Assembly: GCA_018396775.1 (NCBI GenBank)
Contig: JAGTRF010000002.1
Coordinates: 14,069 to 78,068, forward strand
Direction of reading: 5' to 3'
DNA: 64,000 nt
DNA from: Candidatus Bathyarchaeota archaeon
Lineage (GTDB): Archaea > Thermoproteota > Bathyarchaeia > 40CM-2-53-6 > DTDX01
Within the stretch, counting starts at the first letter, position 1. Each line of letters opens with the position of its first letter. Of this stretch, positions 1 to 64,000 are shown in pieces. The notes below the pieces were generated by a model. That model saw only the letters and a list, made by a program, of their open reading frames with translations, did not search any database and was not told where the DNA came from. The position numbers and the translations under genes are program-made.

Positions 1-75
1 GTCCCTCTACACTATGCTTTAATCCATTATATTCTATTTGAACTTTAACTTTTTTAGATTCAAAATTCATATTCT

Positions 76-573
76 TCACCCCTTCAATTTTGGAATAACA
101 TTCTTCAGAAAATAATCTAAACCATAAGTTGTAATTCTATATTCGCCTTTCCCCACTCGTTCAACTAAATTTTCAGAGCATAATTCGCTTAATCTTCCAG
201 CAACGCTTCCAACGCTATGTTTAGTTGAAGATAAAATATCGCTGATAAGCAAGCTTTCTTTTTCTGATTTATTAAGCAATCTACTAATTTTCGCTTTAAC
301 TAAGTAAAGTAAAATTAACTCTTTATCTGGTAATGTTTCAACATCAACTAATGTTACAACTCCCTCAGGTGTTACTGCAACTATTCCTTGACAAGCTTTT
401 AATAAATCATTAACATCAACTGTTAATGAAAGTTTTGAAGCCAACTCCATTTTAGGATAGATTTTCGTTAAAAATGAGATAAGCTCCCTTAAAACCTCAT
501 CAACTTCCCCTGTAATCTTTTTTTCAAAATCTTTATGTTTTAAGTAAACTTCAATCTTTTTTTCTTCGCTCAA
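76..573 (-). CDS. Hypothetical protein with a putative C-terminal winged-helix DNA-binding region. Tandem paralog of the next gene.
   Basis: 165-aa ORF. Shares the C-terminal motif ...GRLSEL...GL/GEYR... with the adjacent 577..1038 ORF. The 4-bp gap suggests an operon. Confidence 0.45.
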   Translation of the reverse strand: MSEEKKIEVYLKHKDFEKKITGEVDEVLRELISFLTKIYPKMELASKLSLTVDVNDLLKACQGIVAVTPEGVVTLVDVETLPDKELILLYLVKAKISRLLNKSEKESLLISDILSSTKHSVGSVAGRLSELCSENLVERVGKGEYRITTYGLDYFLKNVIPKLKG

Positions 574-576
574 AAA

Positions 577-1038
577 TTAACCTCCCGACTTAAATGAAGA
601 AATTAACTTTTCTATCCATTTTTTTCCAGAAACAGTTAACCTGTAAGCCTCCCCCTCTTTGTAGGCTAAGCCCTCCCGTTTTAACTCGCTAAGCCTGCTA
701 GCAAAACCTACAGAAAGAAAACCGCTTAAATTCAATAATCGGCTTAGCTCTTTAGGTTTTAATCCATTAGGTTCCGTAGCGTAAAGAAGCAATCCTACTG
801 CTTCTCTATCTGTTAACTTCTCTCTTGAAACCGTTATTAATGGGCCATCAGGCGTATTTTCAACAATACCTTTAAGAACTTCTTTCTCGCTTATTCCAGA
901 AGAGCTTGCAACTATCATACCGTCTATAACTTCAAGCCACTCTGGAAAACCTTTAAGATTCTCTATTAATTCGTCGAAGTTTTCTCCTTCAATTTCAATA
1001 TTTCCATAGCTTCTATGAAGCGTTATTCTAACTTTCAA
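577..1038 (-). CDS. Hypothetical protein with a putative C-terminal wHTH. Tandem paralog of 76..573.
   Basis: 153-aa ORF. Has the SRLSELKREGLAYKEGEAYRLT motif resembling the TrmB/MarR-type recognition helix and wing. Family not recognised with confidence. Confidence 0.4.
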   Translation of the reverse strand: MKVRITLHRSYGNIEIEGENFDELIENLKGFPEWLEVIDGMIVASSSGISEKEVLKGIVENTPDGPLITVSREKLTDREAVGLLLYATEPNGLKPKELSRLLNLSGFLSVGFASRLSELKREGLAYKEGEAYRLTVSGKKWIEKLISSFKSGG

Positions 1039-1314
1039 GCCTATTCACACATTTTTATTTTAAACGTTAAAGTATATAAACTTTTCTGTATAAAGTATAT
1101 AATATACGTAACGTTTAACTAATACACTTAATCATCCATAAATGAATGGAATAAGCGAAAAATAAAATTTTAGAGTAAAGCCAATTTTTGACAAGAAAAA
1201 GTAAATATTTAAGGTTTTTCATGAAGTTTAACCGCGATTCTAAGCTTATTTATTAACAGAAAACGTATAAATAAAAGTGTTTCTTCAACGAAATAGAGCT
1301 GGAGGTTATGAAAA

Positions 1315-1467
1315 ATGGAAATGTTTTGCGTTAAATGCAGAAAAAAAGTATCTGTAAATGACGACGCAGTGCAAAAAGAAACAACAAGCAAAGGAAGAAT
1401 TTTACTTAAAGCAACATGTCCTCTATGCAACTCTAAAATAACCAAGTTTGCTAAATCTACATCATAA
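1315..1467 (+). CDS. Small zinc-ribbon protein (50 aa, CxxC...CxxC). Not in the supplied ORF track.
   Basis: ATG at 1315 preceded by GGAGGT (1301-1306). Translation MEMFCVKCRKKVSVNDDAVQKETTSKGRILLKATCPLCNSKITKFAKSTS has two CxxC pairs. Followed by a hairpin plus T-run terminator. Confidence 0.55.
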   Translation: MEMFCVKCRKKVSVNDDAVQKETTSKGRILLKATCPLCNSKITKFAKSTS

Positions 1468-1488
1468 ACTGTTTCCAACTTAGATTTC

Positions 1489-1527
1489 TTCAGATACTGG
1501 AAAACTCCAGTATCTGAAACTTTTTTA
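1489..1527 (+). terminator. Inverted repeat TTCAGATACTGG/CCAGTATCTGAA followed by TTTTTT.
   Basis: 12-bp perfect arms with a 6-nt loop, then an oligo-T tract immediately after the zinc-ribbon ORF stop. Confidence 0.5.
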
Positions 1528-1869
1528 ATTTTACTTTAAAACTATGTAAGAATTAAAGACTTAATCCTACTTTTTAGAAAAACATATTTTTTGTTTATTC
1601 ATTAAATTAAAAATGGCTTGTTTTAAAAAGTTGAAAGCGTGAAATTAAACTAAAATATTTAAGCTTGGCTAAAAGGCTTTCAAGTTAAAGCTTATTTGAA
1701 TGCTCTTAAAGTTTTATTTTAATAAAGGAATAAAGGGCTTAATTACCCTTGAAAGAACTATTGGCCAAACCAAAAAATTTATATTATGATTTTGTTTTTG
1801 CATTAATAATGCTTACGAAATTTTGTGAGTTATGTTATTATTTAAAAAGCTTAAAGGAGGTTTTATGAT

Positions 1870-3528
1870 ATGGCAGTTGAATCTGCTCCAGAACTTGCTG
1901 GAACCCCGATTTTAATATTAAAAGAGGGTACTACACGATCTAGGGGGCGAGAAGCTCAGCATGCGAATATAACTGCTGCTAAAATCATCGCTGAAACGGT
2001 GAAAAGCTCTTTAGGCCCAAAAGGTATGGATAAAATGCTTGTTGACAGCTTTGGAGATGTTACTATTACTAATGATGGGGCTACTATTCTTGATGAGGTT
2101 GATGTTCAGCATCCAGCAGCTAAAATGATGGTTGAAGTAGCTAAAACACAAGATAATGAAGTAGGCGATGGAACAACAACAGCCGTAGTATTAGCAGGAG
2201 AGCTTCTTACTAAAGCTGAAGAGCTTATCGATAAAGATGTTCACCCAACTATAATTGTTGATGGATATAGAACTGCAGCTGAGAAGGCTCTTGGATTTCT
2301 TAATGAAATAGCTATTAAAGTTGAGCCAACTGATAAAGAATTTTTAAAGAAAGTTGCTAAAGTGGCTGTAGCTAGTAAATTACTTTCTGAATATAAAGAT
2401 TATATCGCTGATTTAACTGTGAATGCTGTGCTTCAAGTTGCTGAGAAAACTCCAGAAGGCTATAAAGTTGATATTGACGATATAAAAGTTGAAAAAAAAG
2501 CTGGAGAATCTTTAATGGATACAAAATTGGTTAAAGGTGTGGTGCTTGATAAAGAAGTTGTTCATCCAGGAATGCCTAAAAGAATTGATAATGCTAAAAT
2601 AGCCTTGCTTAATTGTCCTTTAGAAATTGAAAAAACAGAAATGGATGCTAAAATAAACATAGAGACGCCAGAGCAAATGGATGCTTTCCTTAAGGAAGAA
2701 GAAAGAATGCTTAAAGAAATGGTTGAGAAAATCGCTAAAGCTGGAGCTAATGTTGTTATTTGTCAAAAAGGAATCGATGATATGGCTCAACATTTCTTAG
2801 CTAAAAAAGGAATTTTAGCTGTTCGCAGAGCTAAAGAATCAGATATGGAAAAGCTTGCTAAAGCTACAGGTGGTAGAATAATAACGAATCTTGATGATTT
2901 ATCTTCTAAAGATTTAGGTTTCGCTAAAATTGTTGAGGAAAGAAAAGTTGCAGATGATAAAATGACTTTTATTGAAGGGTGCAAAAACCCGAAATCTGTT
3001 ACAATCCTTGTTCGTGGAGGAGCTGAAAGAATAGTTAATGAAGCTGAAAGAGCCATTCATGATGCTTTATGCGTTATAAGAGACGTAGTTGTAGATCCAA
3101 GAGTTGTAGGCGGTGGAGGTGCTCCTGAAACTGAGGTAGCTAGAAAGTTAAGGCAATACGCTGAGAAGTTAGCTGGAAAAGAACAGTTGGCTGTTTTAGC
3201 TTTCGCTGAAGCCTTAGACTCTATACCAATGACTTTATCTGAAAATGCTGGTTTAGATCCGATAGATATAATCACAGAGTTAAGATCTAAACATGATAAA
3301 GGAGAGATGTGGGCTGGCGTAGATATTTTTTCAGGTAAAGTTTCTGATATGACTAAAAACGATGTTTATGAACCATTAGTTGTTAAAACTCAAGTTATTA
3401 AATCTGCAAGTGAAGCCGCAACAATGATATTAAGAATTGACGATGTAATAGCTGCTTCCAAAACTAAAGAAGAAAAGGGACCGCCAAAGGGGCCAGAAGA
3501 GAGTGGTGAAGAATTCGGAGAAACTTAA
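1870..3528 (+). CDS. ths: Thermosome subunit (group II chaperonin, CCT/TCP-1 family).
   Basis: 552 aa. GDGTTT ATP-binding motif, NDGATIL, VGGGA. AAGGAGG RBS upstream of the ATG. C-terminal G/E-rich tail. Confidence 0.95.
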
Positions 3529-3532
3529 ATCT

Positions 3533-3787
3533 ATGGAAAAAACATTAATAGGACCGAAAAAACTTACTCGGTTTGAAAAAACTAGAATCGTTGGCGCGAG
3601 AGCGATGCAAATAGCTATGGGCGCTCCAGTATTAATAGATATTCCACCAGAAGTTAAATCTCCAATTGATATAGCTCTCTTAGAGCTTGAAGAAAGTATT
3701 TTACCAATAAGCATTAGACGTCAACTTCCGGATGGAACAAGCCAAAATATTCCTCTTAAACTATTATTGAAATCTGAAGAAGATTAA
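3533..3787 (+). CDS. rpoK: DNA-directed RNA polymerase subunit Rpo6/RpoK (omega/RPB6 homolog).
   Basis: LTRFEKTRIVGARAMQIAMGAPVLIDIP matches the conserved RpoK/RPB6 core. Start placed at the internal Met (3533) because the track start at 3503 overlaps the thermosome stop. Confidence 0.85.
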   Translation: MEKTLIGPKKLTRFEKTRIVGARAMQIAMGAPVLIDIPPEVKSPIDIALLELEESILPISIRRQLPDGTSQNIPLKLLLKSEED

Positions 3788-3827
3788 ACTTTTTTTAACT
3801 CAAAAACCTCTTCCACTCTGGTTTTTT

Positions 3828-4001
3828 ATGAAAATTAATCATTGGTTTTATTCTTTTCTAGTAATGAGCATTATTTCATTTTCTTTGCTTACCACAAGGT
3901 TTTTTTCAATTCAAATATTCGCTTTTGAATTTGAATTTTGCATTTTTTATTTTCCAACAATAGCTTTATTTTTAGCTTGGCTTTTAACAAAGAAAAAGTA
4001 A
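3828..4001 (+). CDS. Possible small membrane protein (57 aa, two hydrophobic segments, KKK tail).
   Basis: ATG-to-TAA ORF in an otherwise empty 250-bp gap. Hydrophobic profile only. No homology recognised. Confidence 0.25.
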   Translation: MKINHWFYSFLVMSIISFSLLTTRFFSIQIFAFEFEFCIFYFPTIALFLAWLLTKKK

Positions 4002-4041
4002 AGTTAATTGAAATGCTATTTTTGAGGGAAAGGGGCTTGCT

Positions 4042-5253
4042 TTGAAAGTTTATATGGCTGTTTGCGGAATAGGTTTAGGGCATGTAACAAGATGTGAGCC
4101 TATAGGTAGATTGTTAAAAAATAAAGGTGTAAATGTTGTTTTTTCAACTTGCTTTGAAGCTGCTAATTATTTAAGAAGAATAGGATACAATATTTTTGAA
4201 ACATTACAAATGAGTTACGCTGTAAATGAAGATGGAACTGTTGATTATAAAGCTTCTTTAGCGTATAACCCAGGTTTTTTTCATGCAATAAAACTTTCTC
4301 TTAAAGAGTTGGCTTATGAATTAAAAAGAATAGAAGAGTATAATCCTAACCTTGTTTTTTCAGATTCTAGAATGGCACCAATTTTAATAGCTAAAATGCT
4401 AGGCATACCTAACGTTTTAATGTTAAATCAATTTAAAGTAAATATTATTAATTCTAGTTTTAATAACTCTTTGATTGAGGAAGCATCATTTAAATTAATG
4501 AAGGTTTTATGGGGTGCTTCAAGCAGTGTTATTGAAGGAATTTGGAGTTTAAGTGACCAAATTTTAATTCCAGATTTACCCTACCCATATACTGTTTCGT
4601 CTAGGAACTTGGCGATTCCAAAAGCTTTTGAGAAGAAAATAAAATTTGTTGGACCTATAATCCCAATTAAATATAGCGATTTGCCTAATGAAGAAACAAT
4701 TAAGAAAGAGTTAAATATCGATGAATCTAAAATAACTGTTTACGCTGTTGTTAGCGGTCCAAAAAAAGAAAAAGCTTGGTTGCTAAATAAACTTATGAAA
4801 ATTCTTCAAGTTTTCCCTGAGAAATATGAGGTGATTCTTTCCAAAGGAGATCCTAAAGGAGATGTAACCTTAAAGAAAATTGGTAAAATTAAAGTTTATG
4901 ATTGGGTTGATGAAGAAACTCAATTTAAGCTTTTTAAAGCATCTGACATTATCGTTGGGAGAGCTGGTCATGGTGTAATAATGAAAGCTTTAGCTTATAA
5001 AAAGCCGATTATTACTATTCCGATTCCGGGTCAAGCTGAACAATATGGAAATGCTGAACGGATTGAACAGTTAAAGCTTGGAAAAATGATTAAGCAAGAG
5101 AAGCTTAATGAAGAAGCTTTGTTAAACGCTGTGGAGAACCTGCTTAAATTAAAAGATAGTAAAGAATTAAATAATGTTTTTAAAGTTTTAAACTCATTTG
5201 ATGCTGTGAAAACAATTTTAAACTTAATCTTAGAAATGCTTAATCAACAATAG
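4042..5253 (+). CDS. GT-B fold glycosyltransferase (GT1/GT28, MurG/UDP-glycosyltransferase-like).
   Basis: N-terminal Gly-rich VCGIGLGHVTRC and C-terminal GRAGHGVIMKAL...PIPGQAEQYGNAERI donor-binding motif. TTG start. Confidence 0.7.
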   Translation: MKVYMAVCGIGLGHVTRCEPIGRLLKNKGVNVVFSTCFEAANYLRRIGYNIFETLQMSYAVNEDGTVDYKASLAYNPGFFHAIKLSLKELAYELKRIEEYNPNLVFSDSRMAPILIAKMLGIPNVLMLNQFKVNIINSSFNNSLIEEASFKLMKVLWGASSSVIEGIWSLSDQILIPDLPYPYTVSSRNLAIPKAFEKKIKFVGPIIPIKYSDLPNEETIKKELNIDESKITVYAVVSGPKKEKAWLLNKLMKILQVFPEKYEVILSKGDPKGDVTLKKIGKIKVYDWVDEETQFKLFKASDIIVGRAGHGVIMKALAYKKPIITIPIPGQAEQYGNAERIEQLKLGKMIKQEKLNEEALLNAVENLLKLKDSKELNNVFKVLNSFDAVKTILNLILEMLNQQ

Positions 5254-6791
5254 CAACTTTTAATTGTTTTAACCTTTAATTCTATAGGATGCGAAATTGA
5301 AGGTAAGCCTTGTTGATACTCAAAAATTTTTTCCTCCCTTCCTTTACGCTCTATTAACCAAATAAATAGATCATAAAGCTTCCGCATTATGAAACTATAC
5401 CATTTTCCTTGAATGTAACAATCTATAATTTCTTTTGCATATTTAATATCGTGGGTTAAGCATTTCACCATTAACTCTTTTTGTAAATCTGTTAAATCCT
5501 CATATTTAAACCAGTCTTTATTTTTTAGTTTACCCATAGGAACAAAAAATAATGGAACAATCATGCTTTTAAACCAATTTAAATCCTCAACTAACTCTAT
5601 AGTTCTAATTACATCGTCATCAATTTCTTCAGGTAAACCAGTTATCAATGTGCAGGCTGGAATTAACCCATAATCATTCATTAAGCCTGCAGCTTTCTCT
5701 ACAACTTCTCGCCATTCTTCAGGCTTAAAAGGCTTAGCTTTAGCTGGCATAGCCAACTTAACTAATCTAGGTGAACCTGTTTCTATACCTATTTGAGCTC
5801 CCCACCATTTTTGATCTTCATCAATAATTATCTCTGAAACTTCTTTAAACAATTTTGGGTCAGCTGCTATAGCAGCCATACTAACATGGCTCCAGCAAAA
5901 ATTCTTCATATATTTTTTAGTTAATTTATGCAGCTCAAGAATTTTTTCTCTATTAGGCATAACTGATTTAGAACCGTAAAGCAGCGCATCTTCAGCGTGA
6001 AGAATCCCTGAAGTTATTCCACCTTTAATGTTTACCTGAAGTTCCTTCTCTATTTTATCAAGTGGATACCATCTTAAAGGCTTTAAAGTTACACTGCAAA
6101 AGTTGCATCCTCTAGGGCATCCTCGTCCAATTTCAATTAAACCATTAATCGATGGATTTTTAATCTCTGAAATCTCATTTAAGCTAGGTAAATTATGAAT
6201 GTTAACTTCAAAATAGCTTGGTAAATCTTCTCCTTTTAAAGCTTTCCTTATAAGATCACCAATAACTCGTTCAGCTTCTCCATCAACTACGCAATCTATT
6301 CCATACTCTTTTTGTTCTTCAACTCTATACTTAAATTGCCAAACTCCAGCTCCTCCTACAATTATTTTTAAGCCATGTTTTTTAGCTTGTTTAACTTCAG
6401 GCTTCATAAATAACTCTTTAAAATACTTTAATAAGTAAGGCTCACCTGTACGAAGAATTCTAGCGAAAGTTGTTGATGAAGGCCCTAAACCAAAAGGATC
6501 CATAACATGAACACATAAAACTTTAGCGTTTTTAATATATTTTTTCAAGTGATCAGGGTCAACTGTAAGCGCGTTAAAACCCTCATCTAAAAGTTTAGCT
6601 TCAATTTTTCTAAGTCCATAAGGCGCCTCAAGCGGTAAACCCCTCTTATTTTTTACTGGAGGGAAAAACATAATTTTATAAAACCATTCTGGTAAAATAT
6701 TCGGCGGAGCACTAGTAGCGAAACCAAGAAACTCTTTCCCACGATAATTACTCATTAATGTTCTATCAGCAGTAAGTATAATATCAACCAA
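5244..6791 (-). CDS. B12-binding-domain radical SAM protein (class B rSAM).
   Basis: 515 aa. CPRGCNFC (CxxxCxxC) at the centre. N-terminal Rossmann-like region consistent with a cobalamin-binding domain. Long C-terminal helical extension. Confidence 0.7.
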   Translation of the reverse strand: MVDIILTADRTLMSNYRGKEFLGFATSAPPNILPEWFYKIMFFPPVKNKRGLPLEAPYGLRKIEAKLLDEGFNALTVDPDHLKKYIKNAKVLCVHVMDPFGLGPSSTTFARILRTGEPYLLKYFKELFMKPEVKQAKKHGLKIIVGGAGVWQFKYRVEEQKEYGIDCVVDGEAERVIGDLIRKALKGEDLPSYFEVNIHNLPSLNEISEIKNPSINGLIEIGRGCPRGCNFCSVTLKPLRWYPLDKIEKELQVNIKGGITSGILHAEDALLYGSKSVMPNREKILELHKLTKKYMKNFCWSHVSMAAIAADPKLFKEVSEIIIDEDQKWWGAQIGIETGSPRLVKLAMPAKAKPFKPEEWREVVEKAAGLMNDYGLIPACTLITGLPEEIDDDVIRTIELVEDLNWFKSMIVPLFFVPMGKLKNKDWFKYEDLTDLQKELMVKCLTHDIKYAKEIIDCYIQGKWYSFIMRKLYDLFIWLIERKGREEKIFEYQQGLPSISHPIELKVKTIKSCYC

Positions 6792-6837
6792 TATTAACCG
6801 CCTCCTAATTTCTAAATAAAAAAGAAGTAAACTGGTT

Positions 6838-8271
6838 TTAATATGGAATTACAGGAGCCAACCTCGCCTCCTCCTTAAGCATCGTGTAAAATGCTTTATT
6901 ATTTATGCAACCAGGGTCTGGAGCTAAGTAATCATTAAAGTAACCATAAGCTCTTGCCCTGCACCCACCACAGTAATATCTATATTCACATGTTCCGCAA
7001 TGTCCTTTTAAAATATCTTTATTTCTAAGATCTTTTAAAACTTTAGAATTAACCCACAACTCCTCTAAATTATCACTTCTAATGTTTCCAAGTTTTAATG
7101 GAAGGAAAACGCATGGTTGAATATCGCCATTAGGTTTTATAGCTATGTAAAATCTACCTGCGCCGCATCCCCCTATAAATTCAGCTAAACTTTTAATTTT
7201 TTCCCTTGATTTAGATGAATAAAAATGGCTTAAAACTAAAGCCTCGCTTTGGCAGGATGCTTCTAAGGAAACTCTAGCGAATTGAGGCGCTGTAGAAAGC
7301 ATAGCTACATTTGAATTTTGCATTCTTTCATAAAGCATTTTTAAAAGTTCTTCTCTTTCATCAGGCGTTAAATCTAGTTCTGTAATATCAACACCTCTTC
7401 CAGTTGGAATAAAATTATAAGCCATAAACCAATCTACGCCAAGCTTTTCACATAAATCCAATATTTTAGGGATTTCTTTATAATTCAACTTAGTGATTGT
7501 GGTTGAAACTTCAACAAAAAATTCTTCAGCTATAACGTTTTTAATTCCTTCAACAGCTTTATTAAATGCTCCTGGAACACCCCTAAAATAATCATGTGTT
7601 TCAGCTACAGCTCCATCAAGGCTAATTTGCACATAATCTATTCCAGCTTCCTTCATAGCTTTAGCCTTCTCTTTAGTTATTAAGGTAGCGTTTGTAGCTA
7701 CAGCTACATAAATTCCTTTATCAGATGCATATTTAGCAAGCTTAAGAAAATCTCTTCGCATAAACGGTTCTCCACCAGAAAAAGCTAAAATTGTTATACC
7801 AAATTTATCAAGCTTATCTATTGCTTTTAAAGCTTCCTCTGTATTTAACTCATTTACTTCTGCCCCTGCATTAGCTGAGCAATGCTTACACCTTAAATTA
7901 CAAGCATTAGTTACTTCCCAAACTACTTGAAAGGGGGCCCCTGGAGTAAAAGGTTTTGTAACACCAAATAAACCTAACCCTTTAACTACGCTGCTTAACC
8001 CCCTTCTCCAATATGAGTCAGCAAAAGTCTTCTTCATCTCTTCTTCTGAAACATTAAAGCTTCTTCTCCCAATCCTCAAAATTAAGCTTAAGATTTTTTC
8101 AGCAGCTTTACATTTTAAGCAAGCATCAGCTCTAACGCCTGAGTAAAGCTCTAAACCAGCTTCCAATCTATTTTTTCCATCTTTTTCGCAATAAGTTGAA
8201 ATATTTTTTAGTAAACTTCTTGTTAAAAGATTATTAGAAATTAACTTAAATGCCCGAATTTTCCCTTCCAA
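6838..8271 (-). CDS. Radical SAM protein with a C-terminal SPASM/twitch domain and a roughly 100-aa N-terminal extension carrying 3 Cys.
   Basis: CNLRCKHC rSAM motif. C-terminal GGCGAG...C...CGTCEYRYYCGGC Cys cluster typical of SPASM peptide/cofactor maturases. Confidence 0.75.
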   Translation of the reverse strand: MEGKIRAFKLISNNLLTRSLLKNISTYCEKDGKNRLEAGLELYSGVRADACLKCKAAEKILSLILRIGRRSFNVSEEEMKKTFADSYWRRGLSSVVKGLGLFGVTKPFTPGAPFQVVWEVTNACNLRCKHCSANAGAEVNELNTEEALKAIDKLDKFGITILAFSGGEPFMRRDFLKLAKYASDKGIYVAVATNATLITKEKAKAMKEAGIDYVQISLDGAVAETHDYFRGVPGAFNKAVEGIKNVIAEEFFVEVSTTITKLNYKEIPKILDLCEKLGVDWFMAYNFIPTGRGVDITELDLTPDEREELLKMLYERMQNSNVAMLSTAPQFARVSLEASCQSEALVLSHFYSSKSREKIKSLAEFIGGCGAGRFYIAIKPNGDIQPCVFLPLKLGNIRSDNLEELWVNSKVLKDLRNKDILKGHCGTCEYRYYCGGCRARAYGYFNDYLAPDPGCINNKAFYTMLKEEARLAPVIPY

Positions 8272-8709
8272 ATTTTAAAACGCTCCGGTTAAATATACCT
8301 ATTTAACACCGAAAAATCTGAAATTTTATTTTATAAAAGAAGGTATTTAAAGCTTTCCGTGCTTTAAAAGAGATTGAAAAATAAGAGTTATCGCCTTCCT
8401 AAACCTTTTTAAAGGTTTAGCGATTTAAAGTAATGAACACTTTTACAAGAGTTTTGAATTAAGCTTCAGTTTACCTACTCTACGGTAAAGCTTTAGAAAG
8501 GCTTATAGCTGCAGATAAAACGAAAAGTAAGCTTAACGGTAAATAGCTTTCGCCTTTAAATTGTAATATGTGGATGAAAAAGAAATTTTGCAAAATGCTT
8601 GAATTCTTCATTAAAAGCATAGATTTATTTATTGAGTTTACTAAAGCTTGCTATACTGCTATTAGGAAAGCTCATTTTACCACCAATTGCATTGTAACAA
8701 AAATTAATT

Positions 8710-9843
8710 TTAATAGCTTCCAAGCAAATGGATATTTCCTATATAAACATTTCTTAAAAATTTTTTAGCGATTTTATAACAGTTTAATGCTTGAATTCTT
8801 GGTGTTATAGGTAAATCTTGCATCATAAAATCTGGGTGGAAAACTAAAAGCGAATATGGAATTTCATGGTTTAAACTTGAAATAAACTCTGAAATATTCT
8901 TTATCTCCTCTTCATCTACATAACCTGGAACCAAAAGTGTTGTAGCTGATAAAACGGGTAAATGCTCTCTTTTATTATAAAACTCTTTAGCTATAAACTC
9001 AAAGTTTTCATAAGCTTTTTTATTTGAGACTCCGCTTAAAGCTAAGCTTAAATTTTCATCGAAGCATTTTAAATCAAACTTAATGTTTCCACCGCTTTTA
9101 AAAGCTAATTCAACCGCTTCTTTAACTAAAAACTTGTTTCCACAACCATTCCACTCAAAGCAAACTCTAATTATTCTATTAGGATTTTCTTCAAGAATCT
9201 TTTTTGATGAAGCTAAAGCGAATGGAAGTTGAGGTTCAGGTGAACCGCCGAAAAAACATATACAAGAGTATTTTTCATCATTTTTAACAATTTTAGTAAA
9301 TTCGTTTAAAGATATTATTGAACCCAACTCTATATTTTTATGAGAAGCATTTTGACAAAATAAACAGTTAAAGTTGCATCCATAAAAGAATACAGCCAAA
9401 TTTTTATATCCTATTTCTGGCCCTTTAGTGTAAGTAAATTTTGGGTAGCCTACTCCTGTTCCAGCTGGGCAAAACCATGCGTTGCAGCAATTTGTAACAT
9501 GAGGATCTGGATACCAATGTAAAACTGCTTTCTCAACGTTTGATAAAGAAATTATTTTTCCATTTAAATTTCTTTTTAAACCGCAGTAGCTTCTCTCTCC
9601 GCTCCCAATTACGCATTCATTAGCGCATAAATTGCATGGAACTCCCCCCAAAGATTTAGGAGAAGTTGAAGGTAAATTGTATAAAGCTCTAACGTTTTCA
9701 TGAGTTTTCATTATTAAAGGTTTAGCTTCCTCAGGTTTTTCTTTAATGCATTTACCGCAAAGATTAAGAATGCTTGAAATTAACTCTCCTTTTTTACCGC
9801 AAAGCTTACATTCCTTATGCTTAAACATATTAAAACGAAACAT
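8710..9843 (-). CDS. Radical SAM protein with a Cys-rich N-terminal zinc-ribbon-like extension (AmmeMemoRadiSam or PFL-activase-like).
   Basis: GCNFNCLFCQN (CxxxCxxC). N-terminal CKLCG...CGKC and CNLCANEC...C motifs. Confidence 0.6.
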   Translation of the reverse strand: MFRFNMFKHKECKLCGKKGELISSILNLCGKCIKEKPEEAKPLIMKTHENVRALYNLPSTSPKSLGGVPCNLCANECVIGSGERSYCGLKRNLNGKIISLSNVEKAVLHWYPDPHVTNCCNAWFCPAGTGVGYPKFTYTKGPEIGYKNLAVFFYGCNFNCLFCQNASHKNIELGSIISLNEFTKIVKNDEKYSCICFFGGSPEPQLPFALASSKKILEENPNRIIRVCFEWNGCGNKFLVKEAVELAFKSGGNIKFDLKCFDENLSLALSGVSNKKAYENFEFIAKEFYNKREHLPVLSATTLLVPGYVDEEEIKNISEFISSLNHEIPYSLLVFHPDFMMQDLPITPRIQALNCYKIAKKFLRNVYIGNIHLLGSY

Positions 9844-9845
9844 TT

Positions 9846-10250
9846 TTGAGCAGGGAAAAAATATTTTTAAAGGAAATTATGGGCAACTTTTCTTTAATAA
9901 TAATTATTTCATACGCGGTTATATTAACTTTATTTATCCTTGTAGGAATATTAAATATTAAAGATATGAAAGTTAAAAAAAGAGATAGATGGGTTAAAAA
10001 AGATTCTATAGCGATGATTATAAGAGTATTGTTTTATGGTTTTTTAATAAGCTTTGCAATCATCGAGCTTGAAGCTTTAATTTTAATGTTTGGACGTTTT
10101 TCGCTTCAGTTTTTTGCTGGAAAAAGCTTACCTATTTATGTTTCTCGTTCTCTTTTAATTCTACCTATTCTCCCAGTTATTTTAATTGGGGTAGTTTATG
10201 CTATAGCTAAAAAGAGGGAATGGTATGAGCTTATTGATGAAGAAGAATAA
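9846..10250 (+). CDS. Small integral membrane protein (3 predicted TM helices). Translationally coupled to the AAA-Lon gene.
   Basis: Hydrophobic segments. The stop overlaps the start of 10225..12978 by 26 nt. Confidence 0.5.
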   Translation: MSREKIFLKEIMGNFSLIIIISYAVILTLFILVGILNIKDMKVKKRDRWVKKDSIAMIIRVLFYGFLISFAIIELEALILMFGRFSLQFFAGKSLPIYVSRSLLILPILPVILIGVVYAIAKKREWYELIDEEE

Positions 10251-12978
10251 TAGCGAGTATGAGTTTAAACCTTGGTGGATTCAACATCCTAAGCTTAGCA
10301 CCTTACTAAGTTTTCCATTATACGTTACAACTAGAGAGTATCGAAGATGGAGAAATGCTAAGTTAACCCCTAGAAAGCTTCAAAAATTAATTAAAGAGCT
10401 TGATAAAAACTATCCATCTAAAAGAGAAAAGCTTGTTGGAAGAGATAAAGAATATGAGCTTATAATGTCTAGCATAACATTTCATGTAGTTCAAGAGAAA
10501 TGCATAAAAGAACTGCTTAAAGATGCTTCGCCACCAAAATTTTTTATTCTTAAAGGCGCAAGTGGAACTGGAAAATCTTTGCTGGCTGAAGTATGCATTA
10601 GAGAGGGCGTTTTACATGGTATAAGAAATGGTGTAAACGTTCAACCAATTTTTGTTAAGGGACCTGAAGTTTTTGATCCTCTTTATGGGCAATCAGCTAG
10701 GAATTTAATGGCTATTTTTGATAAAGCTTTTAATACACCAAGCATAATTTTCATAGATGAGTTTGAAAGCTTCGCTAAAAAAGTGGATACAGCTAAAGCT
10801 GCAAGAGTAGCTGAAATGGAAGATTTAAGAGTTCAAAGTCTTTTTATAAACAATTTAAGAAGGCTTTTAGATACACAAACAAGAACAATTTTAATAGCTG
10901 CTACAAACATGTATGAAGCTATTAGAGAAGATATAAGAAGAAGAGCTTTTACAATAGATTTAGATCAAAACATAACTAGAGAAATGCTTTTAGCTATTTT
11001 AGCTTCAGAGCTTAAAAGCCATGATTGGACATATTTAAATCCTGAAGAAGTTATGGTAACTTTAGAGAAGGGTGTAAGTATTTATAGGCAAACGCAACTA
11101 TCCCCCTTTGATATAATTGATGCTTGCAATAAAGTTAGAGAAAAGAAAATAGCGCCTATTAGAAAAAGCCTTTTTGAAAGGTTGGAGAGAAAATTAACTC
11201 AGAAAAATGAGGTTAAATATAAAGTTTCAATAGAAGATTTTGAAGCTGTAGCGAGAGAGCTTAGAGGGTATATTGAACAAGAGAAAAGCACTGAGGTTAT
11301 GAGCGCGGTTTTAAAAATAAAACCTTCAATAACCTACGATGATGTTGGAGGATTATTTAATATAAAAGAGAAAATCTTTAAAACTATTTCTTTAAGTTTA
11401 AAGCCTGAGCTTGTAAATAAGCTTGGTTGGATACCGCCTAAAGGCTTCATTCTTTGGGGGGAACCTGGATGCGGTAAAACTCATATTTCTAAAGCTATAG
11501 CTAGAGAGAATGGCGCTGAATTCTTTTATGCTCCAGCAGCTCAACTTCTTATTAACGCTAAATGGGTTGGTGAACCAGAGAAAAATGTTAGAGATTTATT
11601 TGCGATAGCTAGAAAAACCGCTCCAAGCATAATTTTCTTTGATGAATTTGATATAATAGCTGGAAAACGTAAAGGCGACCCTGTAGGCGATAGAATAACT
11701 GCTCAAATATTAACTGAGCTTGATGGGTTGCAACCTCTTGAAAACGTTATTGTTATAGCTGCTACAAATAGGCTTGAAGCTGTTGATGAAGCTGTTTTAA
11801 ATAGATTTGAACCAAACATTATAGAGGTTCCATTACCAAGGAACGATGCTGAAAGAAAAGATATAATTAAAATTCATTTAAGACATTATGTAGAGCATTT
11901 AGATCAGGAAGTTACTATTGATAACGTGCTTAAAATAATAAAAAAACATAGAATTGTTTCCCCAAGAGTTGTCGCAGAAATAATAAGGTCAGCTAACCGT
12001 TTAAGAACTCAAGAAATTATAGCTTCTTGGGAGCTTAAAAAAGGAGATGAAGCTTATAAAAGTAAAGTTTTAAAAATGTTTCATGAGGATATAAAAAGGC
12101 TTTGTGAAGTATTAAATTTAAATGAGGAAGAGTTGATTAAAAATCATGCTGAGTTAACTGGAGAAAACTATAAGGTTAAGCTTTACCATTTTGAGAAAGC
12201 TGCTCAACAACTTGAGCAGGATATTGATAAAGAATTAATGGATGTTCAAGAAAGCGCTGTTTTTGAAGAACCTGAAACTGGCGTGGCTTATGGGCTTGGA
12301 ACAGATCCCACAGGTAGAAGAGGAGTAATACTCATAGTTGAATGTGTAATAAACCCAAATGGAAATGGAAAAACTGTTGTAACTGGCGCGTCTAAATCTA
12401 CAATTATTGGTCCAACAGCTATTGAAGATACAAGCGTGATTGAAAGCGCTGTGAATGTAATTGAATATATTAAGAAATATGTTAGAGAAAAGATTGGTGA
12501 AGAAATTTCAAAATTTGATTTTATATTTGAAGTTGTTAGCCCATTAGAGGGGGCTTCTGGATTAGGAGTAAGCGGTCCAAGCTTAGGAGTAGCCTTCAGC
12601 GTAGCAGCTGTTTCAGAGCTTGCTCAAATAGAAGTTGAATCAACGGTAGTTATGACTGGAAAAGGAGATATTAAAGGAAATATTGGTCCTGTTGGGGGAG
12701 TTGGCTGGAGAGGAGCAGGAAAATTTCTTGCAGCTATAAAAACTAAAAAAATGAAAATCAACAAGTTTTTGCTTCCAAAATGGAATTATGAAAACTCTAA
12801 AGACGAATGGGAAATTTTAATAGAAAAAAACATTAACGTCATCCCCATTCAAAAACAATTAGAAGCTTGGCTTCACTCATTTAATGTTACTGAAGAAGAA
12901 TTATTAAGAAAACTTTCTATACAGCTTAAATCTTTAAAGTTTAAATCTGTAAGCTATCCTGAAGTTAAAGAAGTTTAA
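10225..12978 (+). CDS. Tandem AAA+ ATPase fused to a Lon-type (S16) protease domain.
   Basis: AAA-1: Walker A GASGTGKS, Walker B IIFIDEFE. AAA-2: GEPGCGKT, IIFFDEFD, and SRH TNRLEAVDEAVLNRF. C-terminal SGPSLG (Lon catalytic Ser motif) and GAGKFLAA (candidate catalytic Lys). Confidence 0.75.
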   Translation: MSLLMKKNNSEYEFKPWWIQHPKLSTLLSFPLYVTTREYRRWRNAKLTPRKLQKLIKELDKNYPSKREKLVGRDKEYELIMSSITFHVVQEKCIKELLKDASPPKFFILKGASGTGKSLLAEVCIREGVLHGIRNGVNVQPIFVKGPEVFDPLYGQSARNLMAIFDKAFNTPSIIFIDEFESFAKKVDTAKAARVAEMEDLRVQSLFINNLRRLLDTQTRTILIAATNMYEAIREDIRRRAFTIDLDQNITREMLLAILASELKSHDWTYLNPEEVMVTLEKGVSIYRQTQLSPFDIIDACNKVREKKIAPIRKSLFERLERKLTQKNEVKYKVSIEDFEAVARELRGYIEQEKSTEVMSAVLKIKPSITYDDVGGLFNIKEKIFKTISLSLKPELVNKLGWIPPKGFILWGEPGCGKTHISKAIARENGAEFFYAPAAQLLINAKWVGEPEKNVRDLFAIARKTAPSIIFFDEFDIIAGKRKGDPVGDRITAQILTELDGLQPLENVIVIAATNRLEAVDEAVLNRFEPNIIEVPLPRNDAERKDIIKIHLRHYVEHLDQEVTIDNVLKIIKKHRIVSPRVVAEIIRSANRLRTQEIIASWELKKGDEAYKSKVLKMFHEDIKRLCEVLNLNEEELIKNHAELTGENYKVKLYHFEKAAQQLEQDIDKELMDVQESAVFEEPETGVAYGLGTDPTGRRGVILIVECVINPNGNGKTVVTGASKSTIIGPTAIEDTSVIESAVNVIEYIKKYVREKIGEEISKFDFIFEVVSPLEGASGLGVSGPSLGVAFSVAAVSELAQIEVESTVVMTGKGDIKGNIGPVGGVGWRGAGKFLAAIKTKKMKINKFLLPKWNYENSKDEWEILIEKNINVIPIQKQLEAWLHSFNVTEEELLRKLSIQLKSLKFKSVSYPEVKEV

Positions 12979-13481
12979 AGCTTCCTAGACATTACGTAAG
13001 CATCTTCTCCATCATGATAATAGTAAACGATTCTTTGAGCAACTTCAAAACCTAGTTTTCTATAAAGATTTATTCCTGCTTCATTAGAAACTCTAACCTC
13101 TAAATAACATTCTTTAGCTTGAGCATTAACAAGCTCTTTTAATGCTTGAGTAATTAAAGAAGTTCCTATTCCTTTCCCTCTATACTCGTTAAGAACCGCT
13201 ATTGAAACAATATGACCCTTTTTAACAAGCTTAAACCTGTTAAAATCTGAGAAACCATACTCTATTCTACACATAATATATCCAACAATTTTATCTTCTG
13301 CTTCAGCCACCAAAAAAGCTTCAGGACAATTTCTATAAATATCCATAAAAAAATTAAATGTATAATTTTCAGGGAGGCATCTTCTATTTATTTCAATTAC
13401 AGCATTTAAATCACTTGGGTTGAATCTTCTAATAATAAACTTCTGCATTGTAACCATTTTTACCAAATCCCAACTCTGCAA
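12975..13481 (-). CDS. GNAT family N-acetyltransferase (RimI/Ard1-like N-alpha-acetyltransferase).
   Basis: VLNEYRGKGIGTSL acetyl-CoA binding motif. About 165 aa. Confidence 0.75.
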   Translation of the reverse strand: MQSWDLVKMVTMQKFIIRRFNPSDLNAVIEINRRCLPENYTFNFFMDIYRNCPEAFLVAEAEDKIVGYIMCRIEYGFSDFNRFKLVKKGHIVSIAVLNEYRGKGIGTSLITQALKELVNAQAKECYLEVRVSNEAGINLYRKLGFEVAQRIVYYYHDGEDAYVMSRKL

Positions 13482-13612
13482 GCTATAACTTACATTTAAT
13501 TAAATCTTCGTTTTATAAGCTTTTAAACTAATCTTTATGTCTTTAATAATAATGTTTAAATTTTAATAAAAAATAAGTTAATATAAGATTAATTTTGTAA
13601 GGATGAATTAAA

Positions 13613-14740
13613 ATGGGTTTAAATTATTCAGAAATCGTTTACCCTTATTCATTTTCTGAATTAAAAGCTTTAGTTTCTTCTAGATTTACTGTTTTAGACT
13701 CATATATAGATGAAAGAGGTACTCCAAACTTTGTTATTTCACCTAAAGTAAACAAAGAGAATTTTAAACAAATGTCTAAAGAGTTGATGAAGCTTAACTT
13801 GATCCCATTTTTAAGGAAGAATGGTGATCGCTATGTTATAAAAGTTTTTTTGAAATTTTTAGAGAAAAGAAGGAAAAATAACATTTTAAATGTTATTCTT
13901 TTAATCGCAACTTTAGGAACAATATTTTTAGCTGGTTATTATAGTTTCATCAATACTCCTGTATTAAAAGATATTTTAATGAAGGGTGAAAATGCTTTTC
14001 TTCAAGCAGGTTTATTTACTCTCTCGCTCTTCGCTATAATTGGATTGCATGAATCAGGTCATATGATTGCTTGTAAAATTCATGGATTAGAGTTCTCTTT
14101 ACCATATTTTATTCCCGGGCCTCCCCCATTCGGGACTTTTGGAGCAATAGTCTCATTAAAATCTCCTCCAACAAATCGAGATGAGCTTTTCGATATAGGG
14201 TTTGCCGGTCCTATAGCAGGTTTTATAGCTACAACAATTGTGGCAATATTAAGTTTTAAGTTGGGTTTTCTCGTTCCTGAAACTGATGTGTCTGTTTGGG
14301 AAAAGCAAAAATTAGTTCAAAGCATAAGTTGGCCAAGATCGCCTTTACTATTTGAAGTTCTTTTACCTTTTATACGTCAAATTCCTCAAGGTTTTAGGCT
14401 TGTTTTAACTCAAATAGAATTCGCTGCTTGGGTTGGTGCTTTATTAACATTCCTAAACATTCTTCCAATATGGCAGCTTGATGGTGGACATGTTTCTAGA
14501 GCTATTTTTGGCGCTTCAAAACATAAAATCGCTTCTATAATTGGGTTAATTATATTGATTTTCTCAGGATACTGGTTTTTTGCTTTATTTCTTTTGTTAT
14601 GGATGTTTGGAGGTGGACGTGGAACAGCAGGAGCTGAACCATTAGATGATATTTCTCCATTAAGCAGCTCTAGAAAAATTCTTTATTTCCTTTCTTTAGT
14701 TATGCTTATGCTCTGTTTTATAGCTTTTCCTTCATTATAA
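13613..14740 (+). CDS. Site-2 protease (M50 family intramembrane metalloprotease).
   Basis: HESGH (HExxH) inside a TM segment. Multiple TM helices. LDGGHV motif. Confidence 0.75.
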   Translation: MGLNYSEIVYPYSFSELKALVSSRFTVLDSYIDERGTPNFVISPKVNKENFKQMSKELMKLNLIPFLRKNGDRYVIKVFLKFLEKRRKNNILNVILLIATLGTIFLAGYYSFINTPVLKDILMKGENAFLQAGLFTLSLFAIIGLHESGHMIACKIHGLEFSLPYFIPGPPPFGTFGAIVSLKSPPTNRDELFDIGFAGPIAGFIATTIVAILSFKLGFLVPETDVSVWEKQKLVQSISWPRSPLLFEVLLPFIRQIPQGFRLVLTQIEFAAWVGALLTFLNILPIWQLDGGHVSRAIFGASKHKIASIIGLIILIFSGYWFFALFLLLWMFGGGRGTAGAEPLDDISPLSSSRKILYFLSLVMLMLCFIAFPSL

Positions 14741-14790
14741 AAAATGATTTTTTTAACATAAAACAAGAAATAAAATAGATTAAATTTGGA

Positions 14791-15036
14791 GTGAGTGTAT
14801 TGAAAGAAAAATCAGCAGTTGTTTATATGCTTATAGGAACTCAAGCCGGAAAAGAACGTGAAGTTGCTAAAGAAGTGAAAAAATTTCCAGGAGTAACTGA
14901 AGCAAAAATTGTTTATGGAGAATACGATGTAATAGTTAGAATTGAGCTTAATGATTTTTCAATCTTAAGCGAAACCGTAACATTGATTAGAAGAATTTCT
15001 GGAATAGTTAAAACTGCAACTTTAATTTCAGCTTAA
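14791..15036 (+). CDS. Stand-alone Lrp/AsnC C-terminal (RAM) domain protein.
   Basis: 81 aa. VYMLIGTQAGKEREVAKEVKKFPGVTEAKIVYGEYDVIVRIEL matches the RAM-domain beta-alpha-beta-beta-alpha-beta pattern. GTG start with a GGAG RBS. Confidence 0.6.
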   Translation: MSVLKEKSAVVYMLIGTQAGKEREVAKEVKKFPGVTEAKIVYGEYDVIVRIELNDFSILSETVTLIRRISGIVKTATLISA

Positions 15037-15125
15037 ACTTTCACTTAGTTTGCTTATAACATTTTATTGAAAGGAAAGATTTAAGTAAAAGCATCTTAAC
15101 TTTAATTAATAGGGGGTTAAAAGTT

Positions 15126-15404
15126 TTGGCTTTTATTGGACCTTGGGAAATAGCTTTAATTTTAGCCATAGTTTTAATCTTATTTGGGGGGAAAAAGCTT
15201 CCTGAGCTTGCAAGATCGATTGGCGACTCAATAAGACAGTATAAAAAGGCTGTTGAAGGAGTTGAACCTAAAAAAAACGAGAGGGAAAGCATTTTAGAAG
15301 CTGCTGAAAAACTTGGTATAGATACTAGAGGTAAAAGCGTAGAAGAAATCGCTACGGAAATAACCCAGAAAATTAAGGAAGAAGATAAACAAGCAAAAAA
15401 TTAA
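15126..15404 (+). CDS. tatA: Twin-arginine translocase subunit TatA/E.
   Basis: N-terminal TM plus the FGGKKLPELARSIG amphipathic-helix motif. TTG start after AGGGGGT. Confidence 0.8.
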   Translation: MAFIGPWEIALILAIVLILFGGKKLPELARSIGDSIRQYKKAVEGVEPKKNERESILEAAEKLGIDTRGKSVEEIATEITQKIKEEDKQAKN

Positions 15405-15604
15405 AGCTGCTTATTTAAATCGCTTATAATCTGCTTAATTTTTCTTGAAGCTTGAATTTCAACCTCTTCAGGTTCCATGCTAAGTTTTCTTCCGCAATTA
15501 GGGCAAACTCCATTATATCTTTTAACTGTTTCAATTGGAGGTTCAGGTTCAAAACCTCTATATAATATAGTGCCGCAACGCGAGCAAACTGTTTCTTGAG
15601 GCAA
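15401..15604 (-). CDS. Small zinc-ribbon protein.
   Basis: CSRCG...CPNCG Cys pairs. 67 aa. Confidence 0.5.
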   Translation of the reverse strand: MPQETVCSRCGTILYRGFEPEPPIETVKRYNGVCPNCGRKLSMEPEEVEIQASRKIKQIISDLNKQL

Positions 15605-15789
15605 GCTTATCCACCAGAATTCTTCTAAGTTTACTTCTAAAAAGCTATGTAAATTTAACCTTTTTTAACCTTCTTTAATTATTTTTGTAAAAATTGATTT
15701 ATGTAAAAAAACCTTTATTATAAGCCGGCTCTGTATTTTTAAGAAAAATTTATTTCTTATTCTTCTTAAAATTTATTGGAGGTGAAATT

Positions 15790-16110
15790 TTGCTTCAAGA
15801 ATTATATCTAGCGCCTGTAACTTTCAATTTTAAGGTCAGAAGAGGAGCTAAGCAAATTTGCATTGAATGCTTTTGGTTAGGGGCAGGTTCAATTGAAATA
15901 AAAATTCAAGCCTTAAATAAAGTTTATACAGAAAAAGATATGAAAGTTATTGAAAAAACAACAATACATGCATCAGGTTTAACTGTAGAATATCAATGCT
16001 ATAAAAAATGCTTGCTTTCAATACCTTCTATAGCTGAAGATGAATTTTGGAGATTAGAGTTAACATTATTAGGTGTTTCTGAATATCAGCTAGCTATTGA
16101 AATCTCATAA
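15790..16110 (+). CDS. Hypothetical protein.
   Basis: 106-aa ORF with no recognised motif. First of three consecutive same-strand ORFs. Confidence 0.35.
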   Translation: MLQELYLAPVTFNFKVRRGAKQICIECFWLGAGSIEIKIQALNKVYTEKDMKVIEKTTIHASGLTVEYQCYKKCLLSIPSIAEDEFWRLELTLLGVSEYQLAIEIS

Positions 16111-16130
16111 AAGCTTCTGCGGTAAAAGCG

Positions 16131-16490
16131 ATGAAAATAAATGTTTCATGCAATCTTAAAGCTTTTAGAAAATTTTTAATACTAAATGTTTGTCAAAGCT
16201 TTATTCCAAATGAATGGAAAGTTAATGATGAAATTTTCCCTGAAAAAATTGGGAAAGAAGGAAGCATAATTATTGAAGCAAAATATAAAGAAACTGTTGG
16301 AGTTATTAAAGGAATGAAATTTAGTAAAGTGAAGGAAATTTTAAAAATAGTTTATAACTCTAAAAGTGGTAGAACCAAGTTAACTTGGGTTAAAGTAAAA
16401 GGGAATGAAGGTAAATTAATTGGAGACGCAAGCGTTAACAGCGTTGTTAACCTAGCTTTAGCAGGAATTATTAAATCAGTTGAAGCTTAA
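16131..16490 (+). CDS. Hypothetical protein.
   Basis: 119-aa ORF. 3-nt gap to the next ORF. Confidence 0.35.
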   Translation: MKINVSCNLKAFRKFLILNVCQSFIPNEWKVNDEIFPEKIGKEGSIIIEAKYKETVGVIKGMKFSKVKEILKIVYNSKSGRTKLTWVKVKGNEGKLIGDASVNSVVNLALAGIIKSVEA

Positions 16491-16492
16491 AA

Positions 16493-17161
16493 TTGTTTAG
16501 AAAAAACTTTTTGCTATCTCTTTTAAAGCAAACTAAAGAAGATAAAGCTGTAAAACCACTTGATGGTTTTAGCAAGGCTGAAATTAATGAAGCTTGCAAA
16601 AAAGGTTTAATAGAATTTAGCGATGGAAAAATATTTGTTAACTCTTTAAACCGTTTAAAGATCGCCGTTGAAGCTATAAACCTTGGCGTTGATTTTGAAA
16701 AAGTTTGTCGATTGCTAGATTGGAAGGAATTTGAAGAATTCAGCTCTATAATTCTCGAGCATAATGGTTATTTAACGTTTAAAAAGTTTATTTTTAAAGA
16801 AGGAAAAGGTAAAAGATGGGAAATTGATGTTTTAGGCGTTAAAAACTCAGTAATTTTATGTTTAGATTGTAAAGGATGGCGTTATGGTTGGTATAAAAGC
16901 AAGCTTTCTTCAGCTGCTGAAAAACATTTTGAAAGAGTTAAAGCTTTAAGTAAAGAATTGCCTAATTTAGCTTTAAAATTAAGGATTAAAAGAAATGAAA
17001 GCTTTATAATTTTGCCCTTATTAATCACTTTAGCTGATGTTTCATATAAAAATATTAATGGCTCGCTTATAGTTTCAATTTTAAGGTTTAAAAGCTTTCT
17101 TTATGAGTTGCCTGAAATAATTTATAGCGAATCTAACTTATTAATTAAAGCTTTAAGCTAA
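16493..17161 (+). CDS. Hypothetical protein with a possible PD-(D/E)xK nuclease-like core.
   Basis: EIDVLGVK...ILCLDCKGW fits a D...(D/E)xK signature. Weak. Confidence 0.35.
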   Translation: MFRKNFLLSLLKQTKEDKAVKPLDGFSKAEINEACKKGLIEFSDGKIFVNSLNRLKIAVEAINLGVDFEKVCRLLDWKEFEEFSSIILEHNGYLTFKKFIFKEGKGKRWEIDVLGVKNSVILCLDCKGWRYGWYKSKLSSAAEKHFERVKALSKELPNLALKLRIKRNESFIILPLLITLADVSYKNINGSLIVSILRFKSFLYELPEIIYSESNLLIKALS

Positions 17162-17162
17162 T

Positions 17163-17756
17163 TTAAACTTGAAATCTATATTCAAAATTATAATAGTTTC
17201 TTGTTTTTTTAGCTAAACTATAGCCAATTATTAATCCAGCTGCTAAACCTCCAAAATGAGCAAACAAATTTACACCTGCTCCAGCATTTATTAAAAACAA
17301 GTAAAATGAATAAATTAAAGCGCTTAAAATAGGTTGATTCATAGTTTTTCTCATATACATTATTGAGGCGCCGAAAAGACCGAAAATAGCTCCTGAAGCT
17401 CCAACTGATACAACATTAGAGCCCATTAATAAAGTTAACAAGTTGCCTATAAAACCTGAGCTAAAATATATAAATAAGTAAATTTTCTTCGAAAATAATT
17501 CTTCAGCTTTAAAACCGAAAAAAGCTAAAAATAATGAGTTTCCTAAAACATGAAGAAGATTAGCGTGAACAAATATTGAAGTGAAAAGCTGCCAGAGCCA
17601 ACCTTCATAAACAAATAGATTGTATTGGCCATAAATTGCAAGCAACTCATAATTTATAATTAAAATGTTTCTGCTTGAGAAAGCTAGAAAAGCGTAAATT
17701 ATTAAATTAATTGTAATTAACAGTGAAGTTAGCTTTCCTAATATTTCAAGAGACAA
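17163..17756 (-). CDS. Rhomboid family intramembrane serine protease.
   Basis: GASGAIFG (GxSG) and a downstream His in AHFGGLAAG. 6 TM profile. Confidence 0.75.
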   Translation of the reverse strand: MSLEILGKLTSLLITINLIIYAFLAFSSRNILIINYELLAIYGQYNLFVYEGWLWQLFTSIFVHANLLHVLGNSLFLAFFGFKAEELFSKKIYLFIYFSSGFIGNLLTLLMGSNVVSVGASGAIFGLFGASIMYMRKTMNQPILSALIYSFYLFLINAGAGVNLFAHFGGLAAGLIIGYSLAKKTRNYYNFEYRFQV

Positions 17757-17835
17757 TTTTTTATTTAACCTCTAAAGGAAGCTAATATTTATTTGCAGCT
17801 TAATAATTTTTCTAAGCTTTAAAGAGGGATGAAAA

Positions 17836-19080
17836 ATGAGTGCAAAAGCTATTTTTGTGATTTGCGATGGAATGGGAGATAGGCCTGTTAAAGAGCATGG
17901 TTATAAAACTCCCCTGGAAGCTGCGAATACACCGCATTTAGATAAGCTGGCTGAAGAAGGGTTAATTGGGTTAATGGATCCTGTAAGCCCAGGAGTTAGA
18001 CCTGGAAGCGATGTAGCTCACCTAGCTATTTTAGGTTATAATCCTTATGAATGTTATGCTGGTAGAGGAAGCTTAGAAGCTGCTGGAGCTGGAATAACGC
18101 TTAAACCTGGCGATATAGCTTTTAGAGCAAACTTCGCTACTGCAACTGAAGATTTAACAATTGTGGATAGAAGAGCTGGAAGAATAAAAACTGGAACTAA
18201 AGAGTTAACTGAAGCATTAAATCAAATAAAAATTGAAAGCGTTAACGATGTTTCAATAGAGTTTTATCCAACTATTGAGCATAGAGGTGTTTTAATTCTT
18301 CGCGGAGAAAAGCTTTCTAGAAATGTATCAGATACAGATCCTCATGCAACTGGTGTTAAACCATTAAAATCTAAACCTTTAGATAATAGTGTTGAAGCTG
18401 AAAGAACAGCTAAAGCTTTAAACGAGTTTACTGAAAAATCCTTTCATATGCTTAAAAATCATCAAGTAAACTTGAATAGAGTTAAGGCAGGAGAAAAACC
18501 TGCAAACATAATTTTATCTAGAGGCGCCGGCTCATATTTTAAGCTTGAAACTTTGCAAGATAAATATGGAATTAAAACTGCTGCAATAGCTGGTGTAGCT
18601 TTAGTTAAAGGAGTTTGCCGAATAGTTGGAATGGATATATTAAATGTTGAAGGTGCTACTGGGGGATTAAACACTAATTTTAATGGTAAAGCTGATGAGG
18701 CAGCTAAAGCTATTAAACAATATGACTTTGTTTTACTTCATGTTAAAGCTACAGATGTGGCTGGACATGATGGAAACTTTGAAGCTAAAATTGAAGCTAT
18801 AGAAAATATAGATAAAATGATTGATAGATTAATAAAGCAATTAGATTTAAATGAAACATACATAACTGTTACTGCAGATCATTGCACTCCAGTAAATTTT
18901 AAAGACCATTCAGGCGACCCTGTTCCAATCTTAATTCATGGACCTGAAGTTTTCCATAGTGGAATTAAAAAATTCTGCGAAAAAACAGCTTCTCAAGGAA
19001 ACTTATGTAGAATAAAAGGAGCAGATATAATGGCTATCCTAACAAATTATATGGGTGTATCAAAGAAATTTGGTTATTGA
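17836..19080 (+). CDS. apgM: 2,3-bisphosphoglycerate-independent phosphoglycerate mutase, archaeal type.
   Basis: VICDGMGDRP N-terminus and overall ApgM-like sequence. 414 aa. Confidence 0.85.
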   Translation: MSAKAIFVICDGMGDRPVKEHGYKTPLEAANTPHLDKLAEEGLIGLMDPVSPGVRPGSDVAHLAILGYNPYECYAGRGSLEAAGAGITLKPGDIAFRANFATATEDLTIVDRRAGRIKTGTKELTEALNQIKIESVNDVSIEFYPTIEHRGVLILRGEKLSRNVSDTDPHATGVKPLKSKPLDNSVEAERTAKALNEFTEKSFHMLKNHQVNLNRVKAGEKPANIILSRGAGSYFKLETLQDKYGIKTAAIAGVALVKGVCRIVGMDILNVEGATGGLNTNFNGKADEAAKAIKQYDFVLLHVKATDVAGHDGNFEAKIEAIENIDKMIDRLIKQLDLNETYITVTADHCTPVNFKDHSGDPVPILIHGPEVFHSGIKKFCEKTASQGNLCRIKGADIMAILTNYMGVSKKFGY

Positions 19081-19089
19081 TGAAAAACA

Positions 19090-20109
19090 ATGGAAAATTT
19101 AATTGAAACTAAAAACAATTTAATTTTACCAAGTAAAATCAGAGTTTCCATCGGTTCAGCGATATTAATTGGATTAAAAAAAGGTTTTATAAATGCCCTT
19201 CCAGAAACAATTTATTTAATGACTTTTCATGAAGGGAAATGCCTTGCTAACTGCGGTTTTTGCGCTCAAGCAAGAGAAAGTAAAACTGATTTAAACCATT
19301 TATCTAGAGTAGCTTGGCCTATTTTTGAAACAGAAAAAGTTTTAAATAAAATAGAGGAATCCCTGAAAAAAGCGAAACGAATTTGCATTCAAGCATTAAA
19401 TTACCCTAATTCTTTTAATGATGTTGCAAGCTTAGCAAAAGCATTAAGAAAATTTAATATTCCTATATCTATTTCATGTCAACCTTTTAATGAAACGCAA
19501 TTCCATATGTTAAAAGTTATTGGCGTAGATAAAATCTCTATACCATTAGATGCATCTACAAAAGAAATTTTTGAAGAAGTTAAAGGTTTAAAAAGAAAAA
19601 GCCCATACATTTGGGAAGCCCATTTTGAAGCTTTAAAAAAAGCTGTTAAAATATTTGGTGAAGGAAACGTTACAACGCATTTAATTTTAGGTTTAGGAGA
19701 AACTGAACGTGACGTTTGTTTTTTAACCCAAAAATTAACTGATATAGGTGTTAACATAGCTTTATTCGCTTTAACACCTATAAAAGGCACGTTTCTAGAA
19801 AACTTTAAATCCCCTTCAATAAACTATTATCGAAAAGCTCAATTAGCTAGACATCTAATTGTTAACCGTTATATTAAATTTAGTAAAATTAAATTTAATG
19901 AAAAAGGAGAAATAATTGATTTAGGTTTACCTAAAAAAGAATTGCTAAAGATAACTCTATCTGGGAAACCGTTTTTAACTTCAGGATGCCCAAATTGCAA
20001 TCGACCATATTATAATGAAAAAGTTTCAGGCCCAATATATAATTTCCCTAAAGCTTTAACAGAAAAAGAAATAAATGAGGTTTTATACTCATTAACATCT
20101 ATTCTTTAA
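19090..20109 (+). CDS. Radical SAM protein, candidate archaeal lipoyl synthase component (LipS1/LipS2 family).
   Basis: CLANCGFC motif. Positioned directly upstream of a split lplA and a second rSAM, the reported lipS-lplA arrangement. Confidence 0.55.
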   Translation: MENLIETKNNLILPSKIRVSIGSAILIGLKKGFINALPETIYLMTFHEGKCLANCGFCAQARESKTDLNHLSRVAWPIFETEKVLNKIEESLKKAKRICIQALNYPNSFNDVASLAKALRKFNIPISISCQPFNETQFHMLKVIGVDKISIPLDASTKEIFEEVKGLKRKSPYIWEAHFEALKKAVKIFGEGNVTTHLILGLGETERDVCFLTQKLTDIGVNIALFALTPIKGTFLENFKSPSINYYRKAQLARHLIVNRYIKFSKIKFNEKGEIIDLGLPKKELLKITLSGKPFLTSGCPNCNRPYYNEKVSGPIYNFPKALTEKEINEVLYSLTSIL

Positions 20110-20123
20110 AGGGAGGTCGGTTT

Positions 20124-20894
20124 ATGATTGAAGAATGGCGTTTAATCGAATTAACTATAAATGATGCATATATGAATATGGCTATAGATGAGGCTATTTT
20201 AACTATGATTCAAAAAGGTGAATCTCAAAATACGATAAGATTTTATAGATGGAATCCATCAGCTGTTTCTATCGGATACTTCCAAAGTTTAATTGAGGAA
20301 GTTAACATTGAAACATGCAGAAAACTTAATGTAGACATAGTGAGGAGAATAACTGGAGGAGGCGCTGTTTACCACGATTATAATGGAGAAATAACTTACA
20401 GCGTTATAGCCTCTACAAATAACCCGAAAATTCCAGGGAATATTCTAAAATCCTATAGCGTTTTATGCAATGGAATAGTTTTAGGGTTAAAAAAGCTTGG
20501 TTTAAACTCTACCTTTAAACCTATAAACGATATTGTTGTTAATGAGAAAAAAATTTCTGGAAACGCTCAAACAAGAAAATTGAATGCTATTCTTCAACAT
20601 GGAACAATTTTAATTGATGTTAATGTAGAGAAAATGTTTAATCTACTTAAAATAAGCGATGAAAAAATAAAGGATAAAATGATTAAATCTGCGAAAGAAA
20701 GAGTTACAAGCATTAAAAAAGAGTTGAATAAGGAGGTTAGCTTCAGCGAGGTTGCTGAAGCTTTAAAAAATGGTTTTGAAGAAGCTTTAAACATAAAGCT
20801 TTCTTTAGGAAAGCTTACGCAAGAAGAGAAATCTTTAGCTGAAAAATTAAAGAAGGAAAAATACTCTGCAAAAGAGTGGCTTTATAAAAGGTGA
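20124..20894 (+). CDS. lplA: Lipoate-protein ligase A, catalytic (N-terminal) domain protein.
   Basis: RRITGGGAVYHD and KISGNAQ motifs of the BPL/LplA/LipB family. 256 aa. Confidence 0.8.
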   Translation: MIEEWRLIELTINDAYMNMAIDEAILTMIQKGESQNTIRFYRWNPSAVSIGYFQSLIEEVNIETCRKLNVDIVRRITGGGAVYHDYNGEITYSVIASTNNPKIPGNILKSYSVLCNGIVLGLKKLGLNSTFKPINDIVVNEKKISGNAQTRKLNAILQHGTILIDVNVEKMFNLLKISDEKIKDKMIKSAKERVTSIKKELNKEVSFSEVAEALKNGFEEALNIKLSLGKLTQEEKSLAEKLKKEKYSAKEWLYKR

Positions 20895-20900
20895 AAAACT

Positions 20901-21179
20901 TTGATTAAATTTGAGTATAAAGTACCTGGGGGAAAACTCATCAAAGTTTTAACCTCTATAAAAAATGATGTTATAGAAGAGATTAAAATAACAGGAGACT
21001 TCTTTCTTCACCCAGAGGAATCTATAGAGATTCTTGAGCAAAAATTAAAAGGCATGAAAATTGAAGAAGAGTCATTAATAAAAAATATTATTAACGAGTT
21101 TTTTAAATCTAAAACCTTAATTGGAGCATCTTCAGAAGATTTCTTCTTAGCTGTAAAGGGAGCTTTAAGTAAAGCCTAG
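20901..21179 (+). CDS. Lipoate-protein ligase C-terminal accessory domain protein (LplA-C/LplB).
   Basis: 92 aa, immediately after lplA-N. Archaeal split-LplA arrangement. Confidence 0.55.
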   Translation: MIKFEYKVPGGKLIKVLTSIKNDVIEEIKITGDFFLHPEESIEILEQKLKGMKIEEESLIKNIINEFFKSKTLIGASSEDFFLAVKGALSKA

Positions 21180-21184
21180 CTAAG

Positions 21185-22162
21185 GTGCAGGAAACTCTGA
21201 ATCTTCAAGATTTAAAACTAGAAGAAGAAATAAAGCTTGCTAGAGAAGCTTCCTGGAAAAATCTTGGAAGAAAAATAGTTTTCTTTACTCCAAGCTTCAT
21301 TTATTATAAAAAACATTTTTCTCCTTGGAGTTTTCCGTCAATTTCTATAACTGGAGAAAGCTGCGCTTTAAAATGCGATCATTGCGATGGAAAAATATTG
21401 AAAACTATGATTCCTGCTTTAACTCCCAAAAAATTAATAGATGTTTGCATGGAGATTGAAAAACATAAAGGTTTAGGATGCTTAATAAGCGGTGGCTGCT
21501 TAATAAATGGGGTTGTTCCATTAAAAAATTTTTCAAAAGCCATTAAAGAAGTTAAATCAAAAACTAAATTAAAAATTGTTGTGCATACAGGGTTAATAGA
21601 TGAGGAAACAGCTTTCAGCCTTAAAGAAGCTGGTGTTGACGCAGCTTTAATAGATGTTATTGGAAGCGAGAAAACCTTAAAAGAAATATACCATTTAAAC
21701 ACTAATGTTGAAAGCTTTGATAAATCTTTAAGCATTATTAATAAAGCTGGTCTCCCGCTTATCCCTCATATTTTAGTCGGTCTTCAGCATGGAGAAATTG
21801 AAGGTGAATATAACGCGCTTAACATTATTTCCCGCTATAACCCATCTGCTTTAATAGTAATCGTTTTCTTTCCAATTAAAGGAACTAAAATGGAAAAAGA
21901 TGATCCTCCAGCTATTCCTAAAGTGATTAAATTTATAGCGTTTGCAAGAAAAGTTTTTTCAGGCACACCTATAGCGTTAGGTTGCGCTAGACCAACAGGC
22001 GCTTATAGAGTTAAATTAGATTCATTAGCTGTTAAAACCGGCGTAAACGGTATAGCTTTTCCAGCTGAAGAAGCTGTTGAATTAGCTAAATCTTTAAATT
22101 TAGAGATTTTATATTCTAATGTTTGCTGCTCTCAAATTTATGAAGAGTATTTAAAAACTTGA
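21185..22162 (+). CDS. Radical SAM protein, second candidate lipoyl synthase component (LipS1/LipS2 family).
   Basis: ESCALKCDHCDG motif. TIM-barrel-like rSAM. Same operon as lplA. Confidence 0.55.
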   Translation: MQETLNLQDLKLEEEIKLAREASWKNLGRKIVFFTPSFIYYKKHFSPWSFPSISITGESCALKCDHCDGKILKTMIPALTPKKLIDVCMEIEKHKGLGCLISGGCLINGVVPLKNFSKAIKEVKSKTKLKIVVHTGLIDEETAFSLKEAGVDAALIDVIGSEKTLKEIYHLNTNVESFDKSLSIINKAGLPLIPHILVGLQHGEIEGEYNALNIISRYNPSALIVIVFFPIKGTKMEKDDPPAIPKVIKFIAFARKVFSGTPIALGCARPTGAYRVKLDSLAVKTGVNGIAFPAEEAVELAKSLNLEILYSNVCCSQIYEEYLKT

Positions 22163-22177
22163 TTTTGGTGTATTTAA

Positions 22178-22705
22178 TTGGAGCTTTTTGAAGCTATTTT
22201 TGGTAGAAGAAGCATAAGAGCTTTTAAAAAAGATGATGTTCCAGAAGATTATTTATTAAAATTAATTGATGCAGCTCGCTTTGCTCCTTCAGCTGGAAAC
22301 CTTCAATCTTGGGAGTTTGTTATAGTTAAAAGCGTTGAAGGAAGAAAAGCTCTTGCAAAAGCAGCTTTAAATCAAAACTTTATTTTTGAAGCTCCAGTTG
22401 CAATAGTTGTTTGCGCTAATGAAGCTAGAAGCGGAAGATATTATGGTGAAAGAGGAGCAAAACTTTACTGTATTCAAGATACAGCTGCAGCCATTCAAAA
22501 CTTGCTGTTAAGCGCTTATGCGCTTGGGCTTGGAGCATGTTGGGTCGGCGCTTTTAATGAAGCTGAAGTGGCTAAAGTAATTGAAGCTAGTAAAAGCATT
22601 AGGCCAATAGCTATAATTCCTATCGGCTTCCCATTAGAAAAGCCTTATCCCCCATCAAGAAGAAGCCTTAAAGAAATAATTCATAAAGAAAAATTAAATC
22701 TTTAA
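22178..22705 (+). CDS. Nitroreductase family protein (FMN-dependent).
   Basis: RRSIRAF N-terminal motif and overall nitroreductase fold pattern. Confidence 0.75.
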   Translation: MELFEAIFGRRSIRAFKKDDVPEDYLLKLIDAARFAPSAGNLQSWEFVIVKSVEGRKALAKAALNQNFIFEAPVAIVVCANEARSGRYYGERGAKLYCIQDTAAAIQNLLLSAYALGLGACWVGAFNEAEVAKVIEASKSIRPIAIIPIGFPLEKPYPPSRRSLKEIIHKEKLNL

Positions 22706-22725
22706 ATTTTAGGCTTAAGAAAGCA

Positions 22726-24501
22726 ATGGTTAGGCGGGAAAAATTGCGATACTTAAAATTAGCTGATTTCTACGAGAAAATTGAAGCTACAACTAAAAGG
22801 CTTGAAATTACAGATTTATTAACAGAGCTTTTAAAGCAAACCCCTAAAGAATCTATAGATAAAATTGTTTATTTAACTCAAGGAAAACTCTACCCAGATT
22901 TTATTGGAGTTGAACTAGGTTTAGCTGAAAAACTCGCTATTAAAGCTATTTCAGAAGTTTCAGGTAAACCTGAAGATGAAGTTGAAAAAAAATTCGGTGA
23001 ACTTGGCGATTTAGGGAAAGTTGCTGAAACTCTTTTAGAAAGAAAAGCGCAGCAAACTCTTTTTCAAAGACCATTAACCATAAATATGGTTTACGATGCT
23101 TTCGAAAAAATGGCTAAAGCTTCAGGAGAGGGCGCTATGGATTTAAAAATTAGATATCTTTGCAGCTTATTAAATGATGCTACACCTAAAGAAGCTAGAT
23201 ATATTGTGAGAACAGCCTTAGGTAGATTAAGGTTAGGCGTCGCCGACATGACTATTTTAGATGCTTTAGCTATAGCATATGGTGGTGGAAAAGCTTCAAG
23301 AGAAATTTTAGAAAGAGCCTATAATTTATCCTCAGATTTAGGGTTTGTAGCTAAAACTGTAGCTGTTGAAGGGCTTGAGGGAATTAAAAAATTTAAAATC
23401 TCTATAGGAAGACCTATTAGACCTATGCTTGCAGAAAGGCTTTCAGACCCTAAAGAAATTCTGGAAAAGCTTAACGGTAAAGGCGCTGCTGAATACAAGT
23501 ATGATGGTATTCGATTGCAAGCTCACTTATTTAACGATAAAGTTTACTTGTTTTCTAGGCGTTTAGAAAATATTACAAGCCAATTTCCAGATGCTTGCAA
23601 GCATATTAGAGAATGTGTGAAAGTTAAGGAAGCTATTGTTGAAGGAGAATGCGTTGGCGTAGACCCTAACACAGGCGATATGCTTCCTTTTCAAGTTATA
23701 TCCCAACGGAGAGGAAGAAAATATGATATAGAAAAGATGGAGGAAGAGGTTCCAGTTGAAGTTTTCCTTTTTGATGTTCTATATGTAAATGATGAAGATT
23801 ATACTGTTAAACCATTTTTAGAAAGAAGAAGAAAGCTTGAGGAAATTATTGAAGAAACTGAAAAAGGGAAAATTTCAGAGTTAATTATTGCAAGCGATCC
23901 TGAAGAGCTTGATAGATATATGGATAAGGCTGTATCAGATGGATGTGAAGGATTAATGGTTAAATCTATAGGGGTAGATTCAATTTATAAAGCTGGAGCT
24001 AGAGGATGGACTTGGATAAAATATAAAAGATCTTATAAAGCAGAGTTAGCGGATACATTTGATTTAGTTCCAATCGGAGGTTTTTATGGTAAAGGAAAAA
24101 GAGCTGGAAGCTACGGCGCTTTATTAATGGCAGCTTATAATAAAGAGGAAGATATCTTCGAAACTGTATGCAAGCTTGGAAGCGGCTTCACAGATGAAGA
24201 TTTAAAAAAGCTTTCAGATGAAATGAGGAAATGGGTTATTCCGCATAAGCATGCAAGAGTAGATTCGCTTATGGAAGCGGATATTTGGTTTTCTCCAAGC
24301 ATTGTTCTTGAGGTTGCTTCAGATGAAATAACGCTTTCACCTCTTCACTCTTGCGGAAGAGATTTAATAAAGAAGGAAAGTGGATTGGCTTTAAGGTTTC
24401 CAAGATTTACAGGTAGATGGAGGTTTGATAAATCTCCTGAAGATGCTACAACAACAAGCGAAATTTTAGAAACTTATAAAAAACAGTTAAAGAAAATTTA
24501 A
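22726..24501 (+). CDS. lig: ATP-dependent DNA ligase.
   Basis: KYDGIR (KxDG adenylation motif I) plus the EGLMVK and LRFPRF motifs. Confidence 0.9.
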   Translation: MVRREKLRYLKLADFYEKIEATTKRLEITDLLTELLKQTPKESIDKIVYLTQGKLYPDFIGVELGLAEKLAIKAISEVSGKPEDEVEKKFGELGDLGKVAETLLERKAQQTLFQRPLTINMVYDAFEKMAKASGEGAMDLKIRYLCSLLNDATPKEARYIVRTALGRLRLGVADMTILDALAIAYGGGKASREILERAYNLSSDLGFVAKTVAVEGLEGIKKFKISIGRPIRPMLAERLSDPKEILEKLNGKGAAEYKYDGIRLQAHLFNDKVYLFSRRLENITSQFPDACKHIRECVKVKEAIVEGECVGVDPNTGDMLPFQVISQRRGRKYDIEKMEEEVPVEVFLFDVLYVNDEDYTVKPFLERRRKLEEIIEETEKGKISELIIASDPEELDRYMDKAVSDGCEGLMVKSIGVDSIYKAGARGWTWIKYKRSYKAELADTFDLVPIGGFYGKGKRAGSYGALLMAAYNKEEDIFETVCKLGSGFTDEDLKKLSDEMRKWVIPHKHARVDSLMEADIWFSPSIVLEVASDEITLSPLHSCGRDLIKKESGLALRFPRFTGRWRFDKSPEDATTTSEILETYKKQLKKI

Positions 24502-24531
24502 TTAAATAAAAGCTTCGAAAGATAAAAAGAT

Positions 24532-24810
24532 TTACTTAGCTAAAAGAATTTCTATCGTTGAAATAAGCGTTTTTCTTCCATCTTGACGCGTAACCTCTTC
24601 AGAATTTAAATCAATTTTCTTAACCGCTAAACCTTTAGCAAAAACTCTTCTAAGCATTTCCGCTGTATCAACAGCTTTGGAAATAGCTCTCCCCCTAGCT
24701 TTCAAAGTTATTTCGCTTACCCCATGATTTAATAAATGCAAGCAAGCCACAACATAATTCATTAAAGGTTTTTTACCAATAAATACTTGATTTATTTGAT
24801 TCATCACCAC
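24532..24810 (-). CDS. albA: DNA/RNA-binding protein Alba.
   Basis: 92 aa with typical Alba sequence ([19 protein letters not shown]). Confidence 0.85.
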
Positions 24811-25302
24811 ACCCCTCCAACATCATTAATAGATATTTTTTTACCAGCAGCAAAGCTTTTCTGGCGTAAAATTTTAAAACAAATAACCTTATTAACACTT
24901 TCAACATTATAAATTTTTTGTTTAAATAAAACTCTTAATTATATCAACGGTCATGGGATAACAATTTTTAAGCTAAAAACCTTTTTTAATTATAAAAATA
25001 TGGTGAAAAGTAATTTTTCTTTCCTTTCTTTCCCTTAAAAAACATTTTTTACTAAACCCTCTAAACCATCTTTCAAAGGTTTTTATAGCAACATTAGTTT
25101 AAAAACCCTTTTAACTATATGATTGCTATGAGTAATATTGGTTTATGGCTGTAAATCATTAAGTTTATTTAAAACTTGAAAAGCCTAAATGGTAAAAGGT
25201 TACCTTATTAAGTTAATAAAAAGAAAATTTTAAATAGTAAAAACTAGATAATTATTCTGTTGGCTTTCTATTAAAAAATGTTTTTTAAGGAGGAAAGAAA
25301 TT

Positions 25303-26955
25303 TTGAGTGCAGAGAAAACTTTATTTTTAAGACGTGCAACAGGGCTTGTTAGAGCTTGGGCTTTAAGCGACGCATTCATGTACGCTGCACTTTCCGTTAA
25401 TATCGTGACGTTAGGAATGTACGCTTTCTCATTTGGCAGTTTTCTTCCGCAGCATAATTTAGTACCCGCTATTCTTATAAGCTTTCTTATAATATTCTTA
25501 GAGATTATTGCGTATTGTGGATTAATTTCTGTTATGCCTAGAGCTGGTGGAGACTACGTTTGGCAATCAAGAGTTTTGCATCCTTTAATCGGTTTTGTTT
25601 TCGCTTGGAATTGTTGGGTTTCAGTTCTTTGGCTTTGGGGACCAATTTATGGGCAGATGCTTGTTTGGGAGTTTATAAGCCCACTGCTAGTTCTTTTTGG
25701 AAAAATTTCAGGTAATCCAGCGCTTTATTCAGCAGCTTTATGGTGGACCGGCTCCATGGGAGCTTTTATTGCCACATTAATTACTATAGGCTTCGTTTTT
25801 ATTTATGTAGGGTTAGGGATGAGAAATTACGCTAGAATACAAAAAACATGTTTTATCTTAGGAACTATAGGTGTTTTAGCTTTCATAGCTATTATAGCGG
25901 CAACTCCTCAAGCAGCTTTTATTAATGCATTCAGTAAGCATTGGTCTGAATTTACTGGTCAAGCAATCAGCTATAACGATGTGATAGAGCGAACAACTCA
26001 AATTGGTGATTGGAGTTTAGATTTTAGAGATTATCCTTTTTCAGCTACTATAGCTTCCTTAAGCCTACCGTTAATTCCATTTGTTGTATTCTTTAATCTT
26101 TATCCTCAGTGGGGTGCTACTCTTTACGGTGAAGTTAGAGGGGCAAGCGATTTTAAGAGGCAAGCAGGCGCTATGGCTATAGGAAGCATTTTCATGAATA
26201 TTTTAGCTGTTATAATGCTTTTAGCCTTATGGAAATTTATTGGTTACGAGTTCTTTAATGCTTCAAATTATCTCTTTTGGTATTACATCTATACAGGGGC
26301 CGATTCTACTGTGCCATTGTTTCCATATCCTCCTCTATTAGCCACTTTCATTCTTGAAAATCCTGCTTTAGGCGCGCTGCTAGTTTTCTTAATAGGCTTA
26401 TGGTTTTTCGGTTGGTCTGGAACTTTATTCCTATCCTCTACACGAGTAGTTTTCGCTATGGCTTTTGATAGAGTTCTCCCAGAATGGTTTGGAAAAGTTA
26501 CAACAAAATTTAGAACTCCAATAAATTGCTTAGCATTTATGGCTATAATGACCACTTTCATAGGATGGCTTTACTGCTTTAACATCGGAGGCTTTACCAG
26601 GCTTACTCTTGACGCTGTATTTATGATTGCTGTAGGCTATGCTGTAACATGTATTGCGGCAGCGATAGTTCCCTGGCGTATGCCTGATGCCTATAATCGG
26701 GCTCCAATATCAAAATATAAAATTGGAGGAATCCCTGTGATTACTATAGCTGGAGTACTGTTCGCATTATTCCTAATTTGGGTTATGTATCTTTGGGCTA
26801 TAGACCCTGTTTATGGCGTTAATGATCCAGTATCAGTAATATATTTAATAGCTAACTATATAGCGGCTGTGATAATCTTTTACGCGTTTAAATGGTATAG
26901 AAAGAAGCAAGGAATTGAAGTGGATATGCTTTATAAAGAGATTCCAACCGAATAA
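25303..26955 (+). CDS. APC-superfamily permease (12 TM). Paralog of 47380..49008.
   Basis: Polytopic. TTG start after AAGGAGG. Similar in length and N-terminus to the second copy. Confidence 0.7.
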   Translation: MSAEKTLFLRRATGLVRAWALSDAFMYAALSVNIVTLGMYAFSFGSFLPQHNLVPAILISFLIIFLEIIAYCGLISVMPRAGGDYVWQSRVLHPLIGFVFAWNCWVSVLWLWGPIYGQMLVWEFISPLLVLFGKISGNPALYSAALWWTGSMGAFIATLITIGFVFIYVGLGMRNYARIQKTCFILGTIGVLAFIAIIAATPQAAFINAFSKHWSEFTGQAISYNDVIERTTQIGDWSLDFRDYPFSATIASLSLPLIPFVVFFNLYPQWGATLYGEVRGASDFKRQAGAMAIGSIFMNILAVIMLLALWKFIGYEFFNASNYLFWYYIYTGADSTVPLFPYPPLLATFILENPALGALLVFLIGLWFFGWSGTLFLSSTRVVFAMAFDRVLPEWFGKVTTKFRTPINCLAFMAIMTTFIGWLYCFNIGGFTRLTLDAVFMIAVGYAVTCIAAAIVPWRMPDAYNRAPISKYKIGGIPVITIAGVLFALFLIWVMYLWAIDPVYGVNDPVSVIYLIANYIAAVIIFYAFKWYRKKQGIEVDMLYKEIPTE

Positions 26956-26977
26956 AACCTCTCTTCCCTATTTTTTG

Positions 26978-27739
26978 TTATATCTCTTCCACTTCTTTAT
27001 ACCATTTTGTTTTTGTTCCTATTTTCGCGCGCACTTTCCAACTCATACTTTTAGGTTTTTCCTCTATTTTATTTAAAATTTCATCTATTTTATTTTTTAC
27101 ATCAATAATCTTATCTTCTGTTAAAACTTGAGAATAAGAATCTGCAAGAGTTTTAATCTTCTTTAAATTAGTTGTAACTGTATAATAAAAACCCCAATCT
27201 TTAGCTAAAAGCTCAGCTATATAACCGCTGTTAACAACTTCTTTTTCATCATCATCTCCAATTTTATGATCGCTAAGAAGAACAACAACATCTTTAACAT
27301 CTTTCTCGTTTATTTCAACTATTTGAAGCTTCTCTAAAAGCAAGTCTGCTAAAGATATGGTTGGATAATCTACAAGAAGCCTTCCTCTAAAATCAATTTT
27401 ATGACACATATCTAATTCGTTAAAGAAAACATCCACATGAATTCCTATCTCAGGTTTCTCATAAATATGTCTAGCTTCAGCCATAATAGCCATAAATCTT
27501 TCTCTAGGTTTATAGCCTATATCCAAAAAAAACTTTTTAACTTTTTCTCTATCGCTTGTAGTCATAAGGTCTATATCTGTAAATTGACGGCTTAAAGCTT
27601 CATGAAGAGATTTAGCTTCATTAGAGCTGTGAACATAAATAGCTAAAGCCCCCATCAATCTTAATGGTAGTCCTTTAGATTCTCCTAAATCAACTATTTT
27701 AACAGCTTCATCTATAAGAATCTTTTTAGTTAAAGCCAA
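26978..27739 (-). CDS. Hypothetical protein (possible nucleotidyltransferase-like fold).
   Basis: GS...DxD-like spacing (FTDIDLM, GIHVDVFF). Weak. Confidence 0.3.
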   Translation of the reverse strand: MALTKKILIDEAVKIVDLGESKGLPLRLMGALAIYVHSSNEAKSLHEALSRQFTDIDLMTTSDREKVKKFFLDIGYKPRERFMAIMAEARHIYEKPEIGIHVDVFFNELDMCHKIDFRGRLLVDYPTISLADLLLEKLQIVEINEKDVKDVVVLLSDHKIGDDDEKEVVNSGYIAELLAKDWGFYYTVTTNLKKIKTLADSYSQVLTEDKIIDVKNKIDEILNKIEEKPKSMSWKVRAKIGTKTKWYKEVEEI

Positions 27740-27832
27740 CTTCAGCTTCAGCCTCCCCTTAAAATAGGTAAAATTTAAGTATAATAAAGCTTATTAACTT
27801 TTACGATTAAACTCCTTTTAAGAGGAAAACTT

Positions 27833-28774
27833 ATGACCAGAATATTTTTCGCGACCGATGTTCACGGTTCAGAAAAATGCTGGAAAAAATTTGTTAACGC
27901 TGGAAAATTTTATAAAGCTAACATCTCAATTTTAGGCGGAGATTTAACTGGTAAAGCTGTAATTCCAATAGTGAGCGAAGGCAACAACATTTATAAAGTG
28001 AATTTTTTAGAGCAGGATTTTAATTTAAAATCTAGTGAAGAGCTTGCTGAAATGGAGTATAAAATAGTTAATTCAGGTTATTATCCATATATTGTTTCTC
28101 GTGAAGAGTTAAAAGAGTTAAGTGTTAATCCAGATAAAGTTAATAAAATTTTTGAGCAGTTAATGACTGAGCGGTTAGAGAATTGGTTAAGGTTTGCTGA
28201 TGAAAAATTAAAGGGTTCAGGGATTAAAGCGTATGTTTGCCCAGGAAACGATGATCCATTCATAATTAACGAGTTAATTAAGAAATCTGAAGTTATAGAA
28301 AATGCTGAGGGAAAAGTTGTTGAGGTAGATTCTTATCATGAAATGATAAGCTCTGGATGGACTAATGTAACTCCATGGAAAACTTTTAGGGAATGCAGTG
28401 AAGAAGAGCTTGAAAGAAAAATAGAAGAAATGACTCAAAAAGTTAATAATTTGAGAAACTGTATTTTTAATCTTCACGCTCCACCATATGGATCTGGGCT
28501 TGATGAAGCTCCCCAATTAGATGAAAGCCTTAAGCCTATTTATGGAGGGCAGGTTTTAATGCCTGTTGGAAGTAAAGCTGTTAAAGAAGCTATAGAAAAA
28601 TATCAACCGCTTCTCGGGCTTCACGGGCACATTCATGAAGGTAAGGGTTTTTCACGCATTGGAAGAACTTTATGCATTAACCCTGGCAGCTCTTATGAAG
28701 AAGGAACATTGTTAGGCGCTATAATTGATTTAGATAAAGGAAAAATAGTTAGACATATGCTTGCAACAGGTTGA
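27833..28774 (+). CDS. Calcineurin-like metallophosphoesterase. Paralog of 49148..50182.
   Basis: DVHGS, GGD, GNDD and GHIHE metal-ligand motifs. About 50% identical by eye to the second copy. Confidence 0.75.
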   Translation: MTRIFFATDVHGSEKCWKKFVNAGKFYKANISILGGDLTGKAVIPIVSEGNNIYKVNFLEQDFNLKSSEELAEMEYKIVNSGYYPYIVSREELKELSVNPDKVNKIFEQLMTERLENWLRFADEKLKGSGIKAYVCPGNDDPFIINELIKKSEVIENAEGKVVEVDSYHEMISSGWTNVTPWKTFRECSEEELERKIEEMTQKVNNLRNCIFNLHAPPYGSGLDEAPQLDESLKPIYGGQVLMPVGSKAVKEAIEKYQPLLGLHGHIHEGKGFSRIGRTLCINPGSSYEEGTLLGAIIDLDKGKIVRHMLATG

Positions 28775-30215
28775 AAGGAAGGAGAATTTTATGCTTAAAT
28801 TTTTATCTAATAATGAGGTTTTAGAAATTCATAACGCCTCCTTAAAAATGTTGAATAAGCTTGGCGTAATAATAAAACATGAAAAACTTCTTAAAATGCT
28901 TAAGGATGCTGGAGCTGACGTTGATGAAGAAAAGCAGTTAGCTAGACTTCCAATATACTTGATTGAAGAGTTTGTTAGTAAAGCTCCAAGCGGGTATATT
29001 ATGGGCGGTCGAAAAAGAGAATATGATTTATATGTTGGAGATGGTAAAAGTTATGTTAGGAGTCAAGGTGGCTGCGATCGTATCTTAGATTTAGAAACAG
29101 GTGTTATTAGAGAAGCTAATACAAACGATGTTATTAACGCTACAATCATTCAAGATGCTTTAGAAAACATTCATTGGTGCGCAAGCTTTCTTCATCCAAG
29201 TGATGAACCTCCAATGACAAGAGATCTTTATCAATTAATGCTAATGATGGAAAATACTGTAAAGCATATAGTAGCTCAACCATATACAACTGAATCTTTT
29301 AAGTATCAAGTTAAAATGGCTAAAGCTATCATTGGAGATGAGGAAGAATTCATGAAAAGACCTCTTATAAGCGTTTTTGTTGGGCCAACAAGCCCGCTGG
29401 AAATAGATAAACATAACTGCGAGCTTATAGAAATAGCTGCTAAAAATAGAATTCCAATAATGCCTGTTAGCGCTCCTATAGCTGGCGCTACTGGTCCAGT
29501 AACTTTAGCTGGGTTAGCAGCTTTAGCTCACGCTGAAATAATGATGATTGTTGTTTTAACTCAATTAATTAATCCAGGTGCTCCAATAGAGTATACACCT
29601 AGACCTAACACTATGGATATGCGAACTGCTCAATCACTTTGGGGAGCCATAGAATATGCGTTAACTTCAGCTATTGGGGTTCAATTAGCTAGGCTTATTA
29701 AGCTTCCAGTATGCGTTCAATGCTTAAGCACAGACTCTAAGCTTCCAGATGCTCAAGCTTGCATAGAGAAAACTATGCAAATAACTTTAGCAGCTTTAAT
29801 GAAGCCTGATACGATGACTGGTGCTGGAGGAATAGATTCTGTTAAAACTGCAAGCTTAGAGCAATTAGTAATCGATAATGAAATAATAGGTATAGCTAAA
29901 AGAATTGCTAAAGGGGTTGAAGTTAACGATGAAACAATTGCTTATCATGTTATCGAAAGAGTTAAGCATGGCGGCCATTTTCTAGCTGATAAACATACCA
30001 GCAAATATTATTTTGAGGAGCATTATATACCTAAGCTTTTTGATAGAAATGCTAGAGGAGCATGGGAAGCCGCTGGCGGAAAAGACTTAACAACTAAAGC
30101 AAAAGAAACTGCAAAGAAAATTCTTAAAGAATATGAGCAGAGACCATTAGATGAAGATGTTAAAAAAGACTTAAGAAAAATAATGGATGAAGCTAGAAAA
30201 AACTTGGTTAAATAA
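28761..30215 (+). CDS. MttB-superfamily corrinoid-dependent methyltransferase, non-pyrrolysine type (quaternary-amine methyltransferase-like).
   Basis: PLISVFVGPTSPLE, LEQLVIDNEII and AWEAAGGKDL match trimethylamine methyltransferase blocks. Uninterrupted ORF with Ser/Thr in the region where MttB carries pyrrolysine. Confidence 0.8.
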   Translation: MQQVERKENFMLKFLSNNEVLEIHNASLKMLNKLGVIIKHEKLLKMLKDAGADVDEEKQLARLPIYLIEEFVSKAPSGYIMGGRKREYDLYVGDGKSYVRSQGGCDRILDLETGVIREANTNDVINATIIQDALENIHWCASFLHPSDEPPMTRDLYQLMLMMENTVKHIVAQPYTTESFKYQVKMAKAIIGDEEEFMKRPLISVFVGPTSPLEIDKHNCELIEIAAKNRIPIMPVSAPIAGATGPVTLAGLAALAHAEIMMIVVLTQLINPGAPIEYTPRPNTMDMRTAQSLWGAIEYALTSAIGVQLARLIKLPVCVQCLSTDSKLPDAQACIEKTMQITLAALMKPDTMTGAGGIDSVKTASLEQLVIDNEIIGIAKRIAKGVEVNDETIAYHVIERVKHGGHFLADKHTSKYYFEEHYIPKLFDRNARGAWEAAGGKDLTTKAKETAKKILKEYEQRPLDEDVKKDLRKIMDEARKNLVK

Positions 30216-30220
30216 AATAT

Positions 30221-31141
30221 TTAAAATAAGTTTTTGCTTGTTACTTCTGGATATTTTTCTTTCAGCATTTCAAAATGCTTTAAACACTCGTTAAATTGGA
30301 ATCTCGCGTAGCTATTAAAATCGAAATCTAACTCTGAAACATGATATTGCATAACTGCCCATAAACCCCACCAAAGCCTAGATGGAAGCTTATATAAATC
30401 TACTCTACGCTTCTCTCTTGCTTTTCCATCGCCAAAATATAATTGCTTTATATGTTCCTCCTCATCACTTGTTAAATTATCAAGCTCTGCAATAAAATCA
30501 GCGATATCAAAGCATGGGTCATTCATCCCTGCATACTCCCAATCAATAATGTAAACTTTATCATTAACGAAAATGAAGTTTTCAGGTAAAAGATCATTAT
30601 GGCATGGAGCAAGCTTTATAGGCTCATCTTTACGCGCTTCAACCTCTATGTTTTTAACTGTTTTAACCATTTCATCTACTGGGTAATCGCTTAAAATAGC
30701 CTTGCCGTAAGGTTTAAGCAAACTATTATATCTTTCAACCTCTCTAAAGATATTAAATATATTGCAAAGTTGAACGTTAGAATTGTGAATTAACTTTATA
30801 GCGTTAACAGCTTTCCATCTAACTTTAGGATCTTTAAAATCTTCTTTTTTAGCTACCTTTCCAGAAATAAACTCAATAATCGATATTTGAGTATCTTCTT
30901 TATGCTCGTAAAGCTTTGGAGTTATTTCAGTCGCTTCTAAAGCTTTTAAATTTTTTATTTCAGCTTCCCTATCTATAAAAAGCTCTGTTTTTTTACCTGG
31001 AATTCTAACCTTATATTTTCTGCCTTCTTCATCCTCCACTAAATAAAGCTCGTTCGTTATTCCACCTTTAAGCTTAACAACCTTCACCGGTTTCTCAAGC
31101 CATTCACGCCTTAAGCTTTTAATAAACGTTTCATCAATCAA
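30221..31141 (-). CDS. Choline/ethanolamine-kinase-like phosphotransferase (APH/ChoK family).
   Basis: HNDLLPENFIF (catalytic loop) and IDWEYAGMNDPCFDIADF (ChoK signature). Confidence 0.7.
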   Translation of the reverse strand: MIDETFIKSLRREWLEKPVKVVKLKGGITNELYLVEDEEGRKYKVRIPGKKTELFIDREAEIKNLKALEATEITPKLYEHKEDTQISIIEFISGKVAKKEDFKDPKVRWKAVNAIKLIHNSNVQLCNIFNIFREVERYNSLLKPYGKAILSDYPVDEMVKTVKNIEVEARKDEPIKLAPCHNDLLPENFIFVNDKVYIIDWEYAGMNDPCFDIADFIAELDNLTSDEEEHIKQLYFGDGKAREKRRVDLYKLPSRLWWGLWAVMQYHVSELDFDFNSYARFQFNECLKHFEMLKEKYPEVTSKNLF

Positions 31142-31257
31142 TTTTGCTTCCTTACTATAAATTATTTAGAAGCATTTTAAGGTAATGTTTATCGATTGAA
31201 AACTTAAGGTAAAGGTTTTAAAAAGCTTTACATGGAAAGAGAAAAATATTAAGGGTT

Positions 31258-31665
31258 TTAAGGTGGAGGATAAGGTGCATAAGCCACTCTTAAAACCCAG
31301 TATAATAAATCTTTTTCTGTAATTATCCCTTCAAGCTTTCCATTCTTCACTACTGGAAGACGTCTAATATTGTTTTTTCGCATAAGTTGAAGGGCTTCAA
31401 AGATTCCTGTATCTGGAGAAACAGTAATTAAAGGTTTACTCATAACATCTTCAGTCTTCTTATCTAATGTTTCCTTATTTGCAACAAGTTTTTTCGCAAT
31501 ATCTCTTTCCGTTAATATTCCTACTGGTTTACCGTTTTTAACGATTAAAACGCTTCCTATACCTTTTTCAGCCATTATTTGAAGGGCTTTTAACACTTTT
31601 TCTGAAGCATCAACTGTTATCACGTTTTTACTCATTATTTGAGATACGAAATCTTCACTAGCCAA
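31258..31665 (-). CDS. CBS domain pair protein.
   Basis: Two CBS repeats (GSVLIV...GILTERDI and RRLPVV...GIITEKDL). Confidence 0.75.
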   Translation of the reverse strand: MASEDFVSQIMSKNVITVDASEKVLKALQIMAEKGIGSVLIVKNGKPVGILTERDIAKKLVANKETLDKKTEDVMSKPLITVSPDTGIFEALQLMRKNNIRRLPVVKNGKLEGIITEKDLLYWVLRVAYAPYPPP

Positions 31666-31823
31666 TTTTCTCCCTCCAATCGCATTTAATTCTATTGTTT
31701 AAGGCAGAGTTTAGATATAAAGTTTTAGGTTAAATATTTGCTGTTTTATAAAGCTTTATGAAAGTTTAACGCTTATATCTCACGTTTTAATTTAATTGTT
31801 AAAAGAGTTAAAAAAGATTAAAA

Positions 31824-33407
31824 ATGAATCAAAAGCTTTTAAATTGCAAATTACTCCTTGAAAAGCTTAAAGATAAAGAGTTAAGCGTTAAAGAAGTTAA
31901 TGAATTAAAACTGAAGATAGCGAAGCTCCTTAATCTTGAAAGAATTTTAAGCAACTCTGAAATTTTATCTATACTGAATGCTGAAGAAAGAAAAGCTTTA
32001 CTAAGATTACTTCAATTAAAAAAGGTTAGAAGCATTTCAGGCGTAAATATAGTAGCGGTTATGGCAGCTCCTTACAAATGTCCTCATGGAAAATGCGTTT
32101 ATTGTCCTTCTGAACCAGGGGTTCCAGAAAGCTATACTGGTCATGAACCATCTTCTATGAGAGGTCTTCAATATAATTTTAATCCTTATCTTCAAGTTTT
32201 AAATAGAATAAAACAATTAACTGATATTGGGCATTTAGTAAGCAAGGTTGAGCTTATAATTCAAGGCGGCACCTTTCCAGCTATGCCTGTTTCTTATCAA
32301 AAAGATTTTGTTAAAAGTTGTTTAGAAGCTATTATTGGAGAAAAAACTGAATCTTTAGATGAAGCTAAAAAGAAAGCTGAAGAAAGCAAAATTAGAAATG
32401 TTGGATTAACAATTGAAACTAGACCAGACTGGTGTAAACAAAAGCATATAGATTTAATGCTTGAATTAGGCGCTACTAGAGTTGAAATAGGAGTTCAAAC
32501 TTTATATGATGATATTTATAAATTAGTTGAAAGAGGGCATACAGTTCAAGATGTTATAAATGCTTTTAGAATGGCTAAAGATTCAGGTTTAAAAATTGTA
32601 GCGCATATGATGCCTGGTTTACCTGAATGCAATTTTGAAAGAGATTTAAAAGCTTTTCAAATTTTATTTAAAGATTCAAATTTTAAGCCTGATATGCTTA
32701 AAATTTATCCATGCTTAGTTTTAAAAAACACGAAGCTTTACGAATGGTGGAGAGAAGGAAAATATAGGCCTTATTCTACAGAGGAAGCGGTAGAGTTAAT
32801 TGTTAAAGTGAAGGCTAATATCCCTAAATGGGTTAGAATAATGAGAATTCAAAGAGATATTCCAGCTAAATTAATTGTCGCAGGAGTTAGAAAAAGTAAT
32901 TTAAGAGAGTTAGCTCAAGAAGAATTAAGACGGAAAGGTTTAAAATGCAATTGCATAAGATGTAGAGAAATAGGCCATAAAATGTTAAGGGAAAATGTTA
33001 AACCTAAATTTGAAAGCCTTCAACTTAATATTGAAGAGTACAAGGCTTCTGAAGGAGTTGAATTGTTTATTTCAATTGATGAACCAAGCTTGGACGCGTT
33101 AATTGGTTATTTAAGGCTTAGAATTCCATCAGAAAAAGCTGAAAGAATTGAGTTAACTGATGGAAAAACTTCTATAGTTAGAGAGCTTAAAGTTTGCGGT
33201 CCAGTAGTGCCTTTAGGAGAGCATTTTAAAGATGCTTGGCAGCATAAAGGTTTAGGTGCAAAACTGATTTTTGAAGCTGAAAAAATTAGCTTAGAAAAAT
33301 TTGATTGCAAAAAAATTCTTGTTTTAAGCGGTTTAGGCGTAAAACATTATTATAAACGTTTAGGTTACTATCCTGAAGGCCCTTATATGGCTAAAAAGCT
33401 TATTTAA
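31824..33407 (+). CDS. elp3: Elongator Elp3 homolog (radical SAM plus GNAT, tRNA wobble-uridine modification).
   Basis: CPHGKCVYCP rSAM motif. C-terminal GNAT (KGLGAKLI). 527 aa. Confidence 0.85.
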   Translation: MNQKLLNCKLLLEKLKDKELSVKEVNELKLKIAKLLNLERILSNSEILSILNAEERKALLRLLQLKKVRSISGVNIVAVMAAPYKCPHGKCVYCPSEPGVPESYTGHEPSSMRGLQYNFNPYLQVLNRIKQLTDIGHLVSKVELIIQGGTFPAMPVSYQKDFVKSCLEAIIGEKTESLDEAKKKAEESKIRNVGLTIETRPDWCKQKHIDLMLELGATRVEIGVQTLYDDIYKLVERGHTVQDVINAFRMAKDSGLKIVAHMMPGLPECNFERDLKAFQILFKDSNFKPDMLKIYPCLVLKNTKLYEWWREGKYRPYSTEEAVELIVKVKANIPKWVRIMRIQRDIPAKLIVAGVRKSNLRELAQEELRRKGLKCNCIRCREIGHKMLRENVKPKFESLQLNIEEYKASEGVELFISIDEPSLDALIGYLRLRIPSEKAERIELTDGKTSIVRELKVCGPVVPLGEHFKDAWQHKGLGAKLIFEAEKISLEKFDCKKILVLSGLGVKHYYKRLGYYPEGPYMAKKLI

Positions 33408-33423
33408 AAAGGGGTTAAATGTT

Positions 33424-34749
33424 TTGCCTGAATTAACAGGTTATAAGGGGTTAGCTTTAGAGAAGCTAAAGGAAGCTTCAGCTTCTTTAGGCGATGAAAT
33501 AAAAATTATTAAGGGCGAAAAAATTTATAAAGGAATTTTAATTCCAAGACCTGAATACCAAAATAGCGATTATATAGTTTTAAAGCTGAAAAGCGGCTAT
33601 AACATAGGTGTAAAGGTTGATTCAAGCGTTAAAATAGAGGTTTTAGGGTTTAAAGTTGAACCTAAATTCGTTAAGCCCCCTTCTCCAGAAACAAAAGAAG
33701 GTTTACCTCAAGTTTCCATAATTAGCACTGGTGGAACAATAGCTAGCAGAGTTGATTATAGAACTGGAGCTGTTGAACCTGCTTTAAATGCTGAAGACAT
33801 ATATAGCATAGTTCCAGAGCTTTCTAAAATAGCTAAAATAAACACTGAAATTCTTTATAATGAGTTTAGCGAAAACTTTACGCCAATTCATTGGGAAAAT
33901 ATTGCTAAAGCTGCAGCTAAAAATATTGAAGAAGGAGTTGATGGAATAGTTATATGCCATGGAACAGATACCATGGCATATACAGCTGCGGCTTTAAGCT
34001 TTGCTTTACAAAATCTTCCAGTTCCAGTAGTTTTAGTAGGTTCTCAAAGATCTTCTGATAGACCAAGCTCCGATGCTGCTGCAAACCTTATAGGCGCGGT
34101 TTCTATCTCGGCTAAAGCGCCTTTTGCTGAAGTTGCGATAGTTATGCATAAGGAAACATCTGATGATAAATTAATTGTTATTAGGGGGGTTAAAGCTAGA
34201 AAATGTCATACAAGCGCTAGAAATGCTTTTAAATCTATAAACGCTCAACCGATTGCAGAATATGATTTATTAAATGAAGAAATTAAATTTTTAAATGAAG
34301 ATTTTAAACCTAGAGTGAAAAGTGAAAAACTCGTTTTAAAACCAAAGTTTAACATGAAAGCTGCTTTAATAAAGTTTTACCCTGGAATGAACCATGAAAT
34401 TATAGACTTCTTTGTAGATAAAGGTTATCTTGGTTTAATTCTTGAAGGAACAGGGTTAGGACATGTAAGTCGATACTGCTATAACTCTATAAAAAGAGCT
34501 GTTGAAGCAGGATTATTTATTGGAATGACTTCTCAATGCCTTTGGGGAAGAATCAACATGCATGTTTATTATACTGGAAGAGATTTATTAAATTTAGGTG
34601 TAACCTCGCTTGAAGATATGCTTCCTGAAACAGCTCTAGTTAAATTAATGTGGGTTCTTGCTCAAACTTCTGAGCTGAATGAAGTTAAAACCTTAATGTT
34701 GAAAAATATTTCTGGAGAATTTTCTGGCAAGAGATGGATTGAGGTGTAA
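33424..34749 (+). CDS. gatD: Glu-tRNA(Gln) amidotransferase subunit D.
   Basis: Asparaginase-like ISTGGTIAS and HGTDTMAYTAAAL motifs. Confidence 0.85.
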   Translation: MPELTGYKGLALEKLKEASASLGDEIKIIKGEKIYKGILIPRPEYQNSDYIVLKLKSGYNIGVKVDSSVKIEVLGFKVEPKFVKPPSPETKEGLPQVSIISTGGTIASRVDYRTGAVEPALNAEDIYSIVPELSKIAKINTEILYNEFSENFTPIHWENIAKAAAKNIEEGVDGIVICHGTDTMAYTAAALSFALQNLPVPVVLVGSQRSSDRPSSDAAANLIGAVSISAKAPFAEVAIVMHKETSDDKLIVIRGVKARKCHTSARNAFKSINAQPIAEYDLLNEEIKFLNEDFKPRVKSEKLVLKPKFNMKAALIKFYPGMNHEIIDFFVDKGYLGLILEGTGLGHVSRYCYNSIKRAVEAGLFIGMTSQCLWGRINMHVYYTGRDLLNLGVTSLEDMLPETALVKLMWVLAQTSELNEVKTLMLKNISGEFSGKRWIEV

Positions 34750-34751
34750 TT

Positions 34752-36647
34752 ATGGCTTTAAATTATGAAGAAGCTGGATTAAAAGTTGGTATTGAAATTC
34801 ATTGTCAACTTGATACTGAAAGAAAGCTTTTTTGCAATTGCATAACAAAGCTTTCTACCGAACCTCCAAGCCTTAAATTTATCAGGCGTTTAAGGCCTAC
34901 TCAAAGCGAGCTTGGCCAAATAGATCCTGCTGCCTTATTCGAGTTTAAAAAAGGAAAAATGATTGTTTATGAAGCTGACCCTGAATCATGCTGTTTAGTT
35001 GAAATGGATGAAGAGCCTCCTCATGAATTAAATAAAGAAGCTTTAGAAGCAGCTTTAACTATCGCTCTTCTTTTAAATGCTGAACCTATAGAAGAAATTC
35101 ATGTGATGAGGAAAGTTGTAATAGACGGCTCTAATACAACAGGTTTTCAAAGAACAGCGGCCGTTGCTTTAAATGGTTTTATTCAAGTTGAAAATAAAAA
35201 GATTCAAATTGAACATGTAAGCTTAGAGGAAGATGCTGCTAGAAAAACCGGTGAATCTGGGTTAACAGTATCTTATAGAATAGATAGATTGGGAATCCCT
35301 CTTGTTGAAGTTGCTACAGCTCCAGTTATAACGAATCCAATTGAAGCTCAAAATGTAGCTTTAGCTATTGGAAGAATTTTAAAAGCTACAAAAAGAGTTA
35401 AAAGAGGAATTGGAACAATAAGGCAGGATCTTAACGTTTCAATTAAAGAAGGTGCTTTAATAGAAATTAAAGGAGTTCAAAAACTGGAGTTAATAGGGAA
35501 AGTTGTGGAATATGAGGTGCAACGTCAGTTTTCATTAATAGAAATAAAAAATGAATTAAGAAAAAGAGGGTTAACGCTTGATTTAATTCAAAATGAAATT
35601 TTTGATGTAACATCAATTCTAAAGGATACGAAAAGCAGAGTAATTAAAGAAGCTTTCAGTAAAGGTGGAGTAGCTTTAGCTGTTAAGCTTCCTAAATTTG
35701 CTGGATTATTAAAGAAGGAATTAATTCCTAACATAAGGCTTGGAACAGAAATGGCTTATCGAGCTATATTCGCTGGTAAAGTTAAAGGTTTATTTCATAC
35801 AGATGAATTACCTGGATATGGAATTTCAAAAGAAGAAGTTGAAAAAATAATTGAAACTCTTAAATTAAATAATGAAGATGCAGCTGTGATTATAGCTGAT
35901 TTAAAAGAGAATGCTGAAGATGCTTTAAAAGCGGTTATTGAAAGAGCTAAAGAAGCTTTTTTAGGCGTTCCAGAGGAAACAAGAGCAGCAAACCCGGATG
36001 GAACAACTCATTACATGCGTCCTAGACCTGGAGCTGCAAGAATGTATCCTGAAACAGACATCCCTTTAATTCAAATAACTAAAGATATGCTTACTAAAAT
36101 TGAAAAGAATCTTCCAGAACTGCCTGAAGAAATTGTTAATCGAGTGGTTAAAATTTATGGGATAAACCTTAAATTAGCTCAGCAGTTATTAGATTCAGAT
36201 AAGCTTTATTTATTTGAAGAGCTTACTTCTAAAGTTAAGATTTCTCCCCCCTTTATTGCTACAGTGTTGACTGAAACTTTAAAAAGCCTTGAAAGAGAAG
36301 GTTTTGAAATTGAAAAAATAACGGATGAACAAATAAAAGAAACTTTCAAGCTTATTGATGAAGGTGCTACAGCTAAAGAATCTATAGAAGAAATTTTCAA
36401 ATGGCTTGCTAAAAACGAGAATGCCAACCCTAAAGATGCTTTAATTAATTTAGGATTAAAAATGCTTAGCGAAAAAGAAATTGAAAAAATCATTTCAGAA
36501 ATTATTAATGAAAATTTAAGCCTTATCAAAGCTAGCGGTGAAGCTGCCTTTAAAAAATTAATGGGTTTAGCTATGAGCAGGCTAAGAGGAAAAGCAGATT
36601 CAAAAAAAGTTATGGAGCTTATTAAAAAAGAGTTGAAAGCTGTTTAA
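34752..36647 (+). CDS. gatE: Glu-tRNA(Gln) amidotransferase subunit E.
   Basis: GatB/E-like core. 631 aa. Directly follows gatD. Confidence 0.85.
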   Translation: MALNYEEAGLKVGIEIHCQLDTERKLFCNCITKLSTEPPSLKFIRRLRPTQSELGQIDPAALFEFKKGKMIVYEADPESCCLVEMDEEPPHELNKEALEAALTIALLLNAEPIEEIHVMRKVVIDGSNTTGFQRTAAVALNGFIQVENKKIQIEHVSLEEDAARKTGESGLTVSYRIDRLGIPLVEVATAPVITNPIEAQNVALAIGRILKATKRVKRGIGTIRQDLNVSIKEGALIEIKGVQKLELIGKVVEYEVQRQFSLIEIKNELRKRGLTLDLIQNEIFDVTSILKDTKSRVIKEAFSKGGVALAVKLPKFAGLLKKELIPNIRLGTEMAYRAIFAGKVKGLFHTDELPGYGISKEEVEKIIETLKLNNEDAAVIIADLKENAEDALKAVIERAKEAFLGVPEETRAANPDGTTHYMRPRPGAARMYPETDIPLIQITKDMLTKIEKNLPELPEEIVNRVVKIYGINLKLAQQLLDSDKLYLFEELTSKVKISPPFIATVLTETLKSLEREGFEIEKITDEQIKETFKLIDEGATAKESIEEIFKWLAKNENANPKDALINLGLKMLSEKEIEKIISEIINENLSLIKASGEAAFKKLMGLAMSRLRGKADSKKVMELIKKELKAV

Positions 36648-36652
36648 AGAAG

Positions 36653-36913
36653 CTAAACTTCCTCATCTTTTATTGGATTATAACCTAACCTTTTAATTCT
36701 TTCGAAATCATGTTGAAGAAAAGGCGTTAAAGCAGCTTCTTCACCTATATATATTAATGGAAACCCGCATATACTGCATACTCTTTCTTCAATAGTTGCC
36801 CCCACTCTTGGAGCATAGAAATAATTTGTTAAAACTGCTATGCCTCTAGCATCTGGATGACTTAAAAAATTTAAGCAATCAAAGAAAAGCCAAAGATTCC
36901 ATCTTTCCTCCAT
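36653..36913 (-). CDS. Hypothetical protein.
   Basis: 86-aa ORF, same strand and downstream of hisIE. No motif recognised. Confidence 0.3.
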   Translation of the reverse strand: MEERWNLWLFFDCLNFLSHPDARGIAVLTNYFYAPRVGATIEERVCSICGFPLIYIGEEAALTPFLQHDFERIKRLGYNPIKDEEV

Positions 36914-36976
36914 TCATAAATTCCTCCTTTAAACCTTAATTTATCATAAGCTCCATTTAAACTATTATGTCTAATT

Positions 36977-37651
36977 TTATTTACATGCAGTTTTAGCTTT
37001 ATGTCTTTCCTCTAATTCTTTAAAAATTTTCTTTAAGCTTATTCCTTTGTTGGCTAATAAAATTAAAACATGAAAAATTAAATCTGAAGCTTCAAAAACA
37101 ACTTCTTTTTCATCGCTTTTTTTTGAAGCTAAAACAAGCTCAAAAGCTTCTTCACCAATTTTTTGTAAAATAGCATCTTCACCTTCACTTGAAAGCTTAG
37201 AAACATAAGATTTTTCATTAAAGTTTTCTATTCTCTCTACGATAACTTCATAAATTTTTTCTAGAAATCTTCCATTAACAACCCCCTTCCCCTCTAAAGA
37301 GAAAGGTGAATTGTGAAAGCAGGATTCTTCCCCAGTATGACAGCAAACACCAATTTGATGAACTTTAAATAAAATAGCATCGTTATCACAGTCTAAAATA
37401 ACGTTTTCCACTATAGAATAATGTCCAGATTCCTCGCCTTTAAGCCATACTCTCCTTTTTGTTCTACTCCAATAATGCATTTTTCCAGTTTTTAACGTAA
37501 GCTTTAAAGCTTCTTCATTCATGAAAGCTTGCATTAAAACTTTTTCACTATCCTTATCTTGAACAACTACTGGAACTAAACCATTCATTTTTTTAAAATC
37601 AACTTTTGAAACAAGCTCTTCTATTTCTCCTTCCGATAACTTTAAAACCAT
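36977..37651 (-). CDS. hisI: Bifunctional phosphoribosyl-AMP cyclohydrolase / phosphoribosyl-ATP pyrophosphatase.
   Basis: N-terminal HisI (CHTGEESCF). C-terminal HisE-like helical domain. Confidence 0.8.
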   Translation of the reverse strand: MVLKLSEGEIEELVSKVDFKKMNGLVPVVVQDKDSEKVLMQAFMNEEALKLTLKTGKMHYWSRTKRRVWLKGEESGHYSIVENVILDCDNDAILFKVHQIGVCCHTGEESCFHNSPFSLEGKGVVNGRFLEKIYEVIVERIENFNEKSYVSKLSSEGEDAILQKIGEEAFELVLASKKSDEKEVVFEASDLIFHVLILLANKGISLKKIFKELEERHKAKTACK

Positions 37652-37787
37652 TTTTATACAACTCCTAAATCTTACTTAATTTCTCTTTGTTACTTATTAA
37701 TTAAAGCTATGAATATTTTTTTGATAGGTTTTTTTGACAGTTATAATAATCTAAAAAATCTTTACACTTTTGTTTAAGCCAATTAAT

Positions 37788-38228
37788 TTACTTAGAAAAA
37801 TTAAACTCAATATTTTTCAAAATTGCATCCACCAATTCGTTAGCTCTCTTCGCTTTTTTTAAAGCTTTATAAGCTTTTTCTTCGTTATAAAGTTCCCAAG
37901 GTGTAATACCTTCTGTAGGTTTACCATAAGTAGCAATTCCATGTTCAGGTGCTAATTCATGAGCTAAGTACGCTAACTCTTCAATAAAGTTTTTTTGTTC
38001 TAGTGATAATTCATGCATAACTTCTATCAATTCACTTGATGGATCATGAGTCCAACTTGGTATTCTTTTTAAAGCAATTATAGCTTTAGCGGCACTTTCA
38101 ATAGATAATTGTGAGGCTTCAACACTTTCTTTATAGTCACCTGTATTTAAAAATTTTTCCGCTTTTTTCAAGTATTCTAAAGCTAATTTGCATCTATAAT
38201 TCACTTCTGAGGTTGGATCGATTTTCAA
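37788..38228 (-). CDS. HEPN domain protein (toxin of the HEPN/MNT pair).
   Basis: 146 aa, helical. Directly follows an MNT nucleotidyltransferase. The Rx4-6H motif was not clearly identified. Confidence 0.55.
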   Translation of the reverse strand: MKIDPTSEVNYRCKLALEYLKKAEKFLNTGDYKESVEASQLSIESAAKAIIALKRIPSWTHDPSSELIEVMHELSLEQKNFIEELAYLAHELAPEHGIATYGKPTEGITPWELYNEEKAYKALKKAKRANELVDAILKNIEFNFSK

Positions 38229-38231
38229 AAA

Positions 38232-38681
38232 TTACACCATTATTGTAGTAAAATATTTATCTTTTGGCTTCCATCCGTATTTACCATCTTTTGTTCTATA
38301 TCTTTCAAGTTTATCTTTAACAGCATCCTTTATGCGTTTAAATAATTTCTCAAGTTTTCCAGAAGGATCATAAAGTATTATAGAATCCCATGCGATATTT
38401 AAAAGCAATGGAGTTATCGTTAATTCCTCTTTAAAAAGATTCTCTTCATCAACATCTATTATGGTTATATCTCGTTTAAGAATATTGTATAAATGATGAT
38501 ATATTGTAAATCTTCTACCTTCTTCTTTAAACTCTTTAACGACTATGAAAAAATCAGCATCACTATATTCGCAAGCTTCATTTCTAGCCCAGCTTCCAAA
38601 TAATGCTATACCCGTAATTTTATCTCCTAAAGCATTAACAAGCGCTTTAGAAGCTTTATACGCTAATTCTATTGCTTGCAT
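38232..38681 (-). CDS. Minimal nucleotidyltransferase (MNT, Pol-beta superfamily).
   Basis: GSWARNEACEYSDADFFIV matches the GS...DxD NTase signature. Confidence 0.75.
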   Translation of the reverse strand: MQAIELAYKASKALVNALGDKITGIALFGSWARNEACEYSDADFFIVVKEFKEEGRRFTIYHHLYNILKRDITIIDVDEENLFKEELTITPLLLNIAWDSIILYDPSGKLEKLFKRIKDAVKDKLERYRTKDGKYGWKPKDKYFTTIMV

Positions 38682-38791
38682 AACAATTTTATATATGACT
38701 ATAAGCTTAAAAGTTTTTATATTCCCTCAATAAAAGGCTTTGATTATAATAAATAAGATTTTTTTAAATTCTTTATGAGTGAGAAAAGCTT

Positions 38792-39601
38792 CTAATCTAA
38801 CCTAACTGGAATTCCCTGTTCTTTTAAAAATTTTTTAACTTCTAATATGCTGTATTCTTCTTCATGGAAAATAGAGGCTGCTAAAGCTGCATCAGCTTTA
38901 CCTTTTGTTAAAGCTTCTAAAATATGCTCTGGTTTTCCTGCACCTCCGCTTGCAATTATTGGGATGTTAACATTTTCGCTTATAGTTTTTGTTAATAGAA
39001 CATCATATCCATTTCTTGTTCCATCGTAATCCATGCTTGTAAGCAAGATTTCTCCAGCTCCAAGCTTTTCAACTTTTTTAGCCCATTCTATAGCGTCTAT
39101 ACCTGTAGGCGTTCTTCCCCCTTCTATATAAACTTCCCACCAGCATTTTCCTTGAGGAGTTTCAATTATATTCCTTCTTGGCTTACTTAACTTTTCATAA
39201 TTTCTTTTAGCATCTATAGCTATAACTATGCATTGTTTGCCGAAAGTTTCAGCAGCTTTTTTAATTAAGCTTGGATTTTTTACAGCGAAAGTATTTATAG
39301 AAACTTTATCTGCTCCTGAAGAAAGAATCACTCTTATATCTTTTAAGCTTCTTATTCCACCGCCAACAGTAAATGGAATAAAAACTTCTTCAGCTGTTCT
39401 TTTTACAGCATCTAAAAGTATATCTCTACGTTCATATGAAGCTGTAACATCTAAAAAAACAAGTTCATCTGCGCCTTGTTCGTTGTAAATCGCCGCTAAC
39501 TCCGCTGGATCCCCTTCAATCCTTAAATTTTTAAATTTTATTCCTTTAACAACTTTTCCTTTTTCCACATCTAAACATGGAATTATTCTTTTAGTTAACA
39601 T
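38792..39601 (-). CDS. hisF: Imidazole glycerol phosphate synthase cyclase subunit.
   Basis: TIM-barrel HisF blocks ([22 protein letters not shown]). Confidence 0.85.
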
Positions 39602-40286
39602 TTTTCGCAGCCTCTATTGCCTCTTTTAAAGTGAATTTTCCTTCATAAAGAGCTCTTCCAACTATAACTCCATCAACTCCAATTTTAGATAATTCTTTAA
39701 TATCTTTTAAACTTCCTACGCCTCCTGAAGCTATAAACTTTATGTTTGATAAATATGCTGCTTTAGAAATTTTATCTATTGATGGACCTAATAAAGTTCC
39801 ATCTTTATCGATTAAAGTTAAAATTAAAACTCCAACATTAAGCTTTTTAATTTTCGATATTAAATCTAAATAAGTTAGATTTAACTCTTTTCTCCAACCT
39901 TTAACAGCTATTTTCTCTCCTTTAACATCTATAGCTGCTGCTGTTTTTTCCGGTCCAAATTTATCTGAAAAGCTTTTTACTAAGATGGGATTTTCAATTA
40001 ATGCTGTTCCAAATATAACTCTACTAGCTCCATAACTTATAAGTTTTTCAGCTTTATCAAATGAATTTACTCCGCCTCCAACTTGAACTTTAACTTTAGC
40101 CTCTTTTAAAATCTGTTTTATAACATTCATGTTTTCTCTAAGATTTAAAGCAGCATCTAAATCTATTACATGAATCCATTCTGCTCCATCTTGAGTAAAT
40201 TTTTTAAGCGGAATCAATGGGTCATCAAAATAAACTTTTTTTGTTTCAGCTTTCCCCATAAATAGTCTAACGCATTTTCCATCCAT
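39591..40286 (-). CDS. hisA: ProFAR isomerase.
   Basis: HisA-like ([18 protein letters not shown]). Confidence 0.8.
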
Positions 40287-40319
40287 TAAATCTATAGCAG
40301 GTATAACTATCGTAAGCTT

Positions 40320-40928
40320 TCACCTTTTAATTAAATAAACGAAATTTTCCAAAATTTTTAATCCATTATCTCCACTTTTTTCAGGATGAAATTGCGTTGC
40401 ATAAATGTTATTTTTAGCTATAATTGAAGGAAAAACCACTCCATAATTAGTTGTTGATAAAACTATTTTAAAATCTTCTGGTTTAGCGATATAAGAGTGA
40501 ACAAAATACATAAAGGCTTCATCTTTAACACCATTTAGAATATCATCATCTTTAATTATTTTTATAGTGTTCCAACCTATATGTGGAAGTTTTACTGTTT
40601 CCGGTAGCTTAACAATATTTCCTTTTAATAAATTTAATCCTGAAATAACTCCGCCTTCAAAGCTTTTTGTAAATAAGAGCTGAAGACCTAAACATATTCC
40701 TAAAGTAAATTTTCCAGAGTTTACAAAATCTTTAATTACATATTCTAAACCTTTAATTTTTTTTCTTGCTTCTTTAAATGCGCCAACGCCAGGCAACACT
40801 ATAGCATCAGCTTCTTTAACATCTTTAAGCCCACTCGTAATTTTTACTGTTGCTTTACAATTTTCTAAAGCTTTAGAAACACTTCTAAGGTTTCCCACTC
40901 CATAATTTAGAATTATTATTTTAGGCAT
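40320..40928 (-). CDS. hisH: Imidazole glycerol phosphate synthase glutaminase subunit.
   Basis: Class-I GATase (GICLGLQ with catalytic Cys, HPEKS). Confidence 0.85.
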   Translation of the reverse strand: MPKIIILNYGVGNLRSVSKALENCKATVKITSGLKDVKEADAIVLPGVGAFKEARKKIKGLEYVIKDFVNSGKFTLGICLGLQLLFTKSFEGGVISGLNLLKGNIVKLPETVKLPHIGWNTIKIIKDDDILNGVKDEAFMYFVHSYIAKPEDFKIVLSTTNYGVVFPSIIAKNNIYATQFHPEKSGDNGLKILENFVYLIKR

Positions 40929-40934
40929 AAAGCT

Positions 40935-41513
40935 TTAAAGAGCCTCCTTAACGCTTGGGATCTTCCCTTTTAATTTTTCATCAATTGAAATAGCATTTTT
41001 TAAAGCTAAAGCGAAAGATTTAGCGGTAGCTTCAATTTTATGATGAGCATTAACTCCATAAAAAACTTTAATGTGTAATGTAGATTTTGAAGCTTGAGCT
41101 AAAGAAGAGAAAAAGTGAATTACATCTTCAGCTTTCACATCTTCTATTTCCTCTTGATAAACTTTAAGGTTTATTTTAGCGTATGGTCTCCCGCTTAAAT
41201 CAATTACAGTTCTAGCTAAAGCTTCATCCATAGCTGCATAAGCGTAACCAAATCGTTTAATCCCTTTTTTCTCTCCTAAAGCCTCTAAAATAGCTGAGCC
41301 AATTGCTATTCCTACATCTTCAATTAAATGATGTTTTAAATCTCCTGAAGCTTTAATTGTTAAATCAATCATTGAATATTTAACTATTGTGTCAAGTATA
41401 TGGTTTAAAAACTTTATTCCCGTTTCTACCTCAGTTTTTCCTTCACCATCAAGGTTTAATTTTCCTAAAACTTCAACTTCTTTAGTTTTTCTTTTTATTT
41501 TAGCTTCTCTCAA
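40935..41513 (-). CDS. hisB: Imidazoleglycerol-phosphate dehydratase.
   Basis: HHxIE and DxHH motifs (HHLIEDVGIAIG, NAHHKIEA). Confidence 0.85.
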   Translation of the reverse strand: MREAKIKRKTKEVEVLGKLNLDGEGKTEVETGIKFLNHILDTIVKYSMIDLTIKASGDLKHHLIEDVGIAIGSAILEALGEKKGIKRFGYAYAAMDEALARTVIDLSGRPYAKINLKVYQEEIEDVKAEDVIHFFSSLAQASKSTLHIKVFYGVNAHHKIEATAKSFALALKNAISIDEKLKGKIPSVKEAL

Positions 41514-41516
41514 TTT

Positions 41517-42602
41517 TTATCCCTCTTTAAAAATCAAACTTAATTCATTAACATCTTTTAAAATTACATCAGCATTAATTGAGGGGTTTTTCGAAACGAT
41601 AATGGATAAAGATTTTATTGAATAATTTGTTTTTAGTCTTTCAATTAAAATAGCCTCTGCTGCTGTGTCTCCTACATAAGCTGAAAGCTTGTTTTCAGCT
41701 TTCAATTCTTTAAGAAGGTTAAAAAAGGGTGTAGGATTTGGTTTTCCCGACTCTTCCAAAAAACTAAATTTATTTATTTCCTCCCAAAAATACGATTTTT
41801 CTAAATTAAAATAATTTTCAAGATTAAACTTTTCTAATACGTAAATTGCTTGTTTTCTAGTTCTTTCACTATAAATTATAAGTTTACCAAATTTTTTGCA
41901 AAGTTTTCTTAATGTTTCAATTGTTATAAGTGGAACTTCATTTTCTATAAAACCTTTATTTAAATTAAATAAGGCTGGTTGATTATAAAATTCTTCATAA
42001 AGATTTTTTCCTAAATAAAATTCTTCAAAAATTTTTTGAGGTAAATCTTCTTTATTTACTTTAGTTTGAATGAAGTTTTTTAATTTAGGTAAAGAATCGG
42101 TTAAATTTGGAAAAATTTTTTGCAAAGCCTCCAACTCACTTACGTTTTTTAATAAGCTTAATAAAGGTTTAAACCCTATTTTTTCACTTTTCTTTATTAA
42201 ACTTAAATAAGTTAAATTTAATCCATGAGAATTAAAAAACTCTTTTAACTTTTCAATCATATTTAAAATTTCCTTTAAATTTTCCCCCTCTTTAATTAGC
42301 TTTAAAAAATCCTTGTTTTTTAAAGCTAAAGCTGAAAAAAAATATAAAATAAAAAACCTTGTTAACTTCCAATCATCATTATACATACCTGTATCTTTAA
42401 ATTTTTGAATTTCTTTTTGCGTAATCAAATTTAAGCATGAACCCTTAAGTTTTAATAATTGAAAAAAGTAAAAGTTTACGGTTTCTTGAATAGCTCTTCT
42501 AAAAGAATTTCTTGATGAAAACACTACTCCATCAAAATCTAAAATTAAAACCTCAACTTTTTTTAATTTATTTAAAGCTTTCTCATCAATTTTTAAATAC
42601 AT
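41517..42602 (-). CDS. HAD-superfamily hydrolase embedded in the his operon (candidate histidinol-phosphate phosphatase).
   Basis: DFDGV motif I and C-terminal GDTAAEA motif IV. 361 aa with a large cap insert. Confidence 0.55.
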   Translation of the reverse strand: MYLKIDEKALNKLKKVEVLILDFDGVVFSSRNSFRRAIQETVNFYFFQLLKLKGSCLNLITQKEIQKFKDTGMYNDDWKLTRFFILYFFSALALKNKDFLKLIKEGENLKEILNMIEKLKEFFNSHGLNLTYLSLIKKSEKIGFKPLLSLLKNVSELEALQKIFPNLTDSLPKLKNFIQTKVNKEDLPQKIFEEFYLGKNLYEEFYNQPALFNLNKGFIENEVPLITIETLRKLCKKFGKLIIYSERTRKQAIYVLEKFNLENYFNLEKSYFWEEINKFSFLEESGKPNPTPFFNLLKELKAENKLSAYVGDTAAEAILIERLKTNYSIKSLSIIVSKNPSINADVILKDVNELSLIFKEG

Positions 42603-42603
42603 T

Positions 42604-43695
42604 TTAAGAATCTTCCTTTAAAACTTTTTTTAATTCAGAAGTAAATTTAATATTCATTTTCCTAGTTCCAACAGTAACTCTTAAACACTTTTCTAAAAGA
42701 GGATCTTTACTTCTATCTTTTATATAAACTCCTAAGCGTTTAAGTTTACTGCATATAGATTCAATTGATAAATCATTTTTATTAATTTTAAATAGAATAA
42801 AGTTTGCTTTTGAAGGAAAAGGAGTTACTCCATCTATTTTTTTTAATTCATTAAAAAGCCACTCTCTCTCCTTAATAATGCATTTAATCTTTCTCTTAAA
42901 TAAACTCCACTCCTCTAAAGCTATTTTAATAATTTTTTGAGTTATGGAATTCACTGAAAAAGGTCCTGAAACCCTCATTAAATAATTAACCACTTTCTCA
43001 TCAGCTGCTGCAAACCCTGCTCTAATTGAAGCTAAACCAAAAGATTTAGAAAAAGACCTTAAAACAATTAAGTTTTCATATTTTTCAACTAGGTTAATTA
43101 TGGAAAAGTCTCCAAAATCTACGTAGGCTTCATCAACAACAACTAAACCATCAAAGTCTTTCAAAATTTTTTCAACATCTTCTATGCTGAACTGATTTCC
43201 GGTAGGATTGTTGGGCGAGCAAATAATAACCATTGATGTTTTGGAGTCACATTTACTTAGAATGCTATTCACATCTAATTGAAAATTTGGCTTTAATAAA
43301 ACCTCTCTTTTTTCTCCACCATAAAGCTTTACAAAGAAAGAATACATATTGAAAGTAGGCTCGTTAATTATGATATTGCTTCCTTTGGGAATAAAAGTTT
43401 TTGAAATCTTATCTAATAAGTCATCTGAGCCATTAGCTACGAATATTTTTTCCTCTTTTAAATTATAAAATTCAGCTATGGATTCTATAGCTTCTTTTCC
43501 GTAAGGTTTTGGATAAAACCTAAAATCAAGTTTTTTAATTGCTTTTTCAACAATCTTCTTAATTTCTCTATTTGAAGTAAATAAGTTTTCATTTAAATCT
43601 AATTTAACGATAGTTTTTAAGCTTTTTATTTCAAGTAAATCTTTAACGTCATATGGTTTAACTTCTTCTACTTCAGGTCTGATTAAAAGCTTCAT
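42604..43695 (-). CDS. hisC: Histidinol-phosphate aminotransferase.
   Basis: Class I/II aminotransferase. PLP Lys in SFSKSFGLA. Confidence 0.8.
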   Translation of the reverse strand: MKLLIRPEVEEVKPYDVKDLLEIKSLKTIVKLDLNENLFTSNREIKKIVEKAIKKLDFRFYPKPYGKEAIESIAEFYNLKEEKIFVANGSDDLLDKISKTFIPKGSNIIINEPTFNMYSFFVKLYGGEKREVLLKPNFQLDVNSILSKCDSKTSMVIICSPNNPTGNQFSIEDVEKILKDFDGLVVVDEAYVDFGDFSIINLVEKYENLIVLRSFSKSFGLASIRAGFAAADEKVVNYLMRVSGPFSVNSITQKIIKIALEEWSLFKRKIKCIIKEREWLFNELKKIDGVTPFPSKANFILFKINKNDLSIESICSKLKRLGVYIKDRSKDPLLEKCLRVTVGTRKMNIKFTSELKKVLKEDS

Positions 43696-44329
43696 TTCTT
43701 TTCACTATCTCATCAACTTTTTCAATAAACTCTTTAATTTTATTAAAGCTTCTATAAGCAATTTTATTGCAAATCAACCTAGCTGTAGACTCTAATATAA
43801 CTTCAATTTCTTTTAATCCATTTTTTCTTAATGTTTCTCCTGTTGTTGAAAGATCCACTATAGCATCTGCTAAACCAAGTTTTGGAGTTAATTCTGCGCT
43901 TCCTCTAACTGTTAAAATTTCAATAGGCTTTTTTAATGAATCAAAGAATTTTCTTGTTAAATTTGGGAATTCTGTAGCTACTCTAGCGTTTAATGGAAGC
44001 TCAACAGCGTTATTTAAATTAGCTTCTATAGGCACAGCTAGTACAAGCTTGCATTTTCCAAATTTTAAATCTGAAACTTCATACACGTCTGCCTCTCTTT
44101 CCAAAATTATGTCATGTCCAGTTATCCCTAAGGTTGCTGCTCCATATTGAACATAAAGAGGAATATCAAAAGCTCTAGCTAATACAACCTCAAACTCTGA
44201 GTCTGAAGTCTTTAAGATATATGTTCTTTCCTGTTCTTTAACTTTTAATCCAGCTTTCTCAAGAATTTTCAGGGCTGGAGCCTTAAGCCTACCTTTGCTA
44301 GGCAAAGCTACTCTAAAACAATTCTCCAT
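43673..44329 (-). CDS. hisG: ATP phosphoribosyltransferase, short form.
   Basis: 218 aa. LPSKGRL N-terminus and DLSTTGETL motif. Lacks the C-terminal regulatory domain of the long form. Confidence 0.8.
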   Translation of the reverse strand: MENCFRVALPSKGRLKAPALKILEKAGLKVKEQERTYILKTSDSEFEVVLARAFDIPLYVQYGAATLGITGHDIILEREADVYEVSDLKFGKCKLVLAVPIEANLNNAVELPLNARVATEFPNLTRKFFDSLKKPIEILTVRGSAELTPKLGLADAIVDLSTTGETLRKNGLKEIEVILESTARLICNKIAYRSFNKIKEFIEKVDEIVKRNEAFNQT

Positions 44330-45552
44330 TAACTCTCCTCCTTAAGAATAAACTTTAAAGCTTCATTAATGCTTAACTTCTTTTCTTTTCCAGTTTTCAC
44401 ATTTATTACTAAAGCATAATCATTATCCAATTTTATTATAGCATTTGCCTTGCAGCTTTTCGCTATCATTTTTATTTGATCTATTGGTTTTGTAGATTCT
44501 AGAATTGTTGCAACTCCATTTTCTCTTAATTTTGAAGCGAATTCACCCCCAAGCTTTAAAGATGAAACCTCTAAAACAACAGTTTTCCTATAGCTATTTA
44601 ATAATGATTGATTTTTAATTGCTTTAAAGCATTCTGTAACGTCTATTGCAAATCCAGTTGCTGGTAAATCTTCGCCAAATTTTTTTAGCAATTCATCATA
44701 TCTTCCGCCTCCAGCGATTGGAAAACCTAAAGTTGGTAAAGAAGCTTCAAAAATTACCCCGCTATAATACTCTATTTCTTTAGTTAAAGCAAAATCAAAA
44801 AATAACTCTTTTACTCCTAGGTTTTCTGCAGCTTCATTTATTTCGAGAAGATTTACTAAAGCCTTCTTTATAGCTTGATAGCTTTCCGCTTCTTTAAGAA
44901 CATCTTTTAAATCTGAAATTTTAAAGCATTTAAAAAGCTTTTTTAAAATTAAAGCCAGCTTTAAAGGGCATCGTTTATTTTCTAAAAAGCTTTCAAATCT
45001 TGAGTAATCTTTATAGCCCGCTATCGCGAAAAGCTCCTCTTTTTCTTGAGGGTTTAAATTTAATTCATTTACAACTTCTTTTAAAATAGCTGCATGGCTT
45101 ACATCTATTCTAAAATTTGTTAAACCTAAAGAATTTAAAGCTTCAGTTAAAAGTGTTAAAACTTCAGCATCAGCTTCAGAATCTTTTCTTCCGATTAATT
45201 CAACTCCAGCTTGCCAAAATTCCCTAAACCTGCCAGGTCTATCAATAACCCTTCTAAAAACATTCAGTATATAATATAATCTAATTGGTTTAGGCGTTGG
45301 AGATAATTCGCTTGTTAAAACTCTAACAGTTGGAATTGTTGCTTCAGCTCTTAAAGCAATAATTTTTCCATCTAAATCTTGAAATTTAAACATGCTATCG
45401 ATTAACTTTGAGCCTATACCTAGAGAGAGATCTTCTGCAAACGCGATTGTTGAGGGAATTACCTCCGTATATCCCCAAAGCTCAAATGCTTCTCTTAACT
45501 TTTTTTCTATATGCCTGAAAATGTAGGCTTCTTTAGGTGGAAAATCCTTCAT
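44329..45552 (-). CDS. HisS/HisZ family protein (class II aaRS-like; either ATP-PRTase regulatory subunit or a genuine HisRS).
   Basis: Motif-2-like FRRVIDRPGRFREFWQAGVELIG. GGRYD histidine-binding block. C-terminal roughly 100-aa alpha/beta domain resembling an anticodon-binding domain. Confidence 0.6.
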   Translation of the reverse strand: MKDFPPKEAYIFRHIEKKLREAFELWGYTEVIPSTIAFAEDLSLGIGSKLIDSMFKFQDLDGKIIALRAEATIPTVRVLTSELSPTPKPIRLYYILNVFRRVIDRPGRFREFWQAGVELIGRKDSEADAEVLTLLTEALNSLGLTNFRIDVSHAAILKEVVNELNLNPQEKEELFAIAGYKDYSRFESFLENKRCPLKLALILKKLFKCFKISDLKDVLKEAESYQAIKKALVNLLEINEAAENLGVKELFFDFALTKEIEYYSGVIFEASLPTLGFPIAGGGRYDELLKKFGEDLPATGFAIDVTECFKAIKNQSLLNSYRKTVVLEVSSLKLGGEFASKLRENGVATILESTKPIDQIKMIAKSCKANAIIKLDNDYALVINVKTGKEKKLSINEALKFILKEES

Positions 45553-45687
45553 TCCAGTTGGTAATCGAGGGTTTATGAACGTTAAGCCTCCTTTCCATTT
45601 TTATCTCCTATCACCTTAAGTTAATATCCCACTTTTTACCCACCAGATTTATATAAACCTTTCGTTACTCTTTAAAGGGGGAAATGA

Positions 45688-46101
45688 ATGGAGTTATCTA
45701 AAATCGTTAGGTTAGATTCTAAAGGTAGAATATTGATTCCTTCAAGCATTAGAGCTGGATTAGGTTTATGTAAAGGTATGTATCTGATGATTTATGCAAA
45801 TTTAAATAATAAAGAAGCGCGATTGATTCCTTTCGCTGATTCTAAAGCTAAGCTTATAAACTTTAAAATGACGCTTTCAGATGCGCCTGGAGCTTTAGCT
45901 AAAGCCGCTTCAACTTTAGCTAATTATGGTGTAGATTTACTTTCAAGCGAATCAAGAACTATTCAAAGAGGGAAAATCGCTGAATGGAATGCTATAGGTG
46001 ATATATCTAAATGCAAGCTTAACCTTAAAGAGTTGAAAAAAGCTTTAGAAAAAGAAGCTTCAGCTAAAAATATTCAATTCAAAAAGTTATCTCTTGATTA
46101 A
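45688..46101 (+). CDS. AbrB/SpoVT-type DNA-binding domain fused to an ACT domain (putative small-molecule-responsive regulator).
   Basis: N-terminal IVRLDSKGRILIPSSIR (swapped-hairpin). C-terminal ACT-like region. Confidence 0.55.
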   Translation: MELSKIVRLDSKGRILIPSSIRAGLGLCKGMYLMIYANLNNKEARLIPFADSKAKLINFKMTLSDAPGALAKAASTLANYGVDLLSSESRTIQRGKIAEWNAIGDISKCKLNLKELKKALEKEASAKNIQFKKLSLD

Positions 46102-47152
46102 AATTTATTTTATTAACTGTTAACCAATCCATTAAATCTAAGTCATGAATTAAAAATTTTAGGTATTCACTTACATTTTTATCTCCAGCATAAAAATCGC
46201 TAATATCCCAGTGAATTAAGAAAAGGTTTACCGCTTTTATTAAAGCTGGTAAAGCTTTTATCTCCATTTCATTTAAAGCATTACTTTTCCCTTTCTCAAT
46301 AAAGGTTTTTTGATAAGCTTTAAAAAACTCTAAAGCTTTATTAACATCTATAGCATTTTCTCCTTTTTCACCCCAAACACCGCATGTATAATAAATGGCG
46401 TAAGCAACATCATAGGCTCTAGCATCCCATTTAACCCAATCGAAATCATACATAGCTGTTACTTTATTATCTTTAAACTTTAAGTTTCCAAGATGAAAAT
46501 CTCCAAAAACAACTATTTTAGGCAGGGTAGCGTAACCTATTGCCTTCAACTCTTTATAAATTTTAATGCTTTTCTCTTTTAGCTTATCTTTATTGCTTAA
46601 AAATAGTTTGCAAAAATCTGTTTCATCAGCTTTCTTAGAAAGATTTTCAAATTCTTTTCTTAAATTAAAAATTAATTTATCAAGTGGAAGCGTTTTCTTT
46701 TTTGATTTAGGTTTAAATCCTTTAACATGAATATGGTATTCAGCTAAAGTTTTAGCAGCATCTTTTAACTCTAAAATATTACAATATGGATAATACCATG
46801 TATACTTGTCTTCACCAATTGCAAATTCAAATAACGCGTAAAACACTATCTTTTTATAATTATTTCTTTTCTCAAATTTAGATACATAAGTTTTACCGGT
46901 TTTAGTTTTAAGTAAACGAGGAGTTTTTTGAAATCCTGAATTTATTAAATGGTTTATAAGCTCATGCTCGAAATTTACTTCGTTTCTTCGAGCGTTATCT
47001 CTATAACGCCTTAAAAAATATCTTCCTTTAGAAGTTTCAATAATATAGCTAACGTTAACATAGCCGCTGCTTAACTTTTCAGTTTTAATCACTTCACCTA
47101 AATCATAATTTTCTTTAATAATACTTTTTATATTGGTTAATTCATTTATCAA
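46079..47152 (-). CDS. APH/ChoK-family phosphotransferase. Second copy.
   Basis: FGDFHLGNL (catalytic loop) and DFDW..W motif. Confidence 0.65.
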   Translation of the reverse strand: MINELTNIKSIIKENYDLGEVIKTEKLSSGYVNVSYIIETSKGRYFLRRYRDNARRNEVNFEHELINHLINSGFQKTPRLLKTKTGKTYVSKFEKRNNYKKIVFYALFEFAIGEDKYTWYYPYCNILELKDAAKTLAEYHIHVKGFKPKSKKKTLPLDKLIFNLRKEFENLSKKADETDFCKLFLSNKDKLKEKSIKIYKELKAIGYATLPKIVVFGDFHLGNLKFKDNKVTAMYDFDWVKWDARAYDVAYAIYYTCGVWGEKGENAIDVNKALEFFKAYQKTFIEKGKSNALNEMEIKALPALIKAVNLFLIHWDISDFYAGDKNVSEYLKFLIHDLDLMDWLTVNKINFNQEITF

Positions 47153-47379
47153 AATAGAAGAGGCCTCTTAACTCGTTTTATTATTATTTAATTTTTAATT
47201 TAAAGCTGAAACAAAAAGTTTTTTGTAGAATAATTAAAGAATTCTAATACACTTCTTCTCTTTATATATAAAATATATAGATATATTACTTCAATATACG
47301 AAAATCTTAAATACTTAATGGGATAATAGCAAGGACTTATTTTGCGAGCTTTAATTAAATTAGGAGGAAAAATTAAAGC

Positions 47380-49008
47380 TTGGCTGAGAAAGGTGTTTTT
47401 ATAAGAAAAGCAAGCGGATTAGTAAGGGAAGTAGCTCCAATAGATGCTTGGATATACAACTGCCTTACAATGGGTTGGCTGTCTGTTATTGCCTATAATG
47501 TTGTAGTAAATGTTGCTATATTTCCTGGTGGAAACCATAGTGCAGCTATACTTATGACTGCTGTGCTTGGAACATTCATGTGGACAACCTATATATTTAT
47601 AACAACTGCTATGCCTAGAAGTGGAGTTGATTGGATTGCTCAAAGCAGGTTTATAAGCCCATGGGTAGCTGCACCAATAGTTATAGGAGACTTTTTCTAT
47701 TTAGTCTATTGGGATGTTTGGGCTTATTGGTTTGTTACATTTTTAGGTTTGCAACCATTTCTTACAGTTTTAGGCGCAGCTGCAAATAATCCTTCAATAA
47801 GCCAATTTGGTGAATGGCTTATAACATCTAAAGGCCTCTTTATAGTTGGAATGATATATCTGTTTCTAATGGGGTGGCAGCTTGCTCTGCCTATAAGGCT
47901 TTTCGCAAAAATTCAAAGAGGGTTAATGTTTTTTGCAACGCTTGCAATAATAGTTATGTATGCTGTTTTCGCGATGACGCCGAACTCGGTTTTTATTCAA
48001 CGCTTCAACTTGTTTGCTGAAGCTTTTGGTGCTGGACCAGATTATTACCATGCGGTTATACAAAAAGCTAGTGAAGTAACTAATTTAAATCCAGGCTTTA
48101 GATGGTATGATCAAATTGGCTTAATGGTTTTAATTTGGAGCCTTTTAGGATGGGCTTTTTGGAGTGCTCAACTTAGTGGAGAAATAAAAGGAGCTGATAA
48201 GCTTAAAGTTCAAAACTTTATAATGAATGGTTCAGGTTGGGCTACAGCTATAGCATGGCTTATAGCTTGGCTTTTAATATCTAGATCAGCCGGTGAAGAA
48301 TTTATGAAAGCTGCTGGATTTCTAGGTTTAAGCGGTGAATGGGAACTGCCTGTGGCACCTTATTTAGCTGGTTATCTTGCAGGTGCTACTATGGCCCCTG
48401 GATTTGGAACTTTAATAATCGTTGTGCTTTTAATACTTGCTTTAGGCTTGGTTTGTAATGGATATCAAGTTTACTATAATACTATGGTTGGCCCCATTAG
48501 AATGTTTTTCGCTATGGCTTTTGATAGAGCTCTTCCTGATGTATTTTCTAGAGTGCATAAAAGATGGCATACACCTGTATATGTTATTTGGTTGGCTTGC
48601 GCTGTAGCTGCTATTCAAATTTACGTTTCAGCTTATGCGCCTGAAGTTGCACCAGTATTCCTTCCAGCTGCGCTTTCAAGCGGATGCATACCATACTTCT
48701 TTACATCTTTAGCTGGAGCCTTAATGCCTTATACTGGAAAACCGATTTATGAAGCTTCTCCAGCAGCTAAATTTAAGCTTGGTCCAATACCGTTAATAAC
48801 AATTACTGGTGGGATTAGCTGCATCTTTAACGCTACAATGGCTTATTACTGGCTTACGGTTCCAGAGCTTGGAATAAACCCAGCTTCTATGGTTTTCGTA
48901 TTAATAGCATATATTGTAGGCTTTGTTTATTATGTTTTCTGGAGAACATATAGAAAAAGGCAGGGTATAAATCTAGATTTAGCATTTAAAGTTATTCCAC
49001 CAGATTAA
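47380..49008 (+). CDS. APC-superfamily permease. Paralog of 25303..26955.
   Basis: TTG start after TAGGAGG. Polytopic membrane protein. Confidence 0.7.
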   Translation: MAEKGVFIRKASGLVREVAPIDAWIYNCLTMGWLSVIAYNVVVNVAIFPGGNHSAAILMTAVLGTFMWTTYIFITTAMPRSGVDWIAQSRFISPWVAAPIVIGDFFYLVYWDVWAYWFVTFLGLQPFLTVLGAAANNPSISQFGEWLITSKGLFIVGMIYLFLMGWQLALPIRLFAKIQRGLMFFATLAIIVMYAVFAMTPNSVFIQRFNLFAEAFGAGPDYYHAVIQKASEVTNLNPGFRWYDQIGLMVLIWSLLGWAFWSAQLSGEIKGADKLKVQNFIMNGSGWATAIAWLIAWLLISRSAGEEFMKAAGFLGLSGEWELPVAPYLAGYLAGATMAPGFGTLIIVVLLILALGLVCNGYQVYYNTMVGPIRMFFAMAFDRALPDVFSRVHKRWHTPVYVIWLACAVAAIQIYVSAYAPEVAPVFLPAALSSGCIPYFFTSLAGALMPYTGKPIYEASPAAKFKLGPIPLITITGGISCIFNATMAYYWLTVPELGINPASMVFVLIAYIVGFVYYVFWRTYRKRQGINLDLAFKVIPPD

Positions 49009-49147
49009 ACCTCTTTTTATTTTTTTATAAATAAGGAGGTGAAGATTATATTGGATCCGGAAGATAAAGGAATGATTATTTTTTCAATCTTAATGTGGAT
49101 AATAATTATAGCTTGGCTTATTGCTGCGTCTTGAGAAACCCGTTTTT

Positions 49148-50182
49148 TTATCCAGATACAAATTGATAATTTACTACCTTTTTATCAGCTATAGTTATTA
49201 ACGCAGCCCTTAATATTCCTTCCCCATACTCGCTTCCAGGATTAACACATAATGTTCTTCCAATTTTCCTGGTGCCTTTAGATTCATGTATATGGCCATG
49301 TAAACCAAGCAGTGGTTGATATTTTTCTATAGCTTCTTTAACAGCTTCGCTTCCAGCACCATAAAAAACCATTTGGGCTCCCTCAAAAACTGGTTTTGGT
49401 GGATAAACTGTTGTATCAAGTTTTGGAGCTGTATCAAGCTCCGAGTCTTTGGGTGGAATATGAAAATTGAATATAGCATTTTCCATATCCTTAATTTTAG
49501 AAATCATTTCTTCTATTTTTCTTTTAAGCTCCTCTTCGTCGCATTCTCTTGGGGTATTCCAAGGAGTTGGGTTTCCCCAACCTAAGCTTGCCATTTCATG
49601 AACATCATCAATACGCACTACTTTTCCATCAGGATTTTTAACATGCTCAGTATCTTTAATAAGTTCAACAACTTCTTGTTCATCATCATTTCCTCCAGTT
49701 ATATAGCAGATAATATTTGTTCCCTTTAGCCGTTCTTCTGCGATTTCCATCCAGTTTTTCAAGCGTTCCCGCATTAATTCATCAAATATTTTTTTGCGTT
49801 TTTCTTCATTAGCTTCAAGTTCTTCATACTCTTTTTGAGTTACATGCAAGGGGTAAAAACCTGTTGTTAAAATTCTTTTTTCTAAATAGGGTAATTCATC
49901 TTTATTTTTAGCTTTTTGTTCTTGTCCTAAGAAATATGACTTATATATGCCATCAGCCTGCTCAATTATTGGAACAACCATTTTCCCTGTTATATCTCCA
50001 CCTAAAATAAGCGCGTCAACTTCATAGATTTTCCCAGCGTTAATAAATTTTTTAAATGTAGGTTCAGATCCGTGCACATCTGTAGCAAAAAGAATTTTAG
50101 TTATTTTTTCTTCACTTTTCTTTTTACCGAAAAAAGGCAAGCATAAACGCCTCCAAAATTTAAACGTGAATAATTTATACAC
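49148..50182 (-). CDS. Calcineurin-like metallophosphoesterase. Second copy.
   Basis: Same DVHGS, GGD, GND and GHIHE motifs as 27833..28774. The true start is probably downstream of the track start. Confidence 0.7.
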   Translation of the reverse strand: MYKLFTFKFWRRLCLPFFGKKKSEEKITKILFATDVHGSEPTFKKFINAGKIYEVDALILGGDITGKMVVPIIEQADGIYKSYFLGQEQKAKNKDELPYLEKRILTTGFYPLHVTQKEYEELEANEEKRKKIFDELMRERLKNWMEIAEERLKGTNIICYITGGNDDEQEVVELIKDTEHVKNPDGKVVRIDDVHEMASLGWGNPTPWNTPRECDEEELKRKIEEMISKIKDMENAIFNFHIPPKDSELDTAPKLDTTVYPPKPVFEGAQMVFYGAGSEAVKEAIEKYQPLLGLHGHIHESKGTRKIGRTLCVNPGSEYGEGILRAALITIADKKVVNYQFVSG

Positions 50183-50256
50183 TATTATAATATTTAAAGC
50201 TTTTTTGTTAAAACCTAAAGGTTTTTAAAGCTTTAAAAGCTTAAAATATTGCTGAA

Positions 50257-50772
50257 ATGCTGGAAACTTTAAAAATTCATGGAATAGAGCTTAAACATCC
50301 TGAAGAATGGGTAATTCACCCAATAATTAAATTGGAAAGACTTAGAGGAGAAATTGCTTTTTCCTCTAGCGAACAAAAAAGCGCAACGCCTAAGCTTATG
50401 CTTTCATGGAAACCTTTAGAGCAATCTAAAAGAAAATATAATTCACCTGAAGATCAAGCTGAAGCAACTATAAAAATAATGCGGAAAGACAGCTCATTAA
50501 AATCTCTTGAAATAATTAATCATGAAGAAATTAATGTTAACAACCATAAAGCAAGCTTTTATAATATTAAAATAACCCTTTATAAACCAGCTTTAATAAT
50601 GATTAAACCAAAATTCACAATTAAAATCGTAAAATTTGCAATGCTTTTCTGCGAAGAATCTGACCGCTCAATAACACTTTACTCTGAGCTAGAAGAAACA
50701 GAAGAAAAAGAAGATGTATTTAAAGAAATTCTTTCATCACTAATATGCCATTCAACCAAGCGTAAAATTTAA
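50257..50772 (+). CDS. Hypothetical protein.
   Basis: 171-aa ORF directly upstream of the methyltransferase genes. Confidence 0.35.
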   Translation: MLETLKIHGIELKHPEEWVIHPIIKLERLRGEIAFSSSEQKSATPKLMLSWKPLEQSKRKYNSPEDQAEATIKIMRKDSSLKSLEIINHEEINVNNHKASFYNIKITLYKPALIMIKPKFTIKIVKFAMLFCEESDRSITLYSELEETEEKEDVFKEILSSLICHSTKRKI

Positions 50773-50818
50773 ATTCTTATTACAGCTTGATTATTCAGCG
50801 TTAAAATTAAATTGAAGA

Positions 50819-52204
50819 ATGAGGAATGAAAATTTGCCTCCTATAAGTTTTATTGAAGTTTTAAATCGAAGCTTGACAGGTCCAGTTTCATCAGAAAAAG
50901 AGTTTGATTATAAAGTTGGCATGAAATTAAGAGAGCTTGTAAAAAAATATGATATTAAATATAATCCAGAAAACCCAATCCCATCTGACAATAGTTTAGC
51001 TGATGATGTATTTAAAGCAGCTGTAGAATTTTATACTGATGTAGGCACTTATTGCATGGATACCGAGCGAAGAATAACATTTACAGAGGATGAAATTAAA
51101 GAAGGAATAAAAAATGTGCCACATGCAACCCTTTTTGGGGAAGGAAATGAAGCAAAATTTTTCTCTGCTAGAACGCTTGAAAGCTCTGAGCATCCATGGT
51201 GTCATGTAGGTGCTGGAATAGCCGTATCCAGTGAAGAACTATTAGTAAAACTTGTTGAAGCTTTTGCAAGCATTCCTGAAACTGATTCCGTAAGCGTTCC
51301 TACATTAACTGAGGTTGATGGCGTTCCTATAAGAACACCGCCATTAGAAGTTTATGGATCAATAAGAATGATTGCTTTAGCTCATGAAGCTATGAAAAGA
51401 GCCGGTCGCCCAGGTTTACCGATTTTAAATTTAGTTTCTACAGCAGCTTCTCAAATAGCTGGAATAGCTGCAACAGCTCCTCAATTTGGGATAAAACCAA
51501 CAGATGGATGGCTTGTAGATGCTTTCCCAGATTTAAAAATGTATAACGATGTTTTAACTAAAGCAGCTTACCTGTTAAACTGGGGCGCAAATATAGGTGC
51601 ATGTTATACACCATTAATAGGTGGATACTCTGGAGGACCTGAAGGAACAGCTATAATGAGTGTTGCTTACTCGATAAACGGGATAATGGTGTTAAAATCA
51701 AGATATCAACTTTACTATGTTTCAAATATAGTAAACGGTTCATCAAGCAGTAGAGACGCTCTTTGGGCTTTATCAGTTAGCGCGCAAGCAATAAGCAGAA
51801 ACATTAAAGTACCTATAATTCATTTATCTTATCAAGCTGCTGGAGCTGCTACAGAAATGCTATTATATGAAATTACAGCAGCTATATTAGCGTCGGTGGC
51901 TTCCGGCATCTCAGTAGAAAGCAACCATCCATCTAAAGCTGTGTTAACCGATCATATAATCCCTATGGAATCTGAATTTTATTGTAAAGTTGCGCATGCT
52001 GTTACTGGCATGAAAAGAAGTGAAGTAAATGAACTTGCAAAAATCCTATTACTTAAATATGAGAAGGATTTAAATAATCCGCCTAAAGGAAAAAAATATC
52101 AAGAATGTTATGATGTTAAAACAGGTAAACCAAAGGAAGAGTATTTAAAATTCTATAAAGTTATGGAGAAAAAAATTATTGATTTAGGAATACAAATTGA
52201 ATAA
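50819..52204 (+). CDS. MtmB-family (monomethylamine methyltransferase-like) corrinoid-dependent methyltransferase, non-pyrrolysine.
   Basis: C-terminal PKGKKYQECYDVKTGKPKEEYLKFY resembles the MtmB C-terminus. AGRPGLPILNLVSTAASQIAG aligns where MtmB encodes Pyl. The ORF is uninterrupted. This rests on my recall of MtmB sequence. Confidence 0.65.
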   Translation: MRNENLPPISFIEVLNRSLTGPVSSEKEFDYKVGMKLRELVKKYDIKYNPENPIPSDNSLADDVFKAAVEFYTDVGTYCMDTERRITFTEDEIKEGIKNVPHATLFGEGNEAKFFSARTLESSEHPWCHVGAGIAVSSEELLVKLVEAFASIPETDSVSVPTLTEVDGVPIRTPPLEVYGSIRMIALAHEAMKRAGRPGLPILNLVSTAASQIAGIAATAPQFGIKPTDGWLVDAFPDLKMYNDVLTKAAYLLNWGANIGACYTPLIGGYSGGPEGTAIMSVAYSINGIMVLKSRYQLYYVSNIVNGSSSSRDALWALSVSAQAISRNIKVPIIHLSYQAAGAATEMLLYEITAAILASVASGISVESNHPSKAVLTDHIIPMESEFYCKVAHAVTGMKRSEVNELAKILLLKYEKDLNNPPKGKKYQECYDVKTGKPKEEYLKFYKVMEKKIIDLGIQIE

Positions 52205-52239
52205 AGTTTATAAAAATAACAAATGGAGGGAAAATTAGG

Positions 52240-52884
52240 TTGTCTTCTAAAGAAGAGATTTTAAATAAGGTTGTTTTGGATTTGTTTAGTTATGATGTTG
52301 ATGGTATTAGGGTTGATGTTGAAAAGGCTTTAGAAAAAGGTTTTTCGCCTTTAGAGGTTATTAACGCCTTATCTAATGGTATGCGTGAGATTGGTGATAA
52401 GTTTGCTAGGCTTGAGCTTTTCTTAACTGATTTAATGATGGCTGGTGACACGATGAAGGCTGCTTTAGAAATATTACTGCCTAAAATTCCTAAAGATAAA
52501 GCTGTAAGTAAAGGCAAAATTGTTATTGGAACTGTTAAAGGGGATATTCATGAAATAGGCAAGAATATTGTTTCAGCCATGTTGACAGCTTCAGGTTTTG
52601 AAGTTTACGATTTAGGGAAGGATGTTCCAGCTTCAAGGTTTCTTGAGGAAGCTGAGAAATTTAAAGCTAATATTATAGGCGCTTCAGCATTAATGACAAC
52701 AACAATACCCGCCTTAAAAGATTTAATAGAATATGTTAAGGCTAAAGGCTTAAGAAATAAATATAAAATAATAGTTGGTGGAGGACCAGTAACAAAAGAA
52801 TATGCGGAGGAAATAGGTGCAGACGCATATGCGGAAAACGCTGTAGAAGCCGTTAAAACAATAAAAAACCTAATAGAAAAATAG
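52240..52884 (+). CDS. Corrinoid (cobalamin-binding) protein, MtmC/MttC-like.
   Basis: Helical cap plus Rossmann B12 domain with GDIHEIGKNIV (DxHxxG). TTG start after GGAGGG. Confidence 0.8.
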   Translation: MSSKEEILNKVVLDLFSYDVDGIRVDVEKALEKGFSPLEVINALSNGMREIGDKFARLELFLTDLMMAGDTMKAALEILLPKIPKDKAVSKGKIVIGTVKGDIHEIGKNIVSAMLTASGFEVYDLGKDVPASRFLEEAEKFKANIIGASALMTTTIPALKDLIEYVKAKGLRNKYKIIVGGGPVTKEYAEEIGADAYAENAVEAVKTIKNLIEK

Positions 52885-52897
52885 AGGAGACACATAT

Positions 52898-54268
52898 ATG
52901 AACTCTGTTAACTTCTTTGAAGTTTTAAAACGCGCTTCATCAGGTCCCATAGTTTCTGAAAAAGAATTTAATATACTGGTTTTTAAAAAGCTTAAAGAAG
53001 TTGTGAAAGAGTACGATATAAAATTTGATGGTGAAACCCCAGTTCCTTTTGATGATAGTTTAGCTGATGATGTATTTAAAGCTGCTTTAGATTTTTATGC
53101 TGATGTAGGCACTTATTGCATGGATACTGAGCGTATAATAAAATTTACAGAGGATGAAATTAAAGAAGGCTTAAAAAATGCTCCTCATAAAGCTTTTTTT
53201 GGAGAAGGAAAAGAAGCGAAAACTTTTATACCTAGAAAACCTGAAAGCAAAGAAACTCCATGGTGTCATGTAGGTGCTGGAATAGCTGTATCTAGTGAAG
53301 AAATTCATTCAAAGTTAGTTGAAGGATACGCTAGCATTCCTGAAGCAGATTCTATAAGCGTTCCAGCATTAGCTTTTATAGAAGGTGTTTCAATAAGGGA
53401 GCCTCCAATAGAATTTTATGGTGCTTTGAAAATGTTAGCTTCAGCTAAAGAAGCTTTAAGAAGAGCCGGTCGTCCAGGCTTACCGATTTTAAATCTTGTT
53501 TCTACAGCGGCCTCTCAAATAGCTGGAATAGCTGCTAGTGCAGCGCAATTTGGCTTAACATCTTCTAACGGATGGTTAGTTCCCACTTATCCAGAATTAA
53601 AAATTGGAAATAATGAGTTATGTAAAATAGCTTATCTGCTTAGTTGGGGAGCAAATATTGGTGCTGAATACTCGCCGTTAATAGGTGGCTACTCTGGTGG
53701 ACCTGAAGGAACAGCAGTAGTGTTTGTTGCTAATTGCATTCAAGGAATACTAGTTTTAAAGTCTACTTATCAACTTGCTTGGATAACAAATGTTATTGAT
53801 AGATGCTCAACTACTAAAGATGCCATATGGGCTTTAGCTGTAAGCGGTCAAGCAATAAGCCGAAATATATCTTTTCCAGTTATTCAATTTCATTATCAAG
53901 CAGCCGGTCCAGCAACTAAAATGCTGCTTTATGAGGTTGCTGCAGGCATGATTGAGATAGTGGCTTCAGGTCAAGCTATAGAAACAGCGCATCCAGCTAG
54001 AGCTGTAGAAATAGATTATGTAACGCCGTTAGAAATGAAATTTTCTGTAGAAATAGCTCATGCAGCAGCAGGAATGAAAAGAACAATGGCAAACGAAATA
54101 GTTAAAGAACTACTAGAAAAATATGAAAATAACATTAAAAATGCTCCTAAGGGAAAAAAATATCAAGAATGCTTTGATTTAAAAACAGGTAAACCTACCG
54201 AAGAATACTTAAGAATATATAATGAAGTGAAAAAAGAGCTTAAAGATATAGGTATCCCATTTGAATAA
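52898..54268 (+). CDS. MtmB-family methyltransferase, second paralog, non-pyrrolysine.
   Basis: Collinear with 50819..52204 (GRPGLPILNLVSTAASQIAG and PKGKKYQECFDLKTGKPTEEYLRIY). About 55-60% identical by eye. Confidence 0.65.
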   Translation: MNSVNFFEVLKRASSGPIVSEKEFNILVFKKLKEVVKEYDIKFDGETPVPFDDSLADDVFKAALDFYADVGTYCMDTERIIKFTEDEIKEGLKNAPHKAFFGEGKEAKTFIPRKPESKETPWCHVGAGIAVSSEEIHSKLVEGYASIPEADSISVPALAFIEGVSIREPPIEFYGALKMLASAKEALRRAGRPGLPILNLVSTAASQIAGIAASAAQFGLTSSNGWLVPTYPELKIGNNELCKIAYLLSWGANIGAEYSPLIGGYSGGPEGTAVVFVANCIQGILVLKSTYQLAWITNVIDRCSTTKDAIWALAVSGQAISRNISFPVIQFHYQAAGPATKMLLYEVAAGMIEIVASGQAIETAHPARAVEIDYVTPLEMKFSVEIAHAAAGMKRTMANEIVKELLEKYENNIKNAPKGKKYQECFDLKTGKPTEEYLRIYNEVKKELKDIGIPFE

Positions 54269-54514
54269 CTTTATAAATTTTTTATTTAAAAGGGGAATCG
54301 GTATGAGTCTAATCTCCCAAAAATGCGTTACAGCTGAAGGCTCTGTAATGAAATTAAGGCAAATTTAGTCATCTCTTATTCTATTGATAAAAAATCTTTA
54401 GTAAACATATGTTAGCTGGAATTCAAAATAACGATTTCGCCTAAAGGCTTTTGGAGGTTTAAATAGTAGTCAAAAGAAAAAATTAGAGAAAGCGTTAAAA
54501 GCCTAAAAATTAAT

Positions 54515-54534
54515 TTGCATTAAGTCTAATGCAA
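54515..54534. promoter_or_regulatory. Palindrome TTGCATTA-AGTC-TAATGCAA in the long AT-rich leader upstream of fae/hps.
   Basis: Perfect 8-bp inverted arms with a 4-bp spacer, about 230 bp upstream of the fae/hps start. Candidate dimeric regulator site. Confidence 0.3.
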
Positions 54535-54761
54535 CTTATAAAATCGAAATAATAAAAATGAAGCTTTAATAGGTTCAATATGTTCCTGTTTAAAGAAAAT
54601 AAACTTTATTATAAATATAACATAAAAATGTCAATTTTATATTATTTACATCATAATTATTTAAAATAAAGTTTAAAATGGTATTTTTAAATCAAAAATA
54701 GTTAAAGTAAAAATGCTTAATTGCATATATTAAAAGGGTTAAGGGGGCAAAAAAGATTATA

Positions 54762-55943
54762 ATGTTTTTAATTGGTGAAGCTCTCGTCGGCTCTGGACCT
54801 GAAGTAGCCCATATAGATTTAATTATAGGCGATAAAGAAGGCGTTGTAGGGCAAGCTTTCGCTACAGGTTTAGCTAGTTTATCTGCGGGGCATACTCCTT
54901 TAGTAGCTGTTATAAGGCCTAATTTACCGCCTAAGCCCTTCACCTTACTTGTTCCTAAAGTAACAATTAAAAATATGGAACAAGCTGCTAAAGTTTTTGG
55001 TTCAGCTCAAGCAGCTGTAGGTAAAGCTGTGGCAGATGCTGTTGAAGAAGGAATTATTCCAAAAGATAAAATTGATGAATGGGTTATTATATGCAGCGTT
55101 TTTATTCATCCAGAAGCTAAAGATTCAAGGCGAATATACCATTATAATTACAGTGCAACTAAACTAGCGCTTAAAAGAGCTTTAATGAATTATCCAAGCT
55201 TAGAGAAAATAATGTATGATAAGGATAGAGCAACTCATCCGATAATGGGCTTTAGAGTTCCAAGATTATGGATGCCGCCCTACCTTCAAGTAGCTTTAGA
55301 TATTCCAGATTTAGAGAAAACAAAAGCTATTGTAGCTGATCTTCCTAAAAGCGATAGAATAATTCTTGAAGCTGGAACCCCGCTTATAAAAAGATACGGC
55401 GCTAGAGTAATTCAAGAATTAAGAGAAATAGTTAAAGATGTTTTTATAATAGCTGATTTAAAAACGCTTGATGTAGGTCAAGTGGAAGTTGATTTAGCTT
55501 ATGAAGAAACAGCAGATGCAGTTGTAGCATCTGGATTAGCTAGCATAGAAACATTAAATAAATTCATTTATGAAGCTAAAAGGCTTGGAATATACGCTGC
55601 AATAGATATGATGGATGTAGTTAACCCATTAAAGCTTTTAGAGCAATTAACTGATTTACCAGATATAGTTATTATTCATAGAGGAATAGATGAGGAAAAA
55701 ATAAAGAAAACAAGATGGGAATTAATTAAAGAGCTTAAAGAAAAATATAAAGATAAAAAAATGCTTATAGCTATAGCCGGAGGAATAGAGCCTTCAACAG
55801 TTCCTTTAGCTTTAGAATCAGGCGCAGATATAATAGTTGTAGGAAGATATATAACGCAATCAAGAGATGTTAAAAAAGCAGCTAGAGAATTCTTAACTCA
55901 GCTAGGCTTAGACATGGATATATTTAGAGTTCACGTAGAATAG
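54762..55943 (+). CDS. fae/hps: Bifunctional formaldehyde-activating enzyme / 3-hexulose-6-phosphate synthase.
   Basis: N-terminal Fae (MFLIGEALVG...VAHIDLIIG). C-terminal OMPDC-fold HPS (LQVALD, ADLKTLD). Confidence 0.8.
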   Translation: MFLIGEALVGSGPEVAHIDLIIGDKEGVVGQAFATGLASLSAGHTPLVAVIRPNLPPKPFTLLVPKVTIKNMEQAAKVFGSAQAAVGKAVADAVEEGIIPKDKIDEWVIICSVFIHPEAKDSRRIYHYNYSATKLALKRALMNYPSLEKIMYDKDRATHPIMGFRVPRLWMPPYLQVALDIPDLEKTKAIVADLPKSDRIILEAGTPLIKRYGARVIQELREIVKDVFIIADLKTLDVGQVEVDLAYEETADAVVASGLASIETLNKFIYEAKRLGIYAAIDMMDVVNPLKLLEQLTDLPDIVIIHRGIDEEKIKKTRWELIKELKEKYKDKKMLIAIAGGIEPSTVPLALESGADIIVVGRYITQSRDVKKAAREFLTQLGLDMDIFRVHVE

Positions 55944-56025
55944 AAACTATTTTTCCCCTGCTTTTTTAAAAGCTAATAACTATGGAAAATAACATTTAAT
56001 AAAACCTATCACTTAAATTGTCTTC

Positions 56026-57267
56026 ATGAATTTTAAAGAAAATATTGTCGATTCAAATTTTTTTAAATGGAAACTGCGGATTTTAATAATTTGGAATATA
56101 TTTTACATTTTTTATTATCTTGGTAGAATCCATTATGGGCTTACGCTTCCTTGGATAAAAGAGGATTTAAAGCTTACAATTATAGAGGCAAGTGTTATAG
56201 CTTCAGGAAGCCTTTGGGCTTATGCTTTAGGCAATATTATATTCGGAAGGCTTAGCGATAAATTAGGTTATAAAAAACTGTTGTTTTCAGCTTCAATATT
56301 TACAGCTTTAATGAATTGGATCGCCAGCTTTGCTTTTTCCTTTAAAACTCTTTTAATTCCATTTATAATTAATGGCTTTATTCAAGCAATGGGTTATGCG
56401 CCTGGTGAAGCTATGGTTGCGCAATGGTGGCGAAGAAAAGAATGGGGAACAACAGTTGGTTTTACAGGTTTAAGTGCATCTCTATCTGTTCTTATTGTTT
56501 GGATTATAACCGGTTGGTTTGCTTCAAATTACGGTTGGAGAGCAGCATGGCGATATCCTTTATTAATAACTTTAACAGTTGGAGTAATGCTTTATCTTAT
56601 TGCTAAAGATAAACCAAGCGATGCAGGATTTCCAAGCTATAACGATTTTAACGAAAATAATCAATCTATAAAAGAAAAACTTAACCCTTATATTTATTTA
56701 CTTTCAAATAAAAAATTTCTATTAATTTGTTTTGTTGGCATATTGCTTTTTATCGGTCGATATGGATTAATAACTTGGATACCTTTATATTATGCTGAAA
56801 GCGGAATAGCTTTATCAATTATTCCATTAACAACTATAACGTTGCCTATAGGGCAAGCTTTAGGCGCTATTTCAGCCGGCTTCATTTCAGATAAAGTTTT
56901 TAAATCTAACCGTTACAAAACCGTATGCATATATGCGGTTGCTGGTTGTTTAACTTTAATTGCTTTAGCTTTAACTTCTATTCGCTTAAACCCAATTCTT
57001 TCAATAACGTTATTAGGTTTAGGGGGCTTCTTCACTTTTGGAGCTGCTATACCTGTTTTTGTATTAGCTTTAGAGGCTGGTGGAAGAGAAATAGCTGGAA
57101 CAGCTGTTGGAATCTTCGACTTCTTTTGTTATATAGGTAGTGGTCTTCAAGGCTTAATTATAGGGTTTATACTTTATGCTACAAACTATAATTGGATAAA
57201 AACATTCATAATTTTAGGCATGTTAATTGCTTTCTCAGCAATTTTAATTTTTGCAGCAAGAAAATAA
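56026..57267 (+). CDS. MFS transporter.
   Basis: 12 TM profile and GRLSDK-type motif between TM2 and TM3. Confidence 0.7.
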   Translation: MNFKENIVDSNFFKWKLRILIIWNIFYIFYYLGRIHYGLTLPWIKEDLKLTIIEASVIASGSLWAYALGNIIFGRLSDKLGYKKLLFSASIFTALMNWIASFAFSFKTLLIPFIINGFIQAMGYAPGEAMVAQWWRRKEWGTTVGFTGLSASLSVLIVWIITGWFASNYGWRAAWRYPLLITLTVGVMLYLIAKDKPSDAGFPSYNDFNENNQSIKEKLNPYIYLLSNKKFLLICFVGILLFIGRYGLITWIPLYYAESGIALSIIPLTTITLPIGQALGAISAGFISDKVFKSNRYKTVCIYAVAGCLTLIALALTSIRLNPILSITLLGLGGFFTFGAAIPVFVLALEAGGREIAGTAVGIFDFFCYIGSGLQGLIIGFILYATNYNWIKTFIILGMLIAFSAILIFAARK

Positions 57268-57311
57268 AAAAGCTAGCTTTAATTAATTGTTCCATTCATA
57301 GATGCTGCGTA

Positions 57312-57698
57312 TTAAAGCTCATCACTTGCAACTGTTTTTACATATTTTTTACCTATTTTATAAAGCTTTGAATCATCTGTAACTAATGTTAAGTTGTTAT
57401 CTATCGCAGCTTGAATATATGATGCATCATAATAGGTTATACCTTCTTCTAAAGCCATTTTTAATATTTTTAAGGCATTTTCAGGTTTTAGCTTCTTTAA
57501 CCTATTGAAGACTTCAATTAAAGAATCTAATGCTATTCTTGCCTCATCAGCTTCTATAGCTTTATATAAATAAACCTGCTTCCAAATAGCATTTCCCAAC
57601 TCATAAAACGTTAAACTTAAAGTCCATCCTTCAAGCAGTTTATCCAATTTTTTTTCTCCACATAAGTTTATTATAGCTGAAGAGTCAAAAAGATTCAT
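57312..57698 (-). CDS. vapC: PIN-domain ribonuclease (VapC toxin).
   Basis: 128 aa with PIN acidic residues. Overlaps the upstream small antitoxin by 4 nt. Confidence 0.7.
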   Translation of the reverse strand: MNLFDSSAIINLCGEKKLDKLLEGWTLSLTFYELGNAIWKQVYLYKAIEADEARIALDSLIEVFNRLKKLKPENALKILKMALEEGITYYDASYIQAAIDNNLTLVTDDSKLYKIGKKYVKTVASDEL

Positions 57699-57922
57699 CT
57701 CTCTTCTCTACTCTCCCTTAAAGATTTAATCCAAGCCTCTTCGCTAACTTTTTTTATAATTTTGCTCGCTTCTTCAACCTTTTTATAAAGGCGTTGTTTC
57801 ATTCTTTCCTCCACTTCCTCTTCAAGCGCTCTTTTAATAACTTCAGAAGGTTTTATTCCTAGCTCAGAAAGCTTTTTTCTAAGCTCTTCATCGATTTTGG
57901 CTGAAACAGTTACATACCTCAA
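57695..57922 (-). CDS. vapB: Ribbon-helix-helix (CopG/VapB-like) antitoxin.
   Basis: YVTVSAKIDEELRKKLSEL has an N-terminal beta-strand followed by a helix. Confidence 0.6.
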   Translation of the reverse strand: MRYVTVSAKIDEELRKKLSELGIKPSEVIKRALEEEVEERMKQRLYKKVEEASKIIKKVSEEAWIKSLRESREER

Positions 57923-58196
57923 TTATACCACCAATATGTATTACATAATTTTACTATATAAATATTACTACTTTATAAGACTCCAATAAAATAAAGTTGA
58001 ATCTTATACACCTGAAAAACCCTAATTTACTACTCACCCTTAAAATTTAACAATCTAAAGGAGAGGCTTTTAAATATGCTGCTCTTACAAAAGAATAAGC
58101 TAAATGCAATATAACGATAGTTGTAAATTAAAAACGTGGAGTCATAAACTAATTTAAGGTATTTAAACCTAACACAATTTAATGAGCAATATAAGA

Positions 58197-58333
58197 TGGT
58201 AGCCCGGGGGAGATTCGAATTCAGGGCTTTAAGCTCTCCCGTCAGCAGGTTGCTTTTCCCTTTTTTAATAGGATCCAGAGCCTTACAGGGGCTTCTGAGC
58301 CCTTGCTATGCTTGACCGCTACACCACCGGGCT
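58197..58333 (-). tRNA. Atypical, likely intron-containing tRNA gene (isotype not resolved by eye).
   Basis: Minus strand. 5' AGCCCGG-TG-GTGT-AGCGGTCAA-GCAT (acceptor plus D-arm with GG). 3' ...TTCGAATCTCCC-CCGGGCT-A-CCA (T-loop, acceptor complement, encoded CCA). About 60 extra nt lie between them. The T-stem partner GGGAG sits 16 nt upstream of the T-loop. Confidence 0.5.
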
Positions 58334-58396
58334 ATAGGCTTCCCCCAGGCTAAGAAATAAGTTTATTTAAAGAGAAAATTAAACTTTTCTTAATTT

Positions 58397-59203
58397 TTAA
58401 ACTGTTTTTAAAACCCTTAAAATTTCTTTGCATAAGTGATTATTTGCAGCTGCTATAAAAGAAGCTTTTTCCTCAGGTGTAACCTTCATGTTCAATTCTT
58501 CCCCATTTAATGAAACAATAACTCCTCCAGCCTCTTTAACTATTAATTGGCTTGCTGCGATATCCACAGCTCTAATCTTATTTCTTGCATCTATAAAAGC
58601 GTCTGTAACGTTGTTTGCTATTTGACAAAGCTCTAACGCGTTAGCTCCAAAATGTCTTGTATGCCGAGCATAATTAAAAAGATTTGCAATCTTTTTTATA
58701 TCTTCACTATTTGTAAAGCATAAATCTAAACCTATTAGAGCTTTATTTAAACTTGTCACATTAGATGTATGGACTTCATTATTATTTAAATATGCTCCTT
58801 TATCTTTTTCAGCGTAATAAACATCTCCATTTACAAGATCCATAACTAAACCTGCATAAACACTTTTTAAAAATAAAGTTTTAGAAACAGCTAAGGAACA
58901 GCAATAAAAATTTATGCCTCTTAAAGCGTTTAATGTGCCATCTATAGGATCAAGAATTATAAATTCTTTAGGTTTTTCCCCCAGCTTTTTTACCCCAGCT
59001 TCCTCGCTTACTAAAATGCATGAAACATTAAGTTTATTTAAAGTTTCAATTACCGTTTTCTCCGCTATATAATCCACTTTTCTAGTTATATCCCCTCCAG
59101 CTCCTTGACCCAATTCTTCACCAGCTTCCTTTAAGCTTAACGTTAACTTCACGTTTCTCTTAACCTCTTCACAAGTTTCCCTTAAAATTTTAAACCAATC
59201 CAT
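58397..59203 (-). CDS. Inositol monophosphatase / fructose-1,6-bisphosphatase family protein.
   Basis: ILDPIDGT and EEAG...DLV metal-binding motifs. Confidence 0.75.
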   Translation of the reverse strand: MDWFKILRETCEEVKRNVKLTLSLKEAGEELGQGAGGDITRKVDYIAEKTVIETLNKLNVSCILVSEEAGVKKLGEKPKEFIILDPIDGTLNALRGINFYCCSLAVSKTLFLKSVYAGLVMDLVNGDVYYAEKDKGAYLNNNEVHTSNVTSLNKALIGLDLCFTNSEDIKKIANLFNYARHTRHFGANALELCQIANNVTDAFIDARNKIRAVDIAASQLIVKEAGGVIVSLNGEELNMKVTPEEKASFIAAANNHLCKEILRVLKTV

Positions 59204-59254
59204 CTTAACTTTTCGCCTCCTCGATTTTACATTATTTCAGCTTTAAATCAATTT

Positions 59255-60001
59255 TTACTCAAAAGCAATCTTCATGAAACCCATAAAGCTTACGCCTATC
59301 AAGAAAAGAGTAAAAGATAAAATAGATTTTTTAAATTCAGGCTGTTTATGAAGTTCAGGAATAAGATCTGAAGCTGCTATATAAAGGAATCCTCCAGCTG
59401 TAAAAGGAATTAAATGTGAAGCTATATTCTCCACATATGTAATAAAAAAGTAGCCGAATAAAGCTCCAAAAACAGCTGTTAAAGCTGATATAAAATTCCA
59501 AAATAAAGCTTTAAACTTAGTGAATCCCCCATAAATAAGCACACCAAAATCTCCAAGTTCTTGAGGGATCTCATGAGCTATCACAGCTATTGTTGTGGTT
59601 ATGCCAAGCGGTATACCAACGATAAAACTTGCAGCTATAATTAAACCATCTATAAAATTGTGAATTCCATCTCCAATTAAATTTAAGTAAGTAAACATGT
59701 GAATAGGGCATTTTTCTTCATGGCAATGACGCCAATAAAGAATCTTCTCTAAAAGAAAAAATAATGTAAACCCAAGTATAACATAAAGAAAAATCACTAT
59801 GCTATTGGTTTGGCTTAAAGCTTCTGGAAGAAGATGAATAAAAGCTCCACCAATTAATGCTCCAGCTGAAAAACCAACTAAAGAAAACAATATATTATTT
59901 AAAACTTTCTCTTTAATAATTAATGTGAATAAGCCGATTAAGGATATAAAACTTACCAAAATAACGCTTCCTAAAATCCAAATTAAAACGTTAAAATCCA
60001 A
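59255..60001 (-). CDS. ZIP-family metal (zinc) transporter.
   Basis: HEIPQELGDF and HNFIDG motifs. His-rich loop HCHEEKCPIH. TTG start. Confidence 0.7.
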   Translation of the reverse strand: MDFNVLIWILGSVILVSFISLIGLFTLIIKEKVLNNILFSLVGFSAGALIGGAFIHLLPEALSQTNSIVIFLYVILGFTLFFLLEKILYWRHCHEEKCPIHMFTYLNLIGDGIHNFIDGLIIAASFIVGIPLGITTTIAVIAHEIPQELGDFGVLIYGGFTKFKALFWNFISALTAVFGALFGYFFITYVENIASHLIPFTAGGFLYIAASDLIPELHKQPEFKKSILSFTLFLIGVSFMGFMKIAFE

Positions 60002-60456
60002 ATTAAAACTCTCCGTTTTATATTATTAAATATCTTAAGTGACTTGAATAAAAAGATTATTTAAAGCTTCTCCATTAACCTTTTTACTTTCGAATGGCGA
60101 TAGAAGCTATAAAAACTAATCCAGCAAAAATGGCTTGTGTTAAATTCAATTCTTTTTAGCAAGCAATTATTAAAAAATTAGGCTAAATAATACGCTTTTA
60201 TTATAAGCGAAAAACCTTCAAATTTTGAGAGCTGTCGACTCGCTTTATAGTTTTATGAAGACCTTTATAATGAGTTATTGGTTTTAAGGTTAAAGTTAAC
60301 GCTTTTGAATTTTTATTTAAAAATATTTTTCTTTAAAAATTTATTTTTCAAATTTTTTACATTAAAATTTGTTTTTGAATAAATTTTTTGTAAAAATTAC
60401 AAAGTTAATTTGGAAATATTTATTAAAAAGAGAGTTTATTTAAAACAAGAGTTAAA

Positions 60457-61416
60457 TTGAAGAAAGCGTTGCTTAAACAACTAAACAATTTAACTTCATT
60501 ATGCAACTTAGAAAAAAAAGAGAAAAAGGCTATATTTAAAATTGAAACAGGAATCTTAAAGGTTATGGTTGATAAGCTTATTGAAAAAGGCTTCTATTGG
60601 TTTTTACCAGTTATATTAGCTAAATCAACCGATCCATTATGGCCTGATACTCAAGCAAGCATAGAAAAAAGAGTAGAGCTTGAAATTTATAATAAGAAAG
60701 TTAAAACTATGCAAAGCATGATAATTCATAAAAGAATTTTAGTTTCTTCAGGAATAGAAAAAATATTCGTTTTATCTCCCAATATTCGAATAGAGCGAAG
60801 AGAAAGAGCTGAAACTGGAAAACACTTATATGAATTTACTCAATTAGATATTGAAGCTGCTTACTGGAAAATGAAAGATATATTCAAGCTTTTTGAAGAG
60901 CTTATTAAAACATCGATAATTTATGTTAAAGAAAACTTTAATGAAGAGCTTAAAATGCTTAAAAGAGAAATTAAAACACCTGAAACTCCATTTAAAATCT
61001 TCAATAGAATAAAGCTTGAAGAAAAATATGGAGGAAACTGGGAATCCCTTATTTCTAAAACTTTAAAAAATCCAATATGGGTAACAAACATTCCAAGAGA
61101 GTTTTATGATTATGAAGATAAAAAAACTGGAGAATGGCGAAACTTCGATTTAATTTTACCAGAAGGCTATGGCGAAGTCATTTCCGGAGCTGAAAGAGAA
61201 TATGAGTATGAAAAACTCATTAAAAAAATAGATAAAGATGGATTAAATAAAAACGATTATAAAGTTTTATTAAGCTTCGCTAAAGAGGGAAAATTAAAAC
61301 CTTCAACAGGCGCTGGGCTTGGAGTTGAAAGATTCATAAGCTATGTTTGTGGAGTTAAGCATATCGCTGAGGTTCAACCATTTCCAAGAATACCAGGTTT
61401 TGTTTCAGAGTTATAA
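60457..61416 (+). CDS. Class II aaRS-like catalytic-core protein (AsnA/asparagine synthetase A-like or AsnRS paralog).
   Basis: Motif 3 GAGLGVERFISY and motif-2-like FRNFDL. 319 aa with no anticodon-binding domain. TTG start. Confidence 0.55.
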   Translation: MKKALLKQLNNLTSLCNLEKKEKKAIFKIETGILKVMVDKLIEKGFYWFLPVILAKSTDPLWPDTQASIEKRVELEIYNKKVKTMQSMIIHKRILVSSGIEKIFVLSPNIRIERRERAETGKHLYEFTQLDIEAAYWKMKDIFKLFEELIKTSIIYVKENFNEELKMLKREIKTPETPFKIFNRIKLEEKYGGNWESLISKTLKNPIWVTNIPREFYDYEDKKTGEWRNFDLILPEGYGEVISGAEREYEYEKLIKKIDKDGLNKNDYKVLLSFAKEGKLKPSTGAGLGVERFISYVCGVKHIAEVQPFPRIPGFVSEL

Positions 61417-61458
61417 AAATGACTAAAAACTTTTTAAAAAAGAAAAGAATTGAGATGT

Positions 61459-61947
61459 TTAAGGTTTACTCTTCTTCTTAAATATTGTTGTTAAAGCTAA
61501 CAAAACTGTTAAAGAAAGGAAAATAGCGATTACACCATTAAATTCTGAAACCACTATGCATGAAATTTGAGTTGTTGCATCAGAATAACCTTGTTTGCTT
61601 GCAGTTAAATGGATAACATATGTTCCTTCTTCAGCATCTGATGGAACCCTGAATTCATGAGTAAATGTTCCATCTTGATTTGAATAAGCTAACCCTAAAT
61701 GTAAAATTTCTCCAGAAGGCTTATTAACTTGAATAGATATTGAAGCGCTTGAAACAGGATTGTTAAATTCATCTTTAATTATGCCATTTATTCTAACATA
61801 TTCTCCAGCATTATAGGATTCTTCAGATACGTTAGCTGAAATTGAAAGCGCCTCAGCTGAATAGGCTTGATTAATGGTTGATGAAATAGTTAATAAAGCT
61901 AAAGCTAAGAAAATATGCGCTTTAAAAAGTGTTTCTTTGCAAAGCAT
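61459..61947 (-). CDS. Secreted protein with an Ig/CARDB-like domain and a C-terminal TM anchor plus basic tail (archaeosortase-type sorting-signal-like).
   Basis: N-terminal signal peptide. C-terminal GVIAIFLSLTVLLALTTIFKKKSKP. Confidence 0.5.
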   Translation of the reverse strand: MLCKETLFKAHIFLALALLTISSTINQAYSAEALSISANVSEESYNAGEYVRINGIIKDEFNNPVSSASISIQVNKPSGEILHLGLAYSNQDGTFTHEFRVPSDAEEGTYVIHLTASKQGYSDATTQISCIVVSEFNGVIAIFLSLTVLLALTTIFKKKSKP

Positions 61948-61971
61948 TTAAGCCCGCCTCTTCTTAACCGT

Positions 61972-63168
61972 TTAGTTAACCATAAATATAGCATCTATTG
62001 AAGCTAAAAATTTTCCTCCTTGAGAAATCAACTTATCAGATACAAAAGCTTTAGTTGAATATATACCTTTAACAGCGTTAGCTGGTATTATAAAACTGAA
62101 CCCCTCTGTTATAGTCTTGCCCTGTTCTAAATCTCCAACATGAAAATCGACTTTAATAGGTGTTCCATTTGGGTCATCTATCTCTAACCATACGTAAGCA
62201 TTATTTAAAATTTCTCCAGAATTCTCTACTGTAACCCATATGATTAATGATTCTCCTTGAGTAAATTCTGATTTAATCGCTTCGCCAGTTGAATCGGTTA
62301 TGTTAATGCTTACAAAATTTACACTTGGAAGGTTTGATTCTCCAACAATAAATGTCGCATGCGCATACCCATCTATGTAACCAAATTTACTTGCTGTAAC
62401 AAAAACTGTGTATGTTCCATTTATAAATATTGAGTACCCTAACTCGCCGATAGTAAAGTTGTCGAAGTATATGCCTGAAGAATCTGTTTCAATTAACGCT
62501 GAATGAACAACATTGCCTAATGGATTAACTATTTGAATTGAAACTTCAACTGCTTCTACAGGGTTTTTAAATCGATCTTGAACGCTTCCAGAGATTTTCA
62601 CCACATCATTTTGCGTATAAATCGCTTCATCTGTTTGCACATTTACAAGTAATATGTTTTCTCTAGTTGTTGTTTGAGTTGTTGAAGTTGAGGTTATCGC
62701 AGCTTCTGGAGGATTAATTATTAAGCCTACTTTCGCTTCTTCCTCTTTATCTCCGCTAACAGCTGTTATTGTTATTTCATATGCGCCTTCAGGTGTTTGA
62801 ATGGTTGTAATTATGGTTAGCTTCGAATGAAAGGGTGTTCTTCCTTTTTCAGGCGTAAATATGCCTATCGTATTTTCAGGGAGTCCTTCAACCGTTAATA
62901 TTACTATTCTCCTAAAGCGTGTTAACGATTCAACTTTAATGGAGAAGCTTGCCACTTCACCAGCTTTAATCGATTTATAAGATGGTTCTGCGCGTATAAG
63001 AATGGTAGCTTCATTATTGTTTGCTAATATTGGGGATAGCGTTAAGCTTAATAGAAATAGGCTTAAAAATATTGTTGCAAAAATTTTTTGGTTCAAGAGA
63101 TTTTTCACCTTAACCTTATTTTTTGCGTTTCTTCTATATAAATGTTTCTGTGTAGCACAAATAAACAT
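61972..63168 (-). CDS. Secreted or cell-surface protein with repeated Ig/CARDB-like domains.
   Basis: Signal peptide with TM. Internal domain (VEVSIQIVNPLGNVVHSAL) homologous to the domain of 61459..61947. Confidence 0.5.
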   Translation of the reverse strand: MFICATQKHLYRRNAKNKVKVKNLLNQKIFATIFLSLFLLSLTLSPILANNNEATILIRAEPSYKSIKAGEVASFSIKVESLTRFRRIVILTVEGLPENTIGIFTPEKGRTPFHSKLTIITTIQTPEGAYEITITAVSGDKEEEAKVGLIINPPEAAITSTSTTQTTTRENILLVNVQTDEAIYTQNDVVKISGSVQDRFKNPVEAVEVSIQIVNPLGNVVHSALIETDSSGIYFDNFTIGELGYSIFINGTYTVFVTASKFGYIDGYAHATFIVGESNLPSVNFVSINITDSTGEAIKSEFTQGESLIIWVTVENSGEILNNAYVWLEIDDPNGTPIKVDFHVGDLEQGKTITEGFSFIIPANAVKGIYSTKAFVSDKLISQGGKFLASIDAIFMVN

Positions 63169-63235
63169 TTATAGAAAAACTATTACGTAACCTCTACAAT
63201 ACATCATAATAAAAAACTTAAGCGAGAAGAAACCC

Positions 63236-63610
63236 TTGAAGGAAGAAGCAGAAACAAACTCTTTAGTTATAGAGCTTTTAAAAAAAATAAGCAAAAGCCT
63301 TGAAGAATTAAATGAAAAAATTGATAAATTAATTGAAAAAACCATGTTAACCGAGGTTAAACCTAAAAAAATCTCTATAGAAAACTTGCCATTAGATGCA
63401 GCAACTCTTCTTTCGCTTCCAGATCACCTTAGAAAAACTGCTATAGCAATATGCAGTTTAGGAGAAGCTACAGCAGAGGATGTAGCTGAAGAAACAAAAA
63501 GAGCTAGAGCTGTTGAAAGCGATTATTTAAATCAATTAGTAGCTTTAGGATATTTAAAGAAAAAAAGAATTGGAAAAAAAGTTTACTTCAGCATTGAGGA
63601 GAAAAAATAA
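63236..63610 (+). CDS. Winged-helix transcriptional regulator (TrmB/MarR-like).
   Basis: C-terminal ATAEDVAEETKRARAVESDYLNQLVALGYLKK recognition helix plus wing. The stop overlaps the next start (TAATG). Confidence 0.5.
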   Translation: MKEEAETNSLVIELLKKISKSLEELNEKIDKLIEKTMLTEVKPKKISIENLPLDAATLLSLPDHLRKTAIAICSLGEATAEDVAEETKRARAVESDYLNQLVALGYLKKKRIGKKVYFSIEEKK

Positions 63611-64000
63611 TGAAAACTATAGCTATTCACTCTTATAAAGGTGGAACTGGAAAAACTTCTATAGCTGTAAATTTAGCAGCTTTATCAGCTATTAAAGGAA
63701 GAAATGTTTGCATATTGGATTATGATTTTAGAGCTCCAAGTCTTCAAGTTGCTTTTAAAGAAAACCCAAGGTTTTGGTTAAACGATTTTCTGGAGGGAAA
63801 CATTAATTTTCAAGATGCGTTAATCGAGTTAACTCGTAAATATGATTTTAAAGGAAGGTTTTTAGTAGGCTTCGCTAATCCAAACTCTCAAGCTTTAAGA
63901 AACATGATGACGAAAGATAGAATATGGGAAATGAGGGCTTTGCATAAAACGCTTTCAGCTAAAAGAAGCTTAAACCAAGAAATGGGCGTCGAGCTTTTGA
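63610..64000 (+). CDS. ParA/MinD-family ATPase (partial; continues beyond the window).
   Basis: Deviant Walker A YKGGTGKTS at the N-terminus. The ORF is open to the window end. Confidence 0.65.
   Translation, partial: MKTIAIHSYKGGTGKTSIAVNLAALSAIKGRNVCILDYDFRAPSLQVAFKENPRFWLNDFLEGNINFQDALIELTRKYDFKGRFLVGFANPNSQALRNMMTKDRIWEMRALHKTLSAKRSLNQEMGVELL

Follow-up and report, generated by a model that had tools for sequence, protein, structure and literature searches.

In the bulge-helix-bulge (BHB), a 4-bp helix lies between two 3-nt bulges in which the splice sites are located (PMC4090602, PMC7714728), and the (alpha-beta)2 endonuclease of the TACK group accepts relaxed and non-canonical forms of it as well (PMC7714728). 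Multi-intron tRNAs with introns at such positions are already known in Thermoproteales, and positions 29/30 and 53/54 as well as three-intron tRNA genes have been documented (PMC4090602). For example, tRNA-Pro(UGG) of Pyrobaculum islandicum carries introns at 25/26, 37/38 and 56/57 (Sugahara et al. 2007/2008, summarised in PMC4090602). The portion of the tRNAscan-SE 2.0 survey text that was searched describes BHB-bounded introns in Thaumarchaeota and Crenarchaeota of the TACK group, gives three introns as the maximum per archaeal tRNA gene, and explains that introns have to be removed iteratively because one BHB forms only after another intron is gone; no mention of Bathyarchaeota was found in that portion (PMC8450103). 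In the nuclear tRNA-Ile(UAU) gene of Cyanidioschyzon merolae there are three BHB introns, the outer ones of which were experimentally shown to be removed before the canonical one (PMC3728597). In the split tRNAs of Nanoarchaeum equitans and Caldivirga, the trailer and the leader of two transcripts pair with each other and form a BHB (PMC3218864, PMC4090602).

Here we describe a locus which is, very probably, a functional tRNA-Gln(CUG) gene with three protein-spliced introns at 29/30, 37/38 and 53/54. It lies in a 64-kb stretch of DNA, the whole of which was analysed and is called the window below, from the metagenome-assembled genome (MAG) of an uncultured archaeon placed in Bathyarchaeia through its protein homologues. 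Like the three-intron genes of Thermoproteales, it has one canonical and two non-canonical BHB introns, one of the latter on each side of the anticodon loop; its inserts are short (about 15-30 nt), would require a broad-specificity endonuclease and are missed by simple finders, and its introns are BHB-bounded as those of the TACK group in the searched part of the tRNAscan-SE 2.0 survey are (PMC8450103). Unlike the Thermoproteales genes, it belongs to Bathyarchaeia, to a genome of 32% G+C and to the isoacceptor Gln-CUG, with its non-canonical introns at 29/30 and 53/54, and unlike genes of the P. islandicum type it has in front of it a conserved leader with complementarity to the 3' strand of the same gene, a feature of which no description for Thermoproteales three-intron genes was found in the literature searched. 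With the C. merolae gene it shares introns in the D-region, at 37/38 and in the T-arm as well as mutually dependent BHBs, and the removal order suggested here by overlapping helices is the one found there by experiment (PMC3728597); the C. merolae gene, in contrast, is eukaryotic and nuclear with its outer introns in the D-stem and T-loop, and its splicing is experimental whereas ours is predicted. As in split tRNAs, a G+C-rich stretch of ~12 nt outside the mature molecule pairs and would hold parts of the precursor together (PMC3218864, PMC4090602), but here the gene is collinear, and its leader pairs in cis with the 3' acceptor/T strand of the mature sequence and gives rise to no BHB. The gene thus stands at the maximum given in the searched survey text, and a sister clade appears to stand above it with four introns (PMC8450103). 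A limited literature search yielded no report of multi-intron tRNAs in Bathyarchaeota, of four-intron archaeal tRNAs or of leader-to-3'-strand pairing, an absence which is not proof.

Results

Structure and identity of the tRNA gene

A first-pass annotation of the window had proposed an atypical tRNA gene of roughly 137 nt on the minus strand, with canonical 5' acceptor strand and D-arm, canonical T-loop, 3' acceptor strand and CCA, and about 60 extra nucleotides between the two ends. All of this is borne out. The gene occupies 58333..58197 of the minus strand (137 nt) and is the strongest G+C island of the window (61% vs a mean of 32%). Its 5' part reads AGCCCGG-TG-GTGT-AGCGGTCAA-GCAT, i.e. 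the acceptor 5' strand and the D-arm, and its 3' part reads TTCGAAT-CTCCC-CCGGGCT-A-CCA, i.e. the T-loop, T-stem 3' strand, acceptor 3' strand, discriminator and encoded CCA, with 61 extra nucleotides between them. GGGAG, the only possible partner of the T-stem strand CTCCC, occurs once in the 137-mer and exactly 16 nt upstream of the T-loop, as had also been claimed.

The gene is resolved into four exons and three introns, all on the minus strand. Exon 1 (58304..58333; positions 1-29) contains the acceptor 5' strand, the D-arm and the first 3 nt of the anticodon stem, and is followed by the non-canonical 29/30 intron (58283..58303; 21 nt, AGGGCTCAGAAGCCCCTGTAA). Exon 2 (58275..58282; positions 30-37, GGCTCTGG) bears the anticodon CTG at 34-36 and is followed by the canonical 37/38 intron (58251..58274; 24 nt, ATCCTATTAAAAAAGGGAAAAGCA). 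Exon 3 (58236..58250; positions 38-53) supplies the 3' strand of the anticodon stem, a 4-nt variable loop and the T-stem 5' strand GGGAG, and is separated by the non-canonical 53/54 intron (58220..58235; 16 nt, AGCTTAAAGCCCTGAA) from exon 4 (58197..58219; positions 54-76), which comprises the T-loop TTCGAAT, the 3' strands of T-stem and acceptor stem, A73 and the encoded CCA. When the three introns were removed in silico, a 76-nt tRNA-Gln(ctg) was obtained and called by ARAGORN with all stems paired (acceptor 7/7, D 4/4, anticodon 5/5, T 5/5), together with U33, a purine at 37, A1-U72, A73, the T-loop TTCGAAT and a genome-encoded CCA. Removal of only a subset of the three introns led to wrong ARAGORN calls or to none. 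The first-pass annotation had suspected at least one non-canonical intron and possibly two; both of them exist, and the canonical third one had escaped it. It had also named the lack of a valid cloverleaf after intron removal as the mark of a remnant, and the cloverleaf obtained here favours a real tRNA.

Standard tools do not see this gene. ARAGORN in default and intron modes with relaxed thresholds reported no tRNA in the raw locus or the whole window, and Rfam models gave no tRNA in the 64 kb at either the gathering score or a permissive E-value. The permissive search returned an RgsA match (E 0.14), which was discarded as spurious. A scan of the window for further hidden tRNAs by G+C islands and by acceptor/T-arm patterns found none, the remaining islands being coding. 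In 780 kb of related contigs, ARAGORN in intron mode reported only 46 tRNAs, several of them mis-typed.

Bulge-helix-bulge motifs and order of splicing

The proposed check for BHB motifs was carried out without reference to the expected junctions. A strict scan of the 137-mer gave exactly two motifs, which are those of the introns at 29/30 and 53/54, and the 37/38 intron emerged once one mismatch was permitted. The first intron has a strict hBHBh' with central helix AUAG/CUGU (4/4), bulges CAA and AAG, an h' helix GGGCU/AGCCC and an h helix of 3 bp. The third is likewise strict, with central helix CGGG/CCUG (4/4), bulges AGA and AAU, and h and h' of 3 bp each. For the second, in the canonical register, the central helix CUCU/AAAG pairs 3/4 with a C34.A mismatch and the motif is thus relaxed; its h' is UCCU/GGGA (4 bp), its h is the anticodon stem, and anticodon bases 34-35 lie inside the helix. 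Shuffled 137-mers contained about 1.1 strict and about 10 relaxed BHB-like motifs each, and since such motifs are frequent by chance, the argument rests on their match with the cloverleaf-restoring junctions and on the comparative data. Owing to a repeated A, a shift of either the 29/30 or the 37/38 junction by one base leaves the product unchanged. The sole placement in which every junction lies 2 nt into a 3-nt bulge beside a 4-bp helix is 29/30, 37/38 and 53/54, in 47/47 genes, and this is the register described in PMC4090602.

With introns 1 and 3 removed, the minimum free energy (MFE) fold consists of the acceptor stem, the T-arm and an extended anticodon stem bearing the 37/38 BHB. Shuffles do not have a significantly higher MFE than the full precursor (z = -1.43), whose fold has a slightly different register near intron 1, and this value is therefore not counted as evidence. 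Because the D-stem 3' strand and the T-stem 5' strand are taken up by the BHBs at 29/30 and 53/54, these motifs form in a conformer other than the cloverleaf. The central helix at 37/38 is overlapped by the outer helix at 29/30, and hence, on this structural model, the introns at 29/30 and 53/54 are probably removed before the one at 37/38.

We propose the following scenario. A BRE/TATA promoter some 50 nt upstream would drive the gene, and each exon-intron pair of the precursor would fold into a 4-bp helix between two 3-nt bulges. The archaeal splicing endonuclease would cut each bulge two nt in and RtcB ligase would join the exons, the two non-canonical introns leaving first and the canonical 37/38 last. 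The resulting 76-nt product with a standard cloverleaf would be the substrate for the GatDE pathway encoded in the window. A genome with BHB-intron tRNA genes is expected to encode a broad-specificity splicing endonuclease (EndA, e.g. of the (alpha-beta)2 type) and an RtcB-type ligase. Among the ORFs of at least 110 aa in the 64 kb there is no gene for either, and the machinery is thus assumed from the lineage: we infer the presence of EndA and RtcB from the place of Bathyarchaeia in the TACK group (PMC7714728).

Conservation and covariation among related genes

Orthologous tRNA genes were located by using the inositol-monophosphatase/FBPase-family (IMPase) gene upstream of the tRNA (58397..59203, minus strand) as a synteny anchor. 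In syntenic orthologues with the order Zip, IMPase, tRNA (73-88% protein identity), the same three positions hold inserts of other lengths and sequences. In more distant IMPase orthologues (L007, L008 and L010; 55-57% identity) the synteny with the tRNA is lost and they are uninformative. A solver that demanded strict BHBs did not resolve many related genes, since these have no inner h' helix of at least 2 bp in the 53/54 intron, and was replaced by an exon-anchored parse and a consensus-alignment parse. In total, 47 distinct related genes from genomes and metagenomes were compared, a set dominated by few clades, so that sequence counts overstate independent events. Exons are near-invariant among them, exon 1 included, and exon 2 is without any variation in 47/47 genes, while introns vary in length and sequence.

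The helices are kept in spite of this variation. In the predicted register the mean pairing of the 53/54 central helix is 4.00 vs 1.10 when shifted, and that of the 29/30 h' helix is 4.53 vs 0.59. The former pairs 4/4 in 40/40 orthologues with the variants CCUG, CUCG and CCCG, and in the latter 4/4 pairs are compensatory across clades. In a junction-anchored alignment 88.6% of cells pair, vs 30-49% when it is slid, and eight BHB pairs change on both sides. A shuffle test with five measures gave observed values reached by 0/500 shuffles for four of them, and the remaining one, the count of pairs changed on both sides, was reached by 16/500.

As a side observation, genes of a sister clade appear to have four introns, including one at 10/11. 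Members of this one gene family thus form a series graded from two through three to four introns, the gains or losses falling at fixed positions.

Promoter and 5' leader

Upstream of the gene lies a putative BRE/TATA promoter (58376..58389, minus strand; GAAAAGTTTAATTT), which we infer from the known archaeal promoter consensus. The pattern GAAAA[AG]TTTA[AT]TT[TC] is kept in 6/6 window-clade orthologues, always 22-23 nt upstream of a leader element. In the window this element (58341..58352, minus strand) is TAGCCTGGGGGA, also written TAGCCUGGGGGA, and is complementary to tRNA positions 62-73 (TCCCCCGGGCTA) over 12 bp, one G-U included; it faces the mature 3' strand instead of a trailer. It is kept in L001, L002/3, L005, L006 and L015. 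Its start coincides with the predicted transcription start, 26.5-27.5 nt from the TATA centre, whereas between 6 and 22 nt separate it from tRNA +1, depending on the gene. An additional, fourth intron within the leader of the window gene, at the AGCC repeats, was considered and rejected, as L005, L006 and the window share no conserved BHB at that place (checked by hand).

One possible reading, which we offer only tentatively, is that the leader opens the primary transcript and serves as a cis surrogate strand that pairs with the gene's own 3' strand, freeing strands for the non-canonical BHBs. The constant spacing of the element from the TATA box, set against its variable spacing from +1, speaks for this reading. 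The leader would pair with the T-stem 3' and acceptor 3' strands (62-73), close the precursor by a 12-bp helix and block the mature T-stem and acceptor stem. The freed 5' acceptor and T-stem 5' strands could then form non-canonical BHBs, at 53/54 here and at 10/11 in the four-intron sister clade, and once splicing is over the leader would be displaced, RNase P then taking it off. The acceptor strand is found copied in the leader in 24/24 genes with a 10/11 intron and in 0/13 close relatives without it, a co-occurrence that amounts to about five lineages only; in ordinary tRNAs and random windows the leader complementarity is at background. In folding models the leader:3' helix wins by about 7 kcal/mol, and the leader raises the helix probability of BHB(53/54) from 0.005 to 0.126 and that of BHB(10/11) from 0.03-0.45 to about 1.0 in 2/3 modelled genes, the probability staying near zero in L114 despite the leader. 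Genes of the L036 type keep the 53/54 intron with the leader absent, and in the window clade the leader is present with the 10/11 intron absent. Alternatively, we may be dealing with a promoter-proximal DNA element or with a duplicated 5' end that is decaying.

Genomic neighbourhood

A VapBC type II module consists of a PIN-domain toxin gene preceded by a small overlapping antitoxin gene. Such a pair begins 274 nt downstream of the tRNA 3' end, on the minus strand, as the first-pass annotation had recognised. The toxin gene (57312..57698; 128 aa) matches Pfam PIN PF01850 (E 2.1e-8, 35.2 bits, above the cut-off of 23.6). The upstream VapB-like gene (57695..57922; 75 aa) overlaps it by 4 nt and matches NCBIfam NF050799 (TA_anti_VapB_Sulfo; E 8e-8) with 32.7 bits, below the curated cut-off of 60, with a weak CcdA-type Pfam match as well. 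Judged by domains and gene order, the pair is a VapBC-type module. Further away, gatD-gatE (33424..36647, plus strand; GatD_N and Asparaginase, GatB_N, GAD and GatB_Yqey in Pfam) encode the Glu-tRNA(Gln) amidotransferase, which uses tRNA-Gln, and a working tRNA-Gln is therefore needed. Homology with five relatives ends within 20 nt of the tRNA 3' end, with different genes beyond it in each, which marks a synteny breakpoint. A search of the 64 kb for the tRNA ends, allowing up to 3 mismatches, found no second copy, with no chance match expected.

Discussion

Several other explanations of the locus have to be weighed. A tRNA-derived pseudogene or remnant, i.e. a copy of tRNA-Gln that has decayed, taken up insertions and been left next to a mobile TA module, would agree with the failure of standard predictors on the raw sequence and with the position at a synteny breakpoint adjoining VapBC. 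We regard it as very improbable, since a BHB bounds each insert exactly and the cloverleaf is flawless once all three are taken out, the 47 distinct genes show strong purifying selection on their exons and drift accompanied by compensatory changes in their introns, the promoter and the encoded CCA are conserved, and the GatDE of the window needs a tRNA-Gln. The split or permuted arrangement raised by the first-pass annotation, with pieces joined in trans or after circularisation, finds a superficial echo in the G+C-rich leader with its complementarity to another stretch of the RNA, which recalls the complementary leader and trailer of split halves. In split or permuted genes, however, the tRNA segments are encoded at different loci, or the 3' half precedes the 5' half, and a BHB of leader and trailer joins them. 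Here four exons occur once each at one locus, in 5'-to-3' order within 137 nt, and yield a perfect cloverleaf; the window holds no second copy of either tRNA end, and the partner of the leader is the mature 3' strand and no trailer, with no BHB formed. We reject this arrangement, whose probability is close to nil.

Fewer or differently placed introns, such as one long insert, junctions at 28/29 and 38/39, or an extra leader intron at the AGCC repeat, might be considered because two of the junctions are slidable with the same product, and because AGCCTGG of the leader can stand in for the acceptor 5' strand in pairing with CCGGGCT. Nevertheless only 29/30, 37/38 and 53/54 fit the BHB bulge register in all 47 genes, and single long deletions score poorly as cloverleaf in the solver, which leaves these placements little chance. 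Of another kind is the proposal that VapBC arrived with an element that integrated at this tRNA as its attachment site, related to the integration hotspot of the first-pass annotation. The breakpoint speaks for it: homology with L002/3, L005, L006 and L015 ends <20 nt from the tRNA 3' end, and the downstream cargo is VapBC here, Cas3-like helicase/HD genes in L006 and Pyr_excise in L005. An integrative element targeted to a tRNA is recognised by its integrase gene and by attL/attR, copies of a part of the tRNA in direct orientation on either side of the insert. In the 64 kb, however, neither the 3' nor the 5' part of the tRNA is repeated directly, the 50-64 kb part of the window has no relevant direct repeat, and Pfam shows no integrase or recombinase among ORFs of at least 110 aa; the genes just past VapBC (MFS, Fae-Hps, MtmB) are housekeeping or metabolic. 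Integration at this tRNA thus seems unlikely, although less so than the other alternatives.

Read as a functional tRNA-Gln(CUG) gene with three introns, the locus is an ordinary component of translation, yet one that is invisible to routine annotation. As ARAGORN and Rfam miss such genes, the tRNA complements of Bathyarchaeia MAGs are underestimated unless BHB-aware, iterative tools are applied, and inferences of completeness and codon usage for these MAGs are likewise affected. The comparative data extend to Bathyarchaeia the heavy disruption of tRNA genes that is best documented in Thermoproteales, and the series of two, three and four introns is useful for studying the origin and tolerance of archaeal tRNA introns. 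If the tentative reading of the leader is true, it would be a previously undescribed cis folding device that lets tRNA genes tolerate introns in the acceptor/T minihelix, the surrogate strand would be a new element in models of pre-tRNA folding and processing order, and the leader might account for this lineage reaching four introns per gene.

Structure of the tRNA-Gln gene

The tRNA-Gln gene occupies 137 nt on the minus strand (58333..58197) and coincides with the strongest G+C island of the window, which reaches up to 61% against a window G+C of 32%. Both of its ends are canonical: the 5' end (AGCCCGG TG GTGT AGCGGTCAA GCAT) supplies the D-arm and the 5' strand of the acceptor stem, and the 3' end (TTCGAAT CTCCC CCGGGCT A CCA) runs from the T-loop through the 3' strands of the T-stem and acceptor stem to the discriminator and an encoded CCA. 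Between them lie 61 extra nucleotides, and the sole GGGAG able to pair with CTCCC sits 16 nt upstream of the T-loop, so that the canonical ends, the roughly 60 extra nucleotides and the displaced T-stem partner described in the first-pass annotation are all present in the sequence. Neither ARAGORN nor Rfam, the latter at gathering and at permissive thresholds, recognizes the gene in the raw sequence.

By reading the sequence against the cloverleaf, three inserts were proposed, in pre-tRNA coordinates: intron 1 at 31-51 (21 nt, tRNA position 29/30), intron 2 at 60-83 (24 nt, the canonical position 37/38) and intron 3 at 99-114 (16 nt, position 53/54). Cutting out all three in silico yields a 76-nt tRNA-Gln(CUG) called by ARAGORN with every stem paired, and cutting out subsets of them leads to a wrong call or none. 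A scan for the bulge-helix-bulge (BHB) splice motif that was blind to the cloverleaf (helix, 3-nt bulge, 4-bp helix, 3-nt bulge, helix) gave exactly two strict matches in the 137-mer, 31-51 and 99-114, and also found 60-83 when one central-helix mismatch was permitted. Since shuffled sequences contain about 1.1 strict BHB-like motifs each, the evidence lies in the exact coincidence of the motifs with the junctions that restore the tRNA. The register agrees with the published description of the BHB, in which a 4-bp helix is flanked by 3-nt bulges and, at the canonical intron, the first two anticodon bases fall within the central helix (PMC4090602). Any alternative junctions differ from these solely by a slide past a repeated base, an ambiguity that the BHB register settles.

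Conservation and covariation among relatives

The IMPase/FBPase-family protein adjoining the tRNA matches a protein of a 'Candidatus Bathyarchaeota archaeon' MAG at 100% identity, and the great majority of its homologues come from Bathyarchaeia. The gene order Zip transporter, IMPase, tRNA is kept on contigs with orthologues at 88, 83, 74 and 73% identity. The complete tRNA copies at the window-clade loci L002/L003, L005 and L006 are interrupted at these three sites as well, with an intron 2 of 21-27 nt, an intron 3 of 16-18 nt and differing intron sequences. When one genome per GTDB species was scanned with the pattern AGCCCGGTGGTGTAG-N(92-122)-CCCGGGCTA, 56 loci were returned, nearly all from Bathyarchaeia. 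Every one of them parses as a tRNA-Gln gene with one to three inserts, whose locations are the D-arm, 29/30, 37/38 and the T-arm (about 50/51-59/60). Scanned metagenomes contributed 58 further loci, and an exon-anchored parse of all loci resulted in 47 distinct genes for tRNA-Gln(CUG), the exons of which are near-invariant.

The predicted register was compared for BHB pairing with registers shifted by 1-3 nt: 3.23 against 0.88 for the 29/30 central helix, 4.53 against 0.59 for the 29/30 inner helix (h'), 3.11 against 1.45 for the 37/38 central helix, and 4.00 against 1.10 for the 53/54 central helix, which is perfect in 40/40 genes. In a junction-anchored alignment, paired cells make up 88.6% of the total, and with slid partners they make up 30-49%. 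Both-side changes occur in 8 pairs, and the 29/30 inner helix is compensatory at each of its four pairs (GGGC/GCCC, UGGC/GCCA, GGAA/UUCC and others), although such counts overstate the number of independent events because a few clades dominate the sample. None of 500 shuffles reached the observed number of paired cells, of cells with both-side changes or of further pair types, or the observed covariation score; the number of pairs with both-side changes was reached by 16 of 500. Qualitatively, the comparison points to the classic intron signature, with exons conserved and introns free save at the BHB.

The window also holds gatD and gatE (33424-36647), which implies that Gln-tRNA(Gln) is made by transamidation and that a tRNA-Gln is needed; A1-U72 and A73 fit an archaeal tRNA-Gln. 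An Elp3-type radical-SAM enzyme (tRNA modification) is directly upstream of gatD-gatE, making a small tRNA-related cluster (31824-36647) about 22 kb from the tRNA-Gln gene.

Two other readings of the locus are rejected on these data. A split or permuted gene, raised in the first-pass annotation as an option, is at odds with exons that are collinear and, within the window, unique. A pseudogene or tRNA-derived remnant, proposed there should no valid cloverleaf emerge after intron removal, is contradicted by the 76-nt tRNA-Gln(CUG) that ARAGORN recognizes, by conserved exons, by a promoter and CCA that are kept, by the BHB covariation and by the presence of GatDE. The interpretation in the first-pass annotation is thus supported in part: the introns suspected there, at least one and possibly two non-canonical ones, are real, and their total with the canonical one is three. 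The gene is neither split nor permuted.

Predicted folding and order of splicing

The 29/30 and 53/54 BHBs draw on the 3' strand of the D-stem and the 5' strand of the T-stem, hence the precursor would need a non-cloverleaf conformer. Three nucleotides are common to the outer helix of the 29/30 BHB and the central helix of the 37/38 BHB, and after in silico removal of introns 1 and 3 the minimum free energy fold consists of acceptor, T-arm and an extended anticodon stem that carries the 37/38 BHB. From this overlap and fold we infer that the non-canonical introns would be spliced first and the canonical one last, the order shown experimentally in a three-intron C. merolae tRNA (PMC3728597). 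Judging from the lineage, a broad-specificity (alpha-beta)2 EndA would cleave and RtcB would ligate (PMC7714728); genes for neither occur among the ORFs of at least 110 aa in the 64-kb window.

Four-intron genes and a conserved leader element

In a sister clade, 22 distinct metagenomic tRNA-Gln(CUG) genes (L067, L068, L074, L082, L107, L113 and 16 others, from freshwater-sediment and other JGI metagenomes) have four BHB introns, at 10/11, 29/30, 37/38 and 53/54. They are about 157-159 nt long without CCA, their mature sequence is that of the three-intron relatives, and six of them resolve to perfect cloverleaves. Their 10/11 intron (20-21 nt) has a BHB whose central (CGGU/GCCG) and inner (GGAG/CUCC) helices are perfect. 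Two genes of a further clade, L112 and L114, have a 10/11 intron of 22-25 nt with an inner helix (GCGGGC/GCCCGC) unrelated in sequence, and are without the 53/54 intron. As predicted from sequence, four introns would exceed the maximum of three per archaeal tRNA gene given in the tRNAscan-SE 2.0 paper (PMC8450103).

Upstream of the window gene, the conserved G-rich element TAGCCTGGGGGA (58352..58341, minus strand) is complementary over 12 bp to positions 62-73 of its own tRNA, namely the T-stem 3' and acceptor 3' strands. It is conserved upstream of the tRNA-Gln genes at loci L001, L002/L003, L005, L006 and L015. In 6/6 window-clade orthologues it starts 22-23 nt past the conserved BRE/TATA, where the predicted transcription start is expected, and the spacing that separates it from +1 ranges between 6 and 22 nt. 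All four-intron genes carry an acceptor-strand copy, AGCCCGG(G), 2-3 nt upstream of +1, and such a related copy precedes 24/24 genes with the 10/11 intron against 0/13 close relatives without it. Leader complementarity of at least 8 bp is found in 3.7% of random windows and never in ordinary tRNAs on the same contigs.

In folding models the leader:3' helix (-59.1 kcal/mol) is preferred to the acceptor stem (-52.2 kcal/mol), and with it the 53/54 BHB helix becomes more probable (0.126, up from 0.005). Three genes were modelled for the 10/11 BHB helix: its probability rises from 0.03-0.45 to about 1.0 in L068 and L074 and stays about 0.015 in L114. These findings suggest that the leader may act in cis as a 'surrogate strand' freeing strands for the non-canonical BHBs, a hypothesis drawn from few lineages, with some exceptions and a transcription start that is only predicted.

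Surroundings of the tRNA gene

A PIN toxin gene (VapC, 57312-57698) and a small overlapping antitoxin gene (VapB, 57695-57922) make a credible VapBC pair beside the tRNA, as had been noted. Homology between the window and L002, L003, L005, L006 and L015, at both nucleotide and protein level, stops no more than 20 nt from the 3' end of the tRNA (window about 58176-58197). Past that point every genome has its own set of genes, for instance VapBC in the window, a Cas3-like helicase and an HD protein in L006, and a Pyr_excise-domain protein in L005. The tRNA end is therefore a genuine synteny breakpoint. With no att-type repeat in the 64-kb window and no integrase among its ORFs of at least 110 aa, integration is possible but unproven, as is the integration hotspot proposed earlier.

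A second toxin-antitoxin-like pair, a HEPN-domain protein and a minimal nucleotidyltransferase (37788-38681, minus strand), sits between a hisIE-like gene (36977-37651) and His_biosynth genes (hisF/hisA-like) on the same strand, in a histidine operon extending to 45552. Elsewhere, 28761-30215, 50819-54268 and 54762-55943 encode an MttB-family methyltransferase, MtmB-family paralogues and a fused Fae-Hps. The two tandem MtmB-family paralogues are 81% identical over 300 nt, with a corrinoid (B12-binding) protein between them; both ORFs span the whole Pfam model without an in-frame stop, and thus appear to be non-pyrrolysine homologues. Three consecutive radical-SAM enzymes, one with a SPASM domain, beside a glycosyltransferase (5244-9843, minus strand) could be a peptide- or cofactor-maturation cluster. 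In a 917-aa protein (10225-12978), a STAND-like NTPase signal at the N-terminus is joined to AAA+ and Lon protease C-terminal domains, an unusual Lon-family architecture.

Significance

Existing catalogues already include non-canonical BHB introns at 29/30 and 53/54, together with genes that combine one canonical and two non-canonical introns such as P. islandicum tRNA-Pro (PMC4090602), which the window gene resembles. It therefore belongs to a known type, at the known maximum, and is ordinary for its lineage, for which we found no published description of such genes in the literature searched. ARAGORN in intron mode called 0 tRNAs across the 64-kb window, and its calls across 780 kb of related loci (L001-L124, mostly Bathyarchaeia contigs) numbered only 46, several of these being interrupted tRNA-Gln mis-typed as Tyr, Ser, Val, Lys, Glu or Arg; simple tools probably under-call the tRNA complements of Bathyarchaeia MAGs badly. 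The gene matters as one missed by routine annotation, and the leads that it offers are the leader element and the four-intron genes.
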